IMG/VR virus record: IMGVR_UViG_3300025770_000870
Span: 177,919-241,918 of that record
DNA: 64,000 nt
Direction: 5' to 3' (one strand)
Shown piece by piece: positions 1-64,000 of the stretch. The notes beneath the pieces are model-generated. The model searched no databases and was not told the origin of the DNA. It worked only from the letters and a program-made list of their open reading frames with translations. Within the stretch, counting starts at the first letter, position 1. The number at the start of each line of letters is the position of its first letter. The position numbers and the translations under genes were made by a program.

Positions 1-87
1 GTAAATCCTTTTATAACCAAGGAGGTTTTAATAGAATGGAGTAATATAAAGAAAACTTTCGAGAGTTTTATCTACAAAAGAGATTAA

Positions 88-738
88 TTATTTCTTTTTC
101 TTATCTTCTTCTTTACCGGTCATCGCCCTTTTAATTAAATCATTCAATTTTCTATTATCCATTACTTCACCACCTTCATCCTTTACTCCTTCATCGGCAG
201 CGTGAGCGACTTGTGATTTAAGAACATCTGGACTTTCAATATCATTCAAGCCTAAATCGCTTCTTAGTGTTTTGTAGAATTTTTCAAGATCTGTTCTTTG
301 TGTTGATAGAAATTTAGAATTTTCTCTTATCTGACCAATTGTTTGATTGACAACTTCGTGCATTCTAGCTGAGTTATCACCGTTATCTACCTGCCTTAGT
401 TGATTTAAGAAGTTTTTACGAGTCATTTTAGAAAGAAATATAGCCTCGGCATAAACTAAAGCATCTTCCCTCATTTTTGTTTTTATGTATGAGTGTTCTT
501 TTAATTGTGGTACATCACTTAGATATAAATCTACAAGTGACTCTAAGACTTCCATTGATTGTTGTGATGAAACACTTAAATCTGAATCGTAATCATATAT
601 CTCTATTTCTCCTAGATCTGGTAAGTCCTCGGGTTTAGCTAAGTGGTCAGATATATCAAAATTGAAATCATTACTTTCTGACTGAATTTGGTCAAATTCA
701 TCTTGTAATCTATTTCTTTCATTCTCACTTTTAGACAT
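88..738 (-). CDS. hypothetical protein (acidic, helical), divergent from terminase
   Basis: 216-aa ORF sharing a 45-bp AT-rich intergenic TATATATA element with TerL; no recognised motif. Confidence 0.7.
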   Translation of the reverse strand: MSKSENERNRLQDEFDQIQSESNDFNFDISDHLAKPEDLPDLGEIEIYDYDSDLSVSSQQSMEVLESLVDLYLSDVPQLKEHSYIKTKMREDALVYAEAIFLSKMTRKNFLNQLRQVDNGDNSARMHEVVNQTIGQIRENSKFLSTQRTDLEKFYKTLRSDLGLNDIESPDVLKSQVAHAADEGVKDEGGEVMDNRKLNDLIKRAMTGKEEDKKKK

Positions 739-783
739 AGAGGTGGTTTTTTACAATATATATAAAAAAAATATGCTTTCTTT

Positions 784-2916
784 ATGGCTAAGGAACAAGT
801 ACAGAGACAAATGATATTCACAACCATTCTGGTTGATGATGCTACTGATAAAATAAATGATGGTGTTGTTGTTAAGAGATACCAGAACCCTTGGCTAAAA
901 AGTGAAGTTGGTTTAAGAAGAGCTGGTGTTACTTTTAAGATGACTACTACTGAACAACAAGAGTATATTAGATGTGCTTTGGATGTTCACTATTTCACTG
1001 AAAAATATTGTAAGGTTAAAACAGAGGACGGTAGTGTAGGTAATATAAAACTTCGAGATTATCAAAAAGATATGATGGATAATTTTGTTAATAATAGATT
1101 TAATATATTAATGGCATCCAGGCAGGTCGGTAAGACTATATCATCCTCTATTTTTATGTTACATACAATTTTATTTAATAATGATAAGAATGTGATGATA
1201 GTTGCGAATAAAGGTGATACTGCGGTTGAGATTGTTGATAAGATGAAATCTATTTATACTTTATTACCTTTCTTTCTAAAGCCTGGTATAAAAACCTGGA
1301 ACCAGAAATCATTAACATTTGAGAATGGGTGTAGGATAAAGACATCTGCTAGAACAAAGACACCTGCGATTGGTTTTACTATTGATGTTTTATATCTTGA
1401 TGAGTTTGCTCATATACCATCCAATATTATAGAACCATACTACACGGCTGTATTTCCAACTGTATCAGCAATTAAGAATTCTAAGATTATAATAACATCA
1501 ACACCCAATGGTATGAACTTATTCCATAAATTACTTACTGATGGTGAGAGACCAGATGGTGATCCTAGAAGGAATAACTTTAAAGCTCATAGGGTTTATT
1601 GGTATCAAGTACCGGGTAGGTTTGTTACTTATGTTAGATTGAATGATCATAAATTATATGAACAGGGTATTGATAAGGAATATATTTTAAAATTTCTTCA
1701 AGAAAACCTTGGTGATATTACTAAAGTTGATATGTCTTATAATATTGATTTACAAAAAAATATTATAAGTGTACTTAATAATGATAAATGCTCTGATGAT
1801 GATATTAGATCATTGATGATAGTAAATTCAAAGGACGAGGAGATTCCTTTATTTTCTGTTGCTGAGTTAACAACTTGGAAAGAAGAAGCTATTAAGGATA
1901 TTGGTGGAGAAGATGCTTTTAACCAAGAGTACGGTTTGAGATTTATCAATGCTAGTAAATCTCTATTAAATGAGTCTATTATAGATGATTTATTAAAGTC
2001 TAAGAAAAATTATATTCATGAGGAAATTTCAGAATTTGAAAAACTTAGATTTAGTTATAATGAATTAAGATGGGTTGATGATGATGTTTACCTACCATTA
2101 ATGAGAAAGGATTATAAAATTGTATTATCTGTGGATATCGCCGAGGGTTTAGGACAAGATTATTCAATAATAAATATATTCAGAGTTAATAATAAGACAA
2201 AGGAAGTCATAGATAACCAAAAGGCAGCATATACATCAATTGTTGATTTCTTTAAATTAGAACAAATAGGTATATATAGGAGTAATTTAGTATCTGTTAA
2301 GCAATTGGCTGAGATTTTATATCTTATTGCCTTTGAGTATTTTAATCCAGATAATGTTAAAGTTGTTTTAGAATTAAATAATTATGGCAATACATTATTA
2401 GCTGAGCTACCACATGTTTTTGAGGGTAATAATGATTATGGTTCTTCTATTTTTGTTAGATATAAACATAGAGCTGATGCTAACGAAGAGAAGGTTGGGT
2501 TAAAAGTTGGAGAAAATAAAAATTTATTGGTTAAGGATTATCAAGACTTAATGATATCTAAGGGATTCTCAATTAATAATGAGGAAACAATTAGAGAGAT
2601 AACAACCTTTGTTAAACACACAACAACTGCTGGTAATACCAGATATGCTGCTGATGTAGGTCATGATGATTGCGTTATGACTATTGTTAACTCAACATCT
2701 ATATTTAAAAAGAGTGAATTTCGTGAAATGGTTGAGGAATGGTCGAGTAAATTTACAGATAGAGATCTTATGTCTTATATAAATGGGTGCTTGAAAAACT
2801 TTGATTATGTTGAGGGTGTGGATTATGGACAAGTACTAAAGGTTAGAAGAAATTTCCAAAATCGTAATAAGAATACTGGATTAGATAATAACATTGGTAC
2901 TTGGTTTGGTCAATAA
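784..2916 (+). CDS. terminase large subunit (T4 gp17-like)
   Basis: Q motif LRDYQ, Walker A ASRQVGKT, Walker B YLDEFAH, coupling motif ITSTPNG, nuclease motifs SVDIAEGLGQDYS and GHDDCVM. Confidence 0.95.
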   Translation: MAKEQVQRQMIFTTILVDDATDKINDGVVVKRYQNPWLKSEVGLRRAGVTFKMTTTEQQEYIRCALDVHYFTEKYCKVKTEDGSVGNIKLRDYQKDMMDNFVNNRFNILMASRQVGKTISSSIFMLHTILFNNDKNVMIVANKGDTAVEIVDKMKSIYTLLPFFLKPGIKTWNQKSLTFENGCRIKTSARTKTPAIGFTIDVLYLDEFAHIPSNIIEPYYTAVFPTVSAIKNSKIIITSTPNGMNLFHKLLTDGERPDGDPRRNNFKAHRVYWYQVPGRFVTYVRLNDHKLYEQGIDKEYILKFLQENLGDITKVDMSYNIDLQKNIISVLNNDKCSDDDIRSLMIVNSKDEEIPLFSVAELTTWKEEAIKDIGGEDAFNQEYGLRFINASKSLLNESIIDDLLKSKKNYIHEEISEFEKLRFSYNELRWVDDDVYLPLMRKDYKIVLSVDIAEGLGQDYSIINIFRVNNKTKEVIDNQKAAYTSIVDFFKLEQIGIYRSNLVSVKQLAEILYLIAFEYFNPDNVKVVLELNNYGNTLLAELPHVFEGNNDYGSSIFVRYKHRADANEEKVGLKVGENKNLLVKDYQDLMISKGFSINNEETIREITTFVKHTTTAGNTRYAADVGHDDCVMTIVNSTSIFKKSEFREMVEEWSSKFTDRDLMSYINGCLKNFDYVEGVDYGQVLKVRRNFQNRNKNTGLDNNIGTWFGQ

Positions 2917-2921
2917 AAATA

Positions 2922-3203
2922 CTAATTTACTTCCATAGTTACTGATAACCCAGCACTTTCCAATTTATCTTTCATTGTTGAAATAGTTTCTAAGTCTCCG
3001 TACTTTACATCACAGATTCCTTTGAAGTGTACAAGATGAGCACATTGATTAGCTTGTTCTTGTTCATGGTCACAAACCTTCATTAAACAAGTGATTACCC
3101 AATCAAATGAATTGTGATCATCGTTATGTAAATCAAGTCTAAATGGTTTAGAAAGTATTTCATCTACCTTAGTCTCACTTTTTTTCTTTGTAATAGTTGC
3201 CAT
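2922..3203 (-). CDS. clpS: ATP-dependent Clp protease adaptor ClpS
   Basis: LHNDDHNSFDWV...VHFKG.C.V...LESAGL matches the ClpS core. Confidence 0.9.
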   Translation of the reverse strand: MATITKKKSETKVDEILSKPFRLDLHNDDHNSFDWVITCLMKVCDHEQEQANQCAHLVHFKGICDVKYGDLETISTMKDKLESAGLSVTMEVN

Positions 3204-3228
3204 TTTTATTATTTCCTTTTTGTATATA

Positions 3229-3744
3229 TTAATATGTATTTGTTATCTTATTTACTATATCAACAACTGTTACCTCACAATCTTGTTCACTAGCCCATTC
3301 TCTGAACTTTACAAGGTGTTCGTGTCTATCATCATACATGATGAAATTATCACAGTTTGTTTTTTCAATTAATTTTTCGAAAAGTTTGGTTTTGAATTTG
3401 AATGTATCTCCACCATCATTTAAGTGAATTTCATCAAATGATAAATTGTGTTTATTTAGAATTTTTTCAACATTTCCTCTCATTCCTGGTGATTTTTCTA
3501 ATCTACCAGTTGCCATTATTATGTAGTTATCCTCATCTGATACTGCTTCAAGATATCTTTGATATACCCATTCATTTTTATCAACTTCGAAAACATCATT
3601 ATCCAAAGATTCCGATTTACCCCACCATCCAACATATGGCCATGTCATCTCGGTCTTTTTCAACCAAATATCTTTACCTTCAGTCGGCATTGGTGAGTGT
3701 ACTAATGTACCATCAAAATCGAAACAGTATAATGTTTTTGTCAT
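3229..3744 (-). CDS. HAD-superfamily phosphatase (Swiss-army-knife RNA-repair HAD-like)
   Basis: FDFDGTL motif I, ATGR motif II, MYDDR motif IV. Confidence 0.8.
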   Translation of the reverse strand: MTKTLYCFDFDGTLVHSPMPTEGKDIWLKKTEMTWPYVGWWGKSESLDNDVFEVDKNEWVYQRYLEAVSDEDNYIIMATGRLEKSPGMRGNVEKILNKHNLSFDEIHLNDGGDTFKFKTKLFEKLIEKTNCDNFIMYDDRHEHLVKFREWASEQDCEVTVVDIVNKITNTY

Positions 3745-3783
3745 GTTGTTATATATTTATTTTGTCATGTTGTTATATATTTA
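3736..3783. repeat. perfect 24-bp tandem duplication (2 copies) of promoter plus start codon
   Basis: TTTTGTCATGTTGTTATATATTTA at 3736-3759 and 3760-3783. Confidence 0.9.
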
Positions 3784-3872
3784 ATACAAATATAAGTAAA
3801 ATCCTTGAATTTTTCAAATAATACAAGGAGATAATTTGTTAATTTATATATACACCAAAATAAAAAAGTTTT

Positions 3873-4286
3873 ATGAAGTTAGATATTAAGTCAATTCTCA
3901 TATTAATACTTCTAGGGTTTACACTTATATTTGGGTATAAGTGGTACTTTAGTACTGATGGTGAGATTGGTGAAAAATTAGACCAATTACAGGAAAGGTA
4001 TGATGAGATTGAATTAAAGAAACAAGAATCTAATAAAAGGTTAGAAGATAATTCCTTTATTATAGATTCTTTGATGTTAGTTGATAGTCTAAATGGTGAA
4101 AAAATTGCATTACTAGAATTTAATATTAGAGAAGCTGAGGATAAAGCTACCGAAAGCGCTGATAACCTTAGTAGGATAAAAAGAGAATTAGCGGATACTA
4201 GAAAGAAGATAGAAGAATTAAAGAAAAATCCACCAAATAGAACAGGAGACGATTTACTTAATTCTATAAAAAATAAAACGAAATAA
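3873..4286 (+). CDS. membrane-anchored coiled-coil protein (possible i-spanin-like)
   Basis: N-terminal hydrophobic helix ILILILLGFTLIFGY followed by a long heptad region. Confidence 0.5.
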   Translation: MKLDIKSILILILLGFTLIFGYKWYFSTDGEIGEKLDQLQERYDEIELKKQESNKRLEDNSFIIDSLMLVDSLNGEKIALLEFNIREAEDKATESADNLSRIKRELADTRKKIEELKKNPPNRTGDDLLNSIKNKTK

Positions 4287-4786
4287 TGAAAAGTTTATTA
4301 ACATTGTTGGTTGGGTTATTAATTTCTATTAATGTACTTTCACAAGAAATAGAATATCCTAGATATGAATTAGATTCTTTGGGTCAAAGTGTTGTTGTTA
4401 TGACAATAGAACAAGCTCAAAAGCTTGATAATAATTCTGATTTATTACAACTATTTGAGCAGTTAAATGTCCAGATTGGTAGTTATGATTCGGTTTGTGT
4501 TAAGGCGGTTAATGATAAGAATATTTTGATATCAGAACAAAAAGTTTTAATAGAACAATTAAACACTAGTATTGATACTAAGGACACCACAATCGAAACT
4601 TTACAAAAACAAGTAACTGAGTATCAGTTAAGGGAGGTTATGTTTAATGATCAATTGATAAATCTAAAGGATCAGATAGATTTGAAAGATAAACAGATAC
4701 GTGAGATGAAAACTAAGATGATAATAGGAGGAGGTCTCGGAGGTCTCGCTATTGTTGGTTTAATAATATCTATATTATTACCATAA
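4286..4786 (+). CDS. exported coiled-coil protein with C-terminal TM helix (possible spanin partner)
   Basis: signal-peptide-like N-terminus, coiled coil, C-terminal GGGLGGLAIVGLIISILL; translationally coupled to the upstream ORF. Confidence 0.5.
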   Translation: MKSLLTLLVGLLISINVLSQEIEYPRYELDSLGQSVVVMTIEQAQKLDNNSDLLQLFEQLNVQIGSYDSVCVKAVNDKNILISEQKVLIEQLNTSIDTKDTTIETLQKQVTEYQLREVMFNDQLINLKDQIDLKDKQIREMKTKMIIGGGLGGLAIVGLIISILLP

Positions 4787-4848
4787 TTAAGTTGTAAAAA
4801 ACGGCTTTTAATACTTAATATATAACTTATAAAAAAATTCTATTAAAT

Positions 4849-5442
4849 ATGAAGCATATTAGAACGTATGAAAAATATCGTATTGTAAAGAACAGATCTG
4901 AAATTATCAAAGAAGCTGTTCTACAAGTTAATGATATTTATAAAGTAAAGACAATGATTGATATTCCTCAATCTTTGATTAACTCTTATGTTAAGAAAGT
5001 TAAAGAAACTACTGGTAAGAACCTAAGACAATTTTTTGGTGATGTTGACATCGCTGAGGAAATTGTTAAATATATTAATATGAACAATCTTGATATAGAG
5101 AAGATTCCAGGTGGAGCTTTGATGGGTGGTCAAGAAGAAACACAAGTTCAGCAAGCTCAACCAGAAGCACAACCACAAGCTCAAATGCAACCTCAGGTTC
5201 AACCAGAAGCACAACAAACACAACCACAAGGTGAGTTTGAAGAGCCACAAGCAGATGCTCAAGTACAGGCTCAAGATGGTCAAGTACAAGTTCAAGCAGA
5301 TGGTCAAACACAAGTACAAGATGGTCAAGTACAGGCTCAAGATGGTCAAGTACAGGCTCAAGATGGTCAAACACAAGGTCAAGTACAAGGTCAAGCACAA
5401 GACGAAGATGAAGAAGAGGACGAAGAAGAACTTCCACTTTAA
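4849..5442 (+). CDS. Gln-rich low-complexity protein with CTS-like N-terminus
   Basis: starts MKHIRTYEKY; QAQDGQV repeats; acidic tail EEEELPL; late-promoter motif upstream. Confidence 0.75.
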   Translation: MKHIRTYEKYRIVKNRSEIIKEAVLQVNDIYKVKTMIDIPQSLINSYVKKVKETTGKNLRQFFGDVDIAEEIVKYINMNNLDIEKIPGGALMGGQEETQVQQAQPEAQPQAQMQPQVQPEAQQTQPQGEFEEPQADAQVQAQDGQVQVQADGQTQVQDGQVQAQDGQVQAQDGQTQGQVQGQAQDEDEEEDEEELPL

Positions 5443-5465
5443 TTTATAGAAAATATTAAAAAATG

Positions 5466-5497
5466 AAACCCATCAAATAAACTTTGATGGGTTTTTT
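5466..5497 (+). terminator. intrinsic terminator
   Basis: AAACCCATCAAA-taaac-TTTGATGGGTTT followed by a T-run. Confidence 0.8.
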
Positions 5498-5515
5498 ATT
5501 TAATATATACTTACA

Positions 5516-6130
5516 ATGAGATACCTAAAGGCATATGAGAATTATAATACTGATACAACACTTATAATTGTTGATGTTCAAAAATCATTTAAGAAATTCT
5601 TTTCTGAGATGTACATAAATAAATTAAAAAAGTATTGTAATGAATTTGTCAATGTTTATCAAATCTGGGATAACCATACAGATGGTAAAATTGTTGATAA
5701 AGACTACTTATATGATAAAAATCCTGAAATTCCAATACATGATGATTTATACCATTTTCCTAACCAAAGTGAGTTAATCGAAAAGAGATATAATTATGAT
5801 GTAGATGCTGATTTTTATAAAAAAATTCTAGATAAGGAAGTTTATAAAGAGATTAGTGATAAAGAGGATAATAAACAATTAAAAAAAGGTGACTTTTTCC
5901 GAACAAAAGAGGGAACTATTATAGTTTATATTGGTAATAATCATAAATGGTTCCAAGTTCCTATTAAATTATATAAACATCTTGTTGAATTAAGGGGTAA
6001 GAGTGTTATTATTGTTGGTGGTTCTGATTCTGAATGTTTGGAGGATATTATTACATCTGCTGAAAGTCTTGGTGTTAATATTAAAAGAGATTATAAGTAT
6101 ATCTACTCAGCAAATCATTGTCCTATCTAA
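5516..6130 (+). CDS. isochorismatase/cysteine-hydrolase-fold protein
   Basis: LIIVDVQKSF N-terminal motif and IIVGGSDSECLE; CTS-like start MRYLKAYENY. Confidence 0.6.
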   Translation: MRYLKAYENYNTDTTLIIVDVQKSFKKFFSEMYINKLKKYCNEFVNVYQIWDNHTDGKIVDKDYLYDKNPEIPIHDDLYHFPNQSELIEKRYNYDVDADFYKKILDKEVYKEISDKEDNKQLKKGDFFRTKEGTIIVYIGNNHKWFQVPIKLYKHLVELRGKSVIIVGGSDSECLEDIITSAESLGVNIKRDYKYIYSANHCPI

Positions 6131-6504
6131 ATTACTGAAGCATAAACCTCATAGTCTTTGAGATTGAATGTTATAACCATATACTCTTGGTGTCTATCTG
6201 GATCTTCGAAAAACTCAACTGTTAGCCCATAGTCTATACCATCTATTTCCTCTATATAATCTGATATTTGTGCTCTAATATCTCCTTCGATAGCTTCTGC
6301 TGATAATCTTGTTTCATATAATAGAGCTGGTAAATCTGCTCCGAAGTTTGGATCACCTAATAAATCACCTTTATTAGTGAAAATGACCATTTCGTATTTT
6401 TGTACGATCACCCTAATCACATCATCCTCAATCATTTCTTTATCGGTGAATCTTGGGTGACCAGGGTAACCTATGTAGAAGTCTATAAAATTAATATCTG
6501 CCAT
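6127..6504 (-). CDS. baseplate wedge protein, gp25/GPW-like
   Basis: TNKGDLLGDPNFGADLPALLYE matches the GPW_gp25 T.KGER...P.FG..L..LLFE pattern. Confidence 0.8.
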   Translation of the reverse strand: MADINFIDFYIGYPGHPRFTDKEMIEDDVIRVIVQKYEMVIFTNKGDLLGDPNFGADLPALLYETRLSAEAIEGDIRAQISDYIEEIDGIDYGLTVEFFEDPDRHQEYMVITFNLKDYEVYASVI

Positions 6505-6536
6505 GTGTTTATATATTAATTTTTATATATACTCAT

Positions 6537-7106
6537 ATGAAATATCTGAAATTTTTTGAATCTTATAGAGGAACTGTATCTGTTAATAGAGATATTTTTA
6601 TAAAGGTTTTATCTGATTATAGTAGTATATATGATGATGGTTTGGTTACACAATTAGAGGAATTGGGATTTGAGAGTAGTGATGTAATTGCTGATATGAT
6701 AGAAGATTCATTGAATAATGGTGATCGTATAAGTTTAGAGGCTATAACACTTTTAGTTGATGAGATATCAAGAGGTAATTCTGAGAGGAGCGCAAGTAAG
6801 TTACAGGATATTTATAATGAATGTGAATATCATTTAAATAATAGTACTGTTGATGTTATTGATAACTTGAAAGATATATTCTCTGAATATGTTGATGATA
6901 ATAAAGCAATGATATATAAAACTGGTGATAAATCTGACAACCGATGTGTCGTTTTACTAAAACAGGTTGATGTTTTGTTAAATATCGATTTCGATGAAGT
7001 ATTAAATAGGGTTAAAGAATTTGTAAACTTAAAACATATGGAATATGTTGGTAGTAAAGACCGAATTAAATTTGAGTTTTATGAAAGATATCCTGATGAA
7101 GATTAG
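6537..7106 (+). CDS. hypothetical protein with CTS-like N-terminus
   Basis: starts MKYLKFFESY, a few nt after TTATATATAC. Confidence 0.7.
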   Translation: MKYLKFFESYRGTVSVNRDIFIKVLSDYSSIYDDGLVTQLEELGFESSDVIADMIEDSLNNGDRISLEAITLLVDEISRGNSERSASKLQDIYNECEYHLNNSTVDVIDNLKDIFSEYVDDNKAMIYKTGDKSDNRCVVLLKQVDVLLNIDFDEVLNRVKEFVNLKHMEYVGSKDRIKFEFYERYPDED

Positions 7107-8062
7107 TTCAATATATCTCTTAACTTACCAATTATAGTCATCCCTAAAACAATAGGATCTGTGTTAGTCTCTAATTTTGACGAATAATCTGATATTATAT
7201 AATTACACTCGAATAACTTATCAACATTTTTACCTTGTTCCATAGACCATTTTATAAATGGTGTTCCTAATACTTTAATCATACCATCTATTTTCTCAGG
7301 ACCGAACATATTCATTAAGAAATGATAGATTTTTTCGTAATCCATTGATGTGTCATATATAGTCTTGTATAAATCTAACCTAACCTTATTAGAAACATTA
7401 GATGATGATGTCGATTCTCCAGTTTTTATGTGTGTTTCAAGATCAACCATTATTTCTCTGAAATCTGGGAACTTCTTATTGATAATAGTAACTAAACTTT
7501 CCTTTGATATTTCTTCTTCTTCTGTTGGTAATACAGTATTATTAATTCTCTTGTATATTGCTTGTTTTAGAAACTTTTCTTCTTCTAAATTCTCACAATC
7601 GAAGTTTAATCTAGGTATTCTGGATTTAATACCACCATCTATCTTATTTAAGTGATTGGTTGTTATTATAAACCTAACATTTTTACTATACTTTTCTATA
7701 AATGCTTTAAACCCATCTTGAAACTGAGCGGATGTTCTTTCAAACTCATCAAAAAATATATATTTATAATCTGATTCTGTTTCCATCATAGGTGAAAACT
7801 TACAAAAATCATCAATTTCATTTCTAAGTAAATCAATTGATGTCTCGATAGAACTATTTATTTCTAGGAATGGTTTATCCTTGGTGTATTTACCAATGAG
7901 TATTCTAGCTAAGCTGGTTTTGCCAGTTCCATAATTTCCATGAAAAATATAATTTCCATCAATTCCGTTTTCAAAATGCTTTCTGATTCTAGGTAATAGA
8001 ATCACATCATCCATAGTCTTTGGACGCCATCTTTCCCATAATAATAATTTTTTTACGCTCAT
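7103..8062 (-). CDS. sliding-clamp loader ATPase subunit (T4 gp44/RFC-like)
   Basis: WERWRPKT box, GNYGTGKT Walker A, FFDEFE Walker B, IKSR (SRC-like) motif. Confidence 0.9.
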   Translation of the reverse strand: MSVKKLLLWERWRPKTMDDVILLPRIRKHFENGIDGNYIFHGNYGTGKTSLARILIGKYTKDKPFLEINSSIETSIDLLRNEIDDFCKFSPMMETESDYKYIFFDEFERTSAQFQDGFKAFIEKYSKNVRFIITTNHLNKIDGGIKSRIPRLNFDCENLEEEKFLKQAIYKRINNTVLPTEEEEISKESLVTIINKKFPDFREIMVDLETHIKTGESTSSSNVSNKVRLDLYKTIYDTSMDYEKIYHFLMNMFGPEKIDGMIKVLGTPFIKWSMEQGKNVDKLFECNYIISDYSSKLETNTDPIVLGMTIIGKLRDILN

Positions 8063-8124
8063 AACATGTATATTGATATTTTGTGATAAGTTTTGGAGAA
8101 GATTTAGTTTTTATATATACATCT

Positions 8125-9168
8125 ATGATAGGTGAAAGATTTAATATGGAGGATGTTTTCTTCCGAGATTTAACAGTTTGTGTTCTTGATACCTTAGAAG
8201 GTCAAGTTAATTGGGTTAATAGATTTTCTTCTGGGGATGTTTATGTAAAAGTACCTTTTTATTACTCATTGACGGGTGATGAGAGGTTTTTATTGGATAC
8301 ATTTCAGGATGATGTGGTTTCTGAAAATAGATTTGTTGAATTAAACACCGATATTATACCAAGGGGTCACATAACAATGACTGGATTTAATATTAATTCT
8401 GATGAATTCTCCAATCCTAATGTTTGGTTGAGAATGGTTGTCGAGAATGAGGTTGAGATAAGAAAGATTTTAGCTAAAGTTAGAGCAGTTCCTATTACTG
8501 TTAGTTATGATTTGGAAATATTACTTTCTAGTGAAGTAGATACGTTCAAGTGTAGTCAGGCAATAATGGATACTTTATGGTTATATAAATTTATGTATTT
8601 TGAGCATAACTTTATGAATATAGATGCTGTTATATTAATGCCAGATGGTAATTCAATAGAAATGGCACGTGAAAAAAATATGTCTTCTGATAATAATATT
8701 AAGATGAAGGTCTCATTTGAGGTACAAACATATTATCCAGCTTTTAGAAAAGATAGATATAATGGTGTGGGTTATCCTAGGAATTATGGTGATGGTATGA
8801 CTGATTTAAATGGTCATACAATAGTAGATGGGTTTTCGGAGGGATTTGGTACTGATAACCCATCGAATTCTCCTGGACCGTTCGCGCCCGGAGGTGGTAC
8901 TAATAACGTACCGAATTCTCCTTATGATTATATTGGTGGTCTAGATCCTAATATTAATACTGGTACTACACCATATGGTGCTACTGGTAATTATACATAC
9001 ATTCAAAATCCTAATGGTTCCGGTGATCCTGATTATTATATCACACCTAAAAGAACTAGATGGTTTAATAATATACTAAGAGCTAGACAAAAATCTAGTA
9101 TACCAATAAATAACCCAAATTCACAAGATCCTAATAATGGATCATCAGGAAATCCTTACACTCCGTAA
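8125..9168 (+). CDS. tail completion/sheath terminator (T4 gp15-like) with Gly/Pro/Asn-rich extension
   Basis: VPFYYS, IIPRGHI and VPITVSYDLEI resemble gp15 blocks; start probably the ATG near 8125-8126 (MIGERF) just after the late promoter, not the 8083 track start. Confidence 0.55.
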   Translation: MIGERFNMEDVFFRDLTVCVLDTLEGQVNWVNRFSSGDVYVKVPFYYSLTGDERFLLDTFQDDVVSENRFVELNTDIIPRGHITMTGFNINSDEFSNPNVWLRMVVENEVEIRKILAKVRAVPITVSYDLEILLSSEVDTFKCSQAIMDTLWLYKFMYFEHNFMNIDAVILMPDGNSIEMAREKNMSSDNNIKMKVSFEVQTYYPAFRKDRYNGVGYPRNYGDGMTDLNGHTIVDGFSEGFGTDNPSNSPGPFAPGGGTNNVPNSPYDYIGGLDPNINTGTTPYGATGNYTYIQNPNGSGDPDYYITPKRTRWFNNILRARQKSSIPINNPNSQDPNNGSSGNPYTP

Positions 9169-9269
9169 ATATTTTACGATCTGTTAAAGGAATATATAAA
9201 AATGGTAAAAAATGACTTTTTACTATTAATATATAATAATAAGTAGAAAAAAAAATAATATTTTAAAGT

Positions 9270-10553
9270 ATGAAGAATCTTAAACTCGAGTTGTTTAACT
9301 TCAAGAAAAATCTTTCACTTGATCAAGAAGACGTTGCACTTATTGTAGAGGGGCATATGAATGCTTGTAATGAGCATGCCGAGAAAGCAATAATTAATTC
9401 TCTTAATGAGAAATTAAGATCTTTCACGTATGATAGCGCTGTGAAGGGTCTATTGGAGAGTTTAAACGATGATATGTCAAATCACGAACTAATATATGAA
9501 TTAAAAAGTTTATATAATGTTCTTAATACCCAAAACCAAGGAGAGCTTTATAGACAACCAATTAATGTTCTTTTACAAACAATCAATTTAGAATCTGATG
9601 AAGATAGAATGTCTAAGGTTTTGAATGAATTAGCTATTTATGACTGGGTTCCAGAAATTAAAGTATTTGTTCATAACTTAACAAAGTCTCCGGAGAAAAG
9701 AAATAACCTATTGAGTGGTGGTTCTGGTGAGTCAGTATTCACTATTGTTGAATCTGTTGAAGATGGTCACATCGCTTTAATTAAAGATTCTTGGTTCTTA
9801 CTTACAGAAAATGTTATTGAAAAAACACTTTTAGAAAACCATGTTAAAAATGAAGAAGACTTAAAAAGTCTTAGAATGATTGAATCAGCTATGAAATATG
9901 CTACTATCAGTGAAGATAGAGTTAATTTCAGAATATCTGAATATCTAACAATTGGTCTTTCTGTTAGTAAAAAAGGTGGTATCTTTATTAATGAAGATGA
10001 ATTAAATGAAGAAACTACATTAGAAAGTCTTTTCTCATCTCCAATTGTTCCTATTGTTAACAAAAACTTTTACCCTATTTTACTTGAGGTATCTCATAAT
10101 ATGGATAAATTTGTTGAATTGGATGTTGTTAAAAAGATTAATAACTTAATCAACCCTTATTTAGAGTGTTTTGCATTCAATTATAAAAACACTACTTTCT
10201 TATATAGATGTGATGAGAGATATGGTAATTCATTCTTTAAGTATGAATCAGCTATCGAACTTGTTAATGAAGTAAGAAATGAACTTAATTATGATTTGAC
10301 ATATTTTTATGAAAATAAATTAGATGGTGAGTTAATCATTAAGAGAAAGCTTGAAGATAAAGAAAGAGAAATCACTCTTAAATTAGAGGATGTCAATTTC
10401 AATATTGAAAAGGTTAAAGGTTCTATACAAATGATTGGTGAATCGGAAGTTTTATCAACAGCTCTTAATAACCTAGAGAAAAGAAAAGTAAATCTTGATG
10501 GTGAATTATTGGGTATTAAAGAAGTACAATTCAAAGAAGTAACTAAACTTTAA
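9270..10553 (+). CDS. late-expressed hypothetical protein (possible head/core protein)
   Basis: 427-aa ORF behind TTAATATATA, many [LI]-x-E sites, followed by a terminator. Confidence 0.6.
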   Translation: MKNLKLELFNFKKNLSLDQEDVALIVEGHMNACNEHAEKAIINSLNEKLRSFTYDSAVKGLLESLNDDMSNHELIYELKSLYNVLNTQNQGELYRQPINVLLQTINLESDEDRMSKVLNELAIYDWVPEIKVFVHNLTKSPEKRNNLLSGGSGESVFTIVESVEDGHIALIKDSWFLLTENVIEKTLLENHVKNEEDLKSLRMIESAMKYATISEDRVNFRISEYLTIGLSVSKKGGIFINEDELNEETTLESLFSSPIVPIVNKNFYPILLEVSHNMDKFVELDVVKKINNLINPYLECFAFNYKNTTFLYRCDERYGNSFFKYESAIELVNEVRNELNYDLTYFYENKLDGELIIKRKLEDKEREITLKLEDVNFNIEKVKGSIQMIGESEVLSTALNNLEKRKVNLDGELLGIKEVQFKEVTKL

Positions 10554-10571
10554 TTATAAAAAATAAATATT

Positions 10572-10603
10572 AAAAAATCCTCAAAGAAATTTGAGGATTT
10601 TTT
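10572..10603 (+). terminator. intrinsic terminator
   Basis: AAAATCCTCAAA-gaaa-TTTGAGGATTTTTT. Confidence 0.8.
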
Positions 10604-10691
10604 GTTTATATAAACTTTTCATGATTTAGTCCTATAACATGAAAGCATGAAAGAACAAATAGAGTTCTATAAAAAAATAAATGCTAATTAA

Positions 10692-11057
10692 ATGTACTTA
10701 AATAATAAAGATTTATATGTAGAGATTATCGTATCAAAAGCCCAAGGAAGATTAACCAGATCGGCTGAAAAAATGTTAGAACTTCTAGCTAAAAAAACAA
10801 TCAAAAAAATGAGATACTACTCAAATGACGACAAAATGGATTGTTATCAAAGTGGGTTGTTGGATATGTTCCAAAACTGGTTCAACTTCAATGAGGAAAA
10901 ATCGGTTAATGCCTTCGCATACTTTACAGAAGTCTTCAAGAGAGGTATTGCCAAGGGTTATAATGAACTTTATAAGAAAAAAGGTGATAACGAACACAAA
11001 ATAAAATTAATCTCAATAGAGGGTTCTAATGATGGTCAAGGTATTCACTCTTTGTAA
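10692..11057 (+). CDS. late-transcription sigma factor (T4 gp55-like, short)
   Basis: MYLNNKDLY start and NFNEEKSVNAFAYFT match gp55 blocks YVNNKEL and NF.PEK..N.FAYFT. Confidence 0.8.
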   Translation: MYLNNKDLYVEIIVSKAQGRLTRSAEKMLELLAKKTIKKMRYYSNDDKMDCYQSGLLDMFQNWFNFNEEKSVNAFAYFTEVFKRGIAKGYNELYKKKGDNEHKIKLISIEGSNDGQGIHSL

Positions 11058-11143
11058 TAAGTCATCAAAGGTATTCACATGTTTGGTCGGATCTCCGAAT
11101 TTGAGAGAAACCAAATAAGAAAACAGAAAATAAATAAGATACT

Positions 11144-11178
11144 AAAAAACCCACTCAAATAAATGAGTGGGTTTTTTT
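11144..11178. terminator. bidirectional intrinsic terminator
   Basis: AAAAAACCCACTCA-aataaa-TGAGTGGGTTTTTTT between convergent genes. Confidence 0.85.
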
Positions 11179-11196
11179 ATTTAATATAAATTATAT

Positions 11197-12279
11197 TTAT
11201 ACTGAAACTGGTACTTCACTAAATATCGTCTCTAACATTCTTTCAGTAACTTGGTATGGGTCACAATTAGAAGCTGGTCTTCTATCTTCAAAATACCCTT
11301 TCTTATCAACAATTGATTGTGCTGGTATTCTAATACTTGTGTCTCTCGTACTGTAACCGTGTGTAAATTCGTGTATAGTTGAAGTTTCATGTTCTCCTGT
11401 CATTCTCTTATCATTCTCTAATCCATATACTGCCATGTGCTCTTTGTGAGTTTCTTTTAATTTCATAACAGCTTCATCTATTAAAGATAATCCACCTTCT
11501 TCTCTCATTTCCTTTGTTGAGAAGTTAACGTGACACCCTGATCCATTCCAATCACCAGTCATTGGCTTTGGGTGTAATGATACAATAACATTGTATTTTT
11601 CAGCTACCCTTTCTAATAAGTATCTAGATACCCACATTTGGTCACATCCATTTAGTGGTTTCACTGGTCCAATTTGATATTCCCATTGGCCTAACATAAC
11701 TTCCGCATTTACTCCTGAGATGTCTAAATCAATTTCTATACACATATTCATATGATCTTCAACTATACCTCTACCAACAACACTATCAGATCCTATACCA
11801 CAATAATAATCTCCTTGTTGTCTTGGTTCACCTTTTTCGAATCCTAATGGTAGTGCTCCATTCGTTCCAAATGGATTTCTATCTTTCTTCGTTAAAGTGT
11901 ATTCTTGTTCCCATCCAAACCAAGGTAATTCATCCTTTTCGATTGTTTCGTCTATACCTAGTTCTTCGATTTTTTCTTGTAGTTTGTTTCTGTGATTACT
12001 TTCGTGTTGTGTACCATCTGGGTTTAATACCTCACAAAAAACTAATTTGTTTTGGTCACCTCTAAATGGGTCCTTAGTTATGAAAACTGGATTTAGTAAA
12101 CAATCTGTATTCTTCCCCTTTCCCGCTTCTGCTTGTTTTGTTGAACTTCCATCAAATGACCACATTGAGTAGTCTTCCACTTTTAAGGAATCCTTTGTTT
12201 TAATTACTTTTGTTTTACTTCTTAGTTGTTGTGGATTTGACCCATCCAACCATATATACTCTAATTTAATATTTTGCAT
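11197..12279 (-). CDS. glnII: glutamine synthetase type II
   Basis: EYIWLDG, FDGSST, NAEVMLGQWEYQIGP, WNGSGCHVNFST, YFEDRRPASNCDPY. Confidence 0.95.
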   Translation of the reverse strand: MQNIKLEYIWLDGSNPQQLRSKTKVIKTKDSLKVEDYSMWSFDGSSTKQAEAGKGKNTDCLLNPVFITKDPFRGDQNKLVFCEVLNPDGTQHESNHRNKLQEKIEELGIDETIEKDELPWFGWEQEYTLTKKDRNPFGTNGALPLGFEKGEPRQQGDYYCGIGSDSVVGRGIVEDHMNMCIEIDLDISGVNAEVMLGQWEYQIGPVKPLNGCDQMWVSRYLLERVAEKYNVIVSLHPKPMTGDWNGSGCHVNFSTKEMREEGGLSLIDEAVMKLKETHKEHMAVYGLENDKRMTGEHETSTIHEFTHGYSTRDTSIRIPAQSIVDKKGYFEDRRPASNCDPYQVTERMLETIFSEVPVSV

Positions 12280-12375
12280 AAAAATAGTTTTTGTTTTTGT
12301 TTTTATTTTTATTTTTACTTTTTTTTTAAACTTTGTTTACTTTTTAATATAAAAAAACATATATAAAATATAATT

Positions 12376-12672
12376 ATGAATAAAGTTATTTTACAAATAT
12401 GGGAAGAATCAGAGAGGGGTCAAGGATCACGGCCTGATGGTTGCTCTTTACACATTGATTTAAATAATCAAAAAAAATATGTAAAGGATTCTTATGAAGA
12501 TAGAAGTGGTGATGTTCCTGATACCTATGAAAGAATTGTTGGTGATCCAATAGAGGCTTTTATTGATGATGGTTTATTTGATATTATCAATGAAGATAAA
12601 AATGTTAGATTATTTGAAAATGAGTTAAATAATCTAATAAAAATGGAAGAAATTATAATAAATCATGATTAA
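12376..12672 (+). CDS. hypothetical phage protein
   Basis: 98-aa ORF with WEESERG.G.RPDG.SLH block; AAACT-N15-TATAAA upstream. Confidence 0.65.
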   Translation: MNKVILQIWEESERGQGSRPDGCSLHIDLNNQKKYVKDSYEDRSGDVPDTYERIVGDPIEAFIDDGLFDIINEDKNVRLFENELNNLIKMEEIIINHD

Positions 12673-13006
12673 TGTATTTTACATATTACCTATTTTATTC
12701 ATTTTTATGAATGTTTATCATATGCTTAAGAATAAGCAATTAGATAAGAGATTTAGAGAAAGAGATATAATTGGTATGTCAAGATTGGATATTATATATT
12801 ATTTTACTAAAATTTCATATTGGATATGGGTACCAATTGGTTTCTTTACTAATCAACCAGAACTATTCTATGTATTATTTGTTTTGGGATTTTTGAAATT
12901 TCCCACTTACCATTTTAATAAAAATATTTTCAGGATCTATAATGATATATACCCAATTTTTTCTATATCCACACTAATTACAATTTTTTTTCATTGGTTG
13001 TTTTGA
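12665..13006 (+). CDS. small multi-pass membrane protein
   Basis: several hydrophobic segments; overlaps the upstream ORF. Confidence 0.6.
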   Translation: MINVFYILPILFIFMNVYHMLKNKQLDKRFRERDIIGMSRLDIIYYFTKISYWIWVPIGFFTNQPELFYVLFVLGFLKFPTYHFNKNIFRIYNDIYPIFSISTLITIFFHWLF

Positions 13007-13839
13007 AATTCGTACCATTTTTCAATATTAATAGATTCTGATACATCAAAGTTTTTAAAATTCTTAATTCTTGGTAATCTACCTTTCCATTTTTTATTTA
13101 AAAATAATAGTTTGTTTTTATCAATTTTACAATTTTTATTCGAAATACTACCCTCATTAAAAAGGTTTATCATTTCATCCATACTTAATGTTTTATGTTT
13201 TTTGTCAAAATTTGGATCCGGATGCGACCATCCAAATTTTACTAACCAATTTAATAAAACTTCTTTACTATATTCTTTGTAATCCTCTGTTGTTCCATTA
13301 CCAGTTCTTTTCGATAGTTTTTTATTACCTTCGAATAAAAGACCAGCATGTGTTATTTCTGGAAATTGTTTATCAGACTCAACCTCACAAATTTTATTCC
13401 ATATTATTCTTTGTTTTATTTCATTAGAAATATGATCTACACCTCTTACTATATTTGTTACGTCATAATCATAATCATCTAATATAGAAGAGAAGTTATA
13501 GGTTGGGAATCCATTATTTCTAAGTATAACCATTTCATAACCACCCATATCTAACACATAACCCTTTTCAGTTTTCGTTCCGATTTTCTCAGCAACTTCT
13601 TTATATCTGTCTAATCTTTCTGATTGTCTAAATGTTATATCACTATCCAAACCAAATTTATTCATTTGATCATAGATATAATCTATCCATTCTGGTTTAT
13701 TTCTTTCTTGATCGGTGTCATCAATACGTAGTATGAAAGTACCATTGTTAGCTTTAGCCATTAAATAGTTTAGCAATGCTGTTCTTAAAGTTCCTAAGTG
13801 GAATTGTCCTGTTGGTGACGGAGCTACTCTTGTTATCAT
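12991..13839 (-). CDS. minimal glutamyl-tRNA synthetase-like protein (no anticodon-binding domain)
   Basis: RVAPSPTG, HLGT (HIGH), LRIDDTD, QSER, RGVDH, KLSKR (KMSKS), LGWS-like FGWS; only 282 aa. Confidence 0.85.
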   Translation of the reverse strand: MITRVAPSPTGQFHLGTLRTALLNYLMAKANNGTFILRIDDTDQERNKPEWIDYIYDQMNKFGLDSDITFRQSERLDRYKEVAEKIGTKTEKGYVLDMGGYEMVILRNNGFPTYNFSSILDDYDYDVTNIVRGVDHISNEIKQRIIWNKICEVESDKQFPEITHAGLLFEGNKKLSKRTGNGTTEDYKEYSKEVLLNWLVKFGWSHPDPNFDKKHKTLSMDEMINLFNEGSISNKNCKIDKNKLLFLNKKWKGRLPRIKNFKNFDVSESINIEKWYEFQNNQ

Positions 13840-13894
13840 AATAATATTATTTTTACTTATTAAGTATATATTAAAAATAATATGAGTAAATTTT

Positions 13895-14416
13895 TTAACT
13901 AAACATTTTCAAATGATCTTCTGTTATTATAATAAATTCATAACCCTTTTTATTACACCAATTTATCATAGTTTCCCATTTATTCTTGTTCTTATATGCC
14001 ATTTTTAAGTCATACTCGAAGTTTTTCAACTTTTTAGTTCCTTTTTCAGGAACACTAAGTTTACCAGCATTAAGAGCGATTACCATATTATATTCCTTTT
14101 TAGGTTTTACTTCAACAACTACTTGTTTTAGTACACCATTTACCCTCATTTCATAATAGAAATCTACATAATACGTATGTTTTTTAACTTTAGCATCTCC
14201 ATTTTCAAAATGTGTCATTTGGTAAGGTATATTTAAACATTCGGCTCCCCACATTGTTACTTGATCATTATTATCTAACCAAAACATTATTTTCTTTTCC
14301 CAAGAACTCCTATAATAAAGTCCACGTTCAGCATTTAACTTTATCACTTTATCTTTATTTTTTGGTATATAATTACCACCATGATATTTAGAATTATTTG
14401 GTTTCGAGTTTAACAT
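13895..14416 (-). CDS. head completion protein (T4 gp4-like, TnsA-type nuclease fold)
   Basis: YRSSWE, HTYYVDF, VEVKP, W...GYEFIIITE. Confidence 0.9.
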   Translation of the reverse strand: MLNSKPNNSKYHGGNYIPKNKDKVIKLNAERGLYYRSSWEKKIMFWLDNNDQVTMWGAECLNIPYQMTHFENGDAKVKKHTYYVDFYYEMRVNGVLKQVVVEVKPKKEYNMVIALNAGKLSVPEKGTKKLKNFEYDLKMAYKNKNKWETMINWCNKKGYEFIIITEDHLKMFS

Positions 14417-14455
14417 TATGATTATAATTTTTTTTATATATAAAAGAAAAATGTC

Positions 14456-15172
14456 TTGATGGGTGAATTAGCAGAAAGAGTTAAAATAAATTTATTGGTT
14501 AATGGTAATGGCATTCCGGATAACTTCAAAAATAATTCTTTATTTTTTTATAATAAATATCAAGAATCTACTAAGGAGGTTCTAGGAGTTTCTGTTACTG
14601 ATATACAACCTGGAGGGTTTTATTTTATACACTATTTAGATACCTCTAGTTGGATGCAATTTTCTCCAGTTTTTGTATCTGATTATAAGAAATTCTCAAA
14701 TAAAATTATTATATTTGCTATCAACTTTAACTTTATACCTATTGAGGTTAGAACATTGTTATTTGATCAGTATGTTAGTGAACAAGACTTTGAGAATGAT
14801 GCTTTATTAAAAGTTGATTATAAAGGTGTTTATGATAAATTAAGAGATTTGGGTTTTGAATATGCTATGGTGGAGTATGATGCTTCAAGAGTTAAATTAG
14901 TACATAAAATAGAATTAGACCTATTACCAAGATTTTTATATTCACAACATCCTAAAAATATTTATGACCCTAAGAAGTTAATACAAATATGGGATGCTAA
15001 GATAGCTAATAGGGATGAGAGACATAAAGAAATGATGATGGCTAGTATAGATGAATTCTTTGATATAAATAATGATATATCGGAGAAGTATGGTGTTCTT
15101 AGAAACCACGTTTCTAGAATACGAAATAATATGAAGAAGTATGGACCGGGAGGTTCTAACACATGGACTTAA
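14456..15172 (+). CDS. DNA end-protector (T4 gp2-like), tentative
   Basis: PGGFYFIHY...SPVF...AINFNFIP resembles the gp2 G.MY.F.Y...P....GLNLHY pattern; adjacent to gp4-like gene. Confidence 0.5.
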   Translation: MMGELAERVKINLLVNGNGIPDNFKNNSLFFYNKYQESTKEVLGVSVTDIQPGGFYFIHYLDTSSWMQFSPVFVSDYKKFSNKIIIFAINFNFIPIEVRTLLFDQYVSEQDFENDALLKVDYKGVYDKLRDLGFEYAMVEYDASRVKLVHKIELDLLPRFLYSQHPKNIYDPKKLIQIWDAKIANRDERHKEMMMASIDEFFDINNDISEKYGVLRNHVSRIRNNMKKYGPGGSNTWT

Positions 15173-15184
15173 AAAATAATAATA

Positions 15185-15535
15185 ATGAGAATTTTCAGAA
15201 AAAGTAAAAAAGAACTTAGTGGTGATGTAAAACCTATGGGTATTAAATATACAATAGAAAGACCAAGTGAGTCTGATATTGCTAACTTACAGAGGCAAAG
15301 AGAAAATATGAAAAAGCCAATTACTAATAAGGTTGATAAGATGATTTTACAGGATATTTCGGATAGATTATATGGTCCTGATTCTGATGATTATATTAAA
15401 TCGTTGAATAAATTGAATAAATTATTTAAACCTAGAGCTGGAAAATCATGTAATGATTTCTTTGATCCAGATATAGTGGAGAATGTCAAGAAAAACCAGA
15501 AAAAAATAAATGAAATAATAAAACACGAGTCTTAG
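15185..15535 (+). CDS. hypothetical protein
   Basis: 116-aa ORF ending inside a terminator hairpin. Confidence 0.6.
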   Translation: MRIFRKSKKELSGDVKPMGIKYTIERPSESDIANLQRQRENMKKPITNKVDKMILQDISDRLYGPDSDDYIKSLNKLNKLFKPRAGKSCNDFFDPDIVENVKKNQKKINEIIKHES

Positions 15536-15548
15536 CTCGTGTTTTTTT
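15520..15548 (+). terminator. intrinsic terminator
   Basis: AAAACACGAG-tcttag-CTCGTGTTTT plus T-run. Confidence 0.75.
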
Positions 15549-15608
15549 GTTACAGGAGGTAGGTGTTAAAATTAATATATAACTTAAATTTTTAAATTAT
15601 TTTAATAT

Positions 15609-17306
15609 ATGCCATCATATAATAACTTTAACGGAGCAGCAGGAGCAGATTCTAACTTCGCTGCTAGTAATTCAGCAGTTGAGAATAAAGGACTATTTAG
15701 TCGTATTCTAAGAAACCTTTCAAATTATGGTATGAACTATGATGATATGATCATCAGAAATCAAGTTGGTATCGGTATAAATGAGGATCCATATTCAGCT
15801 AGAGGTAATTCGATGTATGATTTCTTTAGTCAGAGAGCTGTGGCTTCTGTTTTGAATAGAAAGTCAATACCTTATCTAGATAAAGCATATGGTGATAAGA
15901 GAAGAATACTTAGAGAGTATTCTATTAAGGATGAAATAAGAGATTTTGTGAGTACTATATCGGATGAGTCTATTGTTTTTAATGATGATGTTGCCTTTTG
16001 CTCACCTAAATCACTATCAAATGAATATCCACAAGAAGTAAGAGATAAGTATCAAGAATATTTCGAAAAAATATACAATAAGTATGGATTTTCTGATGGT
16101 ATTAGTGCTTGGGATATGATGAGAGATTTCCTTATTGATGGTTATATAGCTATTGAGATTATATATGATGATAAGAAAAAGAATATTGTTGGTTTCAATA
16201 GAATGAGACCAGAAACTTTAGTACCTGCTTATGAACCAGCTATTGGACACTTATGGATACAATTTCCAGAGGATCCACAATTAAGGAGAATATTTTTAGA
16301 TTCACAAATAGTTTATATATCATATTCAACACAGAATGATTATTCAGAAACTTCTTATGTTGAAGGTTTGATAAAACCATATAATCAATTAAAAATATTA
16401 GAACAAACTAGAATAATGTTCAATGTTATAAACGCTACTCTTTATCAAAAATTTACAATTCCTATTAAAGGATTGTCTAGACAAAGAGCAGAAGAACAAA
16501 TAGGTCAGTTAATACATGATTATTCAGAAGAAGTTGAGTGGGATGATAGTCTAGGAACACTTACTATCAATGGTGCTAAGCACTTACCTTACAATAAACA
16601 AATATGGTTTCCTGAGGGAGATGCTGGTACTCCTAATATGGAGATGGTTTCACCAGAAGGTCATGATTTGAATGATGAAACTATGTTATCTTGGTTTTAT
16701 AAGTCTCTTAAAAGAGCTTCTAAGATACCTATATCTAGATTCGAAGGTGAAAATGGTGGTGGTAACCTTTTTGGTGACGCTTCTGAGATGACTAGAGATG
16801 AGATTAAATTTCACAATTTTATTAGTAGATTAAGAGCTAACTTTAAAGAACTTATTGTTAAGCCACTTAAATTACAAATGTTAATTGAGTTTCCTGAATT
16901 AACAGAGGATGAGGTATTTACTAATAGAGTTGATATTGACTTCTATACTAATCAAATATTTGAAGATTGGAAGAAGATAAATAACTTAGCTAAGAAATCA
17001 GAAATAGTTGGAACTTTATTAGGTGTTATGAGAACAGATGAAAAACCTTATTTTCACATTGAGTGGATAATGGATAATATATTCAAGCTTACTCCAGAGG
17101 AGAAAGCTGAGAATGACAGGTATTGGGCTCGTGATGCTGGTGAAGGTGTTGGTTCTGGTGAAGAAGGCGCTGAAGGCGGAGATGATGGAGGCGACTTTGG
17201 TGAATCTGGTGATGTTGGTGGTGTAGATGATGCTGGTGGTGGAGATGATGGTGGAGATGCTGGTGGAGATGCTGGTGGAGATGACGGTGGAGAATTTGAA
17301 TTCTAA
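15609..17306 (+). CDS. portal protein (T4 gp20-like) with Gly/Asp-rich tail
   Basis: FLIDG, SYVEGLIKPYNQLKILE, ITRDE-like MTRDEIKFHNFISRLR; late promoter upstream. Confidence 0.92.
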   Translation: MPSYNNFNGAAGADSNFAASNSAVENKGLFSRILRNLSNYGMNYDDMIIRNQVGIGINEDPYSARGNSMYDFFSQRAVASVLNRKSIPYLDKAYGDKRRILREYSIKDEIRDFVSTISDESIVFNDDVAFCSPKSLSNEYPQEVRDKYQEYFEKIYNKYGFSDGISAWDMMRDFLIDGYIAIEIIYDDKKKNIVGFNRMRPETLVPAYEPAIGHLWIQFPEDPQLRRIFLDSQIVYISYSTQNDYSETSYVEGLIKPYNQLKILEQTRIMFNVINATLYQKFTIPIKGLSRQRAEEQIGQLIHDYSEEVEWDDSLGTLTINGAKHLPYNKQIWFPEGDAGTPNMEMVSPEGHDLNDETMLSWFYKSLKRASKIPISRFEGENGGGNLFGDASEMTRDEIKFHNFISRLRANFKELIVKPLKLQMLIEFPELTEDEVFTNRVDIDFYTNQIFEDWKKINNLAKKSEIVGTLLGVMRTDEKPYFHIEWIMDNIFKLTPEEKAENDRYWARDAGEGVGSGEEGAEGGDDGGDFGESGDVGGVDDAGGGDDGGDAGGDAGGDDGGEFEF

Positions 17307-17323
17307 AAGATATTTAAAAAAGG

Positions 17324-17355
17324 AAACCTCTTAAAATTAATTAAGAGGTTTTTTT
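17324..17355. terminator. bidirectional intrinsic terminator
   Basis: AAACCTCTTAA...TTAAGAGGTTTTTTT between convergent genes. Confidence 0.8.
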
Positions 17356-17809
17356 ATGCCGCAGTTTTTGGGTCGGGTATATCAAAGTAAAATTGTGTTA
17401 CGCTATTACAACTTGGAAGTTTCATTTGTTTAACTTCTAGTAAACACCCCGATTCTAATATGTTTTTTAATTCTTTACCTTTTGGTGTATCTAGAACTTT
17501 TAATACTATTTTTAACTCATCCACTTTATTATTCGTTATGATAAAAGACATTGACCTAACAAAAAATGATATACTTTTTAATAATATATCAGAATATTCT
17601 GGTTTTCCTAAACTACCATATACCGGACTATTTATTTTTGATATTTCGGTTACGTCAAATCCAATCCTTTTACCTTCGTTTAATAAAACATTAAGTTTTA
17701 TCTCACGTTTATATTGTATCCATTGTGGAAATTTAGTTAGTAATCGATCATAGTTATTTAACTCAACATCATTTCCTAAAACAACATTATATTCTAGTAA
17801 ATCATCCAT
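17354..17809 (-). CDS. degenerate prohead-protease (gp21) paralog with REIKLNVLL motif
   Basis: VYGSLGKP and LKVLDTPKGKELKNILESGC align with VYGEFDHP and IKLLSTYWGKEAKALVDDGC of the 20295 protein. Confidence 0.6.
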   Translation of the reverse strand: MDDLLEYNVVLGNDVELNNYDRLLTKFPQWIQYKREIKLNVLLNEGKRIGFDVTEISKINSPVYGSLGKPEYSDILLKSISFFVRSMSFIITNNKVDELKIVLKVLDTPKGKELKNILESGCLLEVKQMKLPSCNSVTQFYFDIPDPKTAA

Positions 17810-19713
17810 TACATTTTTATGAAATCTATTTGTTTCTTTTCTAAATCAACACCATTAACTATGATAGTTATCTCATCACCTAATCTGATTCTATCCCCAA
17901 CATCATTAAAGATTTGATAGTTTTGTGTGTCTATATTATAATTACCTTCTAAAGATTGGTATCTTATCATACCCTCACATTTACTTTCTGTTAATTCAAC
18001 ATATAATCCCCAATCAGTTACACCAGAAACTATCCCAGTGAATACTTTCCCAATTTTATCTAAAAGATATTCGGCTTGTTTGTATTTTATAGAATCTCTT
18101 TGGGCTCTGGATGCTATCAATTCTCTACTTGAACACCATTTAGCCTCATCTTCAACTTTAGTAGGGTTTCCTTGTTTCTTATTATGTAAGAAATCAAGTA
18201 ACATTCTATGTGTCATTAAATCCGGATACCTACGTATTGGACTTGTGAAGTGTGAATAGTGTGTGAATCCTAATCCATAATGTCCTATGTTTTGTATTGT
18301 GTATGTTGCTTTAGACATACATCTAGTTACAACCGTACTTAACATATTTTCTTCTGGTGTTCCTTTAACATCTTGTAATAACTTGTTTATAGATTTTTTA
18401 AGATCTTCAGATTCGCCTTCTATTTTGAATTCGTGACCAAAAGTCTTACACACATTTGATAATGCTGTTAACTTCTCCATATTAGGAGTATCATGTACTC
18501 TAAATACATTAGTTCTCGAATTACTTGATAATAGTTTAGCAACAGATTTATTAGCTAGTAACATAAATTCTTCAATTAATTTATTAGCTTCTTTCTGTTC
18601 TTTGAAATAAACACCAATTGGTTTCTTATTATCCTCTGCTAATTCGAATCGAACTTCCACACCACCCATCTCTAATGAACCGTCTTTAATTCTTTTCTTT
18701 CTTATTTTCTTAGCTAATGTGTTTAGATGATTAATCATCAATGGATAAACACTACCATCACCTGTGTATTTTTCATCATTACCCTCGATTATCTCTTGAG
18801 CATCCTCATAAGCAAATCTCATATCAGAATGTATGACTGTTTTACCGTGCCATTCTTTAACAATTTTACCATCCGAGTCTAGTGTAAATACAACTGAAAA
18901 TGCTAACCTATCTTCATTAGGTTTTAATGAACATATTCCATTACTAAGTCTTTCTGGTAACATAGATACACATCTATCAACTAGATACACAGATGTTGCT
19001 CTTTCATAAGCTTCATCATCTAATTTAGTACCAGGTTTAACATAGTGTCCAACATCAGCAATATGTACTCCTACTTCAAATCTATTATCATTCATTACTT
19101 TAAGTGATAATGCGTCATCAAAATCACGAGCATCTACTGGGTCGATTGTTATTGTTGTTGTATCTCTCATATCTCTACGAGATTTTATTTCCTTTTCGGT
19201 TATTACTTCTGGTGTGAGTTCTGATTCGTTTATAACATCTTGTGGAAAATCAACTGGTAATCCATATTCATACATTATCGAATTCATCTCAGCGTTATTA
19301 TCACCAACATCTCCTAATATCTTAGTTATCTTAGCTTGTGGGGATTTACTATCTACCCACTTTGTGAGTTCGACTATAACCTTTTGGTTATCTTCCGATT
19401 TTAATCCACCCTTGATATAGAAATCAACTGGTATTCTTTTATTATCTGCTATAACAAATGTTGATTTACCATTAATATGTACCTTACCAACGAATTCTTT
19501 CTTATTCCTTGATATTGTGTTAATTACTTTAGCTTCTAATTTCCTATCACCCCTAAATACTTCTACAATTACTTTATCTAAGTGTAAAGCATTTTTAGTA
19601 TTCTTCTTATAAATGAAAATTGATTTATCGTTTATTGTGATTGTTGCGTGTCTGTTTGTTGAGAACTCTATTTGACCTTCGTAACGTTCTCCTTCTTTTA
19701 TATTATTATTCAT
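17809..19713 (-). CDS. rnr: ribonuclease R (RNB family 3'-5' exoribonuclease)
   Basis: TIDPVDARDFDDALS, VHIADV, HFTSPIRRYPD, C-terminal S1 domain; likely start MNNNIKEG at 19713. Confidence 0.95.
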   Translation of the reverse strand: MNNNIKEGERYEGQIEFSTNRHATITINDKSIFIYKKNTKNALHLDKVIVEVFRGDRKLEAKVINTISRNKKEFVGKVHINGKSTFVIADNKRIPVDFYIKGGLKSEDNQKVIVELTKWVDSKSPQAKITKILGDVGDNNAEMNSIMYEYGLPVDFPQDVINESELTPEVITEKEIKSRRDMRDTTTITIDPVDARDFDDALSLKVMNDNRFEVGVHIADVGHYVKPGTKLDDEAYERATSVYLVDRCVSMLPERLSNGICSLKPNEDRLAFSVVFTLDSDGKIVKEWHGKTVIHSDMRFAYEDAQEIIEGNDEKYTGDGSVYPLMINHLNTLAKKIRKKRIKDGSLEMGGVEVRFELAEDNKKPIGVYFKEQKEANKLIEEFMLLANKSVAKLLSSNSRTNVFRVHDTPNMEKLTALSNVCKTFGHEFKIEGESEDLKKSINKLLQDVKGTPEENMLSTVVTRCMSKATYTIQNIGHYGLGFTHYSHFTSPIRRYPDLMTHRMLLDFLHNKKQGNPTKVEDEAKWCSSRELIASRAQRDSIKYKQAEYLLDKIGKVFTGIVSGVTDWGLYVELTESKCEGMIRYQSLEGNYNIDTQNYQIFNDVGDRIRLGDEITIIVNGVDLEKKQIDFIKM

Positions 19714-19723
19714 ATTCCTTTTA

Positions 19724-20137
19724 TTAGGAAATATCGTTTTGTTTATTATCGCGTTTGGATATGTTGTCAACACCGTACTTATCTATAAGTGTTTTTTTCA
19801 TTTTTTTCAATATTTTATTGTTTTGTATTGGATAGTCAACACCGTAATTTTCTCTTAATGATTTTTTCCTTTTTGATTCTGAGCATTTTCTACAAGAGTA
19901 TTCACCCCAGTTATTATCATATTTAATATAGTTCTTGAATATTACATCCTTTTCGATTCCACATTTATCACACTTACACTTTATTTTATAGTGGGATCCT
20001 TTGGATAGTAATTCAACTGGTATTATTAATAATTCACCAATTGTAACATCACTATATCCTAGATTTTCATAGTATGAATAGTTTGCTTCGCTTATTTTAA
20101 CTTTTATCTCTCTAGTTATTATCATAAAAAACCTCAA
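19724..20137 (-). CDS. zinc-ribbon protein with KYGV repeats (homing-endonuclease-like DNA-binding remnant)
   Basis: CKCDKC...CRKC followed by NYGVDYP and KYGVDNI repeats; no nuclease motif seen. Confidence 0.5.
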   Translation of the reverse strand: MRFFMIITREIKVKISEANYSYYENLGYSDVTIGELLIIPVELLSKGSHYKIKCKCDKCGIEKDVIFKNYIKYDNNWGEYSCRKCSESKRKKSLRENYGVDYPIQNNKILKKMKKTLIDKYGVDNISKRDNKQNDIS

Positions 20138-20215
20138 AATTTTAATTATTTATTAAATATGTGTTGTCCTCTTCCCGTACTCACCAAACCTTCTTTAATA
20201 AAAGATTATAGAGCC

Positions 20216-20234
20216 TCTGTAAAGAATCCACCTT
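20216..20234 (+). promoter_or_regulatory. 19-bp element upstream of the prohead protease late promoter
   Basis: TCTGTAAAGAATCCACCTT, identical copy at 22439-22457 with the same spacing to ATATATAC. Confidence 0.7.
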
Positions 20235-20294
20235 TGTTATTTTTAGAATTTACATTGTCAATATATACTAAGAAGCAAAAAATAATTATTTTAC

Positions 20295-22436
20295 ATGAAA
20301 CCGGTTTTAATAGTAGAAAATTCACAAAACCAACTTATTAGAGAGAGTAACTCTGCTAATAAGGGGTACACATTAGGTGGTACATTCACCGAATTCGGTG
20401 TCAAGAACAGAAATGAACGTATTTATTCGGCTGATAAATTTTTACCAGCATTGAATGAAATGAATGAACGTATAAGTGGCTTAGGTGCTGTTTATGGTGA
20501 ATTCGATCATCCAGACGTTTTTGACACATCACTCTCAAGAGCCTCGCATATTATCACAAAGGCAAGTTATATCCAAGAGAAAAATATCGTAGCGGGAGAG
20601 ATTAAATTACTAAGTACTTACTGGGGTAAGGAAGCAAAAGCACTTGTCGATGACGGGTGTCCTGTATTCGTTTCTTCAAGAGCTGCTGGTATTACTGAAT
20701 CTGATGGTTCAGTTTCCCTTAAAAAATTATTTACTTATGACATTGTTGCTGACCCAGGATTTGCGTCAGCTAAAATGGATGTTAAGGTACTTAATGAGTC
20801 ATTGGGATATAATGACGAAAAATCTAACTTTAGGATATATGAAATGTCCGATGAGTCAAAAATAAATGAGTTATTCAATATGAACAAAAATGAGTTTGTA
20901 ACAAAAAAACAATTGACTGACTACTCTAACTACTTAGTTAACGAATTAGCATCAACTAAGAAGACAGTTAATACAGCCATTACTAAAGGTAATGTAGCTC
21001 CAAAGAAATTGGAACAATTATTAGAGTATTATGAAGAGTTAAACAACTCTAATTCAAAAGTAGCTAAGTATCTTGATTATTTATCAGAAAAGGTACAAAT
21101 AGTAGTTAATGAGAATAAATCATTAAAGAAGACAACTGAGAAATTAGTTAAACATAATGATTATTTAGCAGAAAACTTAGAGAAATCTATTAATTACGCT
21201 GAGTATTTAGGTGAAAACTTAGATAAGAACATTGATTATTCTGAGTATTTAGCTGAGAATTTAGACAAGAACATATCTTATGCTGAGTATTTAGCTGAGA
21301 ATGTTGATAAAAACATTTCATATTCTGAGTATTTAGCTGAGAGTTTAGATAAGAACATTGCTTATTCTGAATATATCGCTGAGAATTTAGACAAAAACAT
21401 CGCTTATTCTGAGTATATCGCTGAGAATTTAGACAAAAACATTGCTTACTCTGAGTATATCGCAGAAAACGTTGATAATAATATCGCTTATTCTGAATAC
21501 TTATCTGAGCATGTTGAAGGTAACATTGCTTACTCTGAGTATATCGCAGAACATTTAGATGATAACATCGCTTATTCTGAGTATGTAGCAGAGAATCTTG
21601 ACAAATCAATTAATTATCAAGGATTGATAGTTGAGAGATTAAACGGAGATAAATTATTTGAATCTGTTGAAGGATCTGAAAGCTTCCCATCTCTAGACGA
21701 TGCTGGTTTTGAAGCTTTTGATGATGAAGAAAACAAAGATGAAGAAAATTGTAATCTTGAAGTATCATTAGATAATAATGATGAAGAAAATGGTGTTGAA
21801 GAATCTGTTGAGAATACAGATGATTACGCAACAGAAGAAAACAAAGATGAAGAAAATAAAGATGAAGAAAACAAAGAAGATAAAACTGAAAGCCATGATA
21901 TGGTAAACGGTGATAGTGATTCTGAATTATCTGAATCTATTGATAAACTAATTGAAGAAGCTAAAAAACGAAAAGTTTCTGAAACAACAGATGTGAATTT
22001 CTTGAAGTTCATGTCTAAATCACAAGTTGACAGCTTTTACGCTTTGTCAAATGACGAACAAGAGTCAGTTAAAGTCCATATAAACGAAAGAGACTACTTT
22101 ACTCAAAAAGATGTTTTGTTATTGATATCTGAAGCACTATCAACTAAGAACGAATCTCTTGAAGAGAGAATAATCAGATTGATGCCTGAAAACACAAAGC
22201 CAATCTGGGAACAATTAAACGACACTTCTAAGAAATCTATCTTGTCACAAGCTAGATTATATCCAGAAGACGTTTTAACTACTGAGGCACAAGTTGAACA
22301 TTTTTGGTCAACTAGAAAGCTAAAGACAAATGAGTCTGTAACAAAGAAACTTGTATCACATGAAAGCCTTATCCAAGAAGATAAACTTTCAGATAATGAT
22401 GTTCAAGCGATAATGGAAAGATTCAAAAATATTTAA
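20295..22436 (+). CDS. prohead protease (gp21-like) fused to a scaffold/core domain
   Basis: KNRNERIY, YGEFDHP, SHII, VSSRAAG, DIVADPG; then 14-aa repeats and an acidic region. Confidence 0.9.
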   Translation: MKPVLIVENSQNQLIRESNSANKGYTLGGTFTEFGVKNRNERIYSADKFLPALNEMNERISGLGAVYGEFDHPDVFDTSLSRASHIITKASYIQEKNIVAGEIKLLSTYWGKEAKALVDDGCPVFVSSRAAGITESDGSVSLKKLFTYDIVADPGFASAKMDVKVLNESLGYNDEKSNFRIYEMSDESKINELFNMNKNEFVTKKQLTDYSNYLVNELASTKKTVNTAITKGNVAPKKLEQLLEYYEELNNSNSKVAKYLDYLSEKVQIVVNENKSLKKTTEKLVKHNDYLAENLEKSINYAEYLGENLDKNIDYSEYLAENLDKNISYAEYLAENVDKNISYSEYLAESLDKNIAYSEYIAENLDKNIAYSEYIAENLDKNIAYSEYIAENVDNNIAYSEYLSEHVEGNIAYSEYIAEHLDDNIAYSEYVAENLDKSINYQGLIVERLNGDKLFESVEGSESFPSLDDAGFEAFDDEENKDEENCNLEVSLDNNDEENGVEESVENTDDYATEENKDEENKDEENKEDKTESHDMVNGDSDSELSESIDKLIEEAKKRKVSETTDVNFLKFMSKSQVDSFYALSNDEQESVKVHINERDYFTQKDVLLLISEALSTKNESLEERIIRLMPENTKPIWEQLNDTSKKSILSQARLYPEDVLTTEAQVEHFWSTRKLKTNESVTKKLVSHESLIQEDKLSDNDVQAIMERFKNI
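21174..21635 (+). repeat. 11 x 42-bp in-frame tandem repeat (NLDKNIAYSEYIAE consensus)
   Basis: units counted in the translation from NLEKSINYAEYLGE to NLDKSINYQGLIVE. Confidence 0.9.
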
Positions 22437-22438
22437 TG

Positions 22439-22457
22439 TCTGTAAAGAATCCACCTT
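22439..22457 (+). promoter_or_regulatory. 19-bp element upstream of the major capsid late promoter
   Basis: identical to 20216-20234. Confidence 0.7.
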
Positions 22458-22521
22458 GGTAAAAATCAAGAATTTGTGGGTTTATATATACATTAATTAA
22501 AAAAAATAAAAAAAGAAAATT

Positions 22522-24252
22522 ATGTCACACATTAGAATAGACAAACAAAAAGCTATGAAGAAATGGTCTCCAGTATTAGAGAACATGGGAGTTGCTGGTG
22601 AAGATAGATTGGATTGGATGTCAGAATATGCTGAATTTCACTCAATCAATGAAAACGCTTACGCAAACGCTTCAAACGTATCGGGTATGGGAGCTGTAGT
22701 AGCTGCACAACCTAATTCATTAGCTGGTAACACAATTGGCAATTACGCTGACTCAACTGGTTCAGGTGATGTTGGTCAAAACCTTTTACCGGTAGCGATG
22801 AAAATAGCAGCTCAAACAATCGGTTTAGATTTAGTAGCTGTTAAACCTTCTCCAGGTCCAAAAATTGATTTATTATATATCGACTTTAGATATGATGATG
22901 CTCATTTAGGAGATTCAGACGAAAGACCACAAGTCTTTAAGATTGCACCAAACGCTACATTTTTAACTACTGGTGCTGGTGGTATGACAGCAGTTATCGC
23001 TGGATTAAGAGCTCAATTAGCTACGAATACAATCACTGAAACAGTTGGTGGTTTAACTGGTAGAATGTGGAATGATATCACAGATGGTTCAGATGTAGTT
23101 GTAGAACCAACACCTTCAAAAGAAGGAAAAGTTGAATTTTTAGGATTCTCTAGAATTGATGGTTATCCAATGTTCAGAGCTTACAGACAGATGAATACAT
23201 CTCACACAGATGTTGGTTCAGCTCAAGCAAACTGGGGATTTGACCCGACTAGAAACACATTTAGTCCTACAATGTCAATGGCTTCTCAAATTACTGATTT
23301 AGGAGATGTTACTTTAACTGATGAGCCTACTATTGAATTAGTATCAGCTCTTGAAGATCACATTCCTGGTTTCTCTGCAAACTGGATGTCGGATGCTACT
23401 GGCCCTGCTGGTAACTATCCAATGGATAGAGAAATGGACGATAAAAGATACTCTGGTATCATCGGACCAAAAATTAGTTCTAAAACAGTTGCCGTAGGTA
23501 CTATTGAAGTATCTTCAGCTCTTAGAAGAACTGAAATTGAAGATATCAAAGCTAACACTGGTATGGATATCGTTCAAAAAATGGAGTCAATTCTTGTTAA
23601 TGAATTATCTCAAACAATCTCTAAGCAAATTGTTGCTAAGATATTTGAAATGGGTTCACTTAACAGATTATCTGCACCAGCTTATGTTGGAACAGCACCG
23701 GCACCATTAGCGGGACAAACAATCTTTGACTTAAACACAGCTTATGCAACTGTTGCTGCTGGTAATGGAAACGTTGGTGGTGAAACTACACACGCTGTTC
23801 AAAGAAAGCTTGTAACTAAGATAGCTCACGCTTCTAACTACATCGCTACAGAGGGACGTGTTGGTCCAGCTCAATACCTTATTACAAATGGGGGATTAGC
23901 AGCAGCACTTTCTGATATCTCTGGTTATACAATTAACCCAGTGAAATCAAAAATCAATGGTCAAGGTCAATTATACCCAGTAGGTTCAATTGGAGATATT
24001 TCAATATATGTTGATCCATATATGAGATATAACGACAATAGAATTGCTCTTGGTAGAAAGAACAATCCAGATCAACCAGGTATTATTTTTGTACCTTACT
24101 TAATGGCTCAGTCTATATCTGTAATTTCTGAAGCGACTTTCGCTCCTAGAATGTTACTAAGATCTAGATACGCTGTAACAGAAGTTGGTTGGTTCCCACA
24201 AAAACAATTTATGACTATCGAAGTTACAGATGTGAATACACTTCTTAACTAA
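22522..24252 (+). CDS. major capsid protein (T4 gp23-like)
   Basis: KKWSPVLE start, QTIGLDLVAVKP, IFVPY, TFAPRMLLRSRYAV; lies downstream of protease/scaffold. Confidence 0.92.
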   Translation: MSHIRIDKQKAMKKWSPVLENMGVAGEDRLDWMSEYAEFHSINENAYANASNVSGMGAVVAAQPNSLAGNTIGNYADSTGSGDVGQNLLPVAMKIAAQTIGLDLVAVKPSPGPKIDLLYIDFRYDDAHLGDSDERPQVFKIAPNATFLTTGAGGMTAVIAGLRAQLATNTITETVGGLTGRMWNDITDGSDVVVEPTPSKEGKVEFLGFSRIDGYPMFRAYRQMNTSHTDVGSAQANWGFDPTRNTFSPTMSMASQITDLGDVTLTDEPTIELVSALEDHIPGFSANWMSDATGPAGNYPMDREMDDKRYSGIIGPKISSKTVAVGTIEVSSALRRTEIEDIKANTGMDIVQKMESILVNELSQTISKQIVAKIFEMGSLNRLSAPAYVGTAPAPLAGQTIFDLNTAYATVAAGNGNVGGETTHAVQRKLVTKIAHASNYIATEGRVGPAQYLITNGGLAAALSDISGYTINPVKSKINGQGQLYPVGSIGDISIYVDPYMRYNDNRIALGRKNNPDQPGIIFVPYLMAQSISVISEATFAPRMLLRSRYAVTEVGWFPQKQFMTIEVTDVNTLLN

Positions 24253-24273
24253 ATAGTTAAATTGAAAATACCG

Positions 24274-24301
24274 AAAAAAGACTCCTTGTGGGTCTTTTTT
24301 C
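24274..24301 (+). terminator. intrinsic terminator after capsid gene
   Basis: AAAAAGAC(T)-loop-(G)GTCTTTTTT. Confidence 0.65.
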
Positions 24302-24326
24302 TTTTTAAATAATTTATATATACACT

Positions 24327-24716
24327 ATGATTAAAAAGTATAATTATTTCTTTGAGTCTAAGAAGACTAAGTTCCCTAATATTAAGAAAGTTGAAGTAGA
24401 AGGATTCTTTATTCATATAGGTAGAGACTCCAAATCTAACGACCACTTAACATTTAACGTTGCTGATGATAAAGACATCTGGATGCACGCTAAGGGTGTT
24501 CCTGGGAGTCATGTTATTATAAGAGTTAGAGAAAACTTACCAACTCAAGAAATACTAAGATATGTTGCTGAATTAGCTAAAAAGAATAGTAAAGCTAGTA
24601 AAGAAGATAATGTAACTGTTGTTTATTGCCAAAGAAAATTTGTTAAGAAAGAAAGTGGTATGAATGAGGGTCAAGTAAGAGTTGATTATATCAATGCCTA
24701 CGAAATCGTAGTTTGA
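24327..24716 (+). CDS. standalone NFACT-R (DUF814, RqcH/FbpA C-terminal RNA-binding) domain protein
   Basis: IGRDSKSNDHLT, DIWMHAKGVPGSHVII, VVYCQRKFVKK; CTS-like start MIKKYNYFFES. Confidence 0.9.
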   Translation: MIKKYNYFFESKKTKFPNIKKVEVEGFFIHIGRDSKSNDHLTFNVADDKDIWMHAKGVPGSHVIIRVRENLPTQEILRYVAELAKKNSKASKEDNVTVVYCQRKFVKKESGMNEGQVRVDYINAYEIVV

Positions 24717-24753
24717 TATTTAATATATAAGATTAATAAAATAAATTTTTATA

Positions 24754-26109
24754 ATGGCAGGAGAAACTAAAAGAGTAAAATTTTCGGATAAATTACTAAA
24801 GATACTTAAAAGTATGGAGGATAATAATAGTTATCTAGCTTTTGAACTTCTTTGGATGAATGATCCAACTGCAAAATATCATAATGGCCTTAATATAACA
24901 AATGTTGATTGTGGTACAGATAAATCATCAGATTTTAATTTCACTGTTGTTATTGGTGGTAAGAAAAATATAATGAAAATTGGTAAATTCATTAGATATT
25001 ACTTTTCTAATCTATTTAGTAGTGATGAGATAACAAAATTTGCTCATGCTTTCAATAGAGTGAAGAATGGTGGTAAGGCTGAACAATCTGGTAAAAAAGT
25101 TGAAATACCTGAGTTTAGTTATAATCCAAAAGACCCTAGGTCTACATTCTTATCACTTGTTACAGAAACATACCCACACCCACATGAGGAGAAAGTTATG
25201 AAATACTTACCAAAAGACTTAGATAAAGATGAATTTGGTAATTATTATAAAGTGATTCCTGGTGATGATACTACAATGTTTAGTTCTCACCTTGATACGG
25301 CTGATAGAAGTCCAGTTCCTACTAACCTATTCACTAAAGAGGTAGATGGGGATGAGATAATCTATACTGATGGTAGTACAATATTAGGGGCTGATGATAA
25401 GTCTGGAGTTACTGTTATGATGTATATGATGGTTCATAATATCCCAGGTATTTATTATTTCTTTATTGGTGAAGAAAGAGGTGGTATTGGTTCTAATCAA
25501 TTAGCTGATGTTTATGATAAATTTGATTTCCTAAAAAATGTTAAGAAATGTATTTCTTTTGATAGAAGAAGAACAATTTCTGTTATAACACATCAAATGG
25601 GTGGTCGTTGTTGTTCTGATGCTTTTGGTACAGGACTTTGTAAAGAGTACAATAAACAAGGACTTAACCTTTCATTGGATAATGGTGGCGTTTATACTGA
25701 TTCTGCTTCATTTATGGATATTATTCCTGAGTGTACTAATTTATCTGTTGGTTATTTAAATGAACACACAGGTAGAGAAGAACAAAACATGACATTTTTA
25801 ATACAGTTGTGTAAAACTTCTATTAATGTTGATTGGGCTGGATTACCAGTTGCTAGAAAAGTAGGTTTGAACCTTGATTTAGTGCAGAAGCACAAATCTT
25901 TAATTGATGTTATAAAAAATGCAGTATTTGAATTAGAGGTGAAGATGGTTGGGTTTGAGGATAAAATATATATAAGAATAGATTTAGATGATACTAATCT
26001 AGTAACTGTTTATGATACTTTGAATATTGTACAAAACTTACTTGATAAACATAAAGTAGATAGTATGTGTATTTTTACTGAAACATATCTTAAAATAGAA
26101 TTAACATAA
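24754..26109 (+). CDS. M28-family metallopeptidase with N-terminal extension
   Basis: SHLDT, GADDKSG, GEERG, SFDRR, TDSA, NEHT zinc-ligand motifs. Confidence 0.8.
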   Translation: MAGETKRVKFSDKLLKILKSMEDNNSYLAFELLWMNDPTAKYHNGLNITNVDCGTDKSSDFNFTVVIGGKKNIMKIGKFIRYYFSNLFSSDEITKFAHAFNRVKNGGKAEQSGKKVEIPEFSYNPKDPRSTFLSLVTETYPHPHEEKVMKYLPKDLDKDEFGNYYKVIPGDDTTMFSSHLDTADRSPVPTNLFTKEVDGDEIIYTDGSTILGADDKSGVTVMMYMMVHNIPGIYYFFIGEERGGIGSNQLADVYDKFDFLKNVKKCISFDRRRTISVITHQMGGRCCSDAFGTGLCKEYNKQGLNLSLDNGGVYTDSASFMDIIPECTNLSVGYLNEHTGREEQNMTFLIQLCKTSINVDWAGLPVARKVGLNLDLVQKHKSLIDVIKNAVFELEVKMVGFEDKIYIRIDLDDTNLVTVYDTLNIVQNLLDKHKVDSMCIFTETYLKIELT

Positions 26110-26110
26110 T

Positions 26111-26605
26111 ATGAAGAATATTAAGAATTATAAGAAGTTCCTAGAAAAGGAAAATATAAGAGAGGATGAGAACTCATATCTTAATGATGATATTAACGAT
26201 CCTTGGGGTGATCCAAGTGATAGATGGTCTGATCGGTCGGATTATGATGATGAGGGTTACCAGTATCTTAATGGTGGTGAGTCTAGATCTAGTGAGGATG
26301 ATAATGATGATAGAGATGATGTTCAACATTTACTTTACTTGTTAAGAACAATGTTTAAGAACAATGGTATTGAGGTTGAAATAGAACATAAGAACTTAGA
26401 TATTATGATATATTGTGTTATGAATAGAAAGGAAAGATTAAAAGATGTTATTAATGTTTTAGATGTGGCTAATAAATTGAAGAAGGATGTATTACCACAA
26501 TATGATTGTGAGTTTGAGATGTGGGAAACTAGAAAAGGTAAACCAATGTTAACCTTTAACTTCTTTTATGATGAAGGTTTGAACGATGATCGTGTTCCAT
26601 TTTAA
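26111..26605 (+). CDS. acidic hypothetical protein with CTS-like N-terminus
   Basis: starts MKNIKNYKKFLE; ends LNDDRVPF. Confidence 0.7.
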   Translation: MKNIKNYKKFLEKENIREDENSYLNDDINDPWGDPSDRWSDRSDYDDEGYQYLNGGESRSSEDDNDDRDDVQHLLYLLRTMFKNNGIEVEIEHKNLDIMIYCVMNRKERLKDVINVLDVANKLKKDVLPQYDCEFEMWETRKGKPMLTFNFFYDEGLNDDRVPF

Positions 26606-26675
26606 CTATAAACAATCCATTTTAACAACTTTTAAATATTTTAGTATATTATATATACATTAATTACAAACACTT

Positions 26676-27052
26676 GGGGGTGTCATAGAATAGATTCGCA
26701 GAGTAAAGGTAGTTATGCAGGTATCGGATTGTTAAATACCCGATTAATAAATTAAATAACAAAACAGTAAACGGAAACGTAACAGAAGTAGCAAGCAAAG
26801 AAGATTTAGTATTTGCTCTACAAAACAACCTACTTAACGTAGGGGAGTTAGTTGAAGCTTAATAGAGGAAACTCTTGAAAATTTAACAACTGATTTACAC
26901 AGTTAAAAAGGTAAGACCGTTATTTGATAATTTTTAGAAGTCTTTTCAAAAAAATTATCTAGTTTGAAAGTTTAGAAAAACTTTCTAAGCCTGTAAATGA
27001 ATAATTATTGTTAACTGAGGAAGACACGATGGGCAGTACATCGTCATCTCCA
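26676..27052 (+). ncRNA. ssrA: tmRNA (one-piece)
   Basis: 5' GGGGGTG pairs with 3' CATCTCC (27045-27051) including the G3.U70 alanine determinant and discriminator A; T-arm ACGATG/CATCGT; helix 2 TGCAGG/CCTGTA and TAGTTAT/ATAATTA; internal tag ORF 26773-26862; late promoter upstream and terminator downstream. Confidence 0.88.
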
Positions 27053-27087
27053 CAAGAGCCGATTGAATACTTTCAATTGGATTTTTT

Positions 27088-27120
27088 AACCTCACTTCCT
27101 ACATGGGAGTGAGGTTTTTT
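27088..27120 (+). terminator. intrinsic terminator after tmRNA
   Basis: AACCTCACTTCC-tacat-GGGAGTGAGGTT plus T-run. Confidence 0.85.
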
Positions 27121-27184
27121 AATGCTATAGAACTATGACGTATTGTTTTTGATAAACTAATCTATTATTTTAAATATAATAGTT

Positions 27185-27661
27185 ATGATTAATAAATTCG
27201 AAGGTCGCTGGAGATTTCTATCAAACTTCTATCCGTGTGTGGTAGAACACCAAGGTATATCATATCCATCAAATGAACATTATTATGTTGCTATGAAAGT
27301 GACGGATGAACAATTTATTAATGGTAGATATTATACCGCTGGTGATTTCAGAGAAATGATAGCGACAATACCAAGTGCTGCTATTGCTAAAAAGTTAGGA
27401 CAGAAAATAAAGGTTCGTAAAGATTGGGAAGTTAAGAAGATTGAATTTATGAACTGGGGTGTTAGAGAAAAATTTAATAACAACTCAACTCTTCGAGAAT
27501 TATTATTATCAACTGGTGACGATGAACTAATCGAGGGTAATTTTCATAAAGATACTTTTTGGGGAGTTTGTAATGGAAAGGGTAAAAACCATCTTGGTAA
27601 AATTCTTATGGAAGTAAGAAGAGAGTTGAGAGGTGAGAAGAGAGTTGGTCTGTTTATTTGA
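27185..27661 (+). CDS. NADAR (YbiA/DUF1768) family protein
   Basis: FLSNFYP, YPSNEHYY, REKF...LRELLLSTGDDELIEGN...DTFWGV...GKNHLGKILMEVR. Confidence 0.92.
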   Translation: MINKFEGRWRFLSNFYPCVVEHQGISYPSNEHYYVAMKVTDEQFINGRYYTAGDFREMIATIPSAAIAKKLGQKIKVRKDWEVKKIEFMNWGVREKFNNNSTLRELLLSTGDDELIEGNFHKDTFWGVCNGKGKNHLGKILMEVRRELRGEKRVGLFI

Positions 27662-27755
27662 ATAAAAAAGGGAAACTTTTGATAAGATTGCTTCTATAAC
27701 TAAAAGTAAGAAAAAATATAGAAAATAATTTCTAAAAAATATAAAACCAATAAAA

Positions 27756-28727
27756 ATGTCTGTTATTAGCTATTTTGGTGGCAAGTCCTCAAAGGTCTTC
27801 CATCAGTTCATCAACACAAGAATACCAAAAGATGGTATCAAAACTTATGTAGAACCATTCTCAGGTGCAATGGGAACGTATATGGATGACCCAAATCTTA
27901 AATTCGATACAGTTGTTTATAATGATAAGAACCGCCACCAGGTGAACTTATATAAGTGTTGTCAAAATCCAACAGAAATGTTGATACATATAGATAATCT
28001 AAAGAGTGGTTTATTACACACAACAGAAACGGATCCAATAAAAAATTGGGATTTTTATAAAGCTATTTATAAGACATTTCAAAAGAATGATTTCTTAGAT
28101 GATATGGATTTTGAGATTGGGGATTATGAAAAAGCTGCTATGTATGCTTTCTTAATTACATCAGCTCATAATTCAGTTTATCCAAGAGGAGCAGGGTTTA
28201 ATGGTTATAAGAAGAATAATGGCAAACTTAAAATAGAAGCACTTGTTAATAAACTAAAGAAGGGTAAGTACACAGAGAAATTGGAATCAATTACTGAGTT
28301 CTATAATATTGATTTTGAGGAATTGATAAACAAATATGATTCAGTAGATACATTTCTTTACTTAGACCCACCTTACGCTAGATTTGACGAGGCTAAAGGA
28401 ATGGATGATGCTAGGAGACTATTCTGGTATGGATGTGATGATGAAGGTGTCTTTGGACCCGAATCACATAGAAGGTTATTAGAAATGCTTAAAAAGACTG
28501 ATTGTAGATGGTCATTATCTTATTATTACTTTCCTTTATTAGAAGAATTATTACCAAGAGACCAATATAACTGGGTTGAGAAAGAAGTATTTAGAAGTTC
28601 TGCTCATGGTGGTAACAATTCGGATAATAAAAAGGTACAAGCTAAAGGTGTTGAGATGCTTATTATGAATTATAATCCAGAAACGGGAGAAAAAATCACT
28701 AATAAGGATGTCGAATGTGAACTTTAA
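27756..28727 (+). CDS. DNA adenine methyltransferase (Dam/D12 class)
   Basis: YFGGKS, YVEPFSGA, YNDKN, LYLDPPY. Confidence 0.9.
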   Translation: MSVISYFGGKSSKVFHQFINTRIPKDGIKTYVEPFSGAMGTYMDDPNLKFDTVVYNDKNRHQVNLYKCCQNPTEMLIHIDNLKSGLLHTTETDPIKNWDFYKAIYKTFQKNDFLDDMDFEIGDYEKAAMYAFLITSAHNSVYPRGAGFNGYKKNNGKLKIEALVNKLKKGKYTEKLESITEFYNIDFEELINKYDSVDTFLYLDPPYARFDEAKGMDDARRLFWYGCDDEGVFGPESHRRLLEMLKKTDCRWSLSYYYFPLLEELLPRDQYNWVEKEVFRSSAHGGNNSDNKKVQAKGVEMLIMNYNPETGEKITNKDVECEL

Positions 28728-29460
28728 GATTGTTGATATTTTCGAGAGTGTTAAGGATGATATTTTTTCAATTCAACCATATTTATCTATTAATAATAAT
28801 CTAAAAAATTTCACTACTAATACATTTAGTTTATCAATTCCGATGGAATTGGATGGGTTTGGTGTTGATACTGATGCTGAGATGATAAGTCTTATTAGGA
28901 TTGAGATGAATCAAAGTATTTATAAAACAATTTTGAAAGAATTATTCAATACTTCAAAATTTGATTATATAGATATTTCTAAAACTGTTAATACTCACCA
29001 ATCTGTTAATGATATTATTGATTTTTTATCTATTGATTGTATAGATAAAAAATATAAGTATTTAGTTACGAATACTTCTATGGCTAATTCAATAGGTGAT
29101 AGTTCATTATTTAACTTTAAACCAAGTGCATCGGTTGTAGAATCTCAAGGTTTACCATATTTATTTGGGTCTTTGATTAAATATGATGTTTATATAGATC
29201 CTTTTATGAAATTTGATGATAATAGAATTTGCTTATTTGATTCTTGTGAGATTAATATAGAGAATATAAATCAAACTGTTACATCAGCGGCCACATTTGC
29301 ACCTAAGATGATGATAAGTTATGATGTGGCTTTTAAAATAGCAGACTCTAAGGTTATATTTGTTTTAGATGGTAATGAATCAAGTAGTTCTTATAAGCAA
29401 TATAAACAATTACAGCGTGATATAAAAATAAATTCTTTATTAGATGGCTCAACAGATTAA
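28708..29460 (+). CDS. truncated major-capsid paralog with C-terminal RDIKINSLL motif
   Basis: YDVYIDPFMKFDDNRICL and AATFAPKMMI align with ISIYVDPYMRYNDNRIAL and EATFAPRMLL of the 22522 capsid. Confidence 0.75.
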   Translation: MSNVNFKIVDIFESVKDDIFSIQPYLSINNNLKNFTTNTFSLSIPMELDGFGVDTDAEMISLIRIEMNQSIYKTILKELFNTSKFDYIDISKTVNTHQSVNDIIDFLSIDCIDKKYKYLVTNTSMANSIGDSSLFNFKPSASVVESQGLPYLFGSLIKYDVYIDPFMKFDDNRICLFDSCEINIENINQTVTSAATFAPKMMISYDVAFKIADSKVIFVLDGNESSSSYKQYKQLQRDIKINSLLDGSTD

Positions 29461-29665
29461 TAATACATTCCAGGTGAATTCGGCTTCTAATAAAAATGCT
29501 ATTGTGGTTGATCCAGATGGATACACAACTATTGATAAATTAATACTTGTTGATCAAAAAGATGGAACTAAGTGGGATTTTTCAATTTATGATGGTGAGG
29601 TATTAGTTGAGCCACATGGTAAATCAGAAAAAAGAGAATATAGAATCAATAAGGTTATTTCTTAA
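29444..29665 (+). CDS. small protein, tail-fibre-like fragment with REYRINKVI motif
   Basis: LILVDQKDGTKWDFSIYDGEVLV resembles a fibre beta-hairpin motif; shared C-terminal motif. Confidence 0.5.
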   Translation: MAQQINNTFQVNSASNKNAIVVDPDGYTTIDKLILVDQKDGTKWDFSIYDGEVLVEPHGKSEKREYRINKVIS

Positions 29666-30113
29666 TTAATTTAATCTTTAAGTTACCATTTCCTTTTATT
29701 AGTCTATGATAAACACCCATAGGTATTTCTACAATACCCTCAATTACTTTTGGAAGTTGATTATCGATTTGAATCATCCAATCAGTTTCATTTATAGACT
29801 CTATAATTCTATCTTCTCTATCACGATGCCAAATAAATTCACCTGAATCAGTTTCTTGTTTAAATTCTCTGATAAATGTATTCTCTGATAACTGTTCTTC
29901 AATAAATGGTAATACAACGTCTGGGTTTTCATTTTGCCATTCTTTCAAAGCTTTCATATCAAATTCTTTTAATTCATTATCATATCCACATTGGTGACAT
30001 AAATATTTTCTATCATCATTTATTTCAATTTCCCAATTCCAATCACAGTTATCACAAGTAATTTCTTTGATTTTAGCGATTTCGAATATTTTATATGTTT
30101 CTAAGTGTTTCAT
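29655..30113 (-). CDS. zinc-ribbon plus cupin-like protein with CTS-like N-terminus
   Basis: MKHLETYKIFE; CDNC...CHQC; IWHRDREDRIIE and GVYHRLIKG. Confidence 0.6.
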   Translation of the reverse strand: MKHLETYKIFEIAKIKEITCDNCDWNWEIEINDDRKYLCHQCGYDNELKEFDMKALKEWQNENPDVVLPFIEEQLSENTFIREFKQETDSGEFIWHRDREDRIIESINETDWMIQIDNQLPKVIEGIVEIPMGVYHRLIKGNGNLKIKLIKK

Positions 30114-30133
30114 TTATTATAAATACTAATATT

Positions 30134-30703
30134 TTACCAATACCCAGGGTAGGTTCGCCCATTCCAAAGATGTCCGTATTTCGTGAGACGACAAGCCCAA
30201 TATCCAGCAGTTGTTCTATCCTTTTTGGTTGAGCATTTATGTCTAGCCGCGAAGCTCTTTCTAGCATCTGGGTTACTAACTTTAGCTGTTAGTCCACCAT
30301 GTACATCTCCAAAGGCAAGTTTTTTAACATTACCAGTCTTTGGGTTTTTAACATAAACGTGATATTTCTTAGTCCCGCCTCTTTTAGGATAATTTAATTT
30401 AACTTCTTTACCCTTATACTCTGCTTCATTTAATTCTTGAATATTTTCTATTGGTAAATCAAGTGGTACTAATTCATTATTAAACACTCCGAACCTACCA
30501 ATATCTGTTGATTCGAATAATTCATTATCTATATCACACAATTCAACAGTATTAGAATCGAATAACTTTCTAGCTTCTTTTATTACTTCATAAAAAGCAT
30601 CTGAACCAGGTCTAAAAACATTTTCAGTTATAGGTTTAGAACTATCTAAATGGTATTTTAGATTCTCTGATATTTCTTTATATTGATTAAATTTGTGTAT
30701 CAT
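30134..30703 (-). CDS. conserved T4-like phage protein (basic C-terminal domain) with CTS-like N-terminus
   Basis: VYVKNPKTGNVKKLAFG...ARKSFAARHKC...AGYWAC block familiar from large myoviruses. Confidence 0.65.
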   Translation of the reverse strand: MIHKFNQYKEISENLKYHLDSSKPITENVFRPGSDAFYEVIKEARKLFDSNTVELCDIDNELFESTDIGRFGVFNNELVPLDLPIENIQELNEAEYKGKEVKLNYPKRGGTKKYHVYVKNPKTGNVKKLAFGDVHGGLTAKVSNPDARKSFAARHKCSTKKDRTTAGYWACRLTKYGHLWNGRTYPGYW

Positions 30704-31119
30704 TCTTCTACTTCATTTTCACCATCACTTGTAAATTCAGAGAAGTTAATAACACCAACACCATCACTCTCAACACATTCGCATCCGGGGCATCCACATT
30801 CACAGCCAGCTTCTCCGGTGCAATTATCACAACAAGCACAATCTCCTGATAAAGTTTCATCACTTTCTTCTTCTAATTCATTCTCCATATCAATATTCTC
30901 AATATTCTCAATATTATCGATGTTAATCGTTATGAAGTTTTCAAACTTAACAATCTTATCCATTTCTTTTTTAAATGCCTTATCAACCTTTTCTTGGTCC
31001 TCAACAGATGTTGTGAATCCAGGTTCAACATCTTTATCAACTAGTTCTTTAGCATCAAATGTAATTTCTTGTGTTTCTTCTTCTTTTTTGGCTTCATTAA
31101 ACCTTTTAATCTTTTTCAT
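30700..31119 (-). CDS. acidic protein with metallothionein-like Cys cluster and CTS-like N-terminus
   Basis: MKKIKRFNE; CACCDNCTGEAGCECGCPGCEC. Confidence 0.7.
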   Translation of the reverse strand: MKKIKRFNEAKKEEETQEITFDAKELVDKDVEPGFTTSVEDQEKVDKAFKKEMDKIVKFENFITINIDNIENIENIDMENELEEESDETLSGDCACCDNCTGEAGCECGCPGCECVESDGVGVINFSEFTSDGENEVEE

Positions 31120-31127
31120 AGTTTTAA

Positions 31128-31334
31128 TTATTTCTTTTGGTACATTCCTTCCAGTACTTGGTACATAGCATCAACAACTCCATAAGAGTCAACTCCGAAG
31201 TCACCTTCATATTTTTCAGCAATTGAGATTATATCCTTTTCAAGTTCTTCCCATTTATCTCCAGATCTTTGTTTTTTTAGAACATCATCCCAATTAAACT
31301 CTTCACTTTCGTTAAATTTCTTTAAGTGTTTCAT
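31128..31334 (-). CDS. small protein with CTS-like N-terminus
   Basis: MKHLKKFNES. Confidence 0.7.
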   Translation of the reverse strand: MKHLKKFNESEEFNWDDVLKKQRSGDKWEELEKDIISIAEKYEGDFGVDSYGVVDAMYQVLEGMYQKK

Positions 31335-31708
31335 TATTTACTACTTATTTTTTTAATTATCTGAGCACATTTTTCATACTCTTCTTTATCTTCATATTCA
31401 GTTAGAAACTCTCTTAATTGTTGAGTATCTGCCAATTCTAATTTTATTAGAAATTTAATTTCCTTTAATTCATCGAAGTTTTTTATTTCATGGTCAATTA
31501 TTTTATCAACAATTTCTCTATCAAATTGTGACATTCCCATAAAATCATTCCAATCATTAATATCATTATCTTTTAAGAATTCTAAAATGTTAAATAAACA
31601 AGTATCTAATCTTGATTTTTTAGATGACTTATTTGTTTTTTTCTTATTAAATATCTTTCTAAAGAATTCTTCGTTTATAAATTCCATATAGCTATCGATT
31701 CTTATCAT
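31334..31708 (-). CDS. protein with C-terminal UVR (UvrB/UvrC)-like motif and CTS-like N-terminus
   Basis: likely start MIRIDSYMEFINE at 31708; ends EYEDKEEYEKCAQIIKKI. Confidence 0.6.
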   Translation of the reverse strand: MIRIDSYMEFINEEFFRKIFNKKKTNKSSKKSRLDTCLFNILEFLKDNDINDWNDFMGMSQFDREIVDKIIDHEIKNFDELKEIKFLIKLELADTQQLREFLTEYEDKEEYEKCAQIIKKISSK

Positions 31709-31778
31709 TACATATATATTAATTTTCTCTATCAAGAAATGTAAAATTAATATATAAACAAAACCGGAATGTAAATAG

Positions 31779-34700
31779 ATGTCAAATCATAAGAATCTTG
31801 TATTTTTCAATAAAGAAGGAGACTACTTAAACTTTAATTATAGTGAATCTAATGATAGATTCGAAGGAGATATGCTCTTTCACGAAAATTCAACAGATAC
31901 GTTTAAGACTTATGGTCTTTATACTATGGAAAATATACCATCTTTTGAGTTTGAATTACCTGGTGAATTAACAACTAAAAAGTTTCAATTATTTAATGAA
32001 TATGGTTTAAACCTATATGGTGCTAAGTATGATGACCAAGATATAATAAATATCGAACCGGTTAATAACGATCCCTCTTTCTACTCTAAATGGATATATG
32101 GTATTGACTTTGAATCAAAATTCCCAACAGGAACACTTATCAAGTTTAATAGTCCTTTATTTGAGTTTAATAATATTAACCAAACATATGCTGTTGTTAG
32201 TAGTAAGAAAAATGCTATTATGATTATTGGGCAGATGGATAATGCTACATTTGAAAGTACTTACTATTCATCATATATTGATGTGAATAGTTATGATAAT
32301 AAAACGATAACGGGAATTAATGCTGTTGGTGTTTATAATTATATAGATTCTTCTTATGATAATAATTTATCTGATTGGTCAGAGCCGGATTTTTATGATG
32401 AATATTATGTTGGTAAGAAATTAAATTTAGTTAATACTGAATTTAATGATTCGGTAGTCTCTGTTGAGAATATAGATGTTACAGATCAAGTTCATTTTGA
32501 ATTCTCAACAAACAATTCTAATTTACCCGATGATTCAAATTTTATAATAGAAGTTATAACAAAAACTGATATACCTAAGGTGTATGAAGGAGGGTTAAGT
32601 ATAACTACTGATAGTAGAATCTATATAAATAACGTTTTTAATTACCCACATATACTAAAATCTGGTACGGAATTCAAAATTATAGGATCTGTTGATAATC
32701 AAAATTTTTTAAGAGTTTCTAATATACCAACATTTGCTGGTAACACACAATTAACATATTATGCTACACAGTCTCAAGTTTTATTCAATAATAGAATATA
32801 TGAATGTGTAAAAGGTTATACACAAAGCTTTGCATCACAAACAACATCCTTTGTAACACCTTTAAATACTAATTATTGGTCTAACCCAACTTATGTTAAA
32901 GTTGAACAGTCCACGGTTGCAGAATCTTTATTATCTGCTCAGATATATTTAACAACAGATAGATATTATTTTTATACTGGTTGGACTAGTTCAGCTGCTG
33001 TTACATTAGCGTCTGCTGCTGATAAATATAAAGAAGATCTTAAAATATTTAATATTGATTTATTTTATAAAAATAATACATTAAAATCTGATTTAATTTA
33101 TCCTAGTGATTATGCTAAAGTTAACTTTTATCATAGTGAAATAGGTGCTACCTATTCCATCGGCTCTGAATTAAAAACTTCTGAGAGATTGGTTGAGGTT
33201 GAAGAAGAATTAAATTATGAATTAAATTATGATATATCTGAGAATTTCAAATATAATATTGTTTTTACTGATATTGATGAATTTGGTATACTGGTCGAGG
33301 TCAATAAAATGATATATGATGAAGAAGTTGCCTTTATTTATACCGGATCAATCATTGATATGGAAAGAACAATAGATAGAACTTTAAGATCTTGGTTATC
33401 ACGGTGGTATTTAAGATTATTATCATTAGGTATAATAGCTGAATTAAAATATGTAGGTAATTATACTTCTGTATTTTATAATTCAATTGTTTTGAGAACA
33501 GAATATCCTAATGTTCCACTTGATATAAATAATGTTGAGGTTGGTATAACAGCAAATTATCATATAGAACACTCTAGAGTTTTGTTCGATGACATGGGAC
33601 CATTTTTAAATATCATAATAAATGATGAATCATATTCACAACAAACAATTTATAGTGGATTACTTCCGGATATCCCATCTACTTTATCAGCTTGGATGGA
33701 AAAACATTCTGAGATATTAGTCAGCTTCGAGATTTTCGTAACAAATATTAATAATTTATTGAAATTTGATATTAAGCATTTGGGTAGAAGACTAGATTAT
33801 ACAATAACTACTGGTAAATTAAATATACCGGGTTTACAAGATTATATAATAACAGAAAAGATATTAGGTAATCATGGTATGTTAATAGCTTCTAATGAGG
33901 TTTTACTACCTGATACATCATTAACATCATTTGAGGATTCTGGGTTCGCTACGGGTATGGTATTTGCTATAAACAATACATACCATCCATATGTTAATCA
34001 AGATTTTAATATACAATTTTTAGACCCACAGGTGCTGAATTTGAGTTATCAAGGACCTTTTTGGGGATTAACCGATAGTATTTGTAATTCATCAGCTTTT
34101 GTTACATTAGCATTTGATTATGGTTTTGGCCAAACTGGTTGCCAGCCAATAATTGTACCAACTCAATCTGAGGGTGGTGCGTTTGGCGGAGGTGATGATG
34201 GTGCTTCTCCAGGATTACCAATGAGCTCCTTCGATTTGAATATGTTCTCTTTATCATATAATCTGAATGAATATGTGGTTAATGAATATGATTTAAATTC
34301 TTTCTCTGGGACTACCGGATTAGTTGATATTAAATATGTTCAGTTATCTAATTCTATGTATGCTTATGGAGATGAATTAGTTGTTATAGATGCTTATATA
34401 GGACAATATATAACAACAGTTGCTTTACCAGGTAATACACAAAGTATAGAGGTTGAATTTAACCCTATAAATAATTATCTTTACTGTTTATCTAAAAACA
34501 GTATTTATGTTGTTGATCCTCTTATTAATACCTTGATTAACACAATTTCTTTATCTAATGACGCTTTTGATATCGGGATGAATCCAATAAATGGTGATGT
34601 TTATGTTACATATGATAATATACCATATATTGATATTTGGGAATATAATAATTTAACTAATATACCAAATCATAATCTGACAACACCATCACCATTAGAT

Positions 34701-37646
34701 ACTAAGACGGGAAAAATGGTATTTAATGATTTTGAAGGTGATATGTATATTACAACTAATGCTGATTTGGTAGTTAGAATAGATGGTTTAACAAGAACAT
34801 TTCAGACGAGTTATGGTGTTACTGGATTAACACATTCGATTTTTTATGAACCGGTTAATGAGGGTATATATGTTTATGGATCTGCTAGTTTATGGAAAAT
34901 AGATAATGGCGCTACACAATCGATTGCTTTACCATCACAAGCATTCAATGATGTTATATTTAATAATATAACTGGTGAGATGAACGTATCCGATTCATCT
35001 ACAAATTTTACTAGAATGAATTTAGATACTGATTTTTATTTACAAACCGGTGTTTCTAATTATGGGTATTTAATGATAAATCAATTTGATGGTGATGTTT
35101 ATTTATCATCACAAACATATGATAATATACTGGTTTTGGATGGTGTTGATGGTACTGTTAAATATACCGCTCCTGTGAGCGCACAGACGACAAAATTAGT
35201 TTATAATCCTGAAAGAAAATCTATATGGGCAATACAGCCATCTATAAACTCAGTCGTTGAGCTTGATGTTGAGCTTGGTGGTGTTATAAATTTATTACCA
35301 CCAACATATGATACAATTGAGGATAATCAATACGGTACTTTGGATCCAGATTATGAACAAAGAGAAAGTATTTGGTTAAAAACCAGAGATTATATGAGAA
35401 GACCGAGAGAAAATTTTGAGGGTGATGTCTCTGTTAAGTATTATTGGAGGTGGCTTTCTGATAATGTTCCTCAATTCTTCTTATATGATTTTAGTGGTAT
35501 TCAATTAGATAGAACCACAACTGGATCATATTCTTATATTGGTGAAAGACCTTTAACAGAAGTAGTTCTTAATAAATATCCAAATAGTGATATTAGTAAG
35601 GTATCTTTGTCACAATACCAACAAACTATATTCGATAAGGTCGAACAAACATTAAGTTATGTTGATGATGAGGATGATATTTCAACTGATGTAGAACCTT
35701 TGCAATTATTTTTGGGATTCAAATCTGAAAATCCAGGTGCTTTAAGATCTGTATTGCAATTGTATAAGAAAGAAGAAATTTATTTCGATATTATATCGGA
35801 TACTGTGAATAGTATTACACTTGAAACTTTGGATATTAATAATGAGAATAAAAGAGGTCAATTAACAATATTAGAATCATCAATTGAAACATTTACTAAA
35901 AAGGGATTAAAACCTGGTCAACATATTGTTGTTTATTTAAAGGATACTATGAATGATGAAAATCAGTATATATCTGGTAATAATGGTATTCTTTTGAAGG
36001 TTAGGGAGGTTTATACCAAGACGTTAGTTGTGGATTTCTTTAATCTATCTTATGACTTCATAGAGTATGAAAATACTGTTATATCGGATTATCCATTTGT
36101 CGGTACTAATACTTATTTAGATTTAAGTATAAAGGTTGTTGATAGAGAAATAGGTAGGTTCACAACCTATGCTGAGACAGAGGAGGAAGATATTCGATTT
36201 AAAGTAGAATTGGGTAATGTTGGTAAATTAATTGGTCCAAATGAAGTTTTTATATTCAAGGAGTATGATATATTAGAGGGTGGTATAGACTGGCCTTATC
36301 TCAATAAGAAGAGAAAGGAGATGTTGATGATGAAACATTTGATATATCCTTATATCGGAGCTTATAAGTCTATTATAAATGCGATTAATTACTTTGGTTA
36401 TAATGATTTACAATTGAATGAATATTATAAAAATGTTGATCCAGCTTCCGAGAATTTCTCTAAGTTGTTTAAGGTTGAAATACCTGATATATTTGATAAT
36501 AGTGTTGATGGTTGGGAAGAAAATGACTTCATAAAACACACAATGCCGAATAATAAATTTGATGGTACAAATTTATTTAATTTAACATATTTTATAACAG
36601 ATAAAGAGGGTAATAATGTACTCAGTTATAGTATTGATGAAATTATTATAAAATTACAAGGATTGAAATTTTGGCTTAAGAATAATATTATCCCATTGAC
36701 ACATAAGATAATGGATATAACAGGTAAATCTTATATAAATAATGGTACTTATATAGTACACAAGGTACATGATGTTAGAATATTTAATATAAATCAAGAA
36801 ATGACACCGATAACATTTAAATTAAATGAGTCTTATTTATCTCCTGTTAATAGTGGATCTACTGTTTATGATTGTGTTCTTGATTTTTATTCAATAATAC
36901 CTGGAGTTGGTGCTGAGATTACACCATCGGAGACATTATTAGAAAAGCCTAAAACTTTTAATGGTTCTAATTTGGTTCTTCCTGATTATTTTAATATTAA
37001 AATAAGAACTTATAAAACTTATAAAGAATGGGCTCCTTTTAAAACTTATATTACCGGTGATAAGGTTACTTATTATGATAAATTATATGAGTCTGTTATT
37101 GATAACAATAAGGTTAAAAATCCTAGAAAATATGAAAATGCTACTGAGTGGAATGCTACTGATGGTTACCAATTAACTAATATAGTTCAATATAGAAGAG
37201 ATTTTTATGTTTATAGTGGTTTAGGTAATACACAATCAATCATCAGTCCTAATTTAGATCCAGGAAATTGGTTAGATGTTACTGAGTGGAGGCAACTTGA
37301 TTATGATCCTGTACAGACTATAAATGAATTTAGATCTGGTGATGATTTGTTACCATTTAATTTCATTATTGATTCAAATATTGACCCGTTTATAGTCATT
37401 GAAGTTACATCAGATAATGGATATGGTAGTGTTTATAGTGATAAAAAAAATTATGAAATTAGAGGATTGAAAGATTTAACAGAACCATATAATCCTATTG
37501 ATCCAATTGGTCCTTTTGAGCCAATACCACCAGTTTATGGAGAACAACCAGCAATTCCTTTCCATGGTGGGCATGGAAACCCACATGGTGAGCCACCAGT
37601 ACTACCACCACCCGGCCGTGGAGGAATTCCAAATATTTCGCCGTAG
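31779..37646 (+). CDS. large virion structural protein (baseplate/fibre, central beta-propeller)
   Basis: 1955 aa, YVTN-like repeats (EFNPINNYLY, MNPINGDVYV, YNPERKSIW), GAYKSIINAINYFGY wedge-like block, late promoter. Confidence 0.7.
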   Translation: MSNHKNLVFFNKEGDYLNFNYSESNDRFEGDMLFHENSTDTFKTYGLYTMENIPSFEFELPGELTTKKFQLFNEYGLNLYGAKYDDQDIINIEPVNNDPSFYSKWIYGIDFESKFPTGTLIKFNSPLFEFNNINQTYAVVSSKKNAIMIIGQMDNATFESTYYSSYIDVNSYDNKTITGINAVGVYNYIDSSYDNNLSDWSEPDFYDEYYVGKKLNLVNTEFNDSVVSVENIDVTDQVHFEFSTNNSNLPDDSNFIIEVITKTDIPKVYEGGLSITTDSRIYINNVFNYPHILKSGTEFKIIGSVDNQNFLRVSNIPTFAGNTQLTYYATQSQVLFNNRIYECVKGYTQSFASQTTSFVTPLNTNYWSNPTYVKVEQSTVAESLLSAQIYLTTDRYYFYTGWTSSAAVTLASAADKYKEDLKIFNIDLFYKNNTLKSDLIYPSDYAKVNFYHSEIGATYSIGSELKTSERLVEVEEELNYELNYDISENFKYNIVFTDIDEFGILVEVNKMIYDEEVAFIYTGSIIDMERTIDRTLRSWLSRWYLRLLSLGIIAELKYVGNYTSVFYNSIVLRTEYPNVPLDINNVEVGITANYHIEHSRVLFDDMGPFLNIIINDESYSQQTIYSGLLPDIPSTLSAWMEKHSEILVSFEIFVTNINNLLKFDIKHLGRRLDYTITTGKLNIPGLQDYIITEKILGNHGMLIASNEVLLPDTSLTSFEDSGFATGMVFAINNTYHPYVNQDFNIQFLDPQVLNLSYQGPFWGLTDSICNSSAFVTLAFDYGFGQTGCQPIIVPTQSEGGAFGGGDDGASPGLPMSSFDLNMFSLSYNLNEYVVNEYDLNSFSGTTGLVDIKYVQLSNSMYAYGDELVVIDAYIGQYITTVALPGNTQSIEVEFNPINNYLYCLSKNSIYVVDPLINTLINTISLSNDAFDIGMNPINGDVYVTYDNIPYIDIWEYNNLTNIPNHNLTTPSPLDTKTGKMVFNDFEGDMYITTNADLVVRIDGLTRTFQTSYGVTGLTHSIFYEPVNEGIYVYGSASLWKIDNGATQSIALPSQAFNDVIFNNITGEMNVSDSSTNFTRMNLDTDFYLQTGVSNYGYLMINQFDGDVYLSSQTYDNILVLDGVDGTVKYTAPVSAQTTKLVYNPERKSIWAIQPSINSVVELDVELGGVINLLPPTYDTIEDNQYGTLDPDYEQRESIWLKTRDYMRRPRENFEGDVSVKYYWRWLSDNVPQFFLYDFSGIQLDRTTTGSYSYIGERPLTEVVLNKYPNSDISKVSLSQYQQTIFDKVEQTLSYVDDEDDISTDVEPLQLFLGFKSENPGALRSVLQLYKKEEIYFDIISDTVNSITLETLDINNENKRGQLTILESSIETFTKKGLKPGQHIVVYLKDTMNDENQYISGNNGILLKVREVYTKTLVVDFFNLSYDFIEYENTVISDYPFVGTNTYLDLSIKVVDREIGRFTTYAETEEEDIRFKVELGNVGKLIGPNEVFIFKEYDILEGGIDWPYLNKKRKEMLMMKHLIYPYIGAYKSIINAINYFGYNDLQLNEYYKNVDPASENFSKLFKVEIPDIFDNSVDGWEENDFIKHTMPNNKFDGTNLFNLTYFITDKEGNNVLSYSIDEIIIKLQGLKFWLKNNIIPLTHKIMDITGKSYINNGTYIVHKVHDVRIFNINQEMTPITFKLNESYLSPVNSGSTVYDCVLDFYSIIPGVGAEITPSETLLEKPKTFNGSNLVLPDYFNIKIRTYKTYKEWAPFKTYITGDKVTYYDKLYESVIDNNKVKNPRKYENATEWNATDGYQLTNIVQYRRDFYVYSGLGNTQSIISPNLDPGNWLDVTEWRQLDYDPVQTINEFRSGDDLLPFNFIIDSNIDPFIVIEVTSDNGYGSVYSDKKNYEIRGLKDLTEPYNPIDPIGPFEPIPPVYGEQPAIPFHGGHGNPHGEPPVLPPPGRGGIPNISP

Positions 37647-37761
37647 TGTTTCGAATCCAAAATAATAGCTCATCAAAAGTTGAATATTTTACCTAACGCT
37701 CGATTAATTTAATGGTACACGTTTCCAGACATATACGGTTTTTAGTAAAACTAAACATCAT

Positions 37762-37795
37762 AAAAAAACCCCATCATAAAAATGATGGGGTTTTT
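37762..37795. terminator. bidirectional intrinsic terminator
   Basis: AAAAAACCCCATCAT-aaaa-ATGATGGGGTTTTT. Confidence 0.85.
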
Positions 37796-37816
37796 ATTTA
37801 TTGTTTATTCTATTAT

Positions 37817-38497
37817 TTAGTTGTTTGGTTCAACAACGTTTGCTTCAACAACTTCCGATTCAACCTCTTTAGCTACTGGTGGTGCGATATTAACACCCTC
37901 TTCAAAAGAAAGTACCCAGTCTTGTATTTGAGTTGAAAGATTCTTAGCTGTAGCATCATAGTAATTAAATACTTTACTGATTGCTCCAATTCTACGTAGA
38001 ACTTGTGCGAAGTAATAAGCTGCGTTTGTAAGTCCTTTTACTTTATGCTCTGATATTAAGTGATAGATATATGTTATCTCAGTTGCGTTTACAGGAAAAG
38101 ATACTAGGTCTGTATCATTTGTGTATTTAGCTTCTTTCATACCACCTAATAATTCTGTTAGTTCGATAGCAAAGAATACAGTATTTGTATCATATTCTAA
38201 ATGCTTAAGAATTAAATCAGTTAAGAATTTATATTGTTTTCTGTTTAGGTGAAAATTATATTTCGCATTTGTCATAACAACCGACAATTCTTTCCAAAGC
38301 ATTTGTGAATTTTTATAAAGTTCATCTTTTTCTTCAGCGGATTTACCTTCACCATGATTATTTATCATATAATCATTGATTTCTTCTATTTTAGAATCAA
38401 GAGCTGATTCATTTTCAGGTGTTAATAACAGTTGTTCTATTTCATTTTCCATGAAAGTAACATCTGGTTTGATAACATTTGTTTCGATTTGTGTCAT
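37817..38497 (-). CDS. hypothetical helical protein
   Basis: 226-aa ORF in a minus-strand operon. Confidence 0.7.
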   Translation of the reverse strand: MTQIETNVIKPDVTFMENEIEQLLLTPENESALDSKIEEINDYMINNHGEGKSAEEKDELYKNSQMLWKELSVVMTNAKYNFHLNRKQYKFLTDLILKHLEYDTNTVFFAIELTELLGGMKEAKYTNDTDLVSFPVNATEITYIYHLISEHKVKGLTNAAYYFAQVLRRIGAISKVFNYYDATAKNLSTQIQDWVLSFEEGVNIAPPVAKEVESEVVEANVVEPNN

Positions 38498-38527
38498 ATT
38501 AATTAATTTATTTTTTATCTATATTTA

Positions 38528-38782
38528 TTATACTCTTTCTGTGTAAATTGTTTCGTCAAATATTGAATTTAATGATTCTAATTTATCTTTTGAGTTTGTA
38601 TATTTTTCAATCCATTTATCATGTTCATCCATTAAATCAGAATGTTCACCTATAGCTACTAAGTTGTTTACATATAGTGAAAGGTTAGCTCTTGCTTCTT
38701 CCATTTCTGCTTCATACTTTTTTCTTAAAGCTTTGATGTAGTTATATCCTAGGTTTTCACCTTGTTTTATCTTGTTTTCCAT
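38528..38782 (-). CDS. small coiled-coil phage protein
   Basis: ALRKKYEAEMEEARANL...IGEHSD block typical of T4-like phages. Confidence 0.7.
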   Translation of the reverse strand: MENKIKQGENLGYNYIKALRKKYEAEMEEARANLSLYVNNLVAIGEHSDLMDEHDKWIEKYTNSKDKLESLNSIFDETIYTERV

Positions 38783-38783
38783 A

Positions 38784-39215
38784 TTAAACTATAAATTCTT
38801 CGTCACTTTTAGCATCCTTTTGTTGCTCTTGATACAATTCCTCAACTTTATTAGCTCTTGCTACTTTTTCCACACCATATTTGTTTACTAATCCAGAGAA
38901 TGTATTAAGGTCTGTTCTAACTAATTTAATTTTACCAGAATCGATGTTAATATTAATTTTATCAATTTCTTGTTCGAATAAAATTGTTATTGATTCATCA
39001 TCATAAGCAGTTAATAAATCTTCATTGATTGAAATCAATAATTCCTTATCCATGATTGCTACATACTTATCTGGTATTTTACTCACGTTGATGATTGCTT
39101 TTTGTTTCTGGTCTCCTTGAAATTGAAATTTCATTGATACAGGGAATGACTTTTTATTGAAAATCTCATAAAAGTCGCTTATTGTGTCTTCCGACAGTTC
39201 GTAAAATCTATCCAT
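38784..39215 (-). CDS. degenerate phage metallopeptidase-like protein
   Basis: ILFEQEIDKI...DLNTFSGLVNKYG recalls the HEL.H...HDV.EF...YG family with the His ligands lost. Confidence 0.4.
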   Translation of the reverse strand: MDRFYELSEDTISDFYEIFNKKSFPVSMKFQFQGDQKQKAIINVSKIPDKYVAIMDKELLISINEDLLTAYDDESITILFEQEIDKININIDSGKIKLVRTDLNTFSGLVNKYGVEKVARANKVEELYQEQQKDAKSDEEFIV

Positions 39216-39269
39216 TGTTTAATGTTTTTGTTTTTATATTATAAGGTGTATATATGAAAAGTTTACTAT

Positions 39270-39743
39270 TTATATAAATAAAAATAGTAATATCGTTGAT
39301 AAAACGACAGCAGTTGGTATTACTTTATAATATAAGTTATTGTAATACTTATCTGACTTAAAAATTGAAAATCCAACAACAATTAAGTATGAGTATTTAT
39401 CAACTTTATCAATCTTATAAACATCATAAAGTTCTAGTAGTCCTTTTGAAGATAAATACTTTGATAATTCTGATGTATATTCTTTTATGTAGGTTTCTGA
39501 TATTTTATCTATATCTGCCTTTTTAAGTGAAAAATTTTCCCCTATTAAATCTTCTGGTACGTTAAGTACTGTGTAAATTCTCTTAGCACTATCAATTCTA
39601 ACATTGAATTTTGGCTCTAGTTCAAATTGTATTTCCTTTAAAATCTTTTTATAAGATCTAAAGAGTTTGATCTTTTTAAAGAGTGATATATTCTTATTCA
39701 TAAATGTTATATCATTAATAATGTTTTTGTTTATGTGAATCAT
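39270..39743 (-). CDS. hypothetical protein with C-terminal TM anchor
   Basis: ends VIPTAVVLSTILLFLFI. Confidence 0.6.
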   Translation of the reverse strand: MIHINKNIINDITFMNKNISLFKKIKLFRSYKKILKEIQFELEPKFNVRIDSAKRIYTVLNVPEDLIGENFSLKKADIDKISETYIKEYTSELSKYLSSKGLLELYDVYKIDKVDKYSYLIVVGFSIFKSDKYYNNLYYKVIPTAVVLSTILLFLFI

Positions 39744-39755
39744 TAATTTTAAAAA

Positions 39756-42700
39756 TTAGTTTAATTCCTCTACATTCTGAATCTTTCCATCACTCGCATC
39801 TTGTATAAATTCATCTATTGTGTTTGTTGATTTGTCAATATTTGTCAATAATCCTATTAATAAATCCAGTTGTTGTGGTATTGATCTACCTTCTAAACCA
39901 TACTTAGTTTTATCTGTAAGATTAGGTAACTTAACATTCTTTTTACCAACTGATTCTGGTTTATCTTCTCCACCCCATAATCCGGTAAATTTACCGAGGT
40001 CATCCATTGGGTGCCATCCACCATCATTCTCACTTTTTATTTGACTTAAATCATTTGCTAATTGATCAGTTTGAAGAGATTTAACTTCCTTTAGCTTTTC
40101 CATGTTGATTGCTTCTAAAGCAATTCCAAATTTCTCAAAAGAGGTGGTTAATATATCATATGAATCCGCTAATACAACCATACCACCTGCAATTCTCATT
40201 ATTGGATCCTCTCCAAATCCAAATGCGCCAGCAACACTACCCAAGAAGGATCCTTCTTTTTCTTCGACTCTTGTTAAATACTCAGCTAATCTAGTATAGT
40301 CTATTATATTTCTGCTTAATTTCTTTATAAAGAGAGGGTCTATTTTAACATCAAAATATTTTTTATTTTTATAAAAAATATAAGCTGTGTTTGCCATAGC
40401 TTGTGCTACTCTATCAATAATACCCATATCTTTTTCAGTTCTAACCACTTCCGTTTTCGTACTCGTCTTAGCACCGAAACCAGCAAATCCTCCTGATTTA
40501 CTACTTGTAGTTTTTGTTGAAGTAGTTACTAACATATCATCAAGCCATTTTCCCAACTTTGCGAATCCCATTACATTCGTAGCTATATTTGGTATAAATT
40601 TTGGATCTAGTTTAACTGCAAAATATCTTTTATTATCAAAAAGAATACGGGCTGTGTTTGCCATTGATTGAACACCACCCTCCAACATTGAGGAGTTCAC
40701 AGAAAAACTGTATTCGCTGTATCCAGCCATAGTTAAATCATAAAATATATCTAAAAAGGAATTTATCGCCTTTCGAATACCGATACCCCATGCTTCATCA
40801 GGATGATTTTGCCAATATTCTTTCCCAACACTCCCTAGTGTTTCTCCAGCACTCCTTATAGATCTAGCTATGATTCTTATCCCAGATCCTAGTGATTGTG
40901 CTACTTCCTCTTGGCTTGGTCCAGTCCATCCACCACCATTTGTCATCATCAGATTAAAGACTTCCGAGAACGATCCAATTGCTTCTGCAACACCTTTACC
41001 CCAACCTTTACCAGGAACATTGTCCTTTTTCCATATTTCTGGGATAGTGTCATAAAATATCCAACCCGCATCAACTATCGCCCTTGAAACCGATCGAATT
41101 CCGTAACTCATTGCCTTTATTGTCGTAACAGACGAAGAATACCAGCTCGTATTGTTCATAGCTTCAAATACTGGTGCAAATGAGTTAATTGCTGCTCCAA
41201 CACCTTCTCCCCAACGTTTTTTTGGATAGTTTTTCTTAAATGCTGCTTTATTTTCTGCGAATATACCCGCTGCATCTATAATAGCATAAGATATAGATCG
41301 GATAGCTCTTTCCATATCAGCTACTGATGGTCCATTGGACCACCCTCCTTGATTGTTCAAAACCTCATATACTGGTGCGAATGCGCCAATTGCTGTTCCA
41401 ACCCCTTCGGCCCAACGTTTTGATGGTCCATCCTTGAATTGGTCACTCGCTCCGGAAAATTTATCAGCGGCTGATATAATACCATCAGAAACCGTTGTGA
41501 TAGCATTCGTAAAATCATCAGGACCTACACCACTACCACCAAGTATTGACATTATAGAATTCATCTGCATCATTTTATAAATAGGCATAAATGCTCCTAA
41601 TGCTATCGATATTCCTTCTGCCCACTCTTTTGTTGGACCACCTTTATAATTTCCCTTATAAAGAGTATGTGATACGGCTACTATTGTATCTGCTATCGTC
41701 AACATCATACCCTGTGCTACTAAAAATGGATCATCTCCTCCGAAGAATGAAATAATAGCACCCGCTACACTCATGACACCCAATGCCATTATAATTGGTG
41801 TAAATGTTAAATATAATAATGCTGTAGCTGTTGCCCATTCTAACATACCTGCATTATCATATTTACCCTTGGATAGAATATCTGATACTTTTGCTATAGT
41901 AGCAGCTACAACTAGTATAGCACCTAAACCAGCTAAAAATATTAGTGCTTGTGGACCAAATACCATCAGACCCAAGAGTATAGCGGCGGTAGCCATAACT
42001 GTCATAGCTAAGGCCACTCCGGCTAACCACTCTATACCTGGGTAGGTTTCATAAGTACCTAATGCTTGAATGTAATCCAATGCTACAATAGCAAGTGCTA
42101 CAACTAGTATAGCAACTAAACCAGCTAAAAATACTAGTGCTTGTGGACCAAATACAAACGATCCTAAGAGTACAGCAGCGACACCCATCGCTACCATACT
42201 TAAACCTACTCCGATTATCCAATCTAAACCTGGATATGTATCATAATTACCTAATGCTAAAATGTGTGATGTTACCATTACTGCTACCGCTATAATCAAA
42301 ATTGCTAATCCACCTTTTAATAGATCAACAACACCCATCTTACTTAATACCTTCATTGGTCCGACTAATGCAATAGTAAGACCGGCCATTAATACACCAA
42401 TTGCTGCTATTTTAAGTATTAGTCCCCAACTTATATCAGCGGTTAATGCTAAAATGTGTGATGATACCATAATCGCTATTGATATCAATGTAAAGAATAT
42501 TGGTATTTTAGGGAGTGATGACCATTCCATTTTATTCATTGCTTTAACTATTTTTACCATCCCAAATGATAAAACAACAAATAATATTGCTATAAGTACT
42601 GATGTAAACCATTGCATAAGACCCACTGGTTGTACTAAAGAGAGTGCGTATGATGCTCCTGCTATACCTAGTGCGATAGCTGGTAGAATTAATGGTAAGA

Positions 42701-43580
42701 AAATAGATGCTTGTATTAAATCTTTGGTACCCATTCCCTTAAATGCTTGTAACATATTTCTAATACCATATGATACTACTGCGAATATTGCCGCTATGAA
42801 TATAGATGCTATTACTTGTGAGAATCCTATTGGTTGTACTAATCCTAATGCGTATGATGCGAGAGCAATACCTAATGCGATAGCTGGTAAAATCAATGGT
42901 AAGAAAAGAACAGATTTCACTATACTGGCCATTGATAGACCCTTAAATGCTCCTAATAATTTTCTAATACCAAATGCAATTACCGAAAATACACCAGCTA
43001 CAAAAACAGCGGTTATTGCTTGCATAAATGATATAGGCCTTATCATTGATAATGCGTAAGATGAAAGAGCTACTGCTATTGACATAAATACCATAGCTAA
43101 AGAAGCCAGAGCTATATCTTTTAATGAGGATCCTTTGGTCGCTTCCGCCACTTGAGCAAACGCGAATCCTATTGCTACCATAGCTAATCCTAAACCAATA
43201 GCTGATAAAACATCAACCGGTCCGACTAATTTCAACGCTAATCCTATTGCTAAAACAGCTACTGCTATTAGTAATATAGTACCAACACCTTTTTTAATAC
43301 TACTTTCTTTCTTCTTATCAGTACCACTTTCCTCAATAACATCCTTAGATTTCTCTTTGGAAAGAGCTATTATTGTTTTCTGATTGGTTAAAATTTCTTG
43401 AGTATCAGTTTTAATTGATTGTATACCTACGTTTATGGCTTCTAATTTCTTACCAAAATCACCTCCTTTTAATGCAGCGCCTGTTGCAGAAGCACCATCT
43501 TTCTTACTATCGAGAGCTGCCGCTATCATTTCTAATGAAACTGATAAATTGTCTAATGCTTTTAATAATTGCTTATCCAT
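39756..43580 (-). CDS. tape measure protein
   Basis: 1274 aa, Ala/Gly/Leu-rich amphipathic and hydrophobic repeats, periodic W..G....I..F motifs, late promoter. Confidence 0.75.
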   Translation of the reverse strand: MDKQLLKALDNLSVSLEMIAAALDSKKDGASATGAALKGGDFGKKLEAINVGIQSIKTDTQEILTNQKTIIALSKEKSKDVIEESGTDKKKESSIKKGVGTILLIAVAVLAIGLALKLVGPVDVLSAIGLGLAMVAIGFAFAQVAEATKGSSLKDIALASLAMVFMSIAVALSSYALSMIRPISFMQAITAVFVAGVFSVIAFGIRKLLGAFKGLSMASIVKSVLFLPLILPAIALGIALASYALGLVQPIGFSQVIASIFIAAIFAVVSYGIRNMLQAFKGMGTKDLIQASIFLPLILPAIALGIAGASYALSLVQPVGLMQWFTSVLIAILFVVLSFGMVKIVKAMNKMEWSSLPKIPIFFTLISIAIMVSSHILALTADISWGLILKIAAIGVLMAGLTIALVGPMKVLSKMGVVDLLKGGLAILIIAVAVMVTSHILALGNYDTYPGLDWIIGVGLSMVAMGVAAVLLGSFVFGPQALVFLAGLVAILVVALAIVALDYIQALGTYETYPGIEWLAGVALAMTVMATAAILLGLMVFGPQALIFLAGLGAILVVAATIAKVSDILSKGKYDNAGMLEWATATALLYLTFTPIIMALGVMSVAGAIISFFGGDDPFLVAQGMMLTIADTIVAVSHTLYKGNYKGGPTKEWAEGISIALGAFMPIYKMMQMNSIMSILGGSGVGPDDFTNAITTVSDGIISAADKFSGASDQFKDGPSKRWAEGVGTAIGAFAPVYEVLNNQGGWSNGPSVADMERAIRSISYAIIDAAGIFAENKAAFKKNYPKKRWGEGVGAAINSFAPVFEAMNNTSWYSSSVTTIKAMSYGIRSVSRAIVDAGWIFYDTIPEIWKKDNVPGKGWGKGVAEAIGSFSEVFNLMMTNGGGWTGPSQEEVAQSLGSGIRIIARSIRSAGETLGSVGKEYWQNHPDEAWGIGIRKAINSFLDIFYDLTMAGYSEYSFSVNSSMLEGGVQSMANTARILFDNKRYFAVKLDPKFIPNIATNVMGFAKLGKWLDDMLVTTSTKTTSSKSGGFAGFGAKTSTKTEVVRTEKDMGIIDRVAQAMANTAYIFYKNKKYFDVKIDPLFIKKLSRNIIDYTRLAEYLTRVEEKEGSFLGSVAGAFGFGEDPIMRIAGGMVVLADSYDILTTSFEKFGIALEAINMEKLKEVKSLQTDQLANDLSQIKSENDGGWHPMDDLGKFTGLWGGEDKPESVGKKNVKLPNLTDKTKYGLEGRSIPQQLDLLIGLLTNIDKSTNTIDEFIQDASDGKIQNVEELN

Positions 43581-43659
43581 AAAAAACTTTTATTTCCAAA
43601 GTATATATAAAAACTGGATACGTCTTCTTAATATATACATGTACAAATAATACATTATT

Positions 43660-44109
43660 ATGGGATTTAAAAAGTTAGTTAATTACTACGTATTACGCAA
43701 ATCTTTAAAAGAAATCGAGATGAATAGAATTTTAGAAAAAATATACAAGAAAATAAAAATTTCTACTAAAGAAAAGAAATTTTTGGATTTATATAATCGT
43801 ACTACCGAAGAGGTTGCTAAGGATTTGATGTTCTTGTCTAAAAATGCAACTTCTAGAAAGGTTAAAGAAATATTAGAAAGAGGTAAGAAAGTCATTTGTG
43901 ATTTACATGATAGGGATGGTAAAATTGGACTTGAGATACTTAGTATTGAGAATAATGTCGATTCTGTTACATGTGATGTTATTATGAGAAATGAGACACA
44001 TCAATTACATGATAGATTTTTATATAATATTATTTATAATAATATAAAAAAAGAGTATTCATTACAAGAACAAGACGAATATTATGAAAAAATAGAAGCT
44101 ACGAAATGA
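43660..44109 (+). CDS. hypothetical protein
   Basis: EMNRILEKIYKKIKISTKEKKFLD helix motif near the N-terminus. Confidence 0.65.
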   Translation: MGFKKLVNYYVLRKSLKEIEMNRILEKIYKKIKISTKEKKFLDLYNRTTEEVAKDLMFLSKNATSRKVKEILERGKKVICDLHDRDGKIGLEILSIENNVDSVTCDVIMRNETHQLHDRFLYNIIYNNIKKEYSLQEQDEYYEKIEATK

Positions 44110-44378
44110 TAAAGAAATTTAAACAATTTAATGAAGAAATATCTGGTACTGAATTGGTTGGTCCTATTGGTCCTGCTTATGGTGAGACGGGGTTACAGAA
44201 TAAAACCATAAATTCACATGACACAAATGTTATTTATTCAGAGATGGATTCTAAGATATATACAATAGATGAATATAATGATATTTATGGTGAGTACCTT
44301 AAATTTGGTGGATCTCCGTTAGATGGATTTACAAAAGAAAATATAGATATAATATTGGATTTTTTACAAACTAATTAA
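44106..44378 (+). CDS. small protein with CTS-like N-terminus
   Basis: MIKKFKQFNEE. Confidence 0.7.
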   Translation: MIKKFKQFNEEISGTELVGPIGPAYGETGLQNKTINSHDTNVIYSEMDSKIYTIDEYNDIYGEYLKFGGSPLDGFTKENIDIILDFLQTN

Positions 44379-44423
44379 TTTAATTTATATATACATTTTG
44401 ATAAAAAACAGAAATCAAAATTT

Positions 44424-45752
44424 ATGAGCAAGTTAGTAACATTAAACGGGTTAAATGATGAAGAAATATTAAATGATATATTCATCGATGAGATAATTGT
44501 CCTTGAAGATATACAGGGAAGTAAAATATGGGTTAATTGGGATGGTAAGCATTTTAATATCAAACCTAAATCTATATCAAATGAGTCAATAAATCTAATT
44601 GACTTAGCAATGCAAAATTATTATAATCCGGCTATCAATTATTTAAATTCATTAGATGATAGAACAAAAAGCCTTTTAAATAAAAAATGGTGGTTTTGTT
44701 TCGAGTATTTTCCTGATGAGCAACCTGCTAATATAGAGTATAATAGAGTTCCTAAGAATAATCTTGTTCTTACAGCTATTTCTAAGTCTAGAAAATATGA
44801 ATTTACTATTGAAGAGTTAGATGAGTATTCTAGATTATTTAATGTTGATGTGGTGCCGGTTATATATCAAGGTACTTTGACCGAAAGTATGAAAGAAGCG
44901 ATAAAGTATTTTATTAATACTAGTGAGGATGATTTAGAGTATATTTTTGGTGAAAAGTCATTTGCATTCTTCTTTTATGGAATATTAAACCCATCAGTTA
45001 ATAACTCTTTCTTAATGGATAATGAATTCCAAAATAATGTTGAGAAACTTATTATTAAGAGTAAAACAAAGGATATTTCATTTCAGTTATTAAATCCTTT
45101 ATATAAAAGGTTGAGTGATGATAATCATACAGACTTTGTTGAGATTTATACATTAATATTAATTAATTTCTTGAATTTTTCTCAATCTATTAATTTAGAA
45201 GATATTAAATTGAAAGGTGATAGAAAAGATGAAGTTTACATATATTTAGTTTCTAAAATATTCAATGTTTATATATCGGAGGTCAAACAAGATTTACTTG
45301 ACTTTGACTTTGTTGTTCCTGAATTCTTTGATAAGGATAAATTTAAGATAAATATTGAATTGATTAGTAATAAATTAACAAAGGATTATATAAAAGAGAG
45401 TGATAAATTAGAATATATTTTTAAGGTTATTCTTGGATCTTTCAACAAGAAAAGAAAGAAACCAATTGGTATATTCACTGAGAATACAGTTAAGTTATTT
45501 AATAAATTTGTAGTTGATATCGATGATTATATCGATACTTATTTAGGAAAACTACATGAAATTGAATTAGGTAGATCTGGTCTACTAGATTTCGGTGACT
45601 TCTTTGATATTCAATATGATACTGATGGAGAGGGTGAAGTTTATCCAGATGTTTACTCAGAGTTTTCTAAGACTGGTGGTCAGAACAAGAAGAAGAAAAA
45701 AGGTAAGGGTGGTAAATTCCCAATTGATCCAGGTAAAATTCCATTTAAATAA
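44424..45752 (+). CDS. RNA-ligase-fold protein lacking the catalytic Lys
   Basis: LEDIQGSK in place of EKxDGxN, FCFEYF (motif III-like), VVPVIYQG. Confidence 0.5.
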   Translation: MSKLVTLNGLNDEEILNDIFIDEIIVLEDIQGSKIWVNWDGKHFNIKPKSISNESINLIDLAMQNYYNPAINYLNSLDDRTKSLLNKKWWFCFEYFPDEQPANIEYNRVPKNNLVLTAISKSRKYEFTIEELDEYSRLFNVDVVPVIYQGTLTESMKEAIKYFINTSEDDLEYIFGEKSFAFFFYGILNPSVNNSFLMDNEFQNNVEKLIIKSKTKDISFQLLNPLYKRLSDDNHTDFVEIYTLILINFLNFSQSINLEDIKLKGDRKDEVYIYLVSKIFNVYISEVKQDLLDFDFVVPEFFDKDKFKINIELISNKLTKDYIKESDKLEYIFKVILGSFNKKRKKPIGIFTENTVKLFNKFVVDIDDYIDTYLGKLHEIELGRSGLLDFGDFFDIQYDTDGEGEVYPDVYSEFSKTGGQNKKKKKGKGGKFPIDPGKIPFK

Positions 45753-45943
45753 TGATTGATATTAAAATGACCTCTGTCGAGGTAAAGGCCGAAGTACGCG
45801 AACTAAAATGTAAATATACTCGTGAAATGGCTAAGGATATACACTATTATAGTGGTTTAGATCCTTTTAGTATGGATAATAGAAGAACAACAAGAAAAGA
45901 TTCGATTAATAATATTTTTAATATAACAAAACATGATAAATAA
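45752..45943 (+). CDS. 63-aa gp23-capsid-like fragment with RKDSINNIF motif
   Basis: SVEVKAEVRELKCKYTREMAKDIHYYSGLD resembles the gp23 block V.AKSR.LKAEYT.ELAQDL.A.HG.D. Confidence 0.6.
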   Translation: MIDIKMTSVEVKAEVRELKCKYTREMAKDIHYYSGLDPFSMDNRRTTRKDSINNIFNITKHDK

Positions 45944-47195
45944 TCCGCCTATAAAGAATATGAAGGTATCAAAAAAATTATCCAGTACGGATTCTTCCAA
46001 AAATATAGTTGAAAAGCTAAACAAGAAAACTTTCCTATTACAATACTTACCATCCGTTTTAGAATACTTAGAATCAGAAAAATACATAAATTATAAAAAT
46101 GAAAAGTTAAAAACAGCTTACTTGATCGATATCATACATAATATGGTATTAAAATATTATTTCAAGAAAGAGAATAAATTTGTTATAAATGCAACTATAT
46201 TGAAAGATAAGTATGGATATCTTTATAATTATTATATCAATTATCTAATTGAGACCAAGATAATAAGTATGGTTTCTAATTATAGGAAAGGTGTATCTTC
46301 TCGTAAATATTCACTAAATGCTAAAATCATCAAATCAAAGATTCAAAGAAGATATAGAAACAAAGATAAAGTCTTATTGAAGAAATATAAAAAGAAAGTA
46401 ATGGATAGCATTGACTTCTCTGATAATGATGATTATTTGATAGGTAAAGATATCCGAGAGAAATTAATATCTGACCTTTTTTCCGTTGAGATTCAATTCG
46501 ATAGAGCTATATTTTTCCTGGATGCATTAAAAGATGAAAAATATGATGTCTATAATAGAAATGTTTATTCTGTTGAGTGTGTTAATGATAAGCATATATT
46601 TTATCACTTTGATAGCTATGGTAGAATGCACACCAATTTCACAATACTTAGATCATTCATTAGAAAGAATTGTTTATTGATAGATGGTGAGGAAACTTGT
46701 GAGATAGATATTAAAAATAGCCAACCATTATTCCTATCTAAATTAATAAAAGATAGTGATACTAAGTGGGTCAAGGAGGAAGAGTTTGAATTATTTAGAG
46801 AACTAACACTTAGTGGTAATTACTACCAATACATGATGAATGTATTGGGTATTAAAAATAGAAACGATGCTAAGGAATTAACATACAAAGTTCTTTTTGG
46901 TAGAAACATTACTAGTAAGGCTGATATTGGATTTAGAAAGGCTTTCCCGACTATACACAATTTTATAAAATTATATAAAAAGGATAATGGTAATTATAAA
47001 ACGATGGCTTATGATTTACAAAAAGCAGAGTCGAATCTTATATTCAATCGAATAATAAGACGTATAATTGTATTATACCCAGAAATAAAAATGATAACGG
47101 TACATGATAGTATTGTTTTTCCTAAAAAATATAAAGACATTATTGATGATATCTTTGAACAAGAACTTGAAAATGAATTCAATTTAACAAAATAA
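45933..47195 (+). CDS. family-A polymerase-like palm/fingers protein with N-terminal wHTH-like region
   Basis: YGRMH, motif A EIDIKNSQP, motif B RNDAKELTYKVLFG, motif C TVHDSIV; no exonuclease domain. Confidence 0.6.
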   Translation: MINNPPIKNMKVSKKLSSTDSSKNIVEKLNKKTFLLQYLPSVLEYLESEKYINYKNEKLKTAYLIDIIHNMVLKYYFKKENKFVINATILKDKYGYLYNYYINYLIETKIISMVSNYRKGVSSRKYSLNAKIIKSKIQRRYRNKDKVLLKKYKKKVMDSIDFSDNDDYLIGKDIREKLISDLFSVEIQFDRAIFFLDALKDEKYDVYNRNVYSVECVNDKHIFYHFDSYGRMHTNFTILRSFIRKNCLLIDGEETCEIDIKNSQPLFLSKLIKDSDTKWVKEEEFELFRELTLSGNYYQYMMNVLGIKNRNDAKELTYKVLFGRNITSKADIGFRKAFPTIHNFIKLYKKDNGNYKTMAYDLQKAESNLIFNRIIRRIIVLYPEIKMITVHDSIVFPKKYKDIIDDIFEQELENEFNLTK

Positions 47196-47382
47196 TATAT
47201 ACAATATGAAAACTTACTATTTAAAATCAAAATTATCAAAAGAGGTTATAAGTAAATCAGTTTTTGAATCATTATCAATAGCTATTGAGTATTTTTCTGA
47301 AGTTAAGAGATTAAACCCTGAAGAACTTCTTAAAATATACATAGTCAATGATAGTGAACTAAAATAGTTAATATATACCTTT

Positions 47383-47922
47383 GTGATTGATTTAACTAAC
47401 CCCAAAATATCATATATTGTGATATCATCTGAAAAGATTGATGATATTATGTCAATTTTGTATGCTAAAAATTATCAAATTATACCGATAAAGGGTTATT
47501 ATCAAGGTCAATATGAGGATTCATTGATGGCTTTTGGTGTTGATAATGATGAGTTAAGAAAAGATTTGATTTTTTTACTTAACCATTTTAGAGAGGATTG
47601 TGGTATAGTTAAATACTTTGGTGAGACCGGTGCTAAGAAAGTGTTCAAAGACGGCTCAGAGAAGCCCTTAGGTATCGTATTGTATAATACAGACTCAGAT
47701 AACATTTCATATTTATATGATGGTATATCGTTCTCTTTTGTTGAACAAGTTAGATATTGGAAACCTAAGAATAAAGAAGATTTTTCTGTTGGTATGTTAG
47801 TTGAATATATGAATAATAATAAGTGGTATGAAAAGGAAGTTATTAATCCATCAGAAGAATACCATAAGCTATATAAGCTTATGATAAAGTATGATAAGAT
47901 TAGAGTAGCTACTACTAACTAA
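47383..47922 (+). CDS. hypothetical protein (possible SAM-lyase/DUF3293-like fold)
   Basis: KGYYQGQYEDSLMAF...FREDCGIV pattern. Confidence 0.4.
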   Translation: MIDLTNPKISYIVISSEKIDDIMSILYAKNYQIIPIKGYYQGQYEDSLMAFGVDNDELRKDLIFLLNHFREDCGIVKYFGETGAKKVFKDGSEKPLGIVLYNTDSDNISYLYDGISFSFVEQVRYWKPKNKEDFSVGMLVEYMNNNKWYEKEVINPSEEYHKLYKLMIKYDKIRVATTN

Positions 47923-48718
47923 TCTCAAACCAAACAATTCGATTCTCGAATGTTGGTGTTTCTTTTATAAAATAAGTTTGATAATTATCTCCGTTATTAA
48001 CATTGTTAACAACATTTAATCCTGTACATCTCTCACCTTTTGGTCTTACTCCGATTACTTTACTTGGATTTATTTTACTTGAGTGTATTACTTGAGCCCC
48101 ATTTATATTACCTATGATGTCATCATAATTATTTGATAAATTAAAATTATATGATGTTGATAATAAGTATTCTACTATATTATCTCCTATAATAAATGCG
48201 GTAGCGGGACCTAAGTTACTTTTCATAGATAAAACATTACTAATAAATGTCATCTTTGTGATTATTCTTCTGGAATCAGCATCTGATTGTTCATTTGTTG
48301 TTAAAAATTTATCATTTTTTAATTTAAGAGTTACGTCTGTGTAAAATTTACATTTTTTCATTGGTTTACTTGTTAAAGTATCCAATGTTGATATAATATC
48401 ATTATATAATAATGCTTCACTTATGAATTTTTTAGCAGTTACATTTTGCGACATCATTCTTGTTGAGAATGTTCCAATTGTATCCAACCCATCATAAATA
48501 CCTTGCGGTAACCAATCCATATCATCATATTCTTCTTGTTTTTCAGCAAGAACAGAATTTATAGATGATTGTCTATGTCTTCTTTTGAGTTCATTCATTA
48601 TCCACTCATCATCAGATGATAAAGTATCCGTATAATAAATAACACCCTTGGGTAAAGAGGGTTTATTATTTTCTGTGTAATTACATATCAATTTTATATT
48701 AGACAGCAAGGTGCTCAT
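47915..48718 (-). CDS. degenerate major-capsid paralog fragment with RHRQSSINSVL motif
   Basis: RRIITKMTFISNVLSMKSNLGPATAFII aligns with capsid RKLVTKIAHASNYIATEGRVGPAQYLIT. Confidence 0.6.
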   Translation of the reverse strand: MSTLLSNIKLICNYTENNKPSLPKGVIYYTDTLSSDDEWIMNELKRRHRQSSINSVLAEKQEEYDDMDWLPQGIYDGLDTIGTFSTRMMSQNVTAKKFISEALLYNDIISTLDTLTSKPMKKCKFYTDVTLKLKNDKFLTTNEQSDADSRRIITKMTFISNVLSMKSNLGPATAFIIGDNIVEYLLSTSYNFNLSNNYDDIIGNINGAQVIHSSKINPSKVIGVRPKGERCTGLNVVNNVNNGDNYQTYFIKETPTFENRIVWFEIS

Positions 48719-49466
48719 ATTTGTTTTTCATTCCTATTTTTGGTATAGATGCGTTTGTTATCTTTTGTATTTCTTCTTTACTCATCTTGGAAGTTTTTTC
48801 TAATAATTGTAAAGTTCTTTGGTAATATCTATTATCAGGAGCCACTCTTTCATGGTATAGGTGATAACATCTAGCTTTTAATTCGGTGTGTTTCAAGAAG
48901 TGTTTAACTTTCATTGTTTGATAATCATCTTCACCACCCCAGCCTATAAAGTCTTCGTTCCACCCACCAATTCTTAATAAAGAATCTCGTCTGAAAATTG
49001 CTATACCTCCTGAAATATTTATTTTTTGGTTATCTGTCTCACCTCTACCAGGTCTATTAATATTAACAACCTGTTCCAAAGGTAGATTGGACTCCTGTGG
49101 ATTTAGATCAACCACGGAATGATATGGACTAACCATATCATATTCTGTTAATGCCTGGAGACCCTTTATGAAATCTTTTGGATTCATAACTAAATCAGAA
49201 TCACCACAAACAATTATGTTTGAGTTGGAGTGTTTTAATCCTATATTAAATGCCCAAGACCTATTATAAGGCATTTTTGATTTTATGAAAATATGCTTAC
49301 ATCTTAAATTTAAGTGTGATATTTTTGAGTGTTTATCTTGTTCTACAAGAATAATTTCTGATCCTGAAAAGGAGTTAGCCCAATCCAGTGTTCTTCTTAG
49401 GTTGTTTAACCTATCTATTGTGTGTCTATATCCTATTATAAACGTGAATTTGTATGATTGTTGCAT
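48699..49466 (-). CDS. glycosyltransferase (GT2/GT7 galactosyltransferase-like)
   Basis: YNRSWAFNIG, DSD motif, GGWNEDFIGWGGEDD, YHLYH. Confidence 0.88.
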   Translation of the reverse strand: MQQSYKFTFIIGYRHTIDRLNNLRRTLDWANSFSGSEIILVEQDKHSKISHLNLRCKHIFIKSKMPYNRSWAFNIGLKHSNSNIIVCGDSDLVMNPKDFIKGLQALTEYDMVSPYHSVVDLNPQESNLPLEQVVNINRPGRGETDNQKINISGGIAIFRRDSLLRIGGWNEDFIGWGGEDDYQTMKVKHFLKHTELKARCYHLYHERVAPDNRYYQRTLQLLEKTSKMSKEEIQKITNASIPKIGMKNKYEHLAV

Positions 49467-49571
49467 TAAAAAAGTTATTTTTTATTTATATAAACACTTA
49501 TAGCTTTTGTTTTATAGTTCTTAACTAAACATTATATAAATATTATTCTATAATACTTTAAATCTTATATT

Positions 49572-49976
49572 ATGGATAAAAAAGTAGGAAGATTTGAAAA
49601 AATATTTTTTCCTGAACTAAATATAAAAGTGGATTCTAAAATAGACACTGGTGCTTATAGCGTTTCTTTACACGTTGAGGATATCAACGAAGTGGATGGT
49701 AAATTATACTTCTGGGTTGGTGATGAATCTAATAAATTCATATATGATGATTTTAATATTATTAGTGTTAAGAGTTCTTTTGGTAAAAATCAAAAAAGAT
49801 ATTCTATAAAATTGAAGATGCATCTGGGTAAACTTACCTATGATGTTTTCGTATCACTGAGTGATAGAAAAAAAATGAAGTTTCCTTGTTTGATAGGTAG
49901 AAAATTTCTACATAAACACGGATTTTTGGTAGATGTGAGAAAAAAGAATTTACATGATAGAAATAAAAAAATGTAA
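49572..49976 (+). CDS. RimK-associated putative ATP-dependent zinc/aspartic protease
   Basis: SKIDTGAYSVSLH and LSDRKKMKFPCLIGRKFL. Confidence 0.88.
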   Translation: MDKKVGRFEKIFFPELNIKVDSKIDTGAYSVSLHVEDINEVDGKLYFWVGDESNKFIYDDFNIISVKSSFGKNQKRYSIKLKMHLGKLTYDVFVSLSDRKKMKFPCLIGRKFLHKHGFLVDVRKKNLHDRNKKM

Positions 49977-50493
49977 TTATTTTACTGGTGATAATAGCAT
50001 CTCTGATGGTATTAAAGATATTGTTAATTTTTTAGAATTATCAGGCAGAAATTATTTGCTATTAACTCCACCTAAAAATAGTGACATTGATAAATCAACA
50101 CAAACAAATACAATAAAATATTATTTGGATAATCAATTACACTTTAATAACTTTGTTGAGTTTGTTGATATTATAGAAAATGAAGGCAATTTATTTAGGG
50201 TTGATTTGTTGGTTTTGGATTTTTGGCATTTAACACCTATTGAGATATCTATTTGGAAAAAAGAAATTGATAAATTGGGATTAGACCATTTGATAATAGC
50301 TAAAGAATATCACTATAAATCTACTGATGATGTTACAGACTATCATCTTAGAAGAGAGTATAAAACGGTTGGTAAAAATGAATTATTTATAACTGATAAT
50401 ATAAATAAATGGACATCAACTTTAGAATCTTTAATAAAATCTTATAGAAGAGATAAGAAAATCAATGATATATTTGGTGGAACTGATAATTAG
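49954..50493 (+). CDS. degenerate RecA/DnaB-like fold protein with RDKKINDIF motif
   Basis: Walker-B-like VDLLVLD without an intact Walker A; shared C-terminal motif. Confidence 0.5.
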   Translation: MIEIKKCNYFTGDNSISDGIKDIVNFLELSGRNYLLLTPPKNSDIDKSTQTNTIKYYLDNQLHFNNFVEFVDIIENEGNLFRVDLLVLDFWHLTPIEISIWKKEIDKLGLDHLIIAKEYHYKSTDDVTDYHLRREYKTVGKNELFITDNINKWTSTLESLIKSYRRDKKINDIFGGTDN

Positions 50494-50528
50494 CCCTATA
50501 TTTGTTATTAAATATAAACTAAATATAT

Positions 50529-51611
50529 ATGAGAACTAGACGAAAATTTATTAAACTAACAAAGTTTACATATCCATATGGAACCGAAAATCAATTAAAA
50601 AAATTCTTACCGAAGGGATATACAGAAGATGAGCATGGTAATTTCTATTTGAAGATTGGTGATAAACCATCTACTATGTTTACTTGTCACCTTGATACGG
50701 CTTGTGCTGAACAAGAAAGAGTTAATCATGTATTTCGTGGTAAGTTTGTTGGTACTGATGGGACTACAATTTTAGGAGCTGATGATAAAGCCGGAATGGT
50801 TATTATCTTATCACTTATCGAAAAAAAAGTACCTGGACTTTATTACTTCTTTATTGGAGAGGAAGTTGGGTGTATTGGTTCAAACGCACTTTCCGGAACT
50901 TGGTTAAAAACTGAATTCTCTGAATACATTACAAAATGTGTATCTTTTGATAGAAGAGGTACTACTTCTGTTATTACAGAACAATTGTATGGTAGATGTG
51001 CGTCTGATGAATTCGCAACTGAACTTTCACTTAGATTAAATAATGTTGGTAAATTTAATTTCTCACCTGATGATACTGGAGTTCTAACAGACTCAATTAA
51101 CTTTATGGATTTTGTACCGGAGTGTACTAATATATCTGTTGGTTATTATAATGAACATGGTGGTGATGAAATCCAAGATTTGGATTTCTTGAAGAAATTA
51201 AGTAAAGCTGTTTGTGAAATTGATTGGGAAACACTTCCAATTAAAAGAGATCCAATATCTGATTTTGATGATGATGATGATGATTTACATGAGTATGAAG
51301 AAGATGGTAAATTCTCAACAGAGTTCTATTCATACTTTAAGAGTAAAGAAGATGTGAAGAAAATGTATATATCTATTAATCATATAGAATCCGAAAAAGC
51401 TGAAATACGCAATTGGTTATATGTGAGTGGTTCTTATCCTGGATTTACTGATATTTTATGGAATGGCCATAAATTAAGAGTTAAAATTAATGATGATATA
51501 GAAGTTGTTGGTGATAGAATTGAGTTAATTGATTTGATGCCGGAATTAGGATCTGTTCCTAAAAGTCAATTAAGTGCTAGTGTTAAAAAATATAGAAGTA
51601 TTGTGATGTAA
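50529..51611 (+). CDS. second M28-family metallopeptidase
   Basis: CHLDT, GADDKAG, GEEVG, SFDRRG, TDS, NEHG; clearly paralogous to the 24754 ORF. Confidence 0.8.
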   Translation: MRTRRKFIKLTKFTYPYGTENQLKKFLPKGYTEDEHGNFYLKIGDKPSTMFTCHLDTACAEQERVNHVFRGKFVGTDGTTILGADDKAGMVIILSLIEKKVPGLYYFFIGEEVGCIGSNALSGTWLKTEFSEYITKCVSFDRRGTTSVITEQLYGRCASDEFATELSLRLNNVGKFNFSPDDTGVLTDSINFMDFVPECTNISVGYYNEHGGDEIQDLDFLKKLSKAVCEIDWETLPIKRDPISDFDDDDDDLHEYEEDGKFSTEFYSYFKSKEDVKKMYISINHIESEKAEIRNWLYVSGSYPGFTDILWNGHKLRVKINDDIEVVGDRIELIDLMPELGSVPKSQLSASVKKYRSIVM

Positions 51612-52136
51612 TCAGATTCTTTTATCTGGACTTACAAAATCATTATAGGTGTCTGCCTTTACAACGAGGTAGGCATCTTCTAGTTCATACCAATTTCCTT
51701 CATCCACATCATCACCTCCTAATCCTCTATTAGCAACATCATCAGTAAAAACTTTGAACTTATAAATTGAATAACCACCATCAAAATAAACAGCGATAAC
51801 TTCATCACCGTCCTTAACAGAATCTCTTTCATCAGAAAGTTCTTTTAATTCATTAACATCAATTTCACTTGATCTTATTTTTTTGAAATCTTTTCCTAGA
51901 TTTTGATGAACTTGTTTAGATATTAACTTAGCCATTTTCTCTTGAAGGTCACCCAATTCAAATGATTGTCCTGGTGTTATATCTCCTGATACTGTATCAA
52001 ATTCTCCGTGTATATCAAAAAATAAATCATTAATTTTATCTTCTAATAAATCTAATGTATATTTATAAATATCATCCTCTGTATGAGAAACCTTTTCAAA
52101 AGACTCAGTTATATATTCTGACCATTTTTTAATCAT
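51612..52136 (-). CDS. hypothetical protein with CTS-like N-terminus
   Basis: MIKKWSEYITES. Confidence 0.7.
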   Translation of the reverse strand: MIKKWSEYITESFEKVSHTEDDIYKYTLDLLEDKINDLFFDIHGEFDTVSGDITPGQSFELGDLQEKMAKLISKQVHQNLGKDFKKIRSSEIDVNELKELSDERDSVKDGDEVIAVYFDGGYSIYKFKVFTDDVANRGLGGDDVDEGNWYELEDAYLVVKADTYNDFVSPDKRI

Positions 52137-52285
52137 AATTTAGGGGTTTTATATTCTGGTTTATTTGCTATTATTAACATCTGTCCAGTTGTTAACTCAT
52201 TATAATTCCAACCATTCTTTTTACAAAAGCCTATTATAAACCTCTCTCTTAGTATCGATTTTCCTTTATTTGCTTTCTTTTTCAT
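52133..52285 (-). CDS. 50-aa basic hypothetical protein (not in ORF track)
   Basis: hand translation MKKKANKGKSILRERFIIGFCKKNGWNYNELTTGQMLIIANKPEYKTPKL*; ATGA overlap with the next gene. Confidence 0.65.
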   Translation of the reverse strand: MKKKANKGKSILRERFIIGFCKKNGWNYNELTTGQMLIIANKPEYKTPKL

Positions 52286-52287
52286 AA

Positions 52288-52695
52288 TTAAATTAAAAAT
52301 ATATATATGAACACTTGTAAAGAAACACCAAATAAAACCATTGGTGTTTTCTTTTTATCTTGTTCTGAAGGTGGTAAATGCACATGTGTCTCTGTTATTG
52401 AATTTTTATCCAATTTTTTAATTGTTTGTTCAAATATTATTCTATGAAAATACTTGAACATAAAAATTTGTGCTATTATAAATGGTATTGATACCCATCC
52501 AATTGTATATGTTAATAATGTCCCAGTCGTTAATAACACTAAAAATCTTTGAATATTGAATATTTTTTTAGCACAAAATTCAGAACTCCTTTTATTTTTA
52601 CTCTTGATATGTTCAAAAAAACCTTCCCGTAAACCTTCCGACATAGAATAAAGTATCCAGATTAAGTTTGTTATTGTTATTGCTATAAAATCCAT
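52288..52695 (-). CDS. membrane protein
   Basis: three to four hydrophobic segments. Confidence 0.65.
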   Translation of the reverse strand: MDFIAITITNLIWILYSMSEGLREGFFEHIKSKNKRSSEFCAKKIFNIQRFLVLLTTGTLLTYTIGWVSIPFIIAQIFMFKYFHRIIFEQTIKKLDKNSITETHVHLPPSEQDKKKTPMVLFGVSLQVFIYIFLI

Positions 52696-52750
52696 ACTTA
52701 TAAACTTCTGCTTTTTTGTATATATTAAATATAATAACTATATTTGTTGT

Positions 52751-53209
52751 ATGTTTGAAATAAAAGGTAAAATAGTATTCGATCCAATCGATAAAACTAA
52801 GAAGCACTCTAAGCAGTCTTCCTGGAAGAAAGTCGTTATGATCGAGTTCAAGGATGATACTTGGTCTTACTATTCTTGGTTTTTAAAAAAAAGATTTGGA
52901 CTAGTCTTGAATAAACCACTTCGAGGAACCCACTTTACTATTATTAACGATATTGTTGATGATGTAATATACAAACAAGCTAAGAAAATGTTTGATGGTA
53001 CTGAAATAACAATTCAATACGATCCAACAAATATACGTTCTAATGATAAAGGTCACTGGTGGATAAAGGCTTATTCTGATGATGCTATAAATATAAGAAG
53101 TGTTATGGGATTGGGTGATCCTTATTTCGGTTTCCACATTACTATGGGATTAGCTACTAACACACAATTAGAACACTCTAAATATATTAAACAATATTTG
53201 AGATTGTAA
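52751..53209 (+). CDS. 2H-phosphoesterase-fold protein
   Basis: two Hx[T/S]h motifs, THFTI and FHITM, about 70 aa apart. Confidence 0.6.
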   Translation: MFEIKGKIVFDPIDKTKKHSKQSSWKKVVMIEFKDDTWSYYSWFLKKRFGLVLNKPLRGTHFTIINDIVDDVIYKQAKKMFDGTEITIQYDPTNIRSNDKGHWWIKAYSDDAINIRSVMGLGDPYFGFHITMGLATNTQLEHSKYIKQYLRL

Positions 53210-53238
53210 ACTAAAATAATAATACCACTATAATCTAT

Positions 53239-53715
53239 GTGGTTAATAATCTAAGAAATATAATTATTGGTGATACCAATGTAGGAAAATCTACTTATTT
53301 GTATCAAATAGCAAACACATTAAATAAATGTGGGTATTCGGTATGCCTTATTGATGGTGATGGGTCTGGTATATCAAACCCTATTGATAATGATGTTATA
53401 AACCTTGTGAATAAGAATGATGTTAGGTTATTTAAGATGGTAAATAATATTGATGATATTGATGTTATTTTAATTGATGATATTGGATATTTATCTTCTG
53501 AGTGTATATCTGAGGTTTCTGATAGTAAAAAGGTTATTATATCAATTTGTTTCAAGGACTGGGGATCCAAACTGAATAAGTTTGTTGAAAAAAGTGAAAT
53601 ATTTAAATTGACTAAGACAACAATTGAGTATAATAATTCTATTATAGATAGAAATGGATATTTATTACAATCAATAAGAGAAACAAAACTAAAATACTTA
53701 TTAAATGAAAAATAG
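53239..53715 (+). CDS. miniature P-loop NTPase (RecA/DnaB-like) with RETKLKYLL motif
   Basis: GDTNVGKST Walker A, VILIDD Walker B, only 158 aa. Confidence 0.6.
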   Translation: MVNNLRNIIIGDTNVGKSTYLYQIANTLNKCGYSVCLIDGDGSGISNPIDNDVINLVNKNDVRLFKMVNNIDDIDVILIDDIGYLSSECISEVSDSKKVIISICFKDWGSKLNKFVEKSEIFKLTKTTIEYNNSIIDRNGYLLQSIRETKLKYLLNEK

Positions 53716-54763
53716 TGTGGATAAACAGTATATAGATTTTCTAAAATATATACTTGAAAATGGTGAATTAAAAGAAGATAGAACCGGAACCGGAACCATT
53801 TCAATATTTGATTATTCAATGACATTTGATATGTCAGAGGGTTTTCCGTTATTAACTTCTAAGAAAGTTTTTACAAAAGCTGTAATACACGAGCTAATAT
53901 GGTTTTTGAGAGGTGATACAAATATAAAATATCTTGTCGATAATGGTGTTAATATTTGGAATGGTGATGCCTTTAAGAATTATATGAAGAATTCTAGTGA
54001 ATTTAAGGGTGATTGGCCAGATACTATGATTGATTTTATTGATAGGGTTAAATCTGATGGTGAATTTGCTAAGAAATGGGGAGATTTAGGCCCTGTTTAT
54101 GGTAAACAATGGAGAAACTGGAAAGGTTATAAGAAAGTTGTTAATGGTTGGGAACATAATTCTCCTTCTAGTTGGAAGGACGTTCCTCAGGTAGACCAAA
54201 TAGCCGATTTAATAAGAGACCTTAAAAATAATCCAGATTCTAGAAGGCTTATGGTCAGTGCTTGGAATCCTGGAGAGCTTGATAAGATGGTTTTACCACC
54301 TTGTCATTATGGGTTTCAGTGTTATACTAATAAAATGACACACGATGAAAGAAGGGAATGGTGGTGTTCGTCAATAAATAAGTCTTTAATATATTCACAG
54401 GATATGACTGATGATATGTTAGATGATAGAGAAGTACCTAGAAAAAAATTGAGTCTTAAATGGAATCAAAGATCAGTGGATTCATTTTTAGGATTACCAT
54501 TTAATATAGCATCATATGGTATATTATTACACCTTTTAGCTAGAGAGGTTAATATGGTTCCAAATCAATTAAAGTTTTCTGGTGGTGATTGTCATATATA
54601 TACTAACCATGTTGATCAAGTAAAACAACAATTAACAAGAGAAACATTTGGTTTGTGTAAAATAGAATTAAATAACATTTCGATAGATAATTTATATTTT
54701 GATAATATCAAGATTATTAATTATGAATCATCTGGTGTTATAAAAGCACCTTTATCAAACTAA
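53705..54763 (+). CDS. thyA: thymidylate synthase
   Basis: DRTGTGT, FPLLTSKK, ELIWFLRG, LPPCHY, QRSVDSFLGLPFNIASY, HIYTNH. Confidence 0.97.
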   Translation: MKNSVDKQYIDFLKYILENGELKEDRTGTGTISIFDYSMTFDMSEGFPLLTSKKVFTKAVIHELIWFLRGDTNIKYLVDNGVNIWNGDAFKNYMKNSSEFKGDWPDTMIDFIDRVKSDGEFAKKWGDLGPVYGKQWRNWKGYKKVVNGWEHNSPSSWKDVPQVDQIADLIRDLKNNPDSRRLMVSAWNPGELDKMVLPPCHYGFQCYTNKMTHDERREWWCSSINKSLIYSQDMTDDMLDDREVPRKKLSLKWNQRSVDSFLGLPFNIASYGILLHLLAREVNMVPNQLKFSGGDCHIYTNHVDQVKQQLTRETFGLCKIELNNISIDNLYFDNIKIINYESSGVIKAPLSN

Positions 54764-54808
54764 TTTATTATTAATAGATGGGTTTAAAAATTAAAATTAA
54801 AAATATAA

Positions 54809-55303
54809 ATGAGTAATTTAGCAAAACAATATGAATATTTAGAAAAACTTGTTGAACAGGTTAAAGATATGGATACTGATGAATTATCAGATGAGGTGGA
54901 TAATGAATCTTCTACTAAGGTAATTGAAGAACAAAAGATATTTTTTTGGATTAGACTTTATTTAAGTGAGGAAGATCCTAATGTTAAAGTTGGTGATGAT
55001 ATCACAATAGAATGGGTACATACGGGTGAGAAGTTAAAAACTAAATTTGCTGCTTATGGTAAAGAAGGTGTTAATAAAGACCAAGGTGATGAAATGACAA
55101 ATTATAACCCAGAAGATGATAAAAGAATACTTTGTTTGATGATAGATACTAAAATGATTAACTTCAATGATGATTTACCTTTTATAAGAACATTATTTAA
55201 GACTGGTTATCATTATGAGTATCAATTAGTGAAAAGAAATGATTTAACATTTACTAATGATAGAAGTGGTATTATGTTGGATTATTTTGATTGTGATTTT
55301 TAA
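54809..55303 (+). CDS. hypothetical protein
   Basis: 164-aa ORF downstream of thyA. Confidence 0.7.
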   Translation: MSNLAKQYEYLEKLVEQVKDMDTDELSDEVDNESSTKVIEEQKIFFWIRLYLSEEDPNVKVGDDITIEWVHTGEKLKTKFAAYGKEGVNKDQGDEMTNYNPEDDKRILCLMIDTKMINFNDDLPFIRTLFKTGYHYEYQLVKRNDLTFTNDRSGIMLDYFDCDF

Positions 55304-55412
55304 TAAAAGTGTATTTCATACTTTATATATACTTTAATTAATTATATCCCGAAATATCAAGGAAACGAGTTTTTGGATATAATATATACAGTATAAAAAA
55401 TTATATTTTAAT

Positions 55413-55808
55413 ATGAAATATTTAAAGACGTTTGAAAATTACTCTCCAGTAAATGAAGAGGAAGAAGGAATAAGAAAGTTCTTTACTGGTCATGACAGTA
55501 GTGATGATAGAGATAAGGCTATGGTAGCTTTCAATAAAGCTTTAGATGATGCTGAAGAAGCTGCAAATAAAAATCCAAAGGGTTATTCGTTTAACAGAGA
55601 ACGTTTAGAAAAAGAAGCTAGTGAAAATAACTATAAAGGTGGATTAAGAATCCAAAGAGGTGGTAGAAAAGACAGATCACCCGGTCAAGCATCCGCTAAT
55701 TCGAGTAGAATGTACGTTGTTTATGACGATGGTGTTACTGGATTTGTAGATGTGTTTGTAAAACCAGCAGCTGCTAATAGAAAAGATAGTGGATTTAATA
55801 GACCATAA
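55413..55808 (+). CDS. hypothetical protein with CTS-like N-terminus
   Basis: MKYLKTFENYSPVNE; late promoter upstream. Confidence 0.75.
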   Translation: MKYLKTFENYSPVNEEEEGIRKFFTGHDSSDDRDKAMVAFNKALDDAEEAANKNPKGYSFNRERLEKEASENNYKGGLRIQRGGRKDRSPGQASANSSRMYVVYDDGVTGFVDVFVKPAAANRKDSGFNRP

Positions 55809-55829
55809 TTCATAAGGAGTTAAATAAAT

Positions 55830-55859
55830 AAAAAAAGGGACTTTTGAGTCCCTTTTTTT
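55830..55859. terminator. bidirectional intrinsic terminator
   Basis: AAAAAAAGGGAC-ttttga-GTCCCTTTTTTT. Confidence 0.85.
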
Positions 55860-55868
55860 ATGCCTTTT

Positions 55869-56285
55869 TTATGATGCTGTTGATGATAAAATATTTTTAT
55901 CAATTTTATCTAGTGAGTCCATACCAGTTTCATTAATCTTATCAAGTATATCATCAATCGAAGTCGTTTCTACTCGAAAATCTTCAAATAGGTAAGGTGT
56001 TAATTTCTCTACTTCTGGATATTTTTTTTGTGTCTTACCCTTAATAACCGAATCAGTTACATCAAGAACATCAAATTCAAATCCGTATTTTGTGAAAATA
56101 TTAGCAAATGTATCAACTTTATAATCATTTAGTCTAATAAAGACATCATCATTTTCTGTGAATCCTACATATTTTACATCCTCAGGATTTAAACAATTAG
56201 TAAAGTCATTATATATTGGGTGTTTTACATCCTCAATATCGACAAGTTTCGTGAATTTTAGTAAGTAAATTTTGTTAGCTTTCAT
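55869..56285 (-). CDS. hypothetical protein with C-terminal DUF6576-like motif
   Basis: SIDDILDKINETGMDSLDKIDKNIL. Confidence 0.65.
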   Translation of the reverse strand: MKANKIYLLKFTKLVDIEDVKHPIYNDFTNCLNPEDVKYVGFTENDDVFIRLNDYKVDTFANIFTKYGFEFDVLDVTDSVIKGKTQKKYPEVEKLTPYLFEDFRVETTSIDDILDKINETGMDSLDKIDKNILSSTAS

Positions 56286-56482
56286 AATAGTGGTTTTAAT
56301 GAATATCTTAATTGATATACTACAATATACGAATAATATATCAATTAACCTAATTTTTAGTAAGTTATTTTTAATATAATTACTTTATATATTGTCTAAT
56401 AAATATACACATATTATTTCGATAAACAAAACATTTCATAACTTTTCTCTATAAATTATCTATAATAAATTAAAATAAGAAT

Positions 56483-58021
56483 ATGTTAGTCGAAACTCAA
56501 TATTTAACACATAGTAAAAAATTAGTAGTAAGTTACGTTGATAAGACGGGCGATATAAAATTAAAATATTATAATTGGGATAATCCAATGAAATATGTTT
56601 CTTGTGAAGATACTGATAAGCAAAAGCATCCAAAGTTTAAATCTTGGGATGGTAAGAATGTTAAGCAAATAGAGGTTAATCACCCAGATAGATATGCTGT
56701 TTATGAATTCTTAGATGGTTTACCAGAGAGTGAGAGAGAAGAAATATTCGAATTTAATTTACCTAAAATATACTTTATTGATATTGAGACAGAAATTGTT
56801 GATGGCTTTCCAGAAGCTGCTGATATTTATAAGGAGGATGCTGATGGTAATAATATCCTTATAAAGGAGGGAGCTTGTACTAGAGTATTATCTATATCGA
56901 TAGTTTATGATGATAAAATCATTCTATTGGGATTAAAGGATATGCCGGAAGATATGCAGGAAAGAATAATAACAAATACCAATGAATATTTCAAAGATGT
57001 TGGTGGTGTAGAGTATAAATTTAAGTATGTCAAATATGAAGATGAGTTTGATATGTTATATGCTTTCTTTCATAAGATGGTTCCTAAGATGCCACTACTA
57101 ACTGGTTGGAATTTCCTTAAATATGATTGGTTGTATTTAGTTAACCGTTGTAAAAAGATATCAAAATGGGTAAATGGTAAAGAATATACCATAAATCCAA
57201 ATGTTTCATCTTTAACAAAAAGATTAAATAAGAAATGGGGTACTGAATATGAAGTTCCTGCTCATAGGATGATTTTTGATTATATGCAGTTGTATGAGAT
57301 ATGTGATACATCTATTAAAGTAAAGGAATCATCATCTTTAGATTTCGTTTCGAGTAAATTAGTTGGTGTTGAAAAGATTAAATACACTGGGTCGTTACAG
57401 AAGCTATATGAGGATGACTTTGAAACATTTATGTATTATAATGCTGTCGATTCTGTATTGGTACAAAAAATACATGATTCAAGAAATTATATCTCTATTA
57501 TTTATGCGATTTCTTCATTGTCTAAAATCAGAATAGTTGATGTTGTTTCTCAAATGAATAATGCTCTTGGTTCATTAGCTATTACAGAAGGCGTTTTGAG
57601 AAACAGATTTCGTGAAATGGATAACATAGTATTATTCAAAGAAGAAAAGGGTGATGCTGAATCCACAATCGCCGGCGGATGGGTTAAGGATCCTGTCGTG
57701 GGTATGAATGAGTGGGTTGTGTGTTACGATTTTGCTTCCTTGTATCCAACTACACAAAGGCAATTTTATATATCACCAGAGAACTTTGTGGGTATCCAAG
57801 ATAAAGAGGATAAGGCTAAGTGTGCTAATGGTAGACCGATTGAAGATAATATGGTCGTCTGTGTAAACGGTAGTGTTTTTGAAAAAAGATTATCACCTAC
57901 ACTTAGGATGTTGGAGGATGTTTATGGTGATAGAAAGAAGAATAAGAAAATAATGATGGTTAAGAAAGAAGAACGTAAAGATATTCTTGATCAAATAGCT
58001 GAATTAGAAGGAGAGATATAA
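56483..58021 (+). CDS. family-B DNA polymerase, N-terminal half (3'-5' exonuclease + motif A); split gp43A-like
   Basis: ExoI FIDIET, ExoII GWNFLKYD, ExoIII YNAVDS, motif A YDFASLYP; ends in the fingers with no KxxxNSxYG or YGDTDS. Confidence 0.9.
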   Translation: MLVETQYLTHSKKLVVSYVDKTGDIKLKYYNWDNPMKYVSCEDTDKQKHPKFKSWDGKNVKQIEVNHPDRYAVYEFLDGLPESEREEIFEFNLPKIYFIDIETEIVDGFPEAADIYKEDADGNNILIKEGACTRVLSISIVYDDKIILLGLKDMPEDMQERIITNTNEYFKDVGGVEYKFKYVKYEDEFDMLYAFFHKMVPKMPLLTGWNFLKYDWLYLVNRCKKISKWVNGKEYTINPNVSSLTKRLNKKWGTEYEVPAHRMIFDYMQLYEICDTSIKVKESSSLDFVSSKLVGVEKIKYTGSLQKLYEDDFETFMYYNAVDSVLVQKIHDSRNYISIIYAISSLSKIRIVDVVSQMNNALGSLAITEGVLRNRFREMDNIVLFKEEKGDAESTIAGGWVKDPVVGMNEWVVCYDFASLYPTTQRQFYISPENFVGIQDKEDKAKCANGRPIEDNMVVCVNGSVFEKRLSPTLRMLEDVYGDRKKNKKIMMVKKEERKDILDQIAELEGEI

Positions 58022-58025
58022 TTAA

Positions 58026-58664
58026 TTACTTGACCTTAATAGGTTCCCAATTTAAATTTGGAAGTCTTTCTTTTATAACCTTAGTTGCTTTTCTTAAAAA
58101 TTTTGAATTATCATCATAGAATATAACTTTATTAACACCAGTTTCTTTAACAAGTTCAACTATTTTGTGACCTTTCCACTCACCCGCATTTTTTATTCTG
58201 GTTGGTAACATATGTAATCCATATTTTGGATATTCAATTCCTAACTTTGATAAAACGGATATTAACTTTTCTTTTATTACTTCTGGTCTAGCTGTTACTA
58301 TACATTTATTATCCACCTTATTATATAGGTCAATTAGTGGTTTTAATTCTGTTGGTAAACTCTCATCTGTTTGTGAAAATATATTTGGAGTTACTAGATA
58401 TAATCTAGATTTTTTTCTAACCCAGTTTCCAAATTCTTTATATCTATATGTTGGGTCGTCAAGATATATGCGACCATTTTCCCATTTTAAATCTTCGATT
58501 TTACAACCTGATCTTCTAATAGAAATATCTAATAGGTCTTTGACTGAATAACTCTCCTTTAAGTATTTTAGAGCTAGTTCCTCAAAACTAGGAGTCTCTA
58601 CTAATGTATCATCAAAATCAAATACATATAAGGTATCATATTCTTCAAATCTGTTAATCCTCAT
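58026..58664 (-). CDS. second HAD-superfamily phosphatase with CTS-like N-terminus
   Basis: FDFDDTL, VTAR, FYDDN; starts MRINRFEEY. Confidence 0.8.
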   Translation of the reverse strand: MRINRFEEYDTLYVFDFDDTLVETPSFEELALKYLKESYSVKDLLDISIRRSGCKIEDLKWENGRIYLDDPTYRYKEFGNWVRKKSRLYLVTPNIFSQTDESLPTELKPLIDLYNKVDNKCIVTARPEVIKEKLISVLSKLGIEYPKYGLHMLPTRIKNAGEWKGHKIVELVKETGVNKVIFYDDNSKFLRKATKVIKERLPNLNWEPIKVK

Positions 58665-58833
58665 AAAGAACTTCGTTAATTATATCCGAAAGCATATCAC
58701 CAAACATAAATATACATTTATTATAAACGATTTTATCATCAGTCTCTCCTAGACCAATCAAATTTTCGATATATATTTCAATGTCTTCTTTTGTTGTGTA
58801 AGTTCCGAATTCGTCATAAAAGTGCGGTATCAT
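58654..58833 (-). CDS. 59-aa acidic hypothetical protein (not in ORF track)
   Basis: hand translation MIPHFYDEFGTYTTKEDIEIYIENLIGLGETDDKIVYNKCIFMFGDMLSDIINEVLYED*. Confidence 0.6.
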   Translation of the reverse strand: MIPHFYDEFGTYTTKEDIEIYIENLIGLGETDDKIVYNKCIFMFGDMLSDIINEVLYED

Positions 58834-58938
58834 AAAATATTTAGGTGTTTTCTTATATATTTATATTACTTCTTAAAAAAGTACATTTTACAACTAAAGT
58901 CTAAAAAAAGATATAATTTTTATAAAATAAATTATTCT

Positions 58939-60606
58939 ATGTCTCTAAAAAAAGATTTATCCAAATACAAACCTAGAAAAGAACAACAAGAAGCTTTAGA
59001 ATTTATTGATGGTCAATTCAATGCTGATCCTCTAAAGAAATTCTTTCTACTTAATTTACCAGTTGGGACCGGTAAAAGTCACTTAGCTTTGATGATATCA
59101 GAATGGTATCGAAAAAATGTTAACCGAACAGCTAGAGTTGATATTATAACTAACAGTAAAATATTACAAGATCAATATGCTGATACTTATAAATCAATAT
59201 CCGATTTAAAGGGTAAAGATAATTATGAGTGTGAGCAATACTCTTGTTCTTGTGCTCAAGGTGCTGAGTTTAATAAACTTAATAAGACTACTTGTGATTC
59301 TTGTCCATATTCAAATTCTAGAGAATCTTATATGGCTGGGGGTATTTCATTGACAAATTTCTATCTTTATATATTATACGCTATGTATAATCCTAAGATG
59401 ATGGAGAATAGAGGGGCTAGGGTATTGGTGGTCGATGAAGCTCATGATTTTGATGATGTTATGTCTGATTTTGTTTCTATTAGAATGACAGAGGGTATAA
59501 TTAAGAAATTTATGTTTAGTGACGAAAAGAATCTTATTAAGAAATTAAAAGCTGTTCGTAACATAGAACAGTATGTTTCATATCTTAGAATATTAAATAG
59601 TGAGATACTATCAACTGTTGAGAGTATGGAAAAGGGAATTGGTTCTAAGAGTAGAAATGTTCGAGAAGATAAGAGAGATCTTAAATTAAGTAAGTTATTT
59701 AAATCTAAAAATTCGGATGTTAAGGTAATGCAATTAGTTAATGATTTGAGACAGTATCAAGTCAAGATAGAACTTTTCTTAAAAGAGTTCAAGGAGAATC
59801 CAAATAACTGGGTGCTTGAATCTAGATATAATGAAAAGTTAAGGCAAAAAGAGTTATCATTAGAGCCTATTTGGGCTTATGACTACTTAGATAAGTATGT
59901 ATTTAGTAATTATGATATGGTTTTTCTTATGTCTGGTACTATTTTGGATAAGAATTTATTCTGTCAGTTGAATGGTTTAGATATTAAGAAAGCAGCTTAT
60001 TACTCAATTGAGTCTCCATTTCCATTAAAGAATAGACCACTATATTATATGCCTCTTGGTAAGATGTCATATAAGAGTAAAGAGGAAACATTCAAAAGAT
60101 ATATTCCATATATTAAGAAGTTATTGAGTAAGTATGAGGGTAAGAAAGGTATTATACACACCAATTCATTTGAATTAGCTAATTGGATACAGAAATCAAT
60201 AAAGGATCCAAGATTGGTTTACCATGATTCATCCAATAAAGATGAAGTTCTAAAGATGCATTTTGAGAGTGATGAACCAACAGTTATTGTTAGTCCAAGT
60301 ATGGGTACTGGTGTTTCGTTTGATGATGAAAGAGCTAGATTTCAAATAATCGCTAAGGTTCCTTATCCTAGTTTAGCTTCTCAGAAGAATAAATTGAGAC
60401 AAAGTAATAACCCGGATTGGTATGCTTGGAAGACGGTTTCTGGTATAATACAGATGAGTGGTAGAGCAGTTAGGTCAAATACTGACTACTGTGATACGAT
60501 TATAATCGATGGTTCTTTTGGTGATGTTATTAAACATAGTTCACACTTCTTACCACAATGGGTACAAAGTGCGGTCAAACGTATTAATATAAAAATAGAA
60601 GCCTAA
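58939..60606 (+). CDS. DinG/Rad3(XPD)-like SF2 helicase
   Basis: PRKEQ, PVGTGKS, VVDEAH, MSGT, GVSF, QMSGRAVRS; likely start MSLKKDL at 58939. Confidence 0.88.
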   Translation: MSLKKDLSKYKPRKEQQEALEFIDGQFNADPLKKFFLLNLPVGTGKSHLALMISEWYRKNVNRTARVDIITNSKILQDQYADTYKSISDLKGKDNYECEQYSCSCAQGAEFNKLNKTTCDSCPYSNSRESYMAGGISLTNFYLYILYAMYNPKMMENRGARVLVVDEAHDFDDVMSDFVSIRMTEGIIKKFMFSDEKNLIKKLKAVRNIEQYVSYLRILNSEILSTVESMEKGIGSKSRNVREDKRDLKLSKLFKSKNSDVKVMQLVNDLRQYQVKIELFLKEFKENPNNWVLESRYNEKLRQKELSLEPIWAYDYLDKYVFSNYDMVFLMSGTILDKNLFCQLNGLDIKKAAYYSIESPFPLKNRPLYYMPLGKMSYKSKEETFKRYIPYIKKLLSKYEGKKGIIHTNSFELANWIQKSIKDPRLVYHDSSNKDEVLKMHFESDEPTVIVSPSMGTGVSFDDERARFQIIAKVPYPSLASQKNKLRQSNNPDWYAWKTVSGIIQMSGRAVRSNTDYCDTIIIDGSFGDVIKHSSHFLPQWVQSAVKRINIKIEA

Positions 60607-60635
60607 AAAAAGAGACTCGATTGAGTCTCTTTTTT
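60605..60635. terminator. bidirectional intrinsic terminator
   Basis: AAAAAAAGAGACTC-gatt-GAGTCTCTTTTTT. Confidence 0.85.
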
Positions 60636-60653
60636 GTTTTATATATCTGTTAA

Positions 60654-60995
60654 TTATTTCTTTTCTATTGTTACTTCATAATAAGTACCATTTCTACCAC
60701 CTACACTAAGTACTGGAAATTTCTCTTTCATTTCTTTGAGAATTTCCTCATCAAAAGGCATATATACATAAAAAGCTTCTTTACCATCATTTTTCCATCC
60801 ATCTCCATTCCAAATGAATGCTGTTTTATCTGACCCAGGATCACTTACACCCTTGAACTTTTTACCTAAATCATGACCCTCATTACCTGAGTTGATATCT
60901 TTAACTTCTAAATCATTGTTTTGTAAGAAGGATTTAGCCATGTCAATTTCTTTAGATTCTACACTTTCGTTAAATTTTAACCAATTCTTAATCAT
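60654..60995 (-). CDS. hypothetical protein with CTS-like N-terminus
   Basis: MIKNWLKFNES. Confidence 0.7.
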   Translation of the reverse strand: MIKNWLKFNESVESKEIDMAKSFLQNNDLEVKDINSGNEGHDLGKKFKGVSDPGSDKTAFIWNGDGWKNDGKEAFYVYMPFDEEILKEMKEKFPVLSVGGRNGTYYEVTIEKK

Positions 60996-61468
60996 TATTT
61001 CTTTTTCTTTTTAGCTAAGATTGCTTTTTGTAATCCAGCTGGAAGTTTCTTTTGACCCGCAGTTAATCCTTTGGTATCTACTTTATCTTCCTTCTTATCT
61101 TCCTTCTTATCTTTAGTATCTTTCTTACCTTTAACATCTTTCTTATCATCCTTATCAACATCTTTACCTTCTTTTTTCTTACCTTTTTGTTTATCTAAGT
61201 AAGCTTTTAACCCAGCGTTCATGCCTTTTTTCTCAACTACTTGTGATTCTTCGTCACCCCAGAGTCTTATTTTTCTTTGGTTTTCTTTTTCTTCTAAATC
61301 TTCTTCTTCTTCATCTGATACGGAACCTAACTGTCCTTCAAAATCTTCAATACCTTCAACATCATCGATTAAATCTGTATTTTCTTCTTCCGGATTGATA
61401 TCATCTTCATTATTAAATCTACCAAGATCTCTAGGATCGTAGTTTTCAAATTTCTTTAGGTATTTCAT
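60995..61468 (-). CDS. bipolar acidic/Lys-rich protein with CTS-like N-terminus
   Basis: MKYLKKFENY; acidic first half, K/D-rich second half. Confidence 0.75.
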   Translation of the reverse strand: MKYLKKFENYDPRDLGRFNNEDDINPEEENTDLIDDVEGIEDFEGQLGSVSDEEEEDLEEKENQRKIRLWGDEESQVVEKKGMNAGLKAYLDKQKGKKKEGKDVDKDDKKDVKGKKDTKDKKEDKKEDKVDTKGLTAGQKKLPAGLQKAILAKKKKK

Positions 61469-61603
61469 ATATGTTAATATTTTTTATAACTTATATATTA
61501 AATTATATAATGTAATTTCTTGATTTATCTTCTTTTGTTAATGTTTTTAAAAAAAAACATTTTATTTCACCTTTTTTCTAGGTGGTTTTTAATATATATT
61601 AAT

Positions 61604-62416
61604 ATGAATAGTATAAAGAGATATGGTGAATATGTGAGTTTCGATGACATGGCCTTTGAGTTTGTTGACTCATTCCAAACGATGATAAAAGAGAATGATG
61701 AGTTGGATGATGATGGTGATTGGAAAACACATTGGAAAAAATTTAAAAACGATTTAAAATTACACGGTGGTCTTATCGGTACATTTGGTGCTGGTATCGG
61801 TGCTTTCATACCCGTTGTTCAATCAATGATGGGTAATATGAATATATCAACCGAGGTCACTCTTGAAATTTCTGTATTACTCACTATATGTTCATTGACT
61901 ATAATTTATTTAGAAGAAAAGAAATTTAAAAATTATGAGGAAGAAGCTTTATTAACAAAAGATTCTAAATCTATGTTAGAAGAATTGAAGATGAGAGGTA
62001 TTGGAAACGGCCTTGTTAAATTGGTTATCAAATCTTTTGAATCTGTGACTAATATATTTTCGGTTATTGGAAAACATTTAGGAGCTCTTGTTGGAGGTGT
62101 TATTGATATGTTTACTTATACAGCTTTAATGATTCCTGTTATGAATGGTATATTGTATTTAATTGGTAAGTATGAACTTACTCCTGAAACAGTTATTCAA
62201 AATCTTATAGGCCTTGCTGCTGGTATAGGTACATTAGTTGCTAAACATGGCATAAATTATATAATTAATAAGATTAAAGGAAAATTCAAAATAGAAAAAG
62301 GTGATGTCCTTGATGAACTCGACACACCAAAAATCCAAAAATTTAATCTTTATGGATCCGATATCGATGATATGTTTGATGATATTGAACCTATAAACGA
62401 TGAGAACTTAATTTAA
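61604..62416 (+). CDS. membrane protein with CTS-like N-terminus
   Basis: likely start MNSIKRYGEY at 61604 after AATATATA; several Gly-rich hydrophobic helices. Confidence 0.65.
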   Translation: MNSIKRYGEYVSFDDMAFEFVDSFQTMIKENDELDDDGDWKTHWKKFKNDLKLHGGLIGTFGAGIGAFIPVVQSMMGNMNISTEVTLEISVLLTICSLTIIYLEEKKFKNYEEEALLTKDSKSMLEELKMRGIGNGLVKLVIKSFESVTNIFSVIGKHLGALVGGVIDMFTYTALMIPVMNGILYLIGKYELTPETVIQNLIGLAAGIGTLVAKHGINYIINKIKGKFKIEKGDVLDELDTPKIQKFNLYGSDIDDMFDDIEPINDENLI

Positions 62417-62479
62417 GATACTGGATTATTATAAACTTAGTTAGTTCATTTAATATAATATTAAAATAAAAGATATTTA

Positions 62480-63814
62480 ATGACTACACCTCAATTAGAG
62501 AAAGTATATTTTAATTACGTTGTAAGCAACAAGAAGTTTTTCGAGATCGTAAAACCGTTCTTCTTTAGGAATTCAGAAATCCAATTTGTTTATGGGGTAA
62601 TTAGAAATTATATGTTAAGTGGTAAAGACCCTGACATTCCAAGCCCAAGACAAATATTAGATATGGTTTCTTTAGAAGATAAAGAAGGTAATATCACGAA
62701 AGATATTTTAAAATCAATACTAAAAGTAGATCTTAAAGAATATGATGAGAAGAATTTCATCGAACCTAATTTTAATGGTTGGGTACTTTCTAATAGGTTG
62801 AAAACTGGTACTGTTGATATAATAGATGAGACAAGAGGTCTTGATAATATATCTGATTTTGATAAAGCGATTGAAGCAGCAAATAGAATAAAATGTATAG
62901 TTGATGATATGTCAAGTTTAAATTTTATTCAAGATGATGATTTAGGATCCGATTTTGATGATGCTGAAAATCACATACAAGATTCTTCCAAATTTAAAGT
63001 TAAATGTGGATTTGAGACAATTGATCATATGCTTGGTGGTGGATGGGACATTCAAACACTAAATGTGATAATGGCTGAAACTAATGGTGGTAAATCACTA
63101 TGGATGCAAAATTTTGCTGTTCATTCCGCTAATATGGGTTCTAACGTCCTATATATAACTATGGAAATGAGTGAGCGAAAAGTTATGAAGAGACTTGGTG
63201 CTATGAGATTGAAGATTCCTATCAATGATTATGATAATGTATCAAAGGATACTGATTTAATTAAAAAGAAAATAGCGGCTTTGAGTCAAACTGAGGGGGT
63301 TGGTGATATTTTTGAAAAGAGTGTCGGTAAAATTTATACTAAATTTTGGGCTGCTGGTACCGCGAACATTTCAGACTTTGATAACTATATTCAAAGATTG
63401 AAAGAAAAGAAAGGTATTAAGATAGACATGATAGTTGTTGATTATATAACATTAATTGCTCCTATTAAAGGAATCGGATCTGATAACTTATACTCTAAAG
63501 GTAAACAATTAGCCGAGGGTCTGAGAGCACTGGGAGCTAAATATATGTGTCCTGTTATCACCGGTGTTCAAGTAGCTAAAGATGCTTGGGGATCATCTGA
63601 TATAACATTAGAGAGTGTTCCTGAGTCTAAGGCGATAGCCGAAACTGCTGATACATTCTTCGCTATTATCAGAACGGAAGAAATGAAAAGACAAAACCTT
63701 TATAGGTTTAAGTTATTAAAACAAAGAGATGGTGATTTCTTAAAATCACAGATAAGGTTGAATTTGAATTCGACATATTTGACTCTTGAAAATGATCAAT
63801 TTATCGATCAATAA
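62480..63814 (+). CDS. replicative DNA helicase (T4 gp41/DnaB-like)
   Basis: AETNGGKS Walker A, YITMEMSE, IVVDYI Walker B, TGVQ, ESKAIAETAD. Confidence 0.93.
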   Translation: MTTPQLEKVYFNYVVSNKKFFEIVKPFFFRNSEIQFVYGVIRNYMLSGKDPDIPSPRQILDMVSLEDKEGNITKDILKSILKVDLKEYDEKNFIEPNFNGWVLSNRLKTGTVDIIDETRGLDNISDFDKAIEAANRIKCIVDDMSSLNFIQDDDLGSDFDDAENHIQDSSKFKVKCGFETIDHMLGGGWDIQTLNVIMAETNGGKSLWMQNFAVHSANMGSNVLYITMEMSERKVMKRLGAMRLKIPINDYDNVSKDTDLIKKKIAALSQTEGVGDIFEKSVGKIYTKFWAAGTANISDFDNYIQRLKEKKGIKIDMIVVDYITLIAPIKGIGSDNLYSKGKQLAEGLRALGAKYMCPVITGVQVAKDAWGSSDITLESVPESKAIAETADTFFAIIRTEEMKRQNLYRFKLLKQRDGDFLKSQIRLNLNSTYLTLENDQFIDQ

Positions 63815-63829
63815 AAATGAAAAAAATCT

Positions 63830-64000
63830 ATGATTAAAAAGAAAGATGAAGAATTCGATGATGAGTTGAATGATGAAATAAATGATGATGATAAATTAGA
63901 CATCGTTGAAGAGTCGGGTGATGCTGAAGAGTCGGGTGATGCTGAAGAGTCGGGTGATGCTGAAGAGTCGGGTGATGCTGATAAGAAGAAAGAGGGAGAT
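63830..64000 (+). CDS. partial acidic protein (runs off the window end)
   Basis: MIKKKDEEFDDELNDEINDDDKLDIVEESGDA... open to position 64000. Confidence 0.6.
   Translation, partial: MIKKKDEEFDDELNDEINDDDKLDIVEESGDAEESGDAEESGDAEESGDADKKKEGD
63908..63979 (+). repeat. 4 x 18-bp perfect in-frame tandem repeat (EESGDA)
   Basis: GAAGAGTCGGGTGATGCT repeated four times. Confidence 0.95.

What the first reader, a model, noticed from the sequence alone, without database searches (positions are those of the whole stretch)
45752..45943. 63-aa peptide matching the most conserved gp23 segment, apparently from a different phage lineage
TSVEVKAEVRELKCKYTREMAKDIHYYSGLD resembles the canonical T4-like gp23 block (TV.AKSR.LKAEYT.ELAQDL.A.HG.D) more than this phage's own version (KTVAVGTIEVSSALRRTEIEDIKANTGMD). 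It is followed directly by the RKDSINNIF tag. Inference: this is a minimal epitope mimic captured from another phage. From recall, the T4 Gol peptide that activates Lit lies in a different, more N-terminal part of gp23, so any sensor here would be a different one.
Basis: partly seen in the sequence, partly recalled or inferred. Interest (0 to 1): 0.72.

Follow-up and report, generated by a model that had tools for sequence, protein, structure and literature searches.

The report
Tagged capsid-fragment gene in huge phage
A conserved 63-codon gene of a marine huge phage encodes a copy of one subunit-contact piece of the T4-type major capsid protein joined to a short C-terminal tag that about sixty other proteins of these phages also carry, several of them pieces of head proteins too; what these tagged fragments do is unknown, and I found no description of anything like them.

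Summary
The ORF at 45752-45943 is real and conserved. It belongs to a family of about 100 clusters of 41-90-aa proteins, found at the same gene position in relatives of the 634-642 kb Mahaphage genomes. Residues 1-37 are homologous to gp23: Pfam Gp23 is hit by 15 of 17 members, best E 1.6e-8, and the family profile finds full-length capsid proteins at E 1e-6 in 1.8 billion proteins. The segment equals T4 gp23 259-292, which is I-domain linker 2 plus the short P-domain helix and holds the T4 head-length mutations. It is not the Gol region.

The "RKDSINNIF tag" is also real. The motif R-[KD]-x-[KS]-I-x-x-[IL]-[FL] lies within 10 residues of the stop in 59 of 74 and 43 of 68 occurrences in two complete relatives (reversed control: 3 of 11 and 3 of 8). 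Tagged ORFs include other pieces of the capsid protein and of the protease-scaffold.

The gene evolves fast (dN/dS 0.3-0.8, flanks 0.04-0.17). Function is unknown. My best guess, at 0.35, is a head-directed docking protein. Decoy, anti-competitor and clamp-binding readings stay open.

The parts
45752..45943 (+). The small gene: 63 codons plus TAA. Its ATG overlaps the TAA of the upstream gene, and its last 11 bases overlap the start of the downstream gene.
   Evidence: Intact orthologs at the same gene position in L001, L002, L004-L009. About 100 clusters of small homologs.
45758..45862 (+). gp23-like module, residues 3-37. It equals T4 gp23 about 251-285: I-domain linker 2 / P-domain strand plus the short P-domain helix.
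   Evidence: Pfam and PHROG matches. Profile against PDB: T4 gp23 259-292. Profile against full-length capsid proteins. AF2: residues 1-23 extended, helix 24-34. Roles in T4 and head-length mutations A268V, A275T, D285V, D287V/N from PMC9546572.
45863..45892 (+). Variable linker, residues 38-47. It takes in-frame insertions and deletions and most of the substitutions in the family.
   Evidence: Alignments A1 and A4; DNA alignment A6.
45893..45919 (+). C-terminal tag RKDSINNIF, residues 48-56, followed by NITKHDK and the stop.
   Evidence: Family consensus R...RK.SI.KIF. Genome-wide C-terminal enrichment of the motif.
28708..29460 (+). Second tagged capsid-derived gene in the window: a 250-aa own-type paralog of the capsid protein's C-terminal half, ending ..QRDIKINSLLDGSTD.
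   Evidence: BLASTP to own capsid protein 439-546, 30% identity, E 3e-15. Weak Pfam Gp23. Tag hit 5 residues from the stop.
49954..50493 (+). Third tagged ORF: 179 aa, no recognisable family, ends ..RRDKKINDIFGGTDN.
   Evidence: No family or Atlas lead.
11079..11162 (+). Fourth tagged ORF: 27 codons, ..RNQIRKQKINKILKNPLK, just after the gp55-like late sigma gene. The 53-aa ortholog in LR745206.1 carries a weak match to the prohead protease motif DLVADPGF.
22522..24252 (+). The phage's own major capsid protein (576 aa, Mahaphage type). Its homologous segment lies at residues 313-349.
20295..22436 (+). Prohead protease fused to a repeat-rich scaffold (713 aa). It is the parent of two tagged fragments in LR745206.1.
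   Evidence: PHROG 207 E 1.6e-30. Repeats NLDKNI.YSEY. Tagged 83-aa ORF matches the repeats at E 1e-37.
47915..48718 (-). Miniature HK97-fold protein (267 aa), untagged, 2 kb downstream on the other strand. Its N-terminal motif resembles the T4-type capsid protein.
   Evidence: AF2 pLDDT 79.5, pTM 0.77. Foldseek: top matches are T4 gp23/gp24, HK97 and other phage capsid proteins, 155 matches at E <= 1e-3. BLASTP hints.
44424..45752 (+). Upstream gene in the same gene string: 442 aa, RNA-ligase-like (a lead only).
   Evidence: No Pfam or PHROG hit. Atlas features 0.93-0.96 to RNA_ligase clusters.
45933..47195 (+). Downstream gene, always next to the small gene: 420 aa, family-A polymerase palm-like (a lead only).
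   Evidence: No Pfam or PHROG hit. Atlas features 0.96-0.97 to 'family A palm domain' and 'DNA-directed RNA polymerase' clusters. Adjacency kept even where another gene is inserted upstream.

Best explanation
It is a real accessory gene of a marine Mahaphage-type huge phage, and its 63-aa product has two modules. Residues 1-37 copy the piece of a T4-type major capsid protein that runs from I-domain linker 2 through a P-domain strand into the short P-domain helix. In T4 this piece makes contacts within and between capsomers near the quasi-threefold axes. Residues 48-56 are a C-terminal tag shared by roughly sixty ORFs per complete genome of this clade. Those ORFs include other pieces of the capsid protein and of the protease-scaffold.

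My reading is that the tag is an address, a docking peptide for one common receptor. The receptor is most likely the assembling head (capsid protein interior or scaffold), as with scaffold C-termini and cargo-loading peptides. The capsid-like module, which cannot fold alone, would lie against an HK97-fold protein where the same piece of a neighbouring subunit would lie. The protein would then add to, tune or block lattice contacts.

Shown: the two modules, the homology, the T4 mapping, conservation as a coding gene, and the tag's statistics and its carriers. Inferred: that the tag docks, where it docks, and the effect on assembly.
For: Coding and conserved: intact ORF at the same gene position in nine loci; about 100 small-protein clusters; insertions and deletions stay in frame; synonymous sites differ freely in distant relatives; dN/dS is 0.28-0.46 in several distant pairs.

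Homology to gp23 and mapping to T4 259-292. That T4 stretch is an interface element and holds the head-length mutations (PMC9546572).

AF2 gives an extended N-terminal 23 residues and two helices at pLDDT 76, a shape that needs a partner.

Tag: 30 of 33 strict hits lie within 10 residues of the stop in LR745206.1, 20 of 29 in LR756502.1, and 4 of 4 in the own contig. With the relaxed motif the counts are 59 of 74, 43 of 68 and 7 of 9. The reversed motif gives 1-2 strict hits and 8-11 relaxed hits, 3 of them near a stop.

The identifiable N-terminal parts of tagged ORFs are all head proteins: capsid-protein spine helix (E 7e-6; PHROG 138 E 2.5e-4); capsid-protein C-terminus (E 2e-7; own capsid protein 2.5e-5); an own-type copy of the same segment as the finding (E 1.7e-4); scaffold repeats (E 1e-37); protease motif (weak, E 0.04-0.07); a 250-aa own-type capsid paralog in the window (E 3e-15).

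Giant phage heads are known to hold more than 50 gene products, many of them packaged (PMC10052503, abstract).
Against: The gene is not in the head module. It sits 21 kb away in a gene string with an RNA-ligase-like and a polymerase-like gene.

It evolves 5-7 times faster than its flanks (dN 0.155 against 0.021-0.030; dN/dS 0.74 for the closest pair).

Tagged ORFs come and go between relatives. The window's 27-codon copy has lost its N-terminal part, and a natural deletion variant, P0014, exists. That pattern fits a conflict gene better than an assembly factor.

Its segment is of the T4 type, not the phage's own type, which is odd for a partner of its own capsid protein.

The only complex I could fold, with the 267-aa mini HK97 protein, gave no answer.

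No RNA contig covers the ORF. No receptor for the tag is identified.
Confidence: 0.35

Rival explanations
1. Decoy for a host sensor or chaperone that recognises conserved capsid-protein segments. The fragment occupies the sensor, and the shared tag gives all such baits a common fate, for example hand-over to a protease or sequestration.
For: Capsid proteins are established triggers of bacterial immunity: Gol/Lit (PMC3014915), CmdTAC sensing newly made Gp23 through a chaperone (PMC11618068), and CapRel (PMC9712102, listed). The small gene keeps exactly the residues that T4-type capsid proteins conserve. It evolves fast and is patchily distributed. It lies among non-structural genes.
Against: Known capsid-derived peptides switch their sensors on rather than block them; the Gol peptide alone suffices. 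The phage's own capsid protein no longer carries the T4-type motif, so it would not need shielding at that epitope. Own-type fragments and scaffold repeats are tagged too. No defence-related neighbour or partner was found.
Confidence: 0.2
2. Weapon against co-infecting T4-type phages: a dominant-negative fragment that enters the rival's capsid lattice or scaffold at an inter-capsomer contact and spoils assembly. The huge phage's own, diverged capsid protein would be immune.
For: The best-matching full-length proteins (36-45 bits) belong to a T4-like group whose nearest cultured members infect Flavobacterium, Rhodothermus and Microcystis. The first two are Bacteroidota by my knowledge of the taxonomy, the predicted host phylum of Mahaphages (PMC7162821). 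The own clade scores 6.5 bits or less. The segment is the one where T4 point mutations change head geometry. Satellites that redirect helper capsids with capsid-like or scaffold-like proteins are a precedent (from my knowledge: P4 Sid, SaPI CpmB, PICI Ccm).
Against: Tagged fragments of the phage's own type, including near-identical scaffold repeats at E 1e-37, would hit the phage itself. There is no evidence of co-infection or timing. The role of the tag is unexplained.
Confidence: 0.15
3. The tag is a sliding-clamp-binding epitope like the C-termini of T4 gp43, gp55 and gp33. Tagged proteins, this one included, are tethered to clamps on DNA.
For: The motif sits at the extreme C-terminus and has hydrophobic residues at i, i+3 and i+4, often with acidic neighbours, as described for the T4 epitopes (PMC2988020). 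The split family-B polymerase ends ..RRLSVVMDIFGGFK, and a tagged 78-aa ORF follows it. A tagged ORF follows the gp55-like gene.
Against: About sixty clamp ligands per genome is implausible. The N-terminal parts that can be identified are head proteins, not DNA enzymes. The ORF next to gp55 matches the protease rather than gp55. No gp45-like clamp was found with PF02916 (weak evidence).
Confidence: 0.08
4. A decaying remnant of a second capsid gene, or a chance open frame, with no function.
For: High dN/dS in some pairs (0.63-0.81) and a deletion variant. No transcript evidence over the ORF.
Against: An intact ORF with start, stop and both modules is kept in about 100 clusters that have diverged to 30-40% identity. 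Insertions and deletions stay in frame. dN/dS is 0.28-0.46 in several distant pairs. The gene position is conserved.
Confidence: 0.04

Closest known systems
Gol peptide of T4 gp23 (activator of the Lit protease of prophage e14)
   Same: A short stretch of a T4-type major capsid protein that could act on its own as a recognised peptide.
   Different: Gol is part of the capsid gene itself and lies in its first quarter (PMC3014915). This is a separate gene, maps to T4 259-292, carries a tag, and has no known sensor.
Capsid targeting sequence of T4 internal proteins; C-terminal coat-binding ends of scaffolding proteins; encapsulin cargo-loading peptides
   Same: A short terminal peptide shared by many unrelated, mostly small proteins of one virus or compartment. 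HK97-fold shell proteins are at hand.
   Different: From my knowledge, the T4 sequence is N-terminal and is cut off by the prohead protease, and encapsulin peptides have another consensus. No packaging or binding has been shown here. The cargo here includes pieces of the shell and scaffold themselves, which none of those systems has.
Capsid-redirecting proteins of phage satellites (P4 Sid, SaPI CpmA/CpmB, PICI Ccm, PLE TcaP)
   Same: Small or capsid-like proteins that act on another element's HK97 capsid lattice or scaffold.
   Different: Those are whole folded proteins encoded by satellites. This is a 35-residue piece of a capsid protein with a tag, encoded by a huge phage. No target is known.
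Sliding-clamp-binding C-terminal epitopes of T4 gp43, gp55 and gp33
   Same: A short hydrophobic motif at the extreme C-terminus that is interchangeable between proteins (PMC2988020).
   Different: Three carriers in T4 against about sixty here. The carriers here are head-protein pieces and proteins with no recognisable family. No clamp was identified.
Donor-strand complementation in chaperone-usher pilus assembly
   Same: A strand supplied in trans to an incomplete or interface-exposed beta-sheet. This is the kind of contact I propose for the extended N-terminal module.
   Different: An analogy only, with no homology and no evidence of such a complex here.

Membership tests
Major capsid protein Gp23 (Pfam PF07068), as a capsid protein | Sequence match above the curated cut-off | tested here: not met
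   The window copy scores 22.1 bits against a cut-off of 24.4. The best relative reaches E 1.6e-8, and 15 of 17 match at E <= 0.1. It is homologous to a piece of gp23 but is not a member as a capsid protein.
Major capsid protein Gp23 (Pfam PF07068), as a capsid protein | Complete HK97 fold (N-arm, E-loop or linkers, P and A domains) | tested here: not met
   Sixty-three residues cover model positions 135-169 of 376. AF2 gives one extended stretch and two helices.
Gol-type peptide (Lit activator) | Lies in the Gol region, in the first quarter of gp23 | tested here: not met
   Aligns to T4 gp23 259-292 of 521. The position of Gol comes from PMC3014915.
Gol-type peptide (Lit activator) | Binds EF-Tu and allows cleavage by Lit | not testable with these tools
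   Needs biochemistry.
Terminal targeting or cargo-loading peptide (T4 capsid targeting sequence, scaffold C-terminus, encapsulin peptide) | A short terminal motif shared by many otherwise unrelated proteins of one genome | tested here: met
   59 of 74, 43 of 68 and 7 of 9 motif hits lie within 10 residues of a stop in three genomes. The reversed motif gives 11, 8 and 1 hits in all, of which 3, 3 and 1 lie within 10 residues of a stop.
Terminal targeting or cargo-loading peptide (T4 capsid targeting sequence, scaffold C-terminus, encapsulin peptide) | Binds the shell or scaffold, and carriers are found inside the particle | tested here: inconclusive
   The only fold attempted, small protein plus the 267-aa mini HK97 protein, gave 'no answer'. 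No proteomic data exist.
Terminal targeting or cargo-loading peptide (T4 capsid targeting sequence, scaffold C-terminus, encapsulin peptide) | N-terminal position and removal by the prohead protease (T4 type) | tested here: not met
   The motif is C-terminal. Cleavage was not testable.
Sliding-clamp-binding epitope (T4 gp43/gp55/gp33 type) | Short hydrophobic, often acidic, motif at the extreme C-terminus | tested here: met
   R-[KD]-x-K-I-x-x-[IL]-[FL], 0-10 residues from the stop, with acidic variants such as RD.KIDDIL. Described for T4 in PMC2988020.
Sliding-clamp-binding epitope (T4 gp43/gp55/gp33 type) | Carried by the replicative polymerase and the late sigma factor; a clamp is encoded | tested here: inconclusive
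   The polymerase ends ..VMDIFGGFK, similar but outside the motif. The gp55-like gene ends at TAA TAA without the tag. PF02916 finds no clamp.
Exon or split piece of the capsid gene (intron, intein or broken gene) | The capsid gene lacks this segment, or the piece lacks its own start and stop | tested here: not met
   The own capsid gene is intact and has its own copy of the segment at residues 313-349. The small ORF has a conserved ATG and TAA.

The most novel reading that the evidence does not exclude
Huge phages of this clade run a proteome-wide address system. A nine-residue C-terminal tag is carried by about sixty proteins per genome, and the phage has used it to deliver loose pieces of its head proteins to one site. 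Those pieces include capsid-protein interface strands, the spine helix, the capsid-protein C-terminus, scaffold repeats and a protease motif. The pieces would act either as trans-acting modulators of giant-capsid geometry or as tagged baits that intercept whatever binds conserved head-protein segments (host sensors or rival phages' assembly proteins). The gene in the finding would be the bait or modulator for the T4-type inter-capsomer contact.
Probability: 0.3. Interest if true: 0.85.

Novelty: categorically new. Interest (0 to 1): 0.75.

Why it matters
If the tag is an address, it gives a handle on which of the hundreds of unknown genes of the largest known phages act together. About sixty per genome can be named at once from sequence alone.

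Conserved genes that encode only an interface piece of a capsid protein, a scaffold repeat or a protease motif are, as far as I could find, undescribed. They would be either a new way to control the geometry of very large capsids or a new class of bait in phage-host or phage-phage conflict. The piece copied here is the stretch where T4 point mutations make petite or giant heads.

Both readings can be tested with ordinary experiments on a cultured relative or by heterologous expression. The tag might also serve as a tool for loading proteins into capsids.

The rating 'categorically new' applies to the architecture: head-protein fragments joined to a shared tag. The mechanism may still prove to be a variant of capsid targeting or of dominant-negative interference.

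Tried and rejected
1. Two-piece capsid protein: the small ORF supplying the strand and short helix that the 267-aa mini HK97 protein lacks. The complex fold gave score 0.00, 'no answer'. This is neither support nor evidence against.

2. The tag as the end of the capsid protein's spine helix. The profile-profile match to the spine helix of the 267-aa family has E 0.11. The alignment to the own capsid protein's ..SKQIVAKIF scores only 3.5 bits. A tagged ORF in LR745206.1 holds a full spine helix and the tag as well. I dropped this as an identity and keep it only as a possible origin.

3. Stop-codon recoding joining the gp55-like gene to the tagged mini-ORF. The stops are TAA TAA.

4. Timing from T4-type late promoters. 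TATAAATA occurs 28 times against 22 +/- 4 by chance, and none lies before the capsid gene. Sigma-70-like sites are at chance level.

5. An RNA element instead of a protein. No Rfam match at E <= 0.1. The GC-rich codons and the small hairpin at 45769-45790 are shared only with the nearest relative.

6. Transcription evidence. Three metatranscriptome runs hold short contigs over 43654-45669 only, none over the ORF, and DNA carry-over cannot be excluded.

7. The tag resembling the capsid protein's own C-terminus (..DVNTLLN). This is not conserved in relatives.

8. Function of tagged ORFs by family search. Nine of ten have no Pfam or PHROG hit, and the Atlas has no lead for the 179-aa one.

9. Direct PDB hit with the single peptide. 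Only a chance sortase match.

10. Prior descriptions. Three literature searches found none.
Full report
WHAT IS THERE

The ORF 45752..45943 (+) exists as described. It has 63 codons and runs from ATG to TAA. Its ATG overlaps the TAA of a 442-codon gene, and its last 11 bases overlap the start of a 420-codon gene.

The window has 26-31% G+C. It is the last 64 kb of a 241,918-bp viral contig from seawater metagenomes, and many runs from 2012 to 2021 hold it.

Its head genes are T4-like: portal 15609..17306, protease-scaffold 20295..22436, and capsid protein 22522..24252. The capsid protein is 78%, 73%, 53% and 52% identical to those of the uncultured phages LR745206.1 (634,780 bp), LR756502.1 (642,428 bp), LR756504.1 and LR756501.1 (735,411 bp), and 30% identical to Lak phages. 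These are the largest phage genomes of the Mahaphage clade, whose predicted hosts are Bacteroidetes (PMC7162821).

IS THE LIKENESS TO GP23 REAL?

Yes. The window copy alone hits Pfam Gp23 at E 1.1e-4. That is 22.1 bits against a cut-off of 24.4, with residues 3-37 on model positions 135-169. It also hits PHROG 138 'major head protein' at E 1.8e-3.

tblastn against 50,697 phage records finds 142 records, and apart from the LR745206.1 ortholog the listed hits fall at one place in the capsid genes of T4-like phages. Fifteen of 17 close relatives hit Pfam Gp23, best E 1.6e-8.

A profile of 14 relatives was searched against 1.84 billion proteins. It finds 157 proteins at E <= 1e-3, among them full-length capsid proteins of 551-643 aa at E 1e-6 to 7e-4.

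Against solved structures the profile aligns to T4 gp23 residues 259-292, IEAKSRQLKAAYSIELAQDLRAVHGMDADAELSG. In T4 this stretch is I-domain linker 2 (the E-loop equivalent, which makes contacts within and between capsomers) running into the P domain and its short, negatively charged helix near the quasi-threefold axes. The head-length mutations A268V, A275T, D285V and D287V/N lie in it (PMC9546572). Gol is elsewhere, in the first quarter of gp23 (PMC3014915).

WHOSE GP23?

The family profile scores 36-45 bits on a group of full-length capsid proteins (P0079, P0100, P0102, P0121, P0131, P0152). It scores 23 bits on Acinetobacter phage ZZ1 and 21 on cyanophage Syn1. On the phage's own capsid protein it scores only 4.9 bits, and 6.5 or less on seven other capsid proteins of its clade, including Lak and Tenacibaculum phage PTm1.

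The best-scoring group is only 21-26% identical to the own capsid protein. Its nearest deposited relatives are LR756508.1, Flavobacterium phage vB_FspM_immuto, Microcystis phage Mel-JY01 and Rhodothermus phage RM378.

Whether that reflects an old transfer or retention from an ancestor cannot be decided from about 45 residues.

A GENE FAMILY, NOT A ONE-OFF

The same small ORF sits between the same neighbours in the following loci:
- LR745206.1 (61 aa) and LR756502.1 (53 aa).
- Three JGI contigs.
- L007.
- L008/L009, where an inserted gene separates it from the upstream gene but not from the downstream one.

About 100 of the hits are small proteins of 41-90 aa, each from its own 50%-identity cluster. 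They share an N-terminal block (M..I.L.MTSVEVKAETR.LR..WTREMA.DL), a variable middle with in-frame insertions and deletions, and a C-terminal R...RK.SI.KIF.

Distant relatives differ freely at synonymous sites. dN/dS falls to 0.28-0.46 in several distant pairs, so the frame is under selection. But the gene evolves much faster than its flanks. For the closest pair dN is 0.155 against 0.021-0.030, and dN/dS is 0.74 against 0.04-0.05.

The more distant Mahaphages LR756501, LR756500, Lak-B5 and PTm1 have no such ORF. LR756504 has a 54-aa relative at another place. One contig carries a natural deletion that fuses the first 28 codons to the next gene (P0014).

AF2 with the family alignment gives residues 1-23 extended and helices at 24-34 and 41-56, with mean pLDDT 76. 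That shape needs a partner.

THE TAG

A Pfam Gp23 scan of the two complete relatives turned up further small frames with other pieces of gp23. Read out, they end in the same motif as the finding.

I therefore counted the strict motif R[KDNRE].[KSRE]I.[NKRD][IL][FL] in all six-frame open segments, and then a relaxed motif with any residue at position 7 and I, L or V at position 8. The table gives hits within 10 residues of the stop out of all hits.

| Genome | Strict motif | Relaxed motif | Reversed strict | Reversed relaxed |
|---|---|---|---|---|
| LR745206.1 | 30 of 33 | 59 of 74 | 0 of 1 | 3 of 11 |
| LR756502.1 | 20 of 29 | 43 of 68 | 1 of 2 | 3 of 8 |
| Own contig | 4 of 4 | 7 of 9 | not counted | 1 of 1 |

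So this is a genuine C-terminal tag on about sixty ORFs per complete genome. There is a basic flavour (RK.KI.KIF) on tiny ORFs and an acidic one (RD.KIDDIL) on proteins of 70-300 aa with no recognisable family. Nine of ten that I tested have no Pfam or PHROG family.

The window holds four tagged ORFs:
- The finding itself.
- 28708..29460, a 250-aa own-type paralog of the capsid protein's C-terminal half (E 3e-15).
- 49954..50493, 179 aa.
- A 27-codon ORF at 11079..11162, next to the gp55-like late sigma gene.

WHAT THE TAGGED TINY ORFS CARRY

With the tag removed, the tagged ORFs of LR745206.1 match head proteins wherever anything can be recognised:
- 222206: the ortholog of the finding. T4-type capsid proteins, E 3e-5.
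- 440158: spine helix. E 7e-6; PHROG 138 E 2.5e-4.
- 255010: capsid-protein C-terminus. E 2e-7 to P0079 and 2.5e-5 to the own capsid protein. An own-type ortholog lies in LR756502.1 at 277261.
- 584537: an own-clade-type copy of the same segment as the finding. E 1.7e-4 to Lak.
- 460435: the repeats of the protease-scaffold. E 1e-37.
- 189479: the protease motif DLVADPGF. Weak, E 0.04 to 0.07.

The finding is thus one member of a set: a piece of a head-morphogenesis protein plus a shared tag.

SURROUNDINGS

The gene string 43660..47922 (+) has no terminator-like site on its strand. The 442-aa protein looks RNA-ligase-like and the 420-aa protein looks like a family-A polymerase palm. Both rest on Atlas features only, because Pfam and PHROGs are silent.

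Two kilobases downstream on the other strand lies a 267-aa protein that AF2 and Foldseek place firmly in the HK97 fold, with T4 gp23/gp24 at the top and 155 matches at E <= 1e-3. It is not tagged.

Short contigs in three metatranscriptome runs cover parts of 43654-45669 but not the small ORF.

HOW IT MAY WORK

Shown: a two-module product, homology of module 1 to an interface piece of the T4-type capsid protein, conservation as a coding gene, and a proteome-wide C-terminal tag whose recognisable carriers are head-protein pieces.

Inferred: I think the tag is a docking peptide for one common receptor, and that the receptor is most likely the assembling head. Three things point that way. Every identifiable carrier derives from head proteins. 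Scaffold C-termini and cargo-loading peptides work like this. And giant phage heads hold more than 50 gene products (PMC10052503). The extended capsid-like module would then lie where the same piece of a neighbouring subunit lies, and would add to, tune or block lattice contacts. I give this reading 0.35.

Several observations speak against it and for a conflict role. The gene lies away from the head module. It evolves fast. Tagged ORFs turn over between relatives. And this fragment is T4-type, not own-type.

A decoy for a capsid-sensing defence (0.2) fits the conserved-epitope logic. But known capsid peptides activate their sensors, and the own capsid protein no longer shows the motif.

A dominant-negative weapon against T4-like phages of the same hosts (0.15) explains the T4 type but not the own-type fragments.

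A clamp-binding epitope (0.08) fits the shape of the motif, the tag-like end of the polymerase, and two gene adjacencies. It does not fit sixty carriers made of head pieces.

A functionless remnant (0.04) is contradicted by the conservation.

COMPARISON AND NOVELTY

It is homologous to a piece of Gp23 but is not a capsid protein. It is not Gol. The tag behaves like a targeting peptide in position and sharing, but binding is untested. I found no paper describing conserved genes made of head-protein fragments with a common tag. I rate the architecture as new and the mechanism as open.

Noticed in passing
window 47915-48718 (-): A 267-aa protein with no family hit is predicted with confidence to have a miniature HK97 capsid fold (T4 gp23/gp24 are the top structural matches). 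Its N-terminus resembles the conserved LIANELVSIQPMSLPSG.LFYLDY motif of T4-type capsid proteins. Its role is unknown; a vertex protein or a shell of its own are possibilities.
   Followed up: partly
window 28708-29460 (+): A 250-aa paralog of the C-terminal half of the phage's own capsid protein (30% identity, E 3e-15) that ends in the shared tag (..QRDIKINSLLDGSTD).
   Followed up: partly
window 45933-47195 (+): A 420-aa protein, always directly downstream of the small gene, looks like a minimal family-A polymerase palm. By eye it has motifs D..NSQ, K..YKVLFG and VHDS. Atlas features score 0.96-0.97 to 'family A palm' and 'DNA-directed RNA polymerase' clusters. Pfam and PHROGs are silent.
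   Followed up: partly
window 44424-45752 (+): A 442-aa protein with Atlas features like RNA ligases (Rnl2 type). By eye the position of the catalytic lysine motif reads EDIQGSK. Not tested further.
   Followed up: partly
window 10692-11162 (+): The gp55-like late sigma gene (PHROG 234, E 1.9e-7) covers only model positions 10-123 of 181 and ends at TAA TAA. A 27-codon tagged ORF follows. In LR745206.1 the corresponding ORF has 53 codons and carries a prohead-protease-like motif.
   Followed up: partly
window 56483-58021 (+) and G000:C1:138514-139773 (-): The family-B DNA polymerase is split into two genes about 96 kb apart. One TGA lies inside the match of the C-terminal part. That part ends ..RRLSVVMDIFGGFK, and a tagged 78-aa ORF follows it.
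   Followed up: partly
LR745206.1 and LR756502.1, whole genomes (loci L036-L100): About sixty ORFs per genome end in R-[KD]-x-[KS]-I-x-x-[ILV]-[FL] within 10 residues of the stop. Most have no recognisable family. One 336-aa carrier has a weak nucleotidyltransferase match.
   Followed up: partly
P0083, P0094, P0097, P0109, P0149, P0162 (L102, L103): Another kind of gp23-fragment protein from metagenomes, 86-120 aa. It has the same strand, helix and spine-helix piece, flanked at both ends by an FKFGRG-like motif. P0094 lies in a cluster of glycosyltransferase, methyltransferase and UDP-galactopyranose mutase genes.
   Followed up: partly
P0090, P0112, P0153 (L101); L010: Proteins of 180-220 aa in which the strand, helix and spine-helix piece comes before the N-terminal gp23 motif (PIARRV..VGVQPL), so the order is permuted. 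In L101 and L010 two gp23-fragment ORFs stand in tandem.
   Followed up: no
window 39756-43580 (-): A 1274-aa protein with many hydrophobic segments and repeated (K)RWAEGVG.AIGAFAPVYE-like units, in the most G+C-rich stretch of the window (34-38%). Possibly a tape-measure or ejection protein. Not examined.
   Followed up: no
window 63896-64000: The contig ends in a tandem repeat. On the minus strand the frame reads ITRLFS four times, which may be why the assembly stops there.
   Followed up: no
P0014 (40-kb JGI contig): A natural variant in which a deletion fuses the first 28 codons of the small gene to the start of the polymerase-like gene.
   Followed up: no

What the first reader, a model, noticed from the sequence alone, without database searches (positions are those of the whole stretch)
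47915..48718. Second, more diverged capsid-fragment protein
The C-terminal half aligns with the capsid A-domain region: RRIITKMTFISNVLSMKSNLGPATAFII vs RKLVTKIAHASNYIATEGRVGPAQYLIT, then IGNINGAQV vs VGSIGDISI, and a terminal KETPTFENRIVWFEIS vs TEVGWFPQKQFMTIEVT. The shared tag lies near the N-terminus here, which suggests it is a portable module. The gene is coupled to a glycosyltransferase gene.
Basis: partly seen in the sequence, partly recalled or inferred. Interest (0 to 1): 0.65.

Follow-up and report, generated by a model that had tools for sequence, protein, structure and literature searches.

The report
Mini capsid-fold protein paired with glycosyltransferase
This giant-phage gene encodes a complete, miniature copy of the phage's own head-shell protein, not a fragment of it, and across a large metagenomic family it is almost always made together with a sugar-adding enzyme, which suggests an undescribed link between capsid-type proteins and glycan synthesis.

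Summary
The ORF at 47915-48718 (-) is real, 267 aa, and belongs to a conserved family: 190 clusters at 50% identity, mostly 225-280 aa.

Family-versus-MCP profile comparison gives 99% probability, E 6.5e-18. A family HMM picks the phage's gp23-type major capsid protein (MCP) out of 793 contig ORFs at E 3.5e-21. Pfam Gp23 is hit by 21 of 93 family members.

It is not a fragment. An AlphaFold2 model (pLDDT 79.5) is a whole compact HK97 fold over residues 3-267. Its best match is T4 gp23 (Z 16.6), then gp24 (13.4) and HK97 gp5 (12.5). The MCP's first ~100 residues and its insertion region are missing.

The "shared tag" is an ordinary P-domain strand that aligns with MCP 313-324, not a portable module.

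The glycosyltransferase link is confirmed and conserved. It is present in 12 of 14 contexts, down to 28% identity, usually with an 11-23 nt overlap. In LR756500 a family member is fused to a KdsD-like sugar isomerase inside a Kdo/glycan operon.

Best reading: an MCP paralogue that works with the glycosyltransferase, probably as a glycan-bearing or glycan-directing minor capsid subunit. That mechanism is inferred, not shown.

The parts
47915..48718 (-). Gene for the 267-aa mini-HK97 protein, a compact paralogue of the phage's gp23-type MCP
   Evidence: ORF. Conserved family. hhalign to MCP 99%, E 6.5e-18. AF2 model pLDDT 79.5, pTM 0.77. T4 gp23 Z 16.6, gp24 Z 13.4. dN/dS 0.30-0.39 at informative divergence.
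48548..48718 (-). Residues 1-57: N-terminal helix (2-11), E-loop-like beta hairpin (13-33) and spine helix (35-57)
   Evidence: DSSP of the model, block pLDDT 74-84. Weak hhalign match of residues 9-35 to MCP 102-126 (E 0.003). The MCP profile matches residues ~14-63 of family members P0140, P0163 and P0195 at MCP positions ~104-155. The VIA alignment starts at residue 1-3.
48467..48547 (-). Residues 58-84: acidic linker of variable length and low model confidence
   Evidence: pLDDT below 50 at residues 74-81. Length varies in the alignment, with a Ser-rich insert in P0015 and P0016.
47918..48466 (-). This part aligns with MCP 313-569.
   Evidence: hhalign. Invariant residues include R87, M89, the RRIITK block, G233 and W263-F264.
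48699..49466 (-). Upstream GT-A glycosyltransferase gene (255 aa), first gene of the two-gene unit
   Evidence: Pfam Glyco_transf_7C 5.6e-9 and Glycos_transf_2 4.2e-7. PHROG 1721 'galactosyl transferase' 7.9e-15. Orthologue lies upstream of the mini-HK97 gene in 12 of 14 contexts. dN/dS 0.03-0.10.
48699..48718 (-). 20-nt overlap between the end of the glycosyltransferase gene and the start of the mini-HK97 gene (translational coupling inferred)
   Evidence: Coordinates. Overlaps of 11-23 nt recur in 11 contexts.
49467..49571 (.). Divergent intergenic region between the glycosyltransferase gene (-) and the RimB-like protease gene (+). Presumed promoter region; no specific promoter is shown.
   Evidence: Sequence read. 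TATAAATA boxes at 49483-49490 (-) and 49535-49542 (+), but that octamer is not enriched in the window (28 found versus 22 expected).
47860..47886 (-). Terminator-like hairpin (11 pairs) 29 nt after the stop codon; possible end of the two-gene transcript
   Evidence: Consensus scan only: 3 sites found versus 0.5 expected in the region.
22522..24252 (+). The phage's gp23-type major capsid protein (576 aa), the homologue the target was compared with
   Evidence: Pfam Gp23 2.7e-26. 78% identical to the MCP of LR745206.
28708..29460 (+). The 'first fragment' (250 aa): a second MCP-derived paralogue that matches only MCP 313-568
   Evidence: BLASTP to MCP E 3e-15. hhalign 98.8%, E 5.8e-17, residues 25-237 versus MCP 313-568. 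AF2 pLDDT 67.5; best VIA row 7vrt_he Z 12.9, then 1yue (T4 gp24) Z 11.9.
45752..45943 (+). 63-aa micro-ORF resembling MCP positions ~305-343, conserved in the same synteny block
   Evidence: MCP-profile E 2.4e-4. Homologues carry precomputed Pfam Gp23 hits in L028, L029, L040 and L046. E 1.6e-6 in L046.

Best explanation
The gene encodes a complete but miniaturised HK97-fold paralogue of the phage's own gp23-type major capsid protein. It keeps the E-loop hairpin, spine helix, P-domain strand and A domain. It has lost the MCP's first ~100 residues (propeptide and N-arm region) and the internal ~150-residue variable region (the insertion domain, by position).

It is made from a two-gene unit in which a GT-A glycosyltransferase gene comes first and overlaps its start, so the two proteins are probably made together. 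I infer that they work together: the mini-capsid protein is either the acceptor of the glycan or the subunit that docks the enzyme onto the assembling capsid lattice. The likely outcome is a minor, glycan-bearing capsid-lattice component, possibly at special positions such as vertices.

Shown: homology to the MCP, the complete fold, family conservation, purifying but relaxed selection, and conserved linkage to the glycosyltransferase and to a sugar pathway.

Inferred: physical partnership with the enzyme, incorporation into the virion, and glycosylation.
For: Identity:
- hhalign 99%, E 6.5e-18.
- Family HMM versus contig ORFs: MCP at E 3.5e-21.
- MCP genes of nine other phages are hit.
- 21 of 93 members hit Pfam Gp23.
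- AF2 model pLDDT 79.5, pTM 0.77.
- All top Foldseek hits are HK97-fold capsid proteins, 155 of them at E<=1e-3.
- VIA: T4 gp23 Z 16.6 over residues 3-267.
- The N-terminal hairpin matches MCP ~104-155 in family members.

Functional gene:
- 190 clusters at 50% identity with conserved length.
- dN/dS 0.30-0.39 at informative divergence.

Link to glycan enzymes:
- An orthologous glycosyltransferase lies upstream on the same strand in 12 of 14 contexts, down to 28-29% identity of the partner. Eleven of these overlap by 11-23 nt.
- One distant context adds GT47, GT25 and FkbM-type methyltransferase genes.
- In LR756500 a family member (profile E 2e-20) is fused in one 408-aa ORF to a KdsD-like SIS domain (1e-16). 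It sits in an operon with KdsA-like, KdsB-like and KpsC/S-like genes, GT2/7C and GT1 glycosyltransferases, a pyruvyl transferase and methyltransferases.

Precedent from the literature: glycans on capsid and tail-tube subunits of mycobacteriophages, made by phage glycosyltransferases (Freeman et al. 2023, as cited in PMC12619734).
Against: - There is no direct evidence that the protein is in virions or is glycosylated.
- The complex prediction for glycosyltransferase plus target gave no verdict, so it counts neither way.
- The gene is 24 kb from the head module, on the other strand, and lacks the TATATATAC motif found upstream of the MCP gene.
- Its neighbours are not structural genes. They include a polymerase-like 420-aa protein and peptidases.
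- It has no Ser/Thr-rich C-terminal tail like the mycobacteriophage acceptors.
- The family is absent from LR756504, Lak-B6, PTm1 and MA9V-1, so it is not a core capsid gene.
- Two distant family members lack the glycosyltransferase.
- The SIS fusion is a single case, a cluster of one.
Confidence: 0.5

Rival explanations
1. It is a gp24-type vertex protein: an MCP paralogue that forms the pentamers at the eleven non-portal vertices. On this view the neighbouring glycosyltransferase has an unrelated job.
For: T4 gp24 is the known case of a second HK97-fold paralogue in gp23-type phages, and it matches the model at Z 13.4 with 211 residues aligned. A compact 297-aa 'head vertex protein' of Vibrio phage nt-1 is among the BFVD matches. 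In the near-complete 483-kb genome of the same phage, Pfam Gp23 finds no larger paralogue.
Against: The gene is not next to the MCP gene. T4 gp23 matches better than gp24 (Z 16.6 versus 13.4), and the family HMM does not match T4 gp24. The other paralogue (28708-29460) lies nearer the head genes, and its best structural matches include T4 gp24 (1yue, Z 11.9). The family is missing from several related megaphages. This reading leaves the conserved overlap with the glycosyltransferase and the SIS fusion unexplained.
Confidence: 0.2
2. It has no virion role. The capsid fold has been recruited as a scaffold or small shell that organises sugar-pathway enzymes, as encapsulin systems do, where a cargo gene sits just upstream of, or is fused to, an HK97-fold shell gene.
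For: The enzyme gene lies directly upstream and overlaps in 11 contexts. There is a fusion to a KdsD-like isomerase. Encapsulins match at Z 10-12.4, and a short N-terminal helix replaces a long N-arm.
Against: By sequence the protein descends from the phage's own gp23 lineage, and gp23 is the best structural match. There is no Pfam encapsulin hit. The conserved C-terminal tail of the glycosyltransferase coincides with the overlap and start region of the next gene, so it need not be a targeting peptide. A shell around a glycosyltransferase has no obvious use. The complex prediction gave no verdict.
Confidence: 0.15
3. It is an MCP mimic used in conflict: a decoy for host defences that sense the capsid protein, or a subunit that interferes with the assembly of competing phages.
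For: It is the fastest-evolving gene in its neighbourhood (dN 0.275 versus 0.131 for the MCP and 0.085 for the glycosyltransferase). The genome holds several other MCP-derived ORFs, including conserved micro-ORFs copying single MCP segments.
Against: This is purely inferential. No defence or anti-defence family was matched, although PADLOC was not searched. It does not explain the glycosyltransferase linkage.
Confidence: 0.1
4. One reading: a leftover fragment of the capsid gene that shares a portable tag with other fragments.
For: Short similarity TFSTRMM / TFAPRML / TFAPKMM.
Against: The fold is complete. The family has 190 clusters of conserved length and is under purifying selection. The 'tag' aligns to the regular P-domain strand at MCP 313-324.
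Confidence: 0.03

Closest known systems
T4 gp23 / Pfam Gp23 (PF07068) major capsid proteins
   Same: Homologous by profile comparison, same HK97 fold, and the best structural match (7vrt gp23, Z 16.6). Conserved blocks such as RRIITK...GPA match RKLVTK...GPA.
   Different: Less than half the length (267 versus 576 aa). It has no N-terminal ~100 residues and no insertion region. The target itself scores below Pfam's reporting level. It is encoded away from the head module and coupled to a glycosyltransferase.
T4 gp24 vertex protein, and compact vertex proteins such as that of Vibrio phage nt-1
   Same: A second, diverged HK97-fold paralogue of the MCP in a gp23-type phage. The structural match is Z 13.4.
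   Different: It is not adjacent to the MCP gene, has no insertion domain and shows no detectable sequence preference for gp24. Pentamer formation is untested, and it is absent from several relatives.
Encapsulin operons (cargo gene upstream of, or fused to, an HK97-fold shell gene)
   Same: The gene order is enzyme then HK97-fold protein, and one relative is fused to an enzyme domain. The fold is compact with a short N-terminal helix.
   Different: It is phage-encoded and descends from gp23. No encapsulin family match, no demonstrated targeting peptide, and the structural score is lower than for gp23.
Capsid glycosylation in mycobacteriophages (Freeman et al. 2023, cited in PMC12619734)
   Same: Phage glycosyltransferase genes lie beside the gene of a capsid-fold protein.
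   Different: There the acceptor is the MCP itself, through a C-terminal extension. Here the partner is a separate mini-paralogue with no such tail, and glycosylation has not been shown.

Membership tests
HK97-fold capsid protein superfamily | Fold with E-loop, spine helix, P domain and A domain | tested here: met
   AF2 model pLDDT 79.5. 155 Foldseek PDB hits at E<=1e-3, the listed top 50 all HK97-fold capsid or encapsulin shell proteins. VIA Z 16.6 (T4 gp23), 13.4 (gp24) and 12.5 (HK97 gp5) over residues 1-267.
Pfam Gp23 (PF07068) family | Significant sequence match to the family profile | tested here: inconclusive
   The target itself has no Pfam hit at E<=1. However, 21 of 93 family members hit Gp23 (best 2.1e-9), and the family profile matches gp23-type MCPs at E 3.5e-21, with hhalign at 99%.
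gp23-type major capsid protein | Insertion domain and N-terminal propeptide/N-arm | tested here: not met
   The alignment covers only MCP ~102-131 and 308-569. The model starts at gp23 residue ~103-106. Length is 267 aa versus 576.
gp23-type major capsid protein | Is the main shell subunit, encoded in the head module after the protease/scaffold gene | tested here: not met
   That position is held by ORF 22522-24252. The target lies 24 kb away on the other strand.
T4 gp24-type vertex protein | MCP paralogue in the same genome | tested here: met
T4 gp24-type vertex protein | Forms pentamers at capsid vertices | not testable with these tools
   Five copies exceed the complex tool's size limit. 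No virion data are available.
T4 gp24-type vertex protein | Closer to gp24 than to gp23 | tested here: not met
   VIA Z 13.4 for gp24 versus 16.6 for gp23. Family HMM scores 5.4 bits on T4 gp23 and -0.9 bits on gp24, both insignificant.
Encapsulin system | Sequence match to an encapsulin shell family | tested here: not met
   No Pfam hit. Encapsulins appear only as lower structural matches (Z 10-12.4).
Encapsulin system | Upstream cargo enzyme that binds the shell through a C-terminal targeting peptide | tested here: inconclusive
   The upstream enzyme gene is conserved (12 of 14 contexts). Conservation of its C-terminal tail coincides with the overlap and start region. The complex prediction gave no verdict.
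Phage capsid glycosylation module | Glycosyltransferase gene adjacent to the acceptor's gene | tested here: met
Phage capsid glycosylation module | Glycan attached to the capsid-fold protein | not testable with these tools
   This needs protein mass spectrometry or glycan staining.

The most novel reading that the evidence does not exclude
Megaphages have turned a stripped-down copy of their capsid protein into a dedicated partner of glycan-building enzymes. It would be either the acceptor subunit through which the head acquires a sugar coat, or an HK97-fold platform that tethers sugar-pathway enzymes. The conserved glycosyltransferase bicistron and the fusion to a KdsD-like isomerase in a Kdo operon both hint at this. 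It would be a new functional use of the HK97 fold in phages.
Probability: 0.3. Interest if true: 0.8.

Novelty: new variant of a known kind. Interest (0 to 1): 0.6.

Why it matters
Second HK97-fold paralogues are known in T4-type phages only as vertex proteins. Here a large, unannotated family has the following properties:
- No Pfam, PHROGs or NCBIfam model hits the target.
- It comprises 190 clusters at 50% identity.
- It is a minimal gp23-derived fold.
- It is genetically locked to a glycosyltransferase, and once fused to a sugar isomerase.

If the pair acts on the capsid, it would be the first sign that the largest known phages decorate their heads with glycans through a dedicated subunit. 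That would bear on host recognition, stability and immune or defence evasion. If it does not act on the capsid, it is a case of a capsid fold recruited for metabolism inside a virus. Either way, the two-gene unit is small enough to test directly by co-expression.

Tried and rejected
- Pfam, PHROGs and NCBIfam scans of the target gave nothing.
- A profile search of PDB sequences gave only a spurious CaMKII match.
- The ESM Atlas gave only weak capsid-like leads, because its own model of this protein is poor.
- Complex prediction on glycosyltransferase plus target gave no verdict (ipSAE 0.00). It is not evidence either way.
- The search for related loci with the broad alignment had no conserved stretch. 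With the narrow alignment it returned only three identical copies of the locus.
- Codon usage and GC3 do not mark the gene as MCP-like or highly expressed.
- TATAAATA is not enriched (28 versus 22 expected), so I make no late-promoter claim for the operon.
- The sigma-70 scan was at chance level.
- dS is saturated for the more distant pairs and based on very few changes for the closest pair. Only the contrast between genes is used.
- I rejected a lipoprotein signal at the conserved Cys12, because the N-terminus is too short and lacks a hydrophobic core (my reading).
- I rejected a targeting-peptide reading of the glycosyltransferase's C-terminal tail as unsupported.
- The 479-aa paralogue in LR756501 sits among phosphate-transport genes, so not every relative is glycan-linked.
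- phmmer of the glycosyltransferase against PDB sequences found nothing.
- PADLOC was not searched.

Full report
**Setting.** The window is the last 64 kb of a 241.9-kb IMG/VR viral contig. The same locus also lies in a 483-kb record rated 98% complete. The window carries T4-type head genes:
- large terminase, 784-2916
- portal, 15609-17306
- protease/scaffold, 20295-22436
- a Pfam Gp23 major capsid protein (MCP), 22522-24252

The MCP's nearest database relatives are the 460-735-kb 'uncultured phage' genomes LR745206 and LR756500-504. After those come the Lak phages and jumbo phages of Tenacibaculum and Chryseobacterium. The element is therefore a megaphage, probably infecting Bacteroidota; the host is an inference from these relatives. 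Table 11 reads the region without trouble, and no other genetic code was used.

**The observation.** BLASTP against the MCP aligns only 44 residues (27% identity, E 3e-4), and Pfam and PHROGs give nothing. The word-index search found 16 homologues at 30-97% identity, 146-269 aa long, most of them close to full length. The exhaustive profile search found 190 clusters at 50% identity, mostly 225-280 aa.

Profiles settle the homology:
- The 16-sequence profile singles out the MCP among all window ORFs (E 9.5e-6; next best 0.17).
- The 127-sequence profile finds it at E 3.5e-21 among 793 contig ORFs.
- hhalign of the family against an MCP alignment gives 99% probability, E 6.5e-18, for target 78-267 versus MCP 308-569.
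- The family profile also hits the MCP gene in LR745206, LR756500, LR756501, LR756502, LR756504, Lak-B6, PTm1, MA9V-1 and a cyanophage.
- Pfam Gp23 is hit by 21 of 93 family members.

**Not a fragment.** The AlphaFold2 model (16-sequence alignment; pLDDT 79.5, pTM 0.77) has these elements, in order:
- helix 2-11
- hairpin 13-33
- long helix 35-57
- poorly ordered acidic linker 58-84
- long strand 85-98
- helices and a sheet to the C-terminus

Foldseek returns only HK97-fold shell proteins, led by T4 gp23 and gp24. VIA-align gives the following:

| Match | Z | rmsd | Residues aligned | Model range vs chain range |
|---|---|---|---|---|
| T4 gp23 in the prohead (7vrt) | 16.6 | 4.2 Å | 207 | 3-267 vs 106-519 |
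| T4 gp24 (1yue) | 13.4 | 4.0 Å | 211 | 1-267 vs 31-419 |
| HK97 gp5 (8cfa) | 12.5 | 3.5 Å | 171 | 1-267 vs 128-382 |
| Encapsulins | 10-12.4 | | | |

Sequence supports the N-terminal assignment as well. Residues 9-35 weakly match MCP 102-126. In three family members the MCP profile matches residues ~14-63 at MCP positions ~104-155, in addition to the C-terminal part.

What is missing is the MCP's first ~100 residues and roughly residues 130-300. The MCP profile also fails to align that internal stretch with T4 gp23 (gp23 139-237). By position it corresponds to the insertion domain; this last point rests on my knowledge of gp23/gp24 structures, not on a test here.

**The 'tag'.** I took the tag to be TFSTRMM (residues 83-89), which resembles TFAPRML (MCP 539-545) and TFAPKMM (first fragment 196-202). 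The profile alignment puts residues 83-93 opposite MCP 313-324 (GIIGPKISSKTV). The family consensus there is I-S-P-x-x-x-S. So it is the regular P-domain strand in its normal place. The likeness to the later strand is a similarity between two neighbouring strands of one sheet, not a mobile module.

**The other paralogue.** ORF 28708-29460 (250 aa) is clearly MCP-derived (BLASTP E 3e-15; hhalign 98.8%, E 5.8e-17), but it matches only MCP 313-568. Its model is weaker (pLDDT 67.5, with one good model of five). Its best structural rows are 7vrt_he (Z 12.9) and, at a similar level, HRP29 and T7 capsid proteins and T4 gp24 (1yue, Z 11.9). Both paralogues are present in LR745206 and LR756502. Neither is found in LR756504.

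**Link to sugar enzymes.** The upstream gene 48699-49466 (-) is a GT-A glycosyltransferase: Glyco_transf_7C plus Glycos_transf_2, and PHROG 'galactosyl transferase'. It overlaps the target's start by 20 nt.

I examined 14 genomic contexts of family members.
- Twelve have the orthologous glycosyltransferase (profile E 7e-23 to 2e-165) upstream on the same strand.
- Eleven of those overlap by 11-23 nt.
- In one, an inserted opposite-strand DUF723 gene separates the two.
- The partner's identity to the target in these contexts falls to 28-29%.
- Two distant members lack the enzyme.

One distant context also holds GT47, GT25 and FkbM-type methyltransferase genes.

In LR756500 the family profile (E 2e-20) hits the first 220 residues of a single 408-aa ORF. 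The rest of that ORF is a KdsD-like SIS domain (Pfam SIS 1e-16), and the ORF is recorded from three contigs. It lies in a tightly packed operon with these genes:
- KdsA-like
- KdsB-like
- KpsC/S-like
- GT2/7C glycosyltransferase
- GT1 glycosyltransferase
- pyruvyl transferase
- two methyltransferases

The window's own phage has no KdsB homologue, but it has four GT2-type genes.

**Selection.** Between the window and LR745206:

| Gene | dN | dN/dS |
|---|---|---|
| Target | 0.275 | about 0.3-0.39 |
| MCP | 0.131 | |
| Glycosyltransferase | 0.085 | 0.03-0.10 |

So the target is under purifying selection but is the fastest-evolving protein in its neighbourhood. dS is saturated at that distance, so only the contrast between genes is meaningful.

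**Interpretation.**
- Firm: this is a real gene for a complete, minimal HK97-fold paralogue of the gp23-type MCP, belonging to a large unannotated family and genetically coupled to a glycosyltransferase.
- Inferred: the two proteins act together, with the mini-capsid protein as glycan acceptor or as the capsid-docking partner, giving a minor glycan-bearing capsid component. I put about 0.5 on this package.
- Arguments against a structural role: the gene is distant from the head module, has non-structural neighbours, lacks the TATATATAC motif seen before the MCP gene, and is absent from several relatives.

The complex prediction gave no verdict, and the read-mapping route was unavailable.

**Literature.** Searches found no description of such a pair. 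Capsid glycosylation is known for mycobacteriophages (Freeman et al. 2023, cited in PMC12619734). A distinct, unidentified vertex protein has been proposed for jumbo phage phAPEC6 (PMC7247149).

Noticed in passing
window 45752-45943 (+); G001 198805-198963, 335589-335696 and 369618-369809; own contig 103592-103855 and 110653-111057: Several micro-ORFs of 57-135 aa each resemble a different single segment of the gp23-type MCP (Pfam Gp23 E down to 9e-9). Some are conserved in LR745206 and in synteny in distant relatives. No explanation found.
   Followed up: partly
window 45933-47195 (+): A 420-aa protein with no family hit looks like a minimal family-A polymerase or single-subunit RNA polymerase palm. 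It has VHDS-like and R..AK...Y....FG-like motifs (my reading). The nearest ESM Atlas clusters score 0.97 and are auto-named accordingly. It is conserved next to the glycosyltransferase/mini-HK97 unit.
   Followed up: partly
LR756500.1 123000-137000 (L041): A megaphage operon encodes a Kdo-type pathway and glycan tailoring. It holds KdsA-like, KdsB-like and KpsC/S-like genes, GT2/7C and GT1 glycosyltransferases, a pyruvyl transferase and two methyltransferases. Its KdsD-like isomerase is fused to an HK97-like domain.
   Followed up: partly
window 20217-20234 and 22440-22457 (+): An identical 18-nt motif, CTGTAAAGAATCCACCTT, sits upstream of both the protease/scaffold gene and the MCP gene (2 found, 0.08 expected). 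It may be a shared regulatory site.
   Followed up: no
window, 11 sites, e.g. 22483, 24315, 43601 (-), 44386: TATATATAC is enriched (11 found versus 2.5 expected) and lies just upstream of many genes, including the MCP gene. It is a candidate phage promoter element, and it is absent upstream of the glycosyltransferase/mini-HK97 unit.
   Followed up: partly
window 17809-19773 (-): A full RNase R/II-type exoribonuclease gene (RNB 1e-110, with CSD2 and S1 domains) lies between the portal and protease/scaffold genes.
   Followed up: no
window 24754-26109 (+) and 50529-51611 (+): Two paralogous peptidase genes (PHROG 4191; weak M28 match). One follows the MCP gene. The other lies near the glycosyltransferase unit, beside a RimB-like retropepsin-type protease at 49572-49976.
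   Followed up: no
L048 4033-4962 (-): In one distant relative, a 309-aa DUF723 gene on the opposite strand is inserted between the glycosyltransferase and mini-HK97 genes. It is probably a mobile insertion.
   Followed up: no
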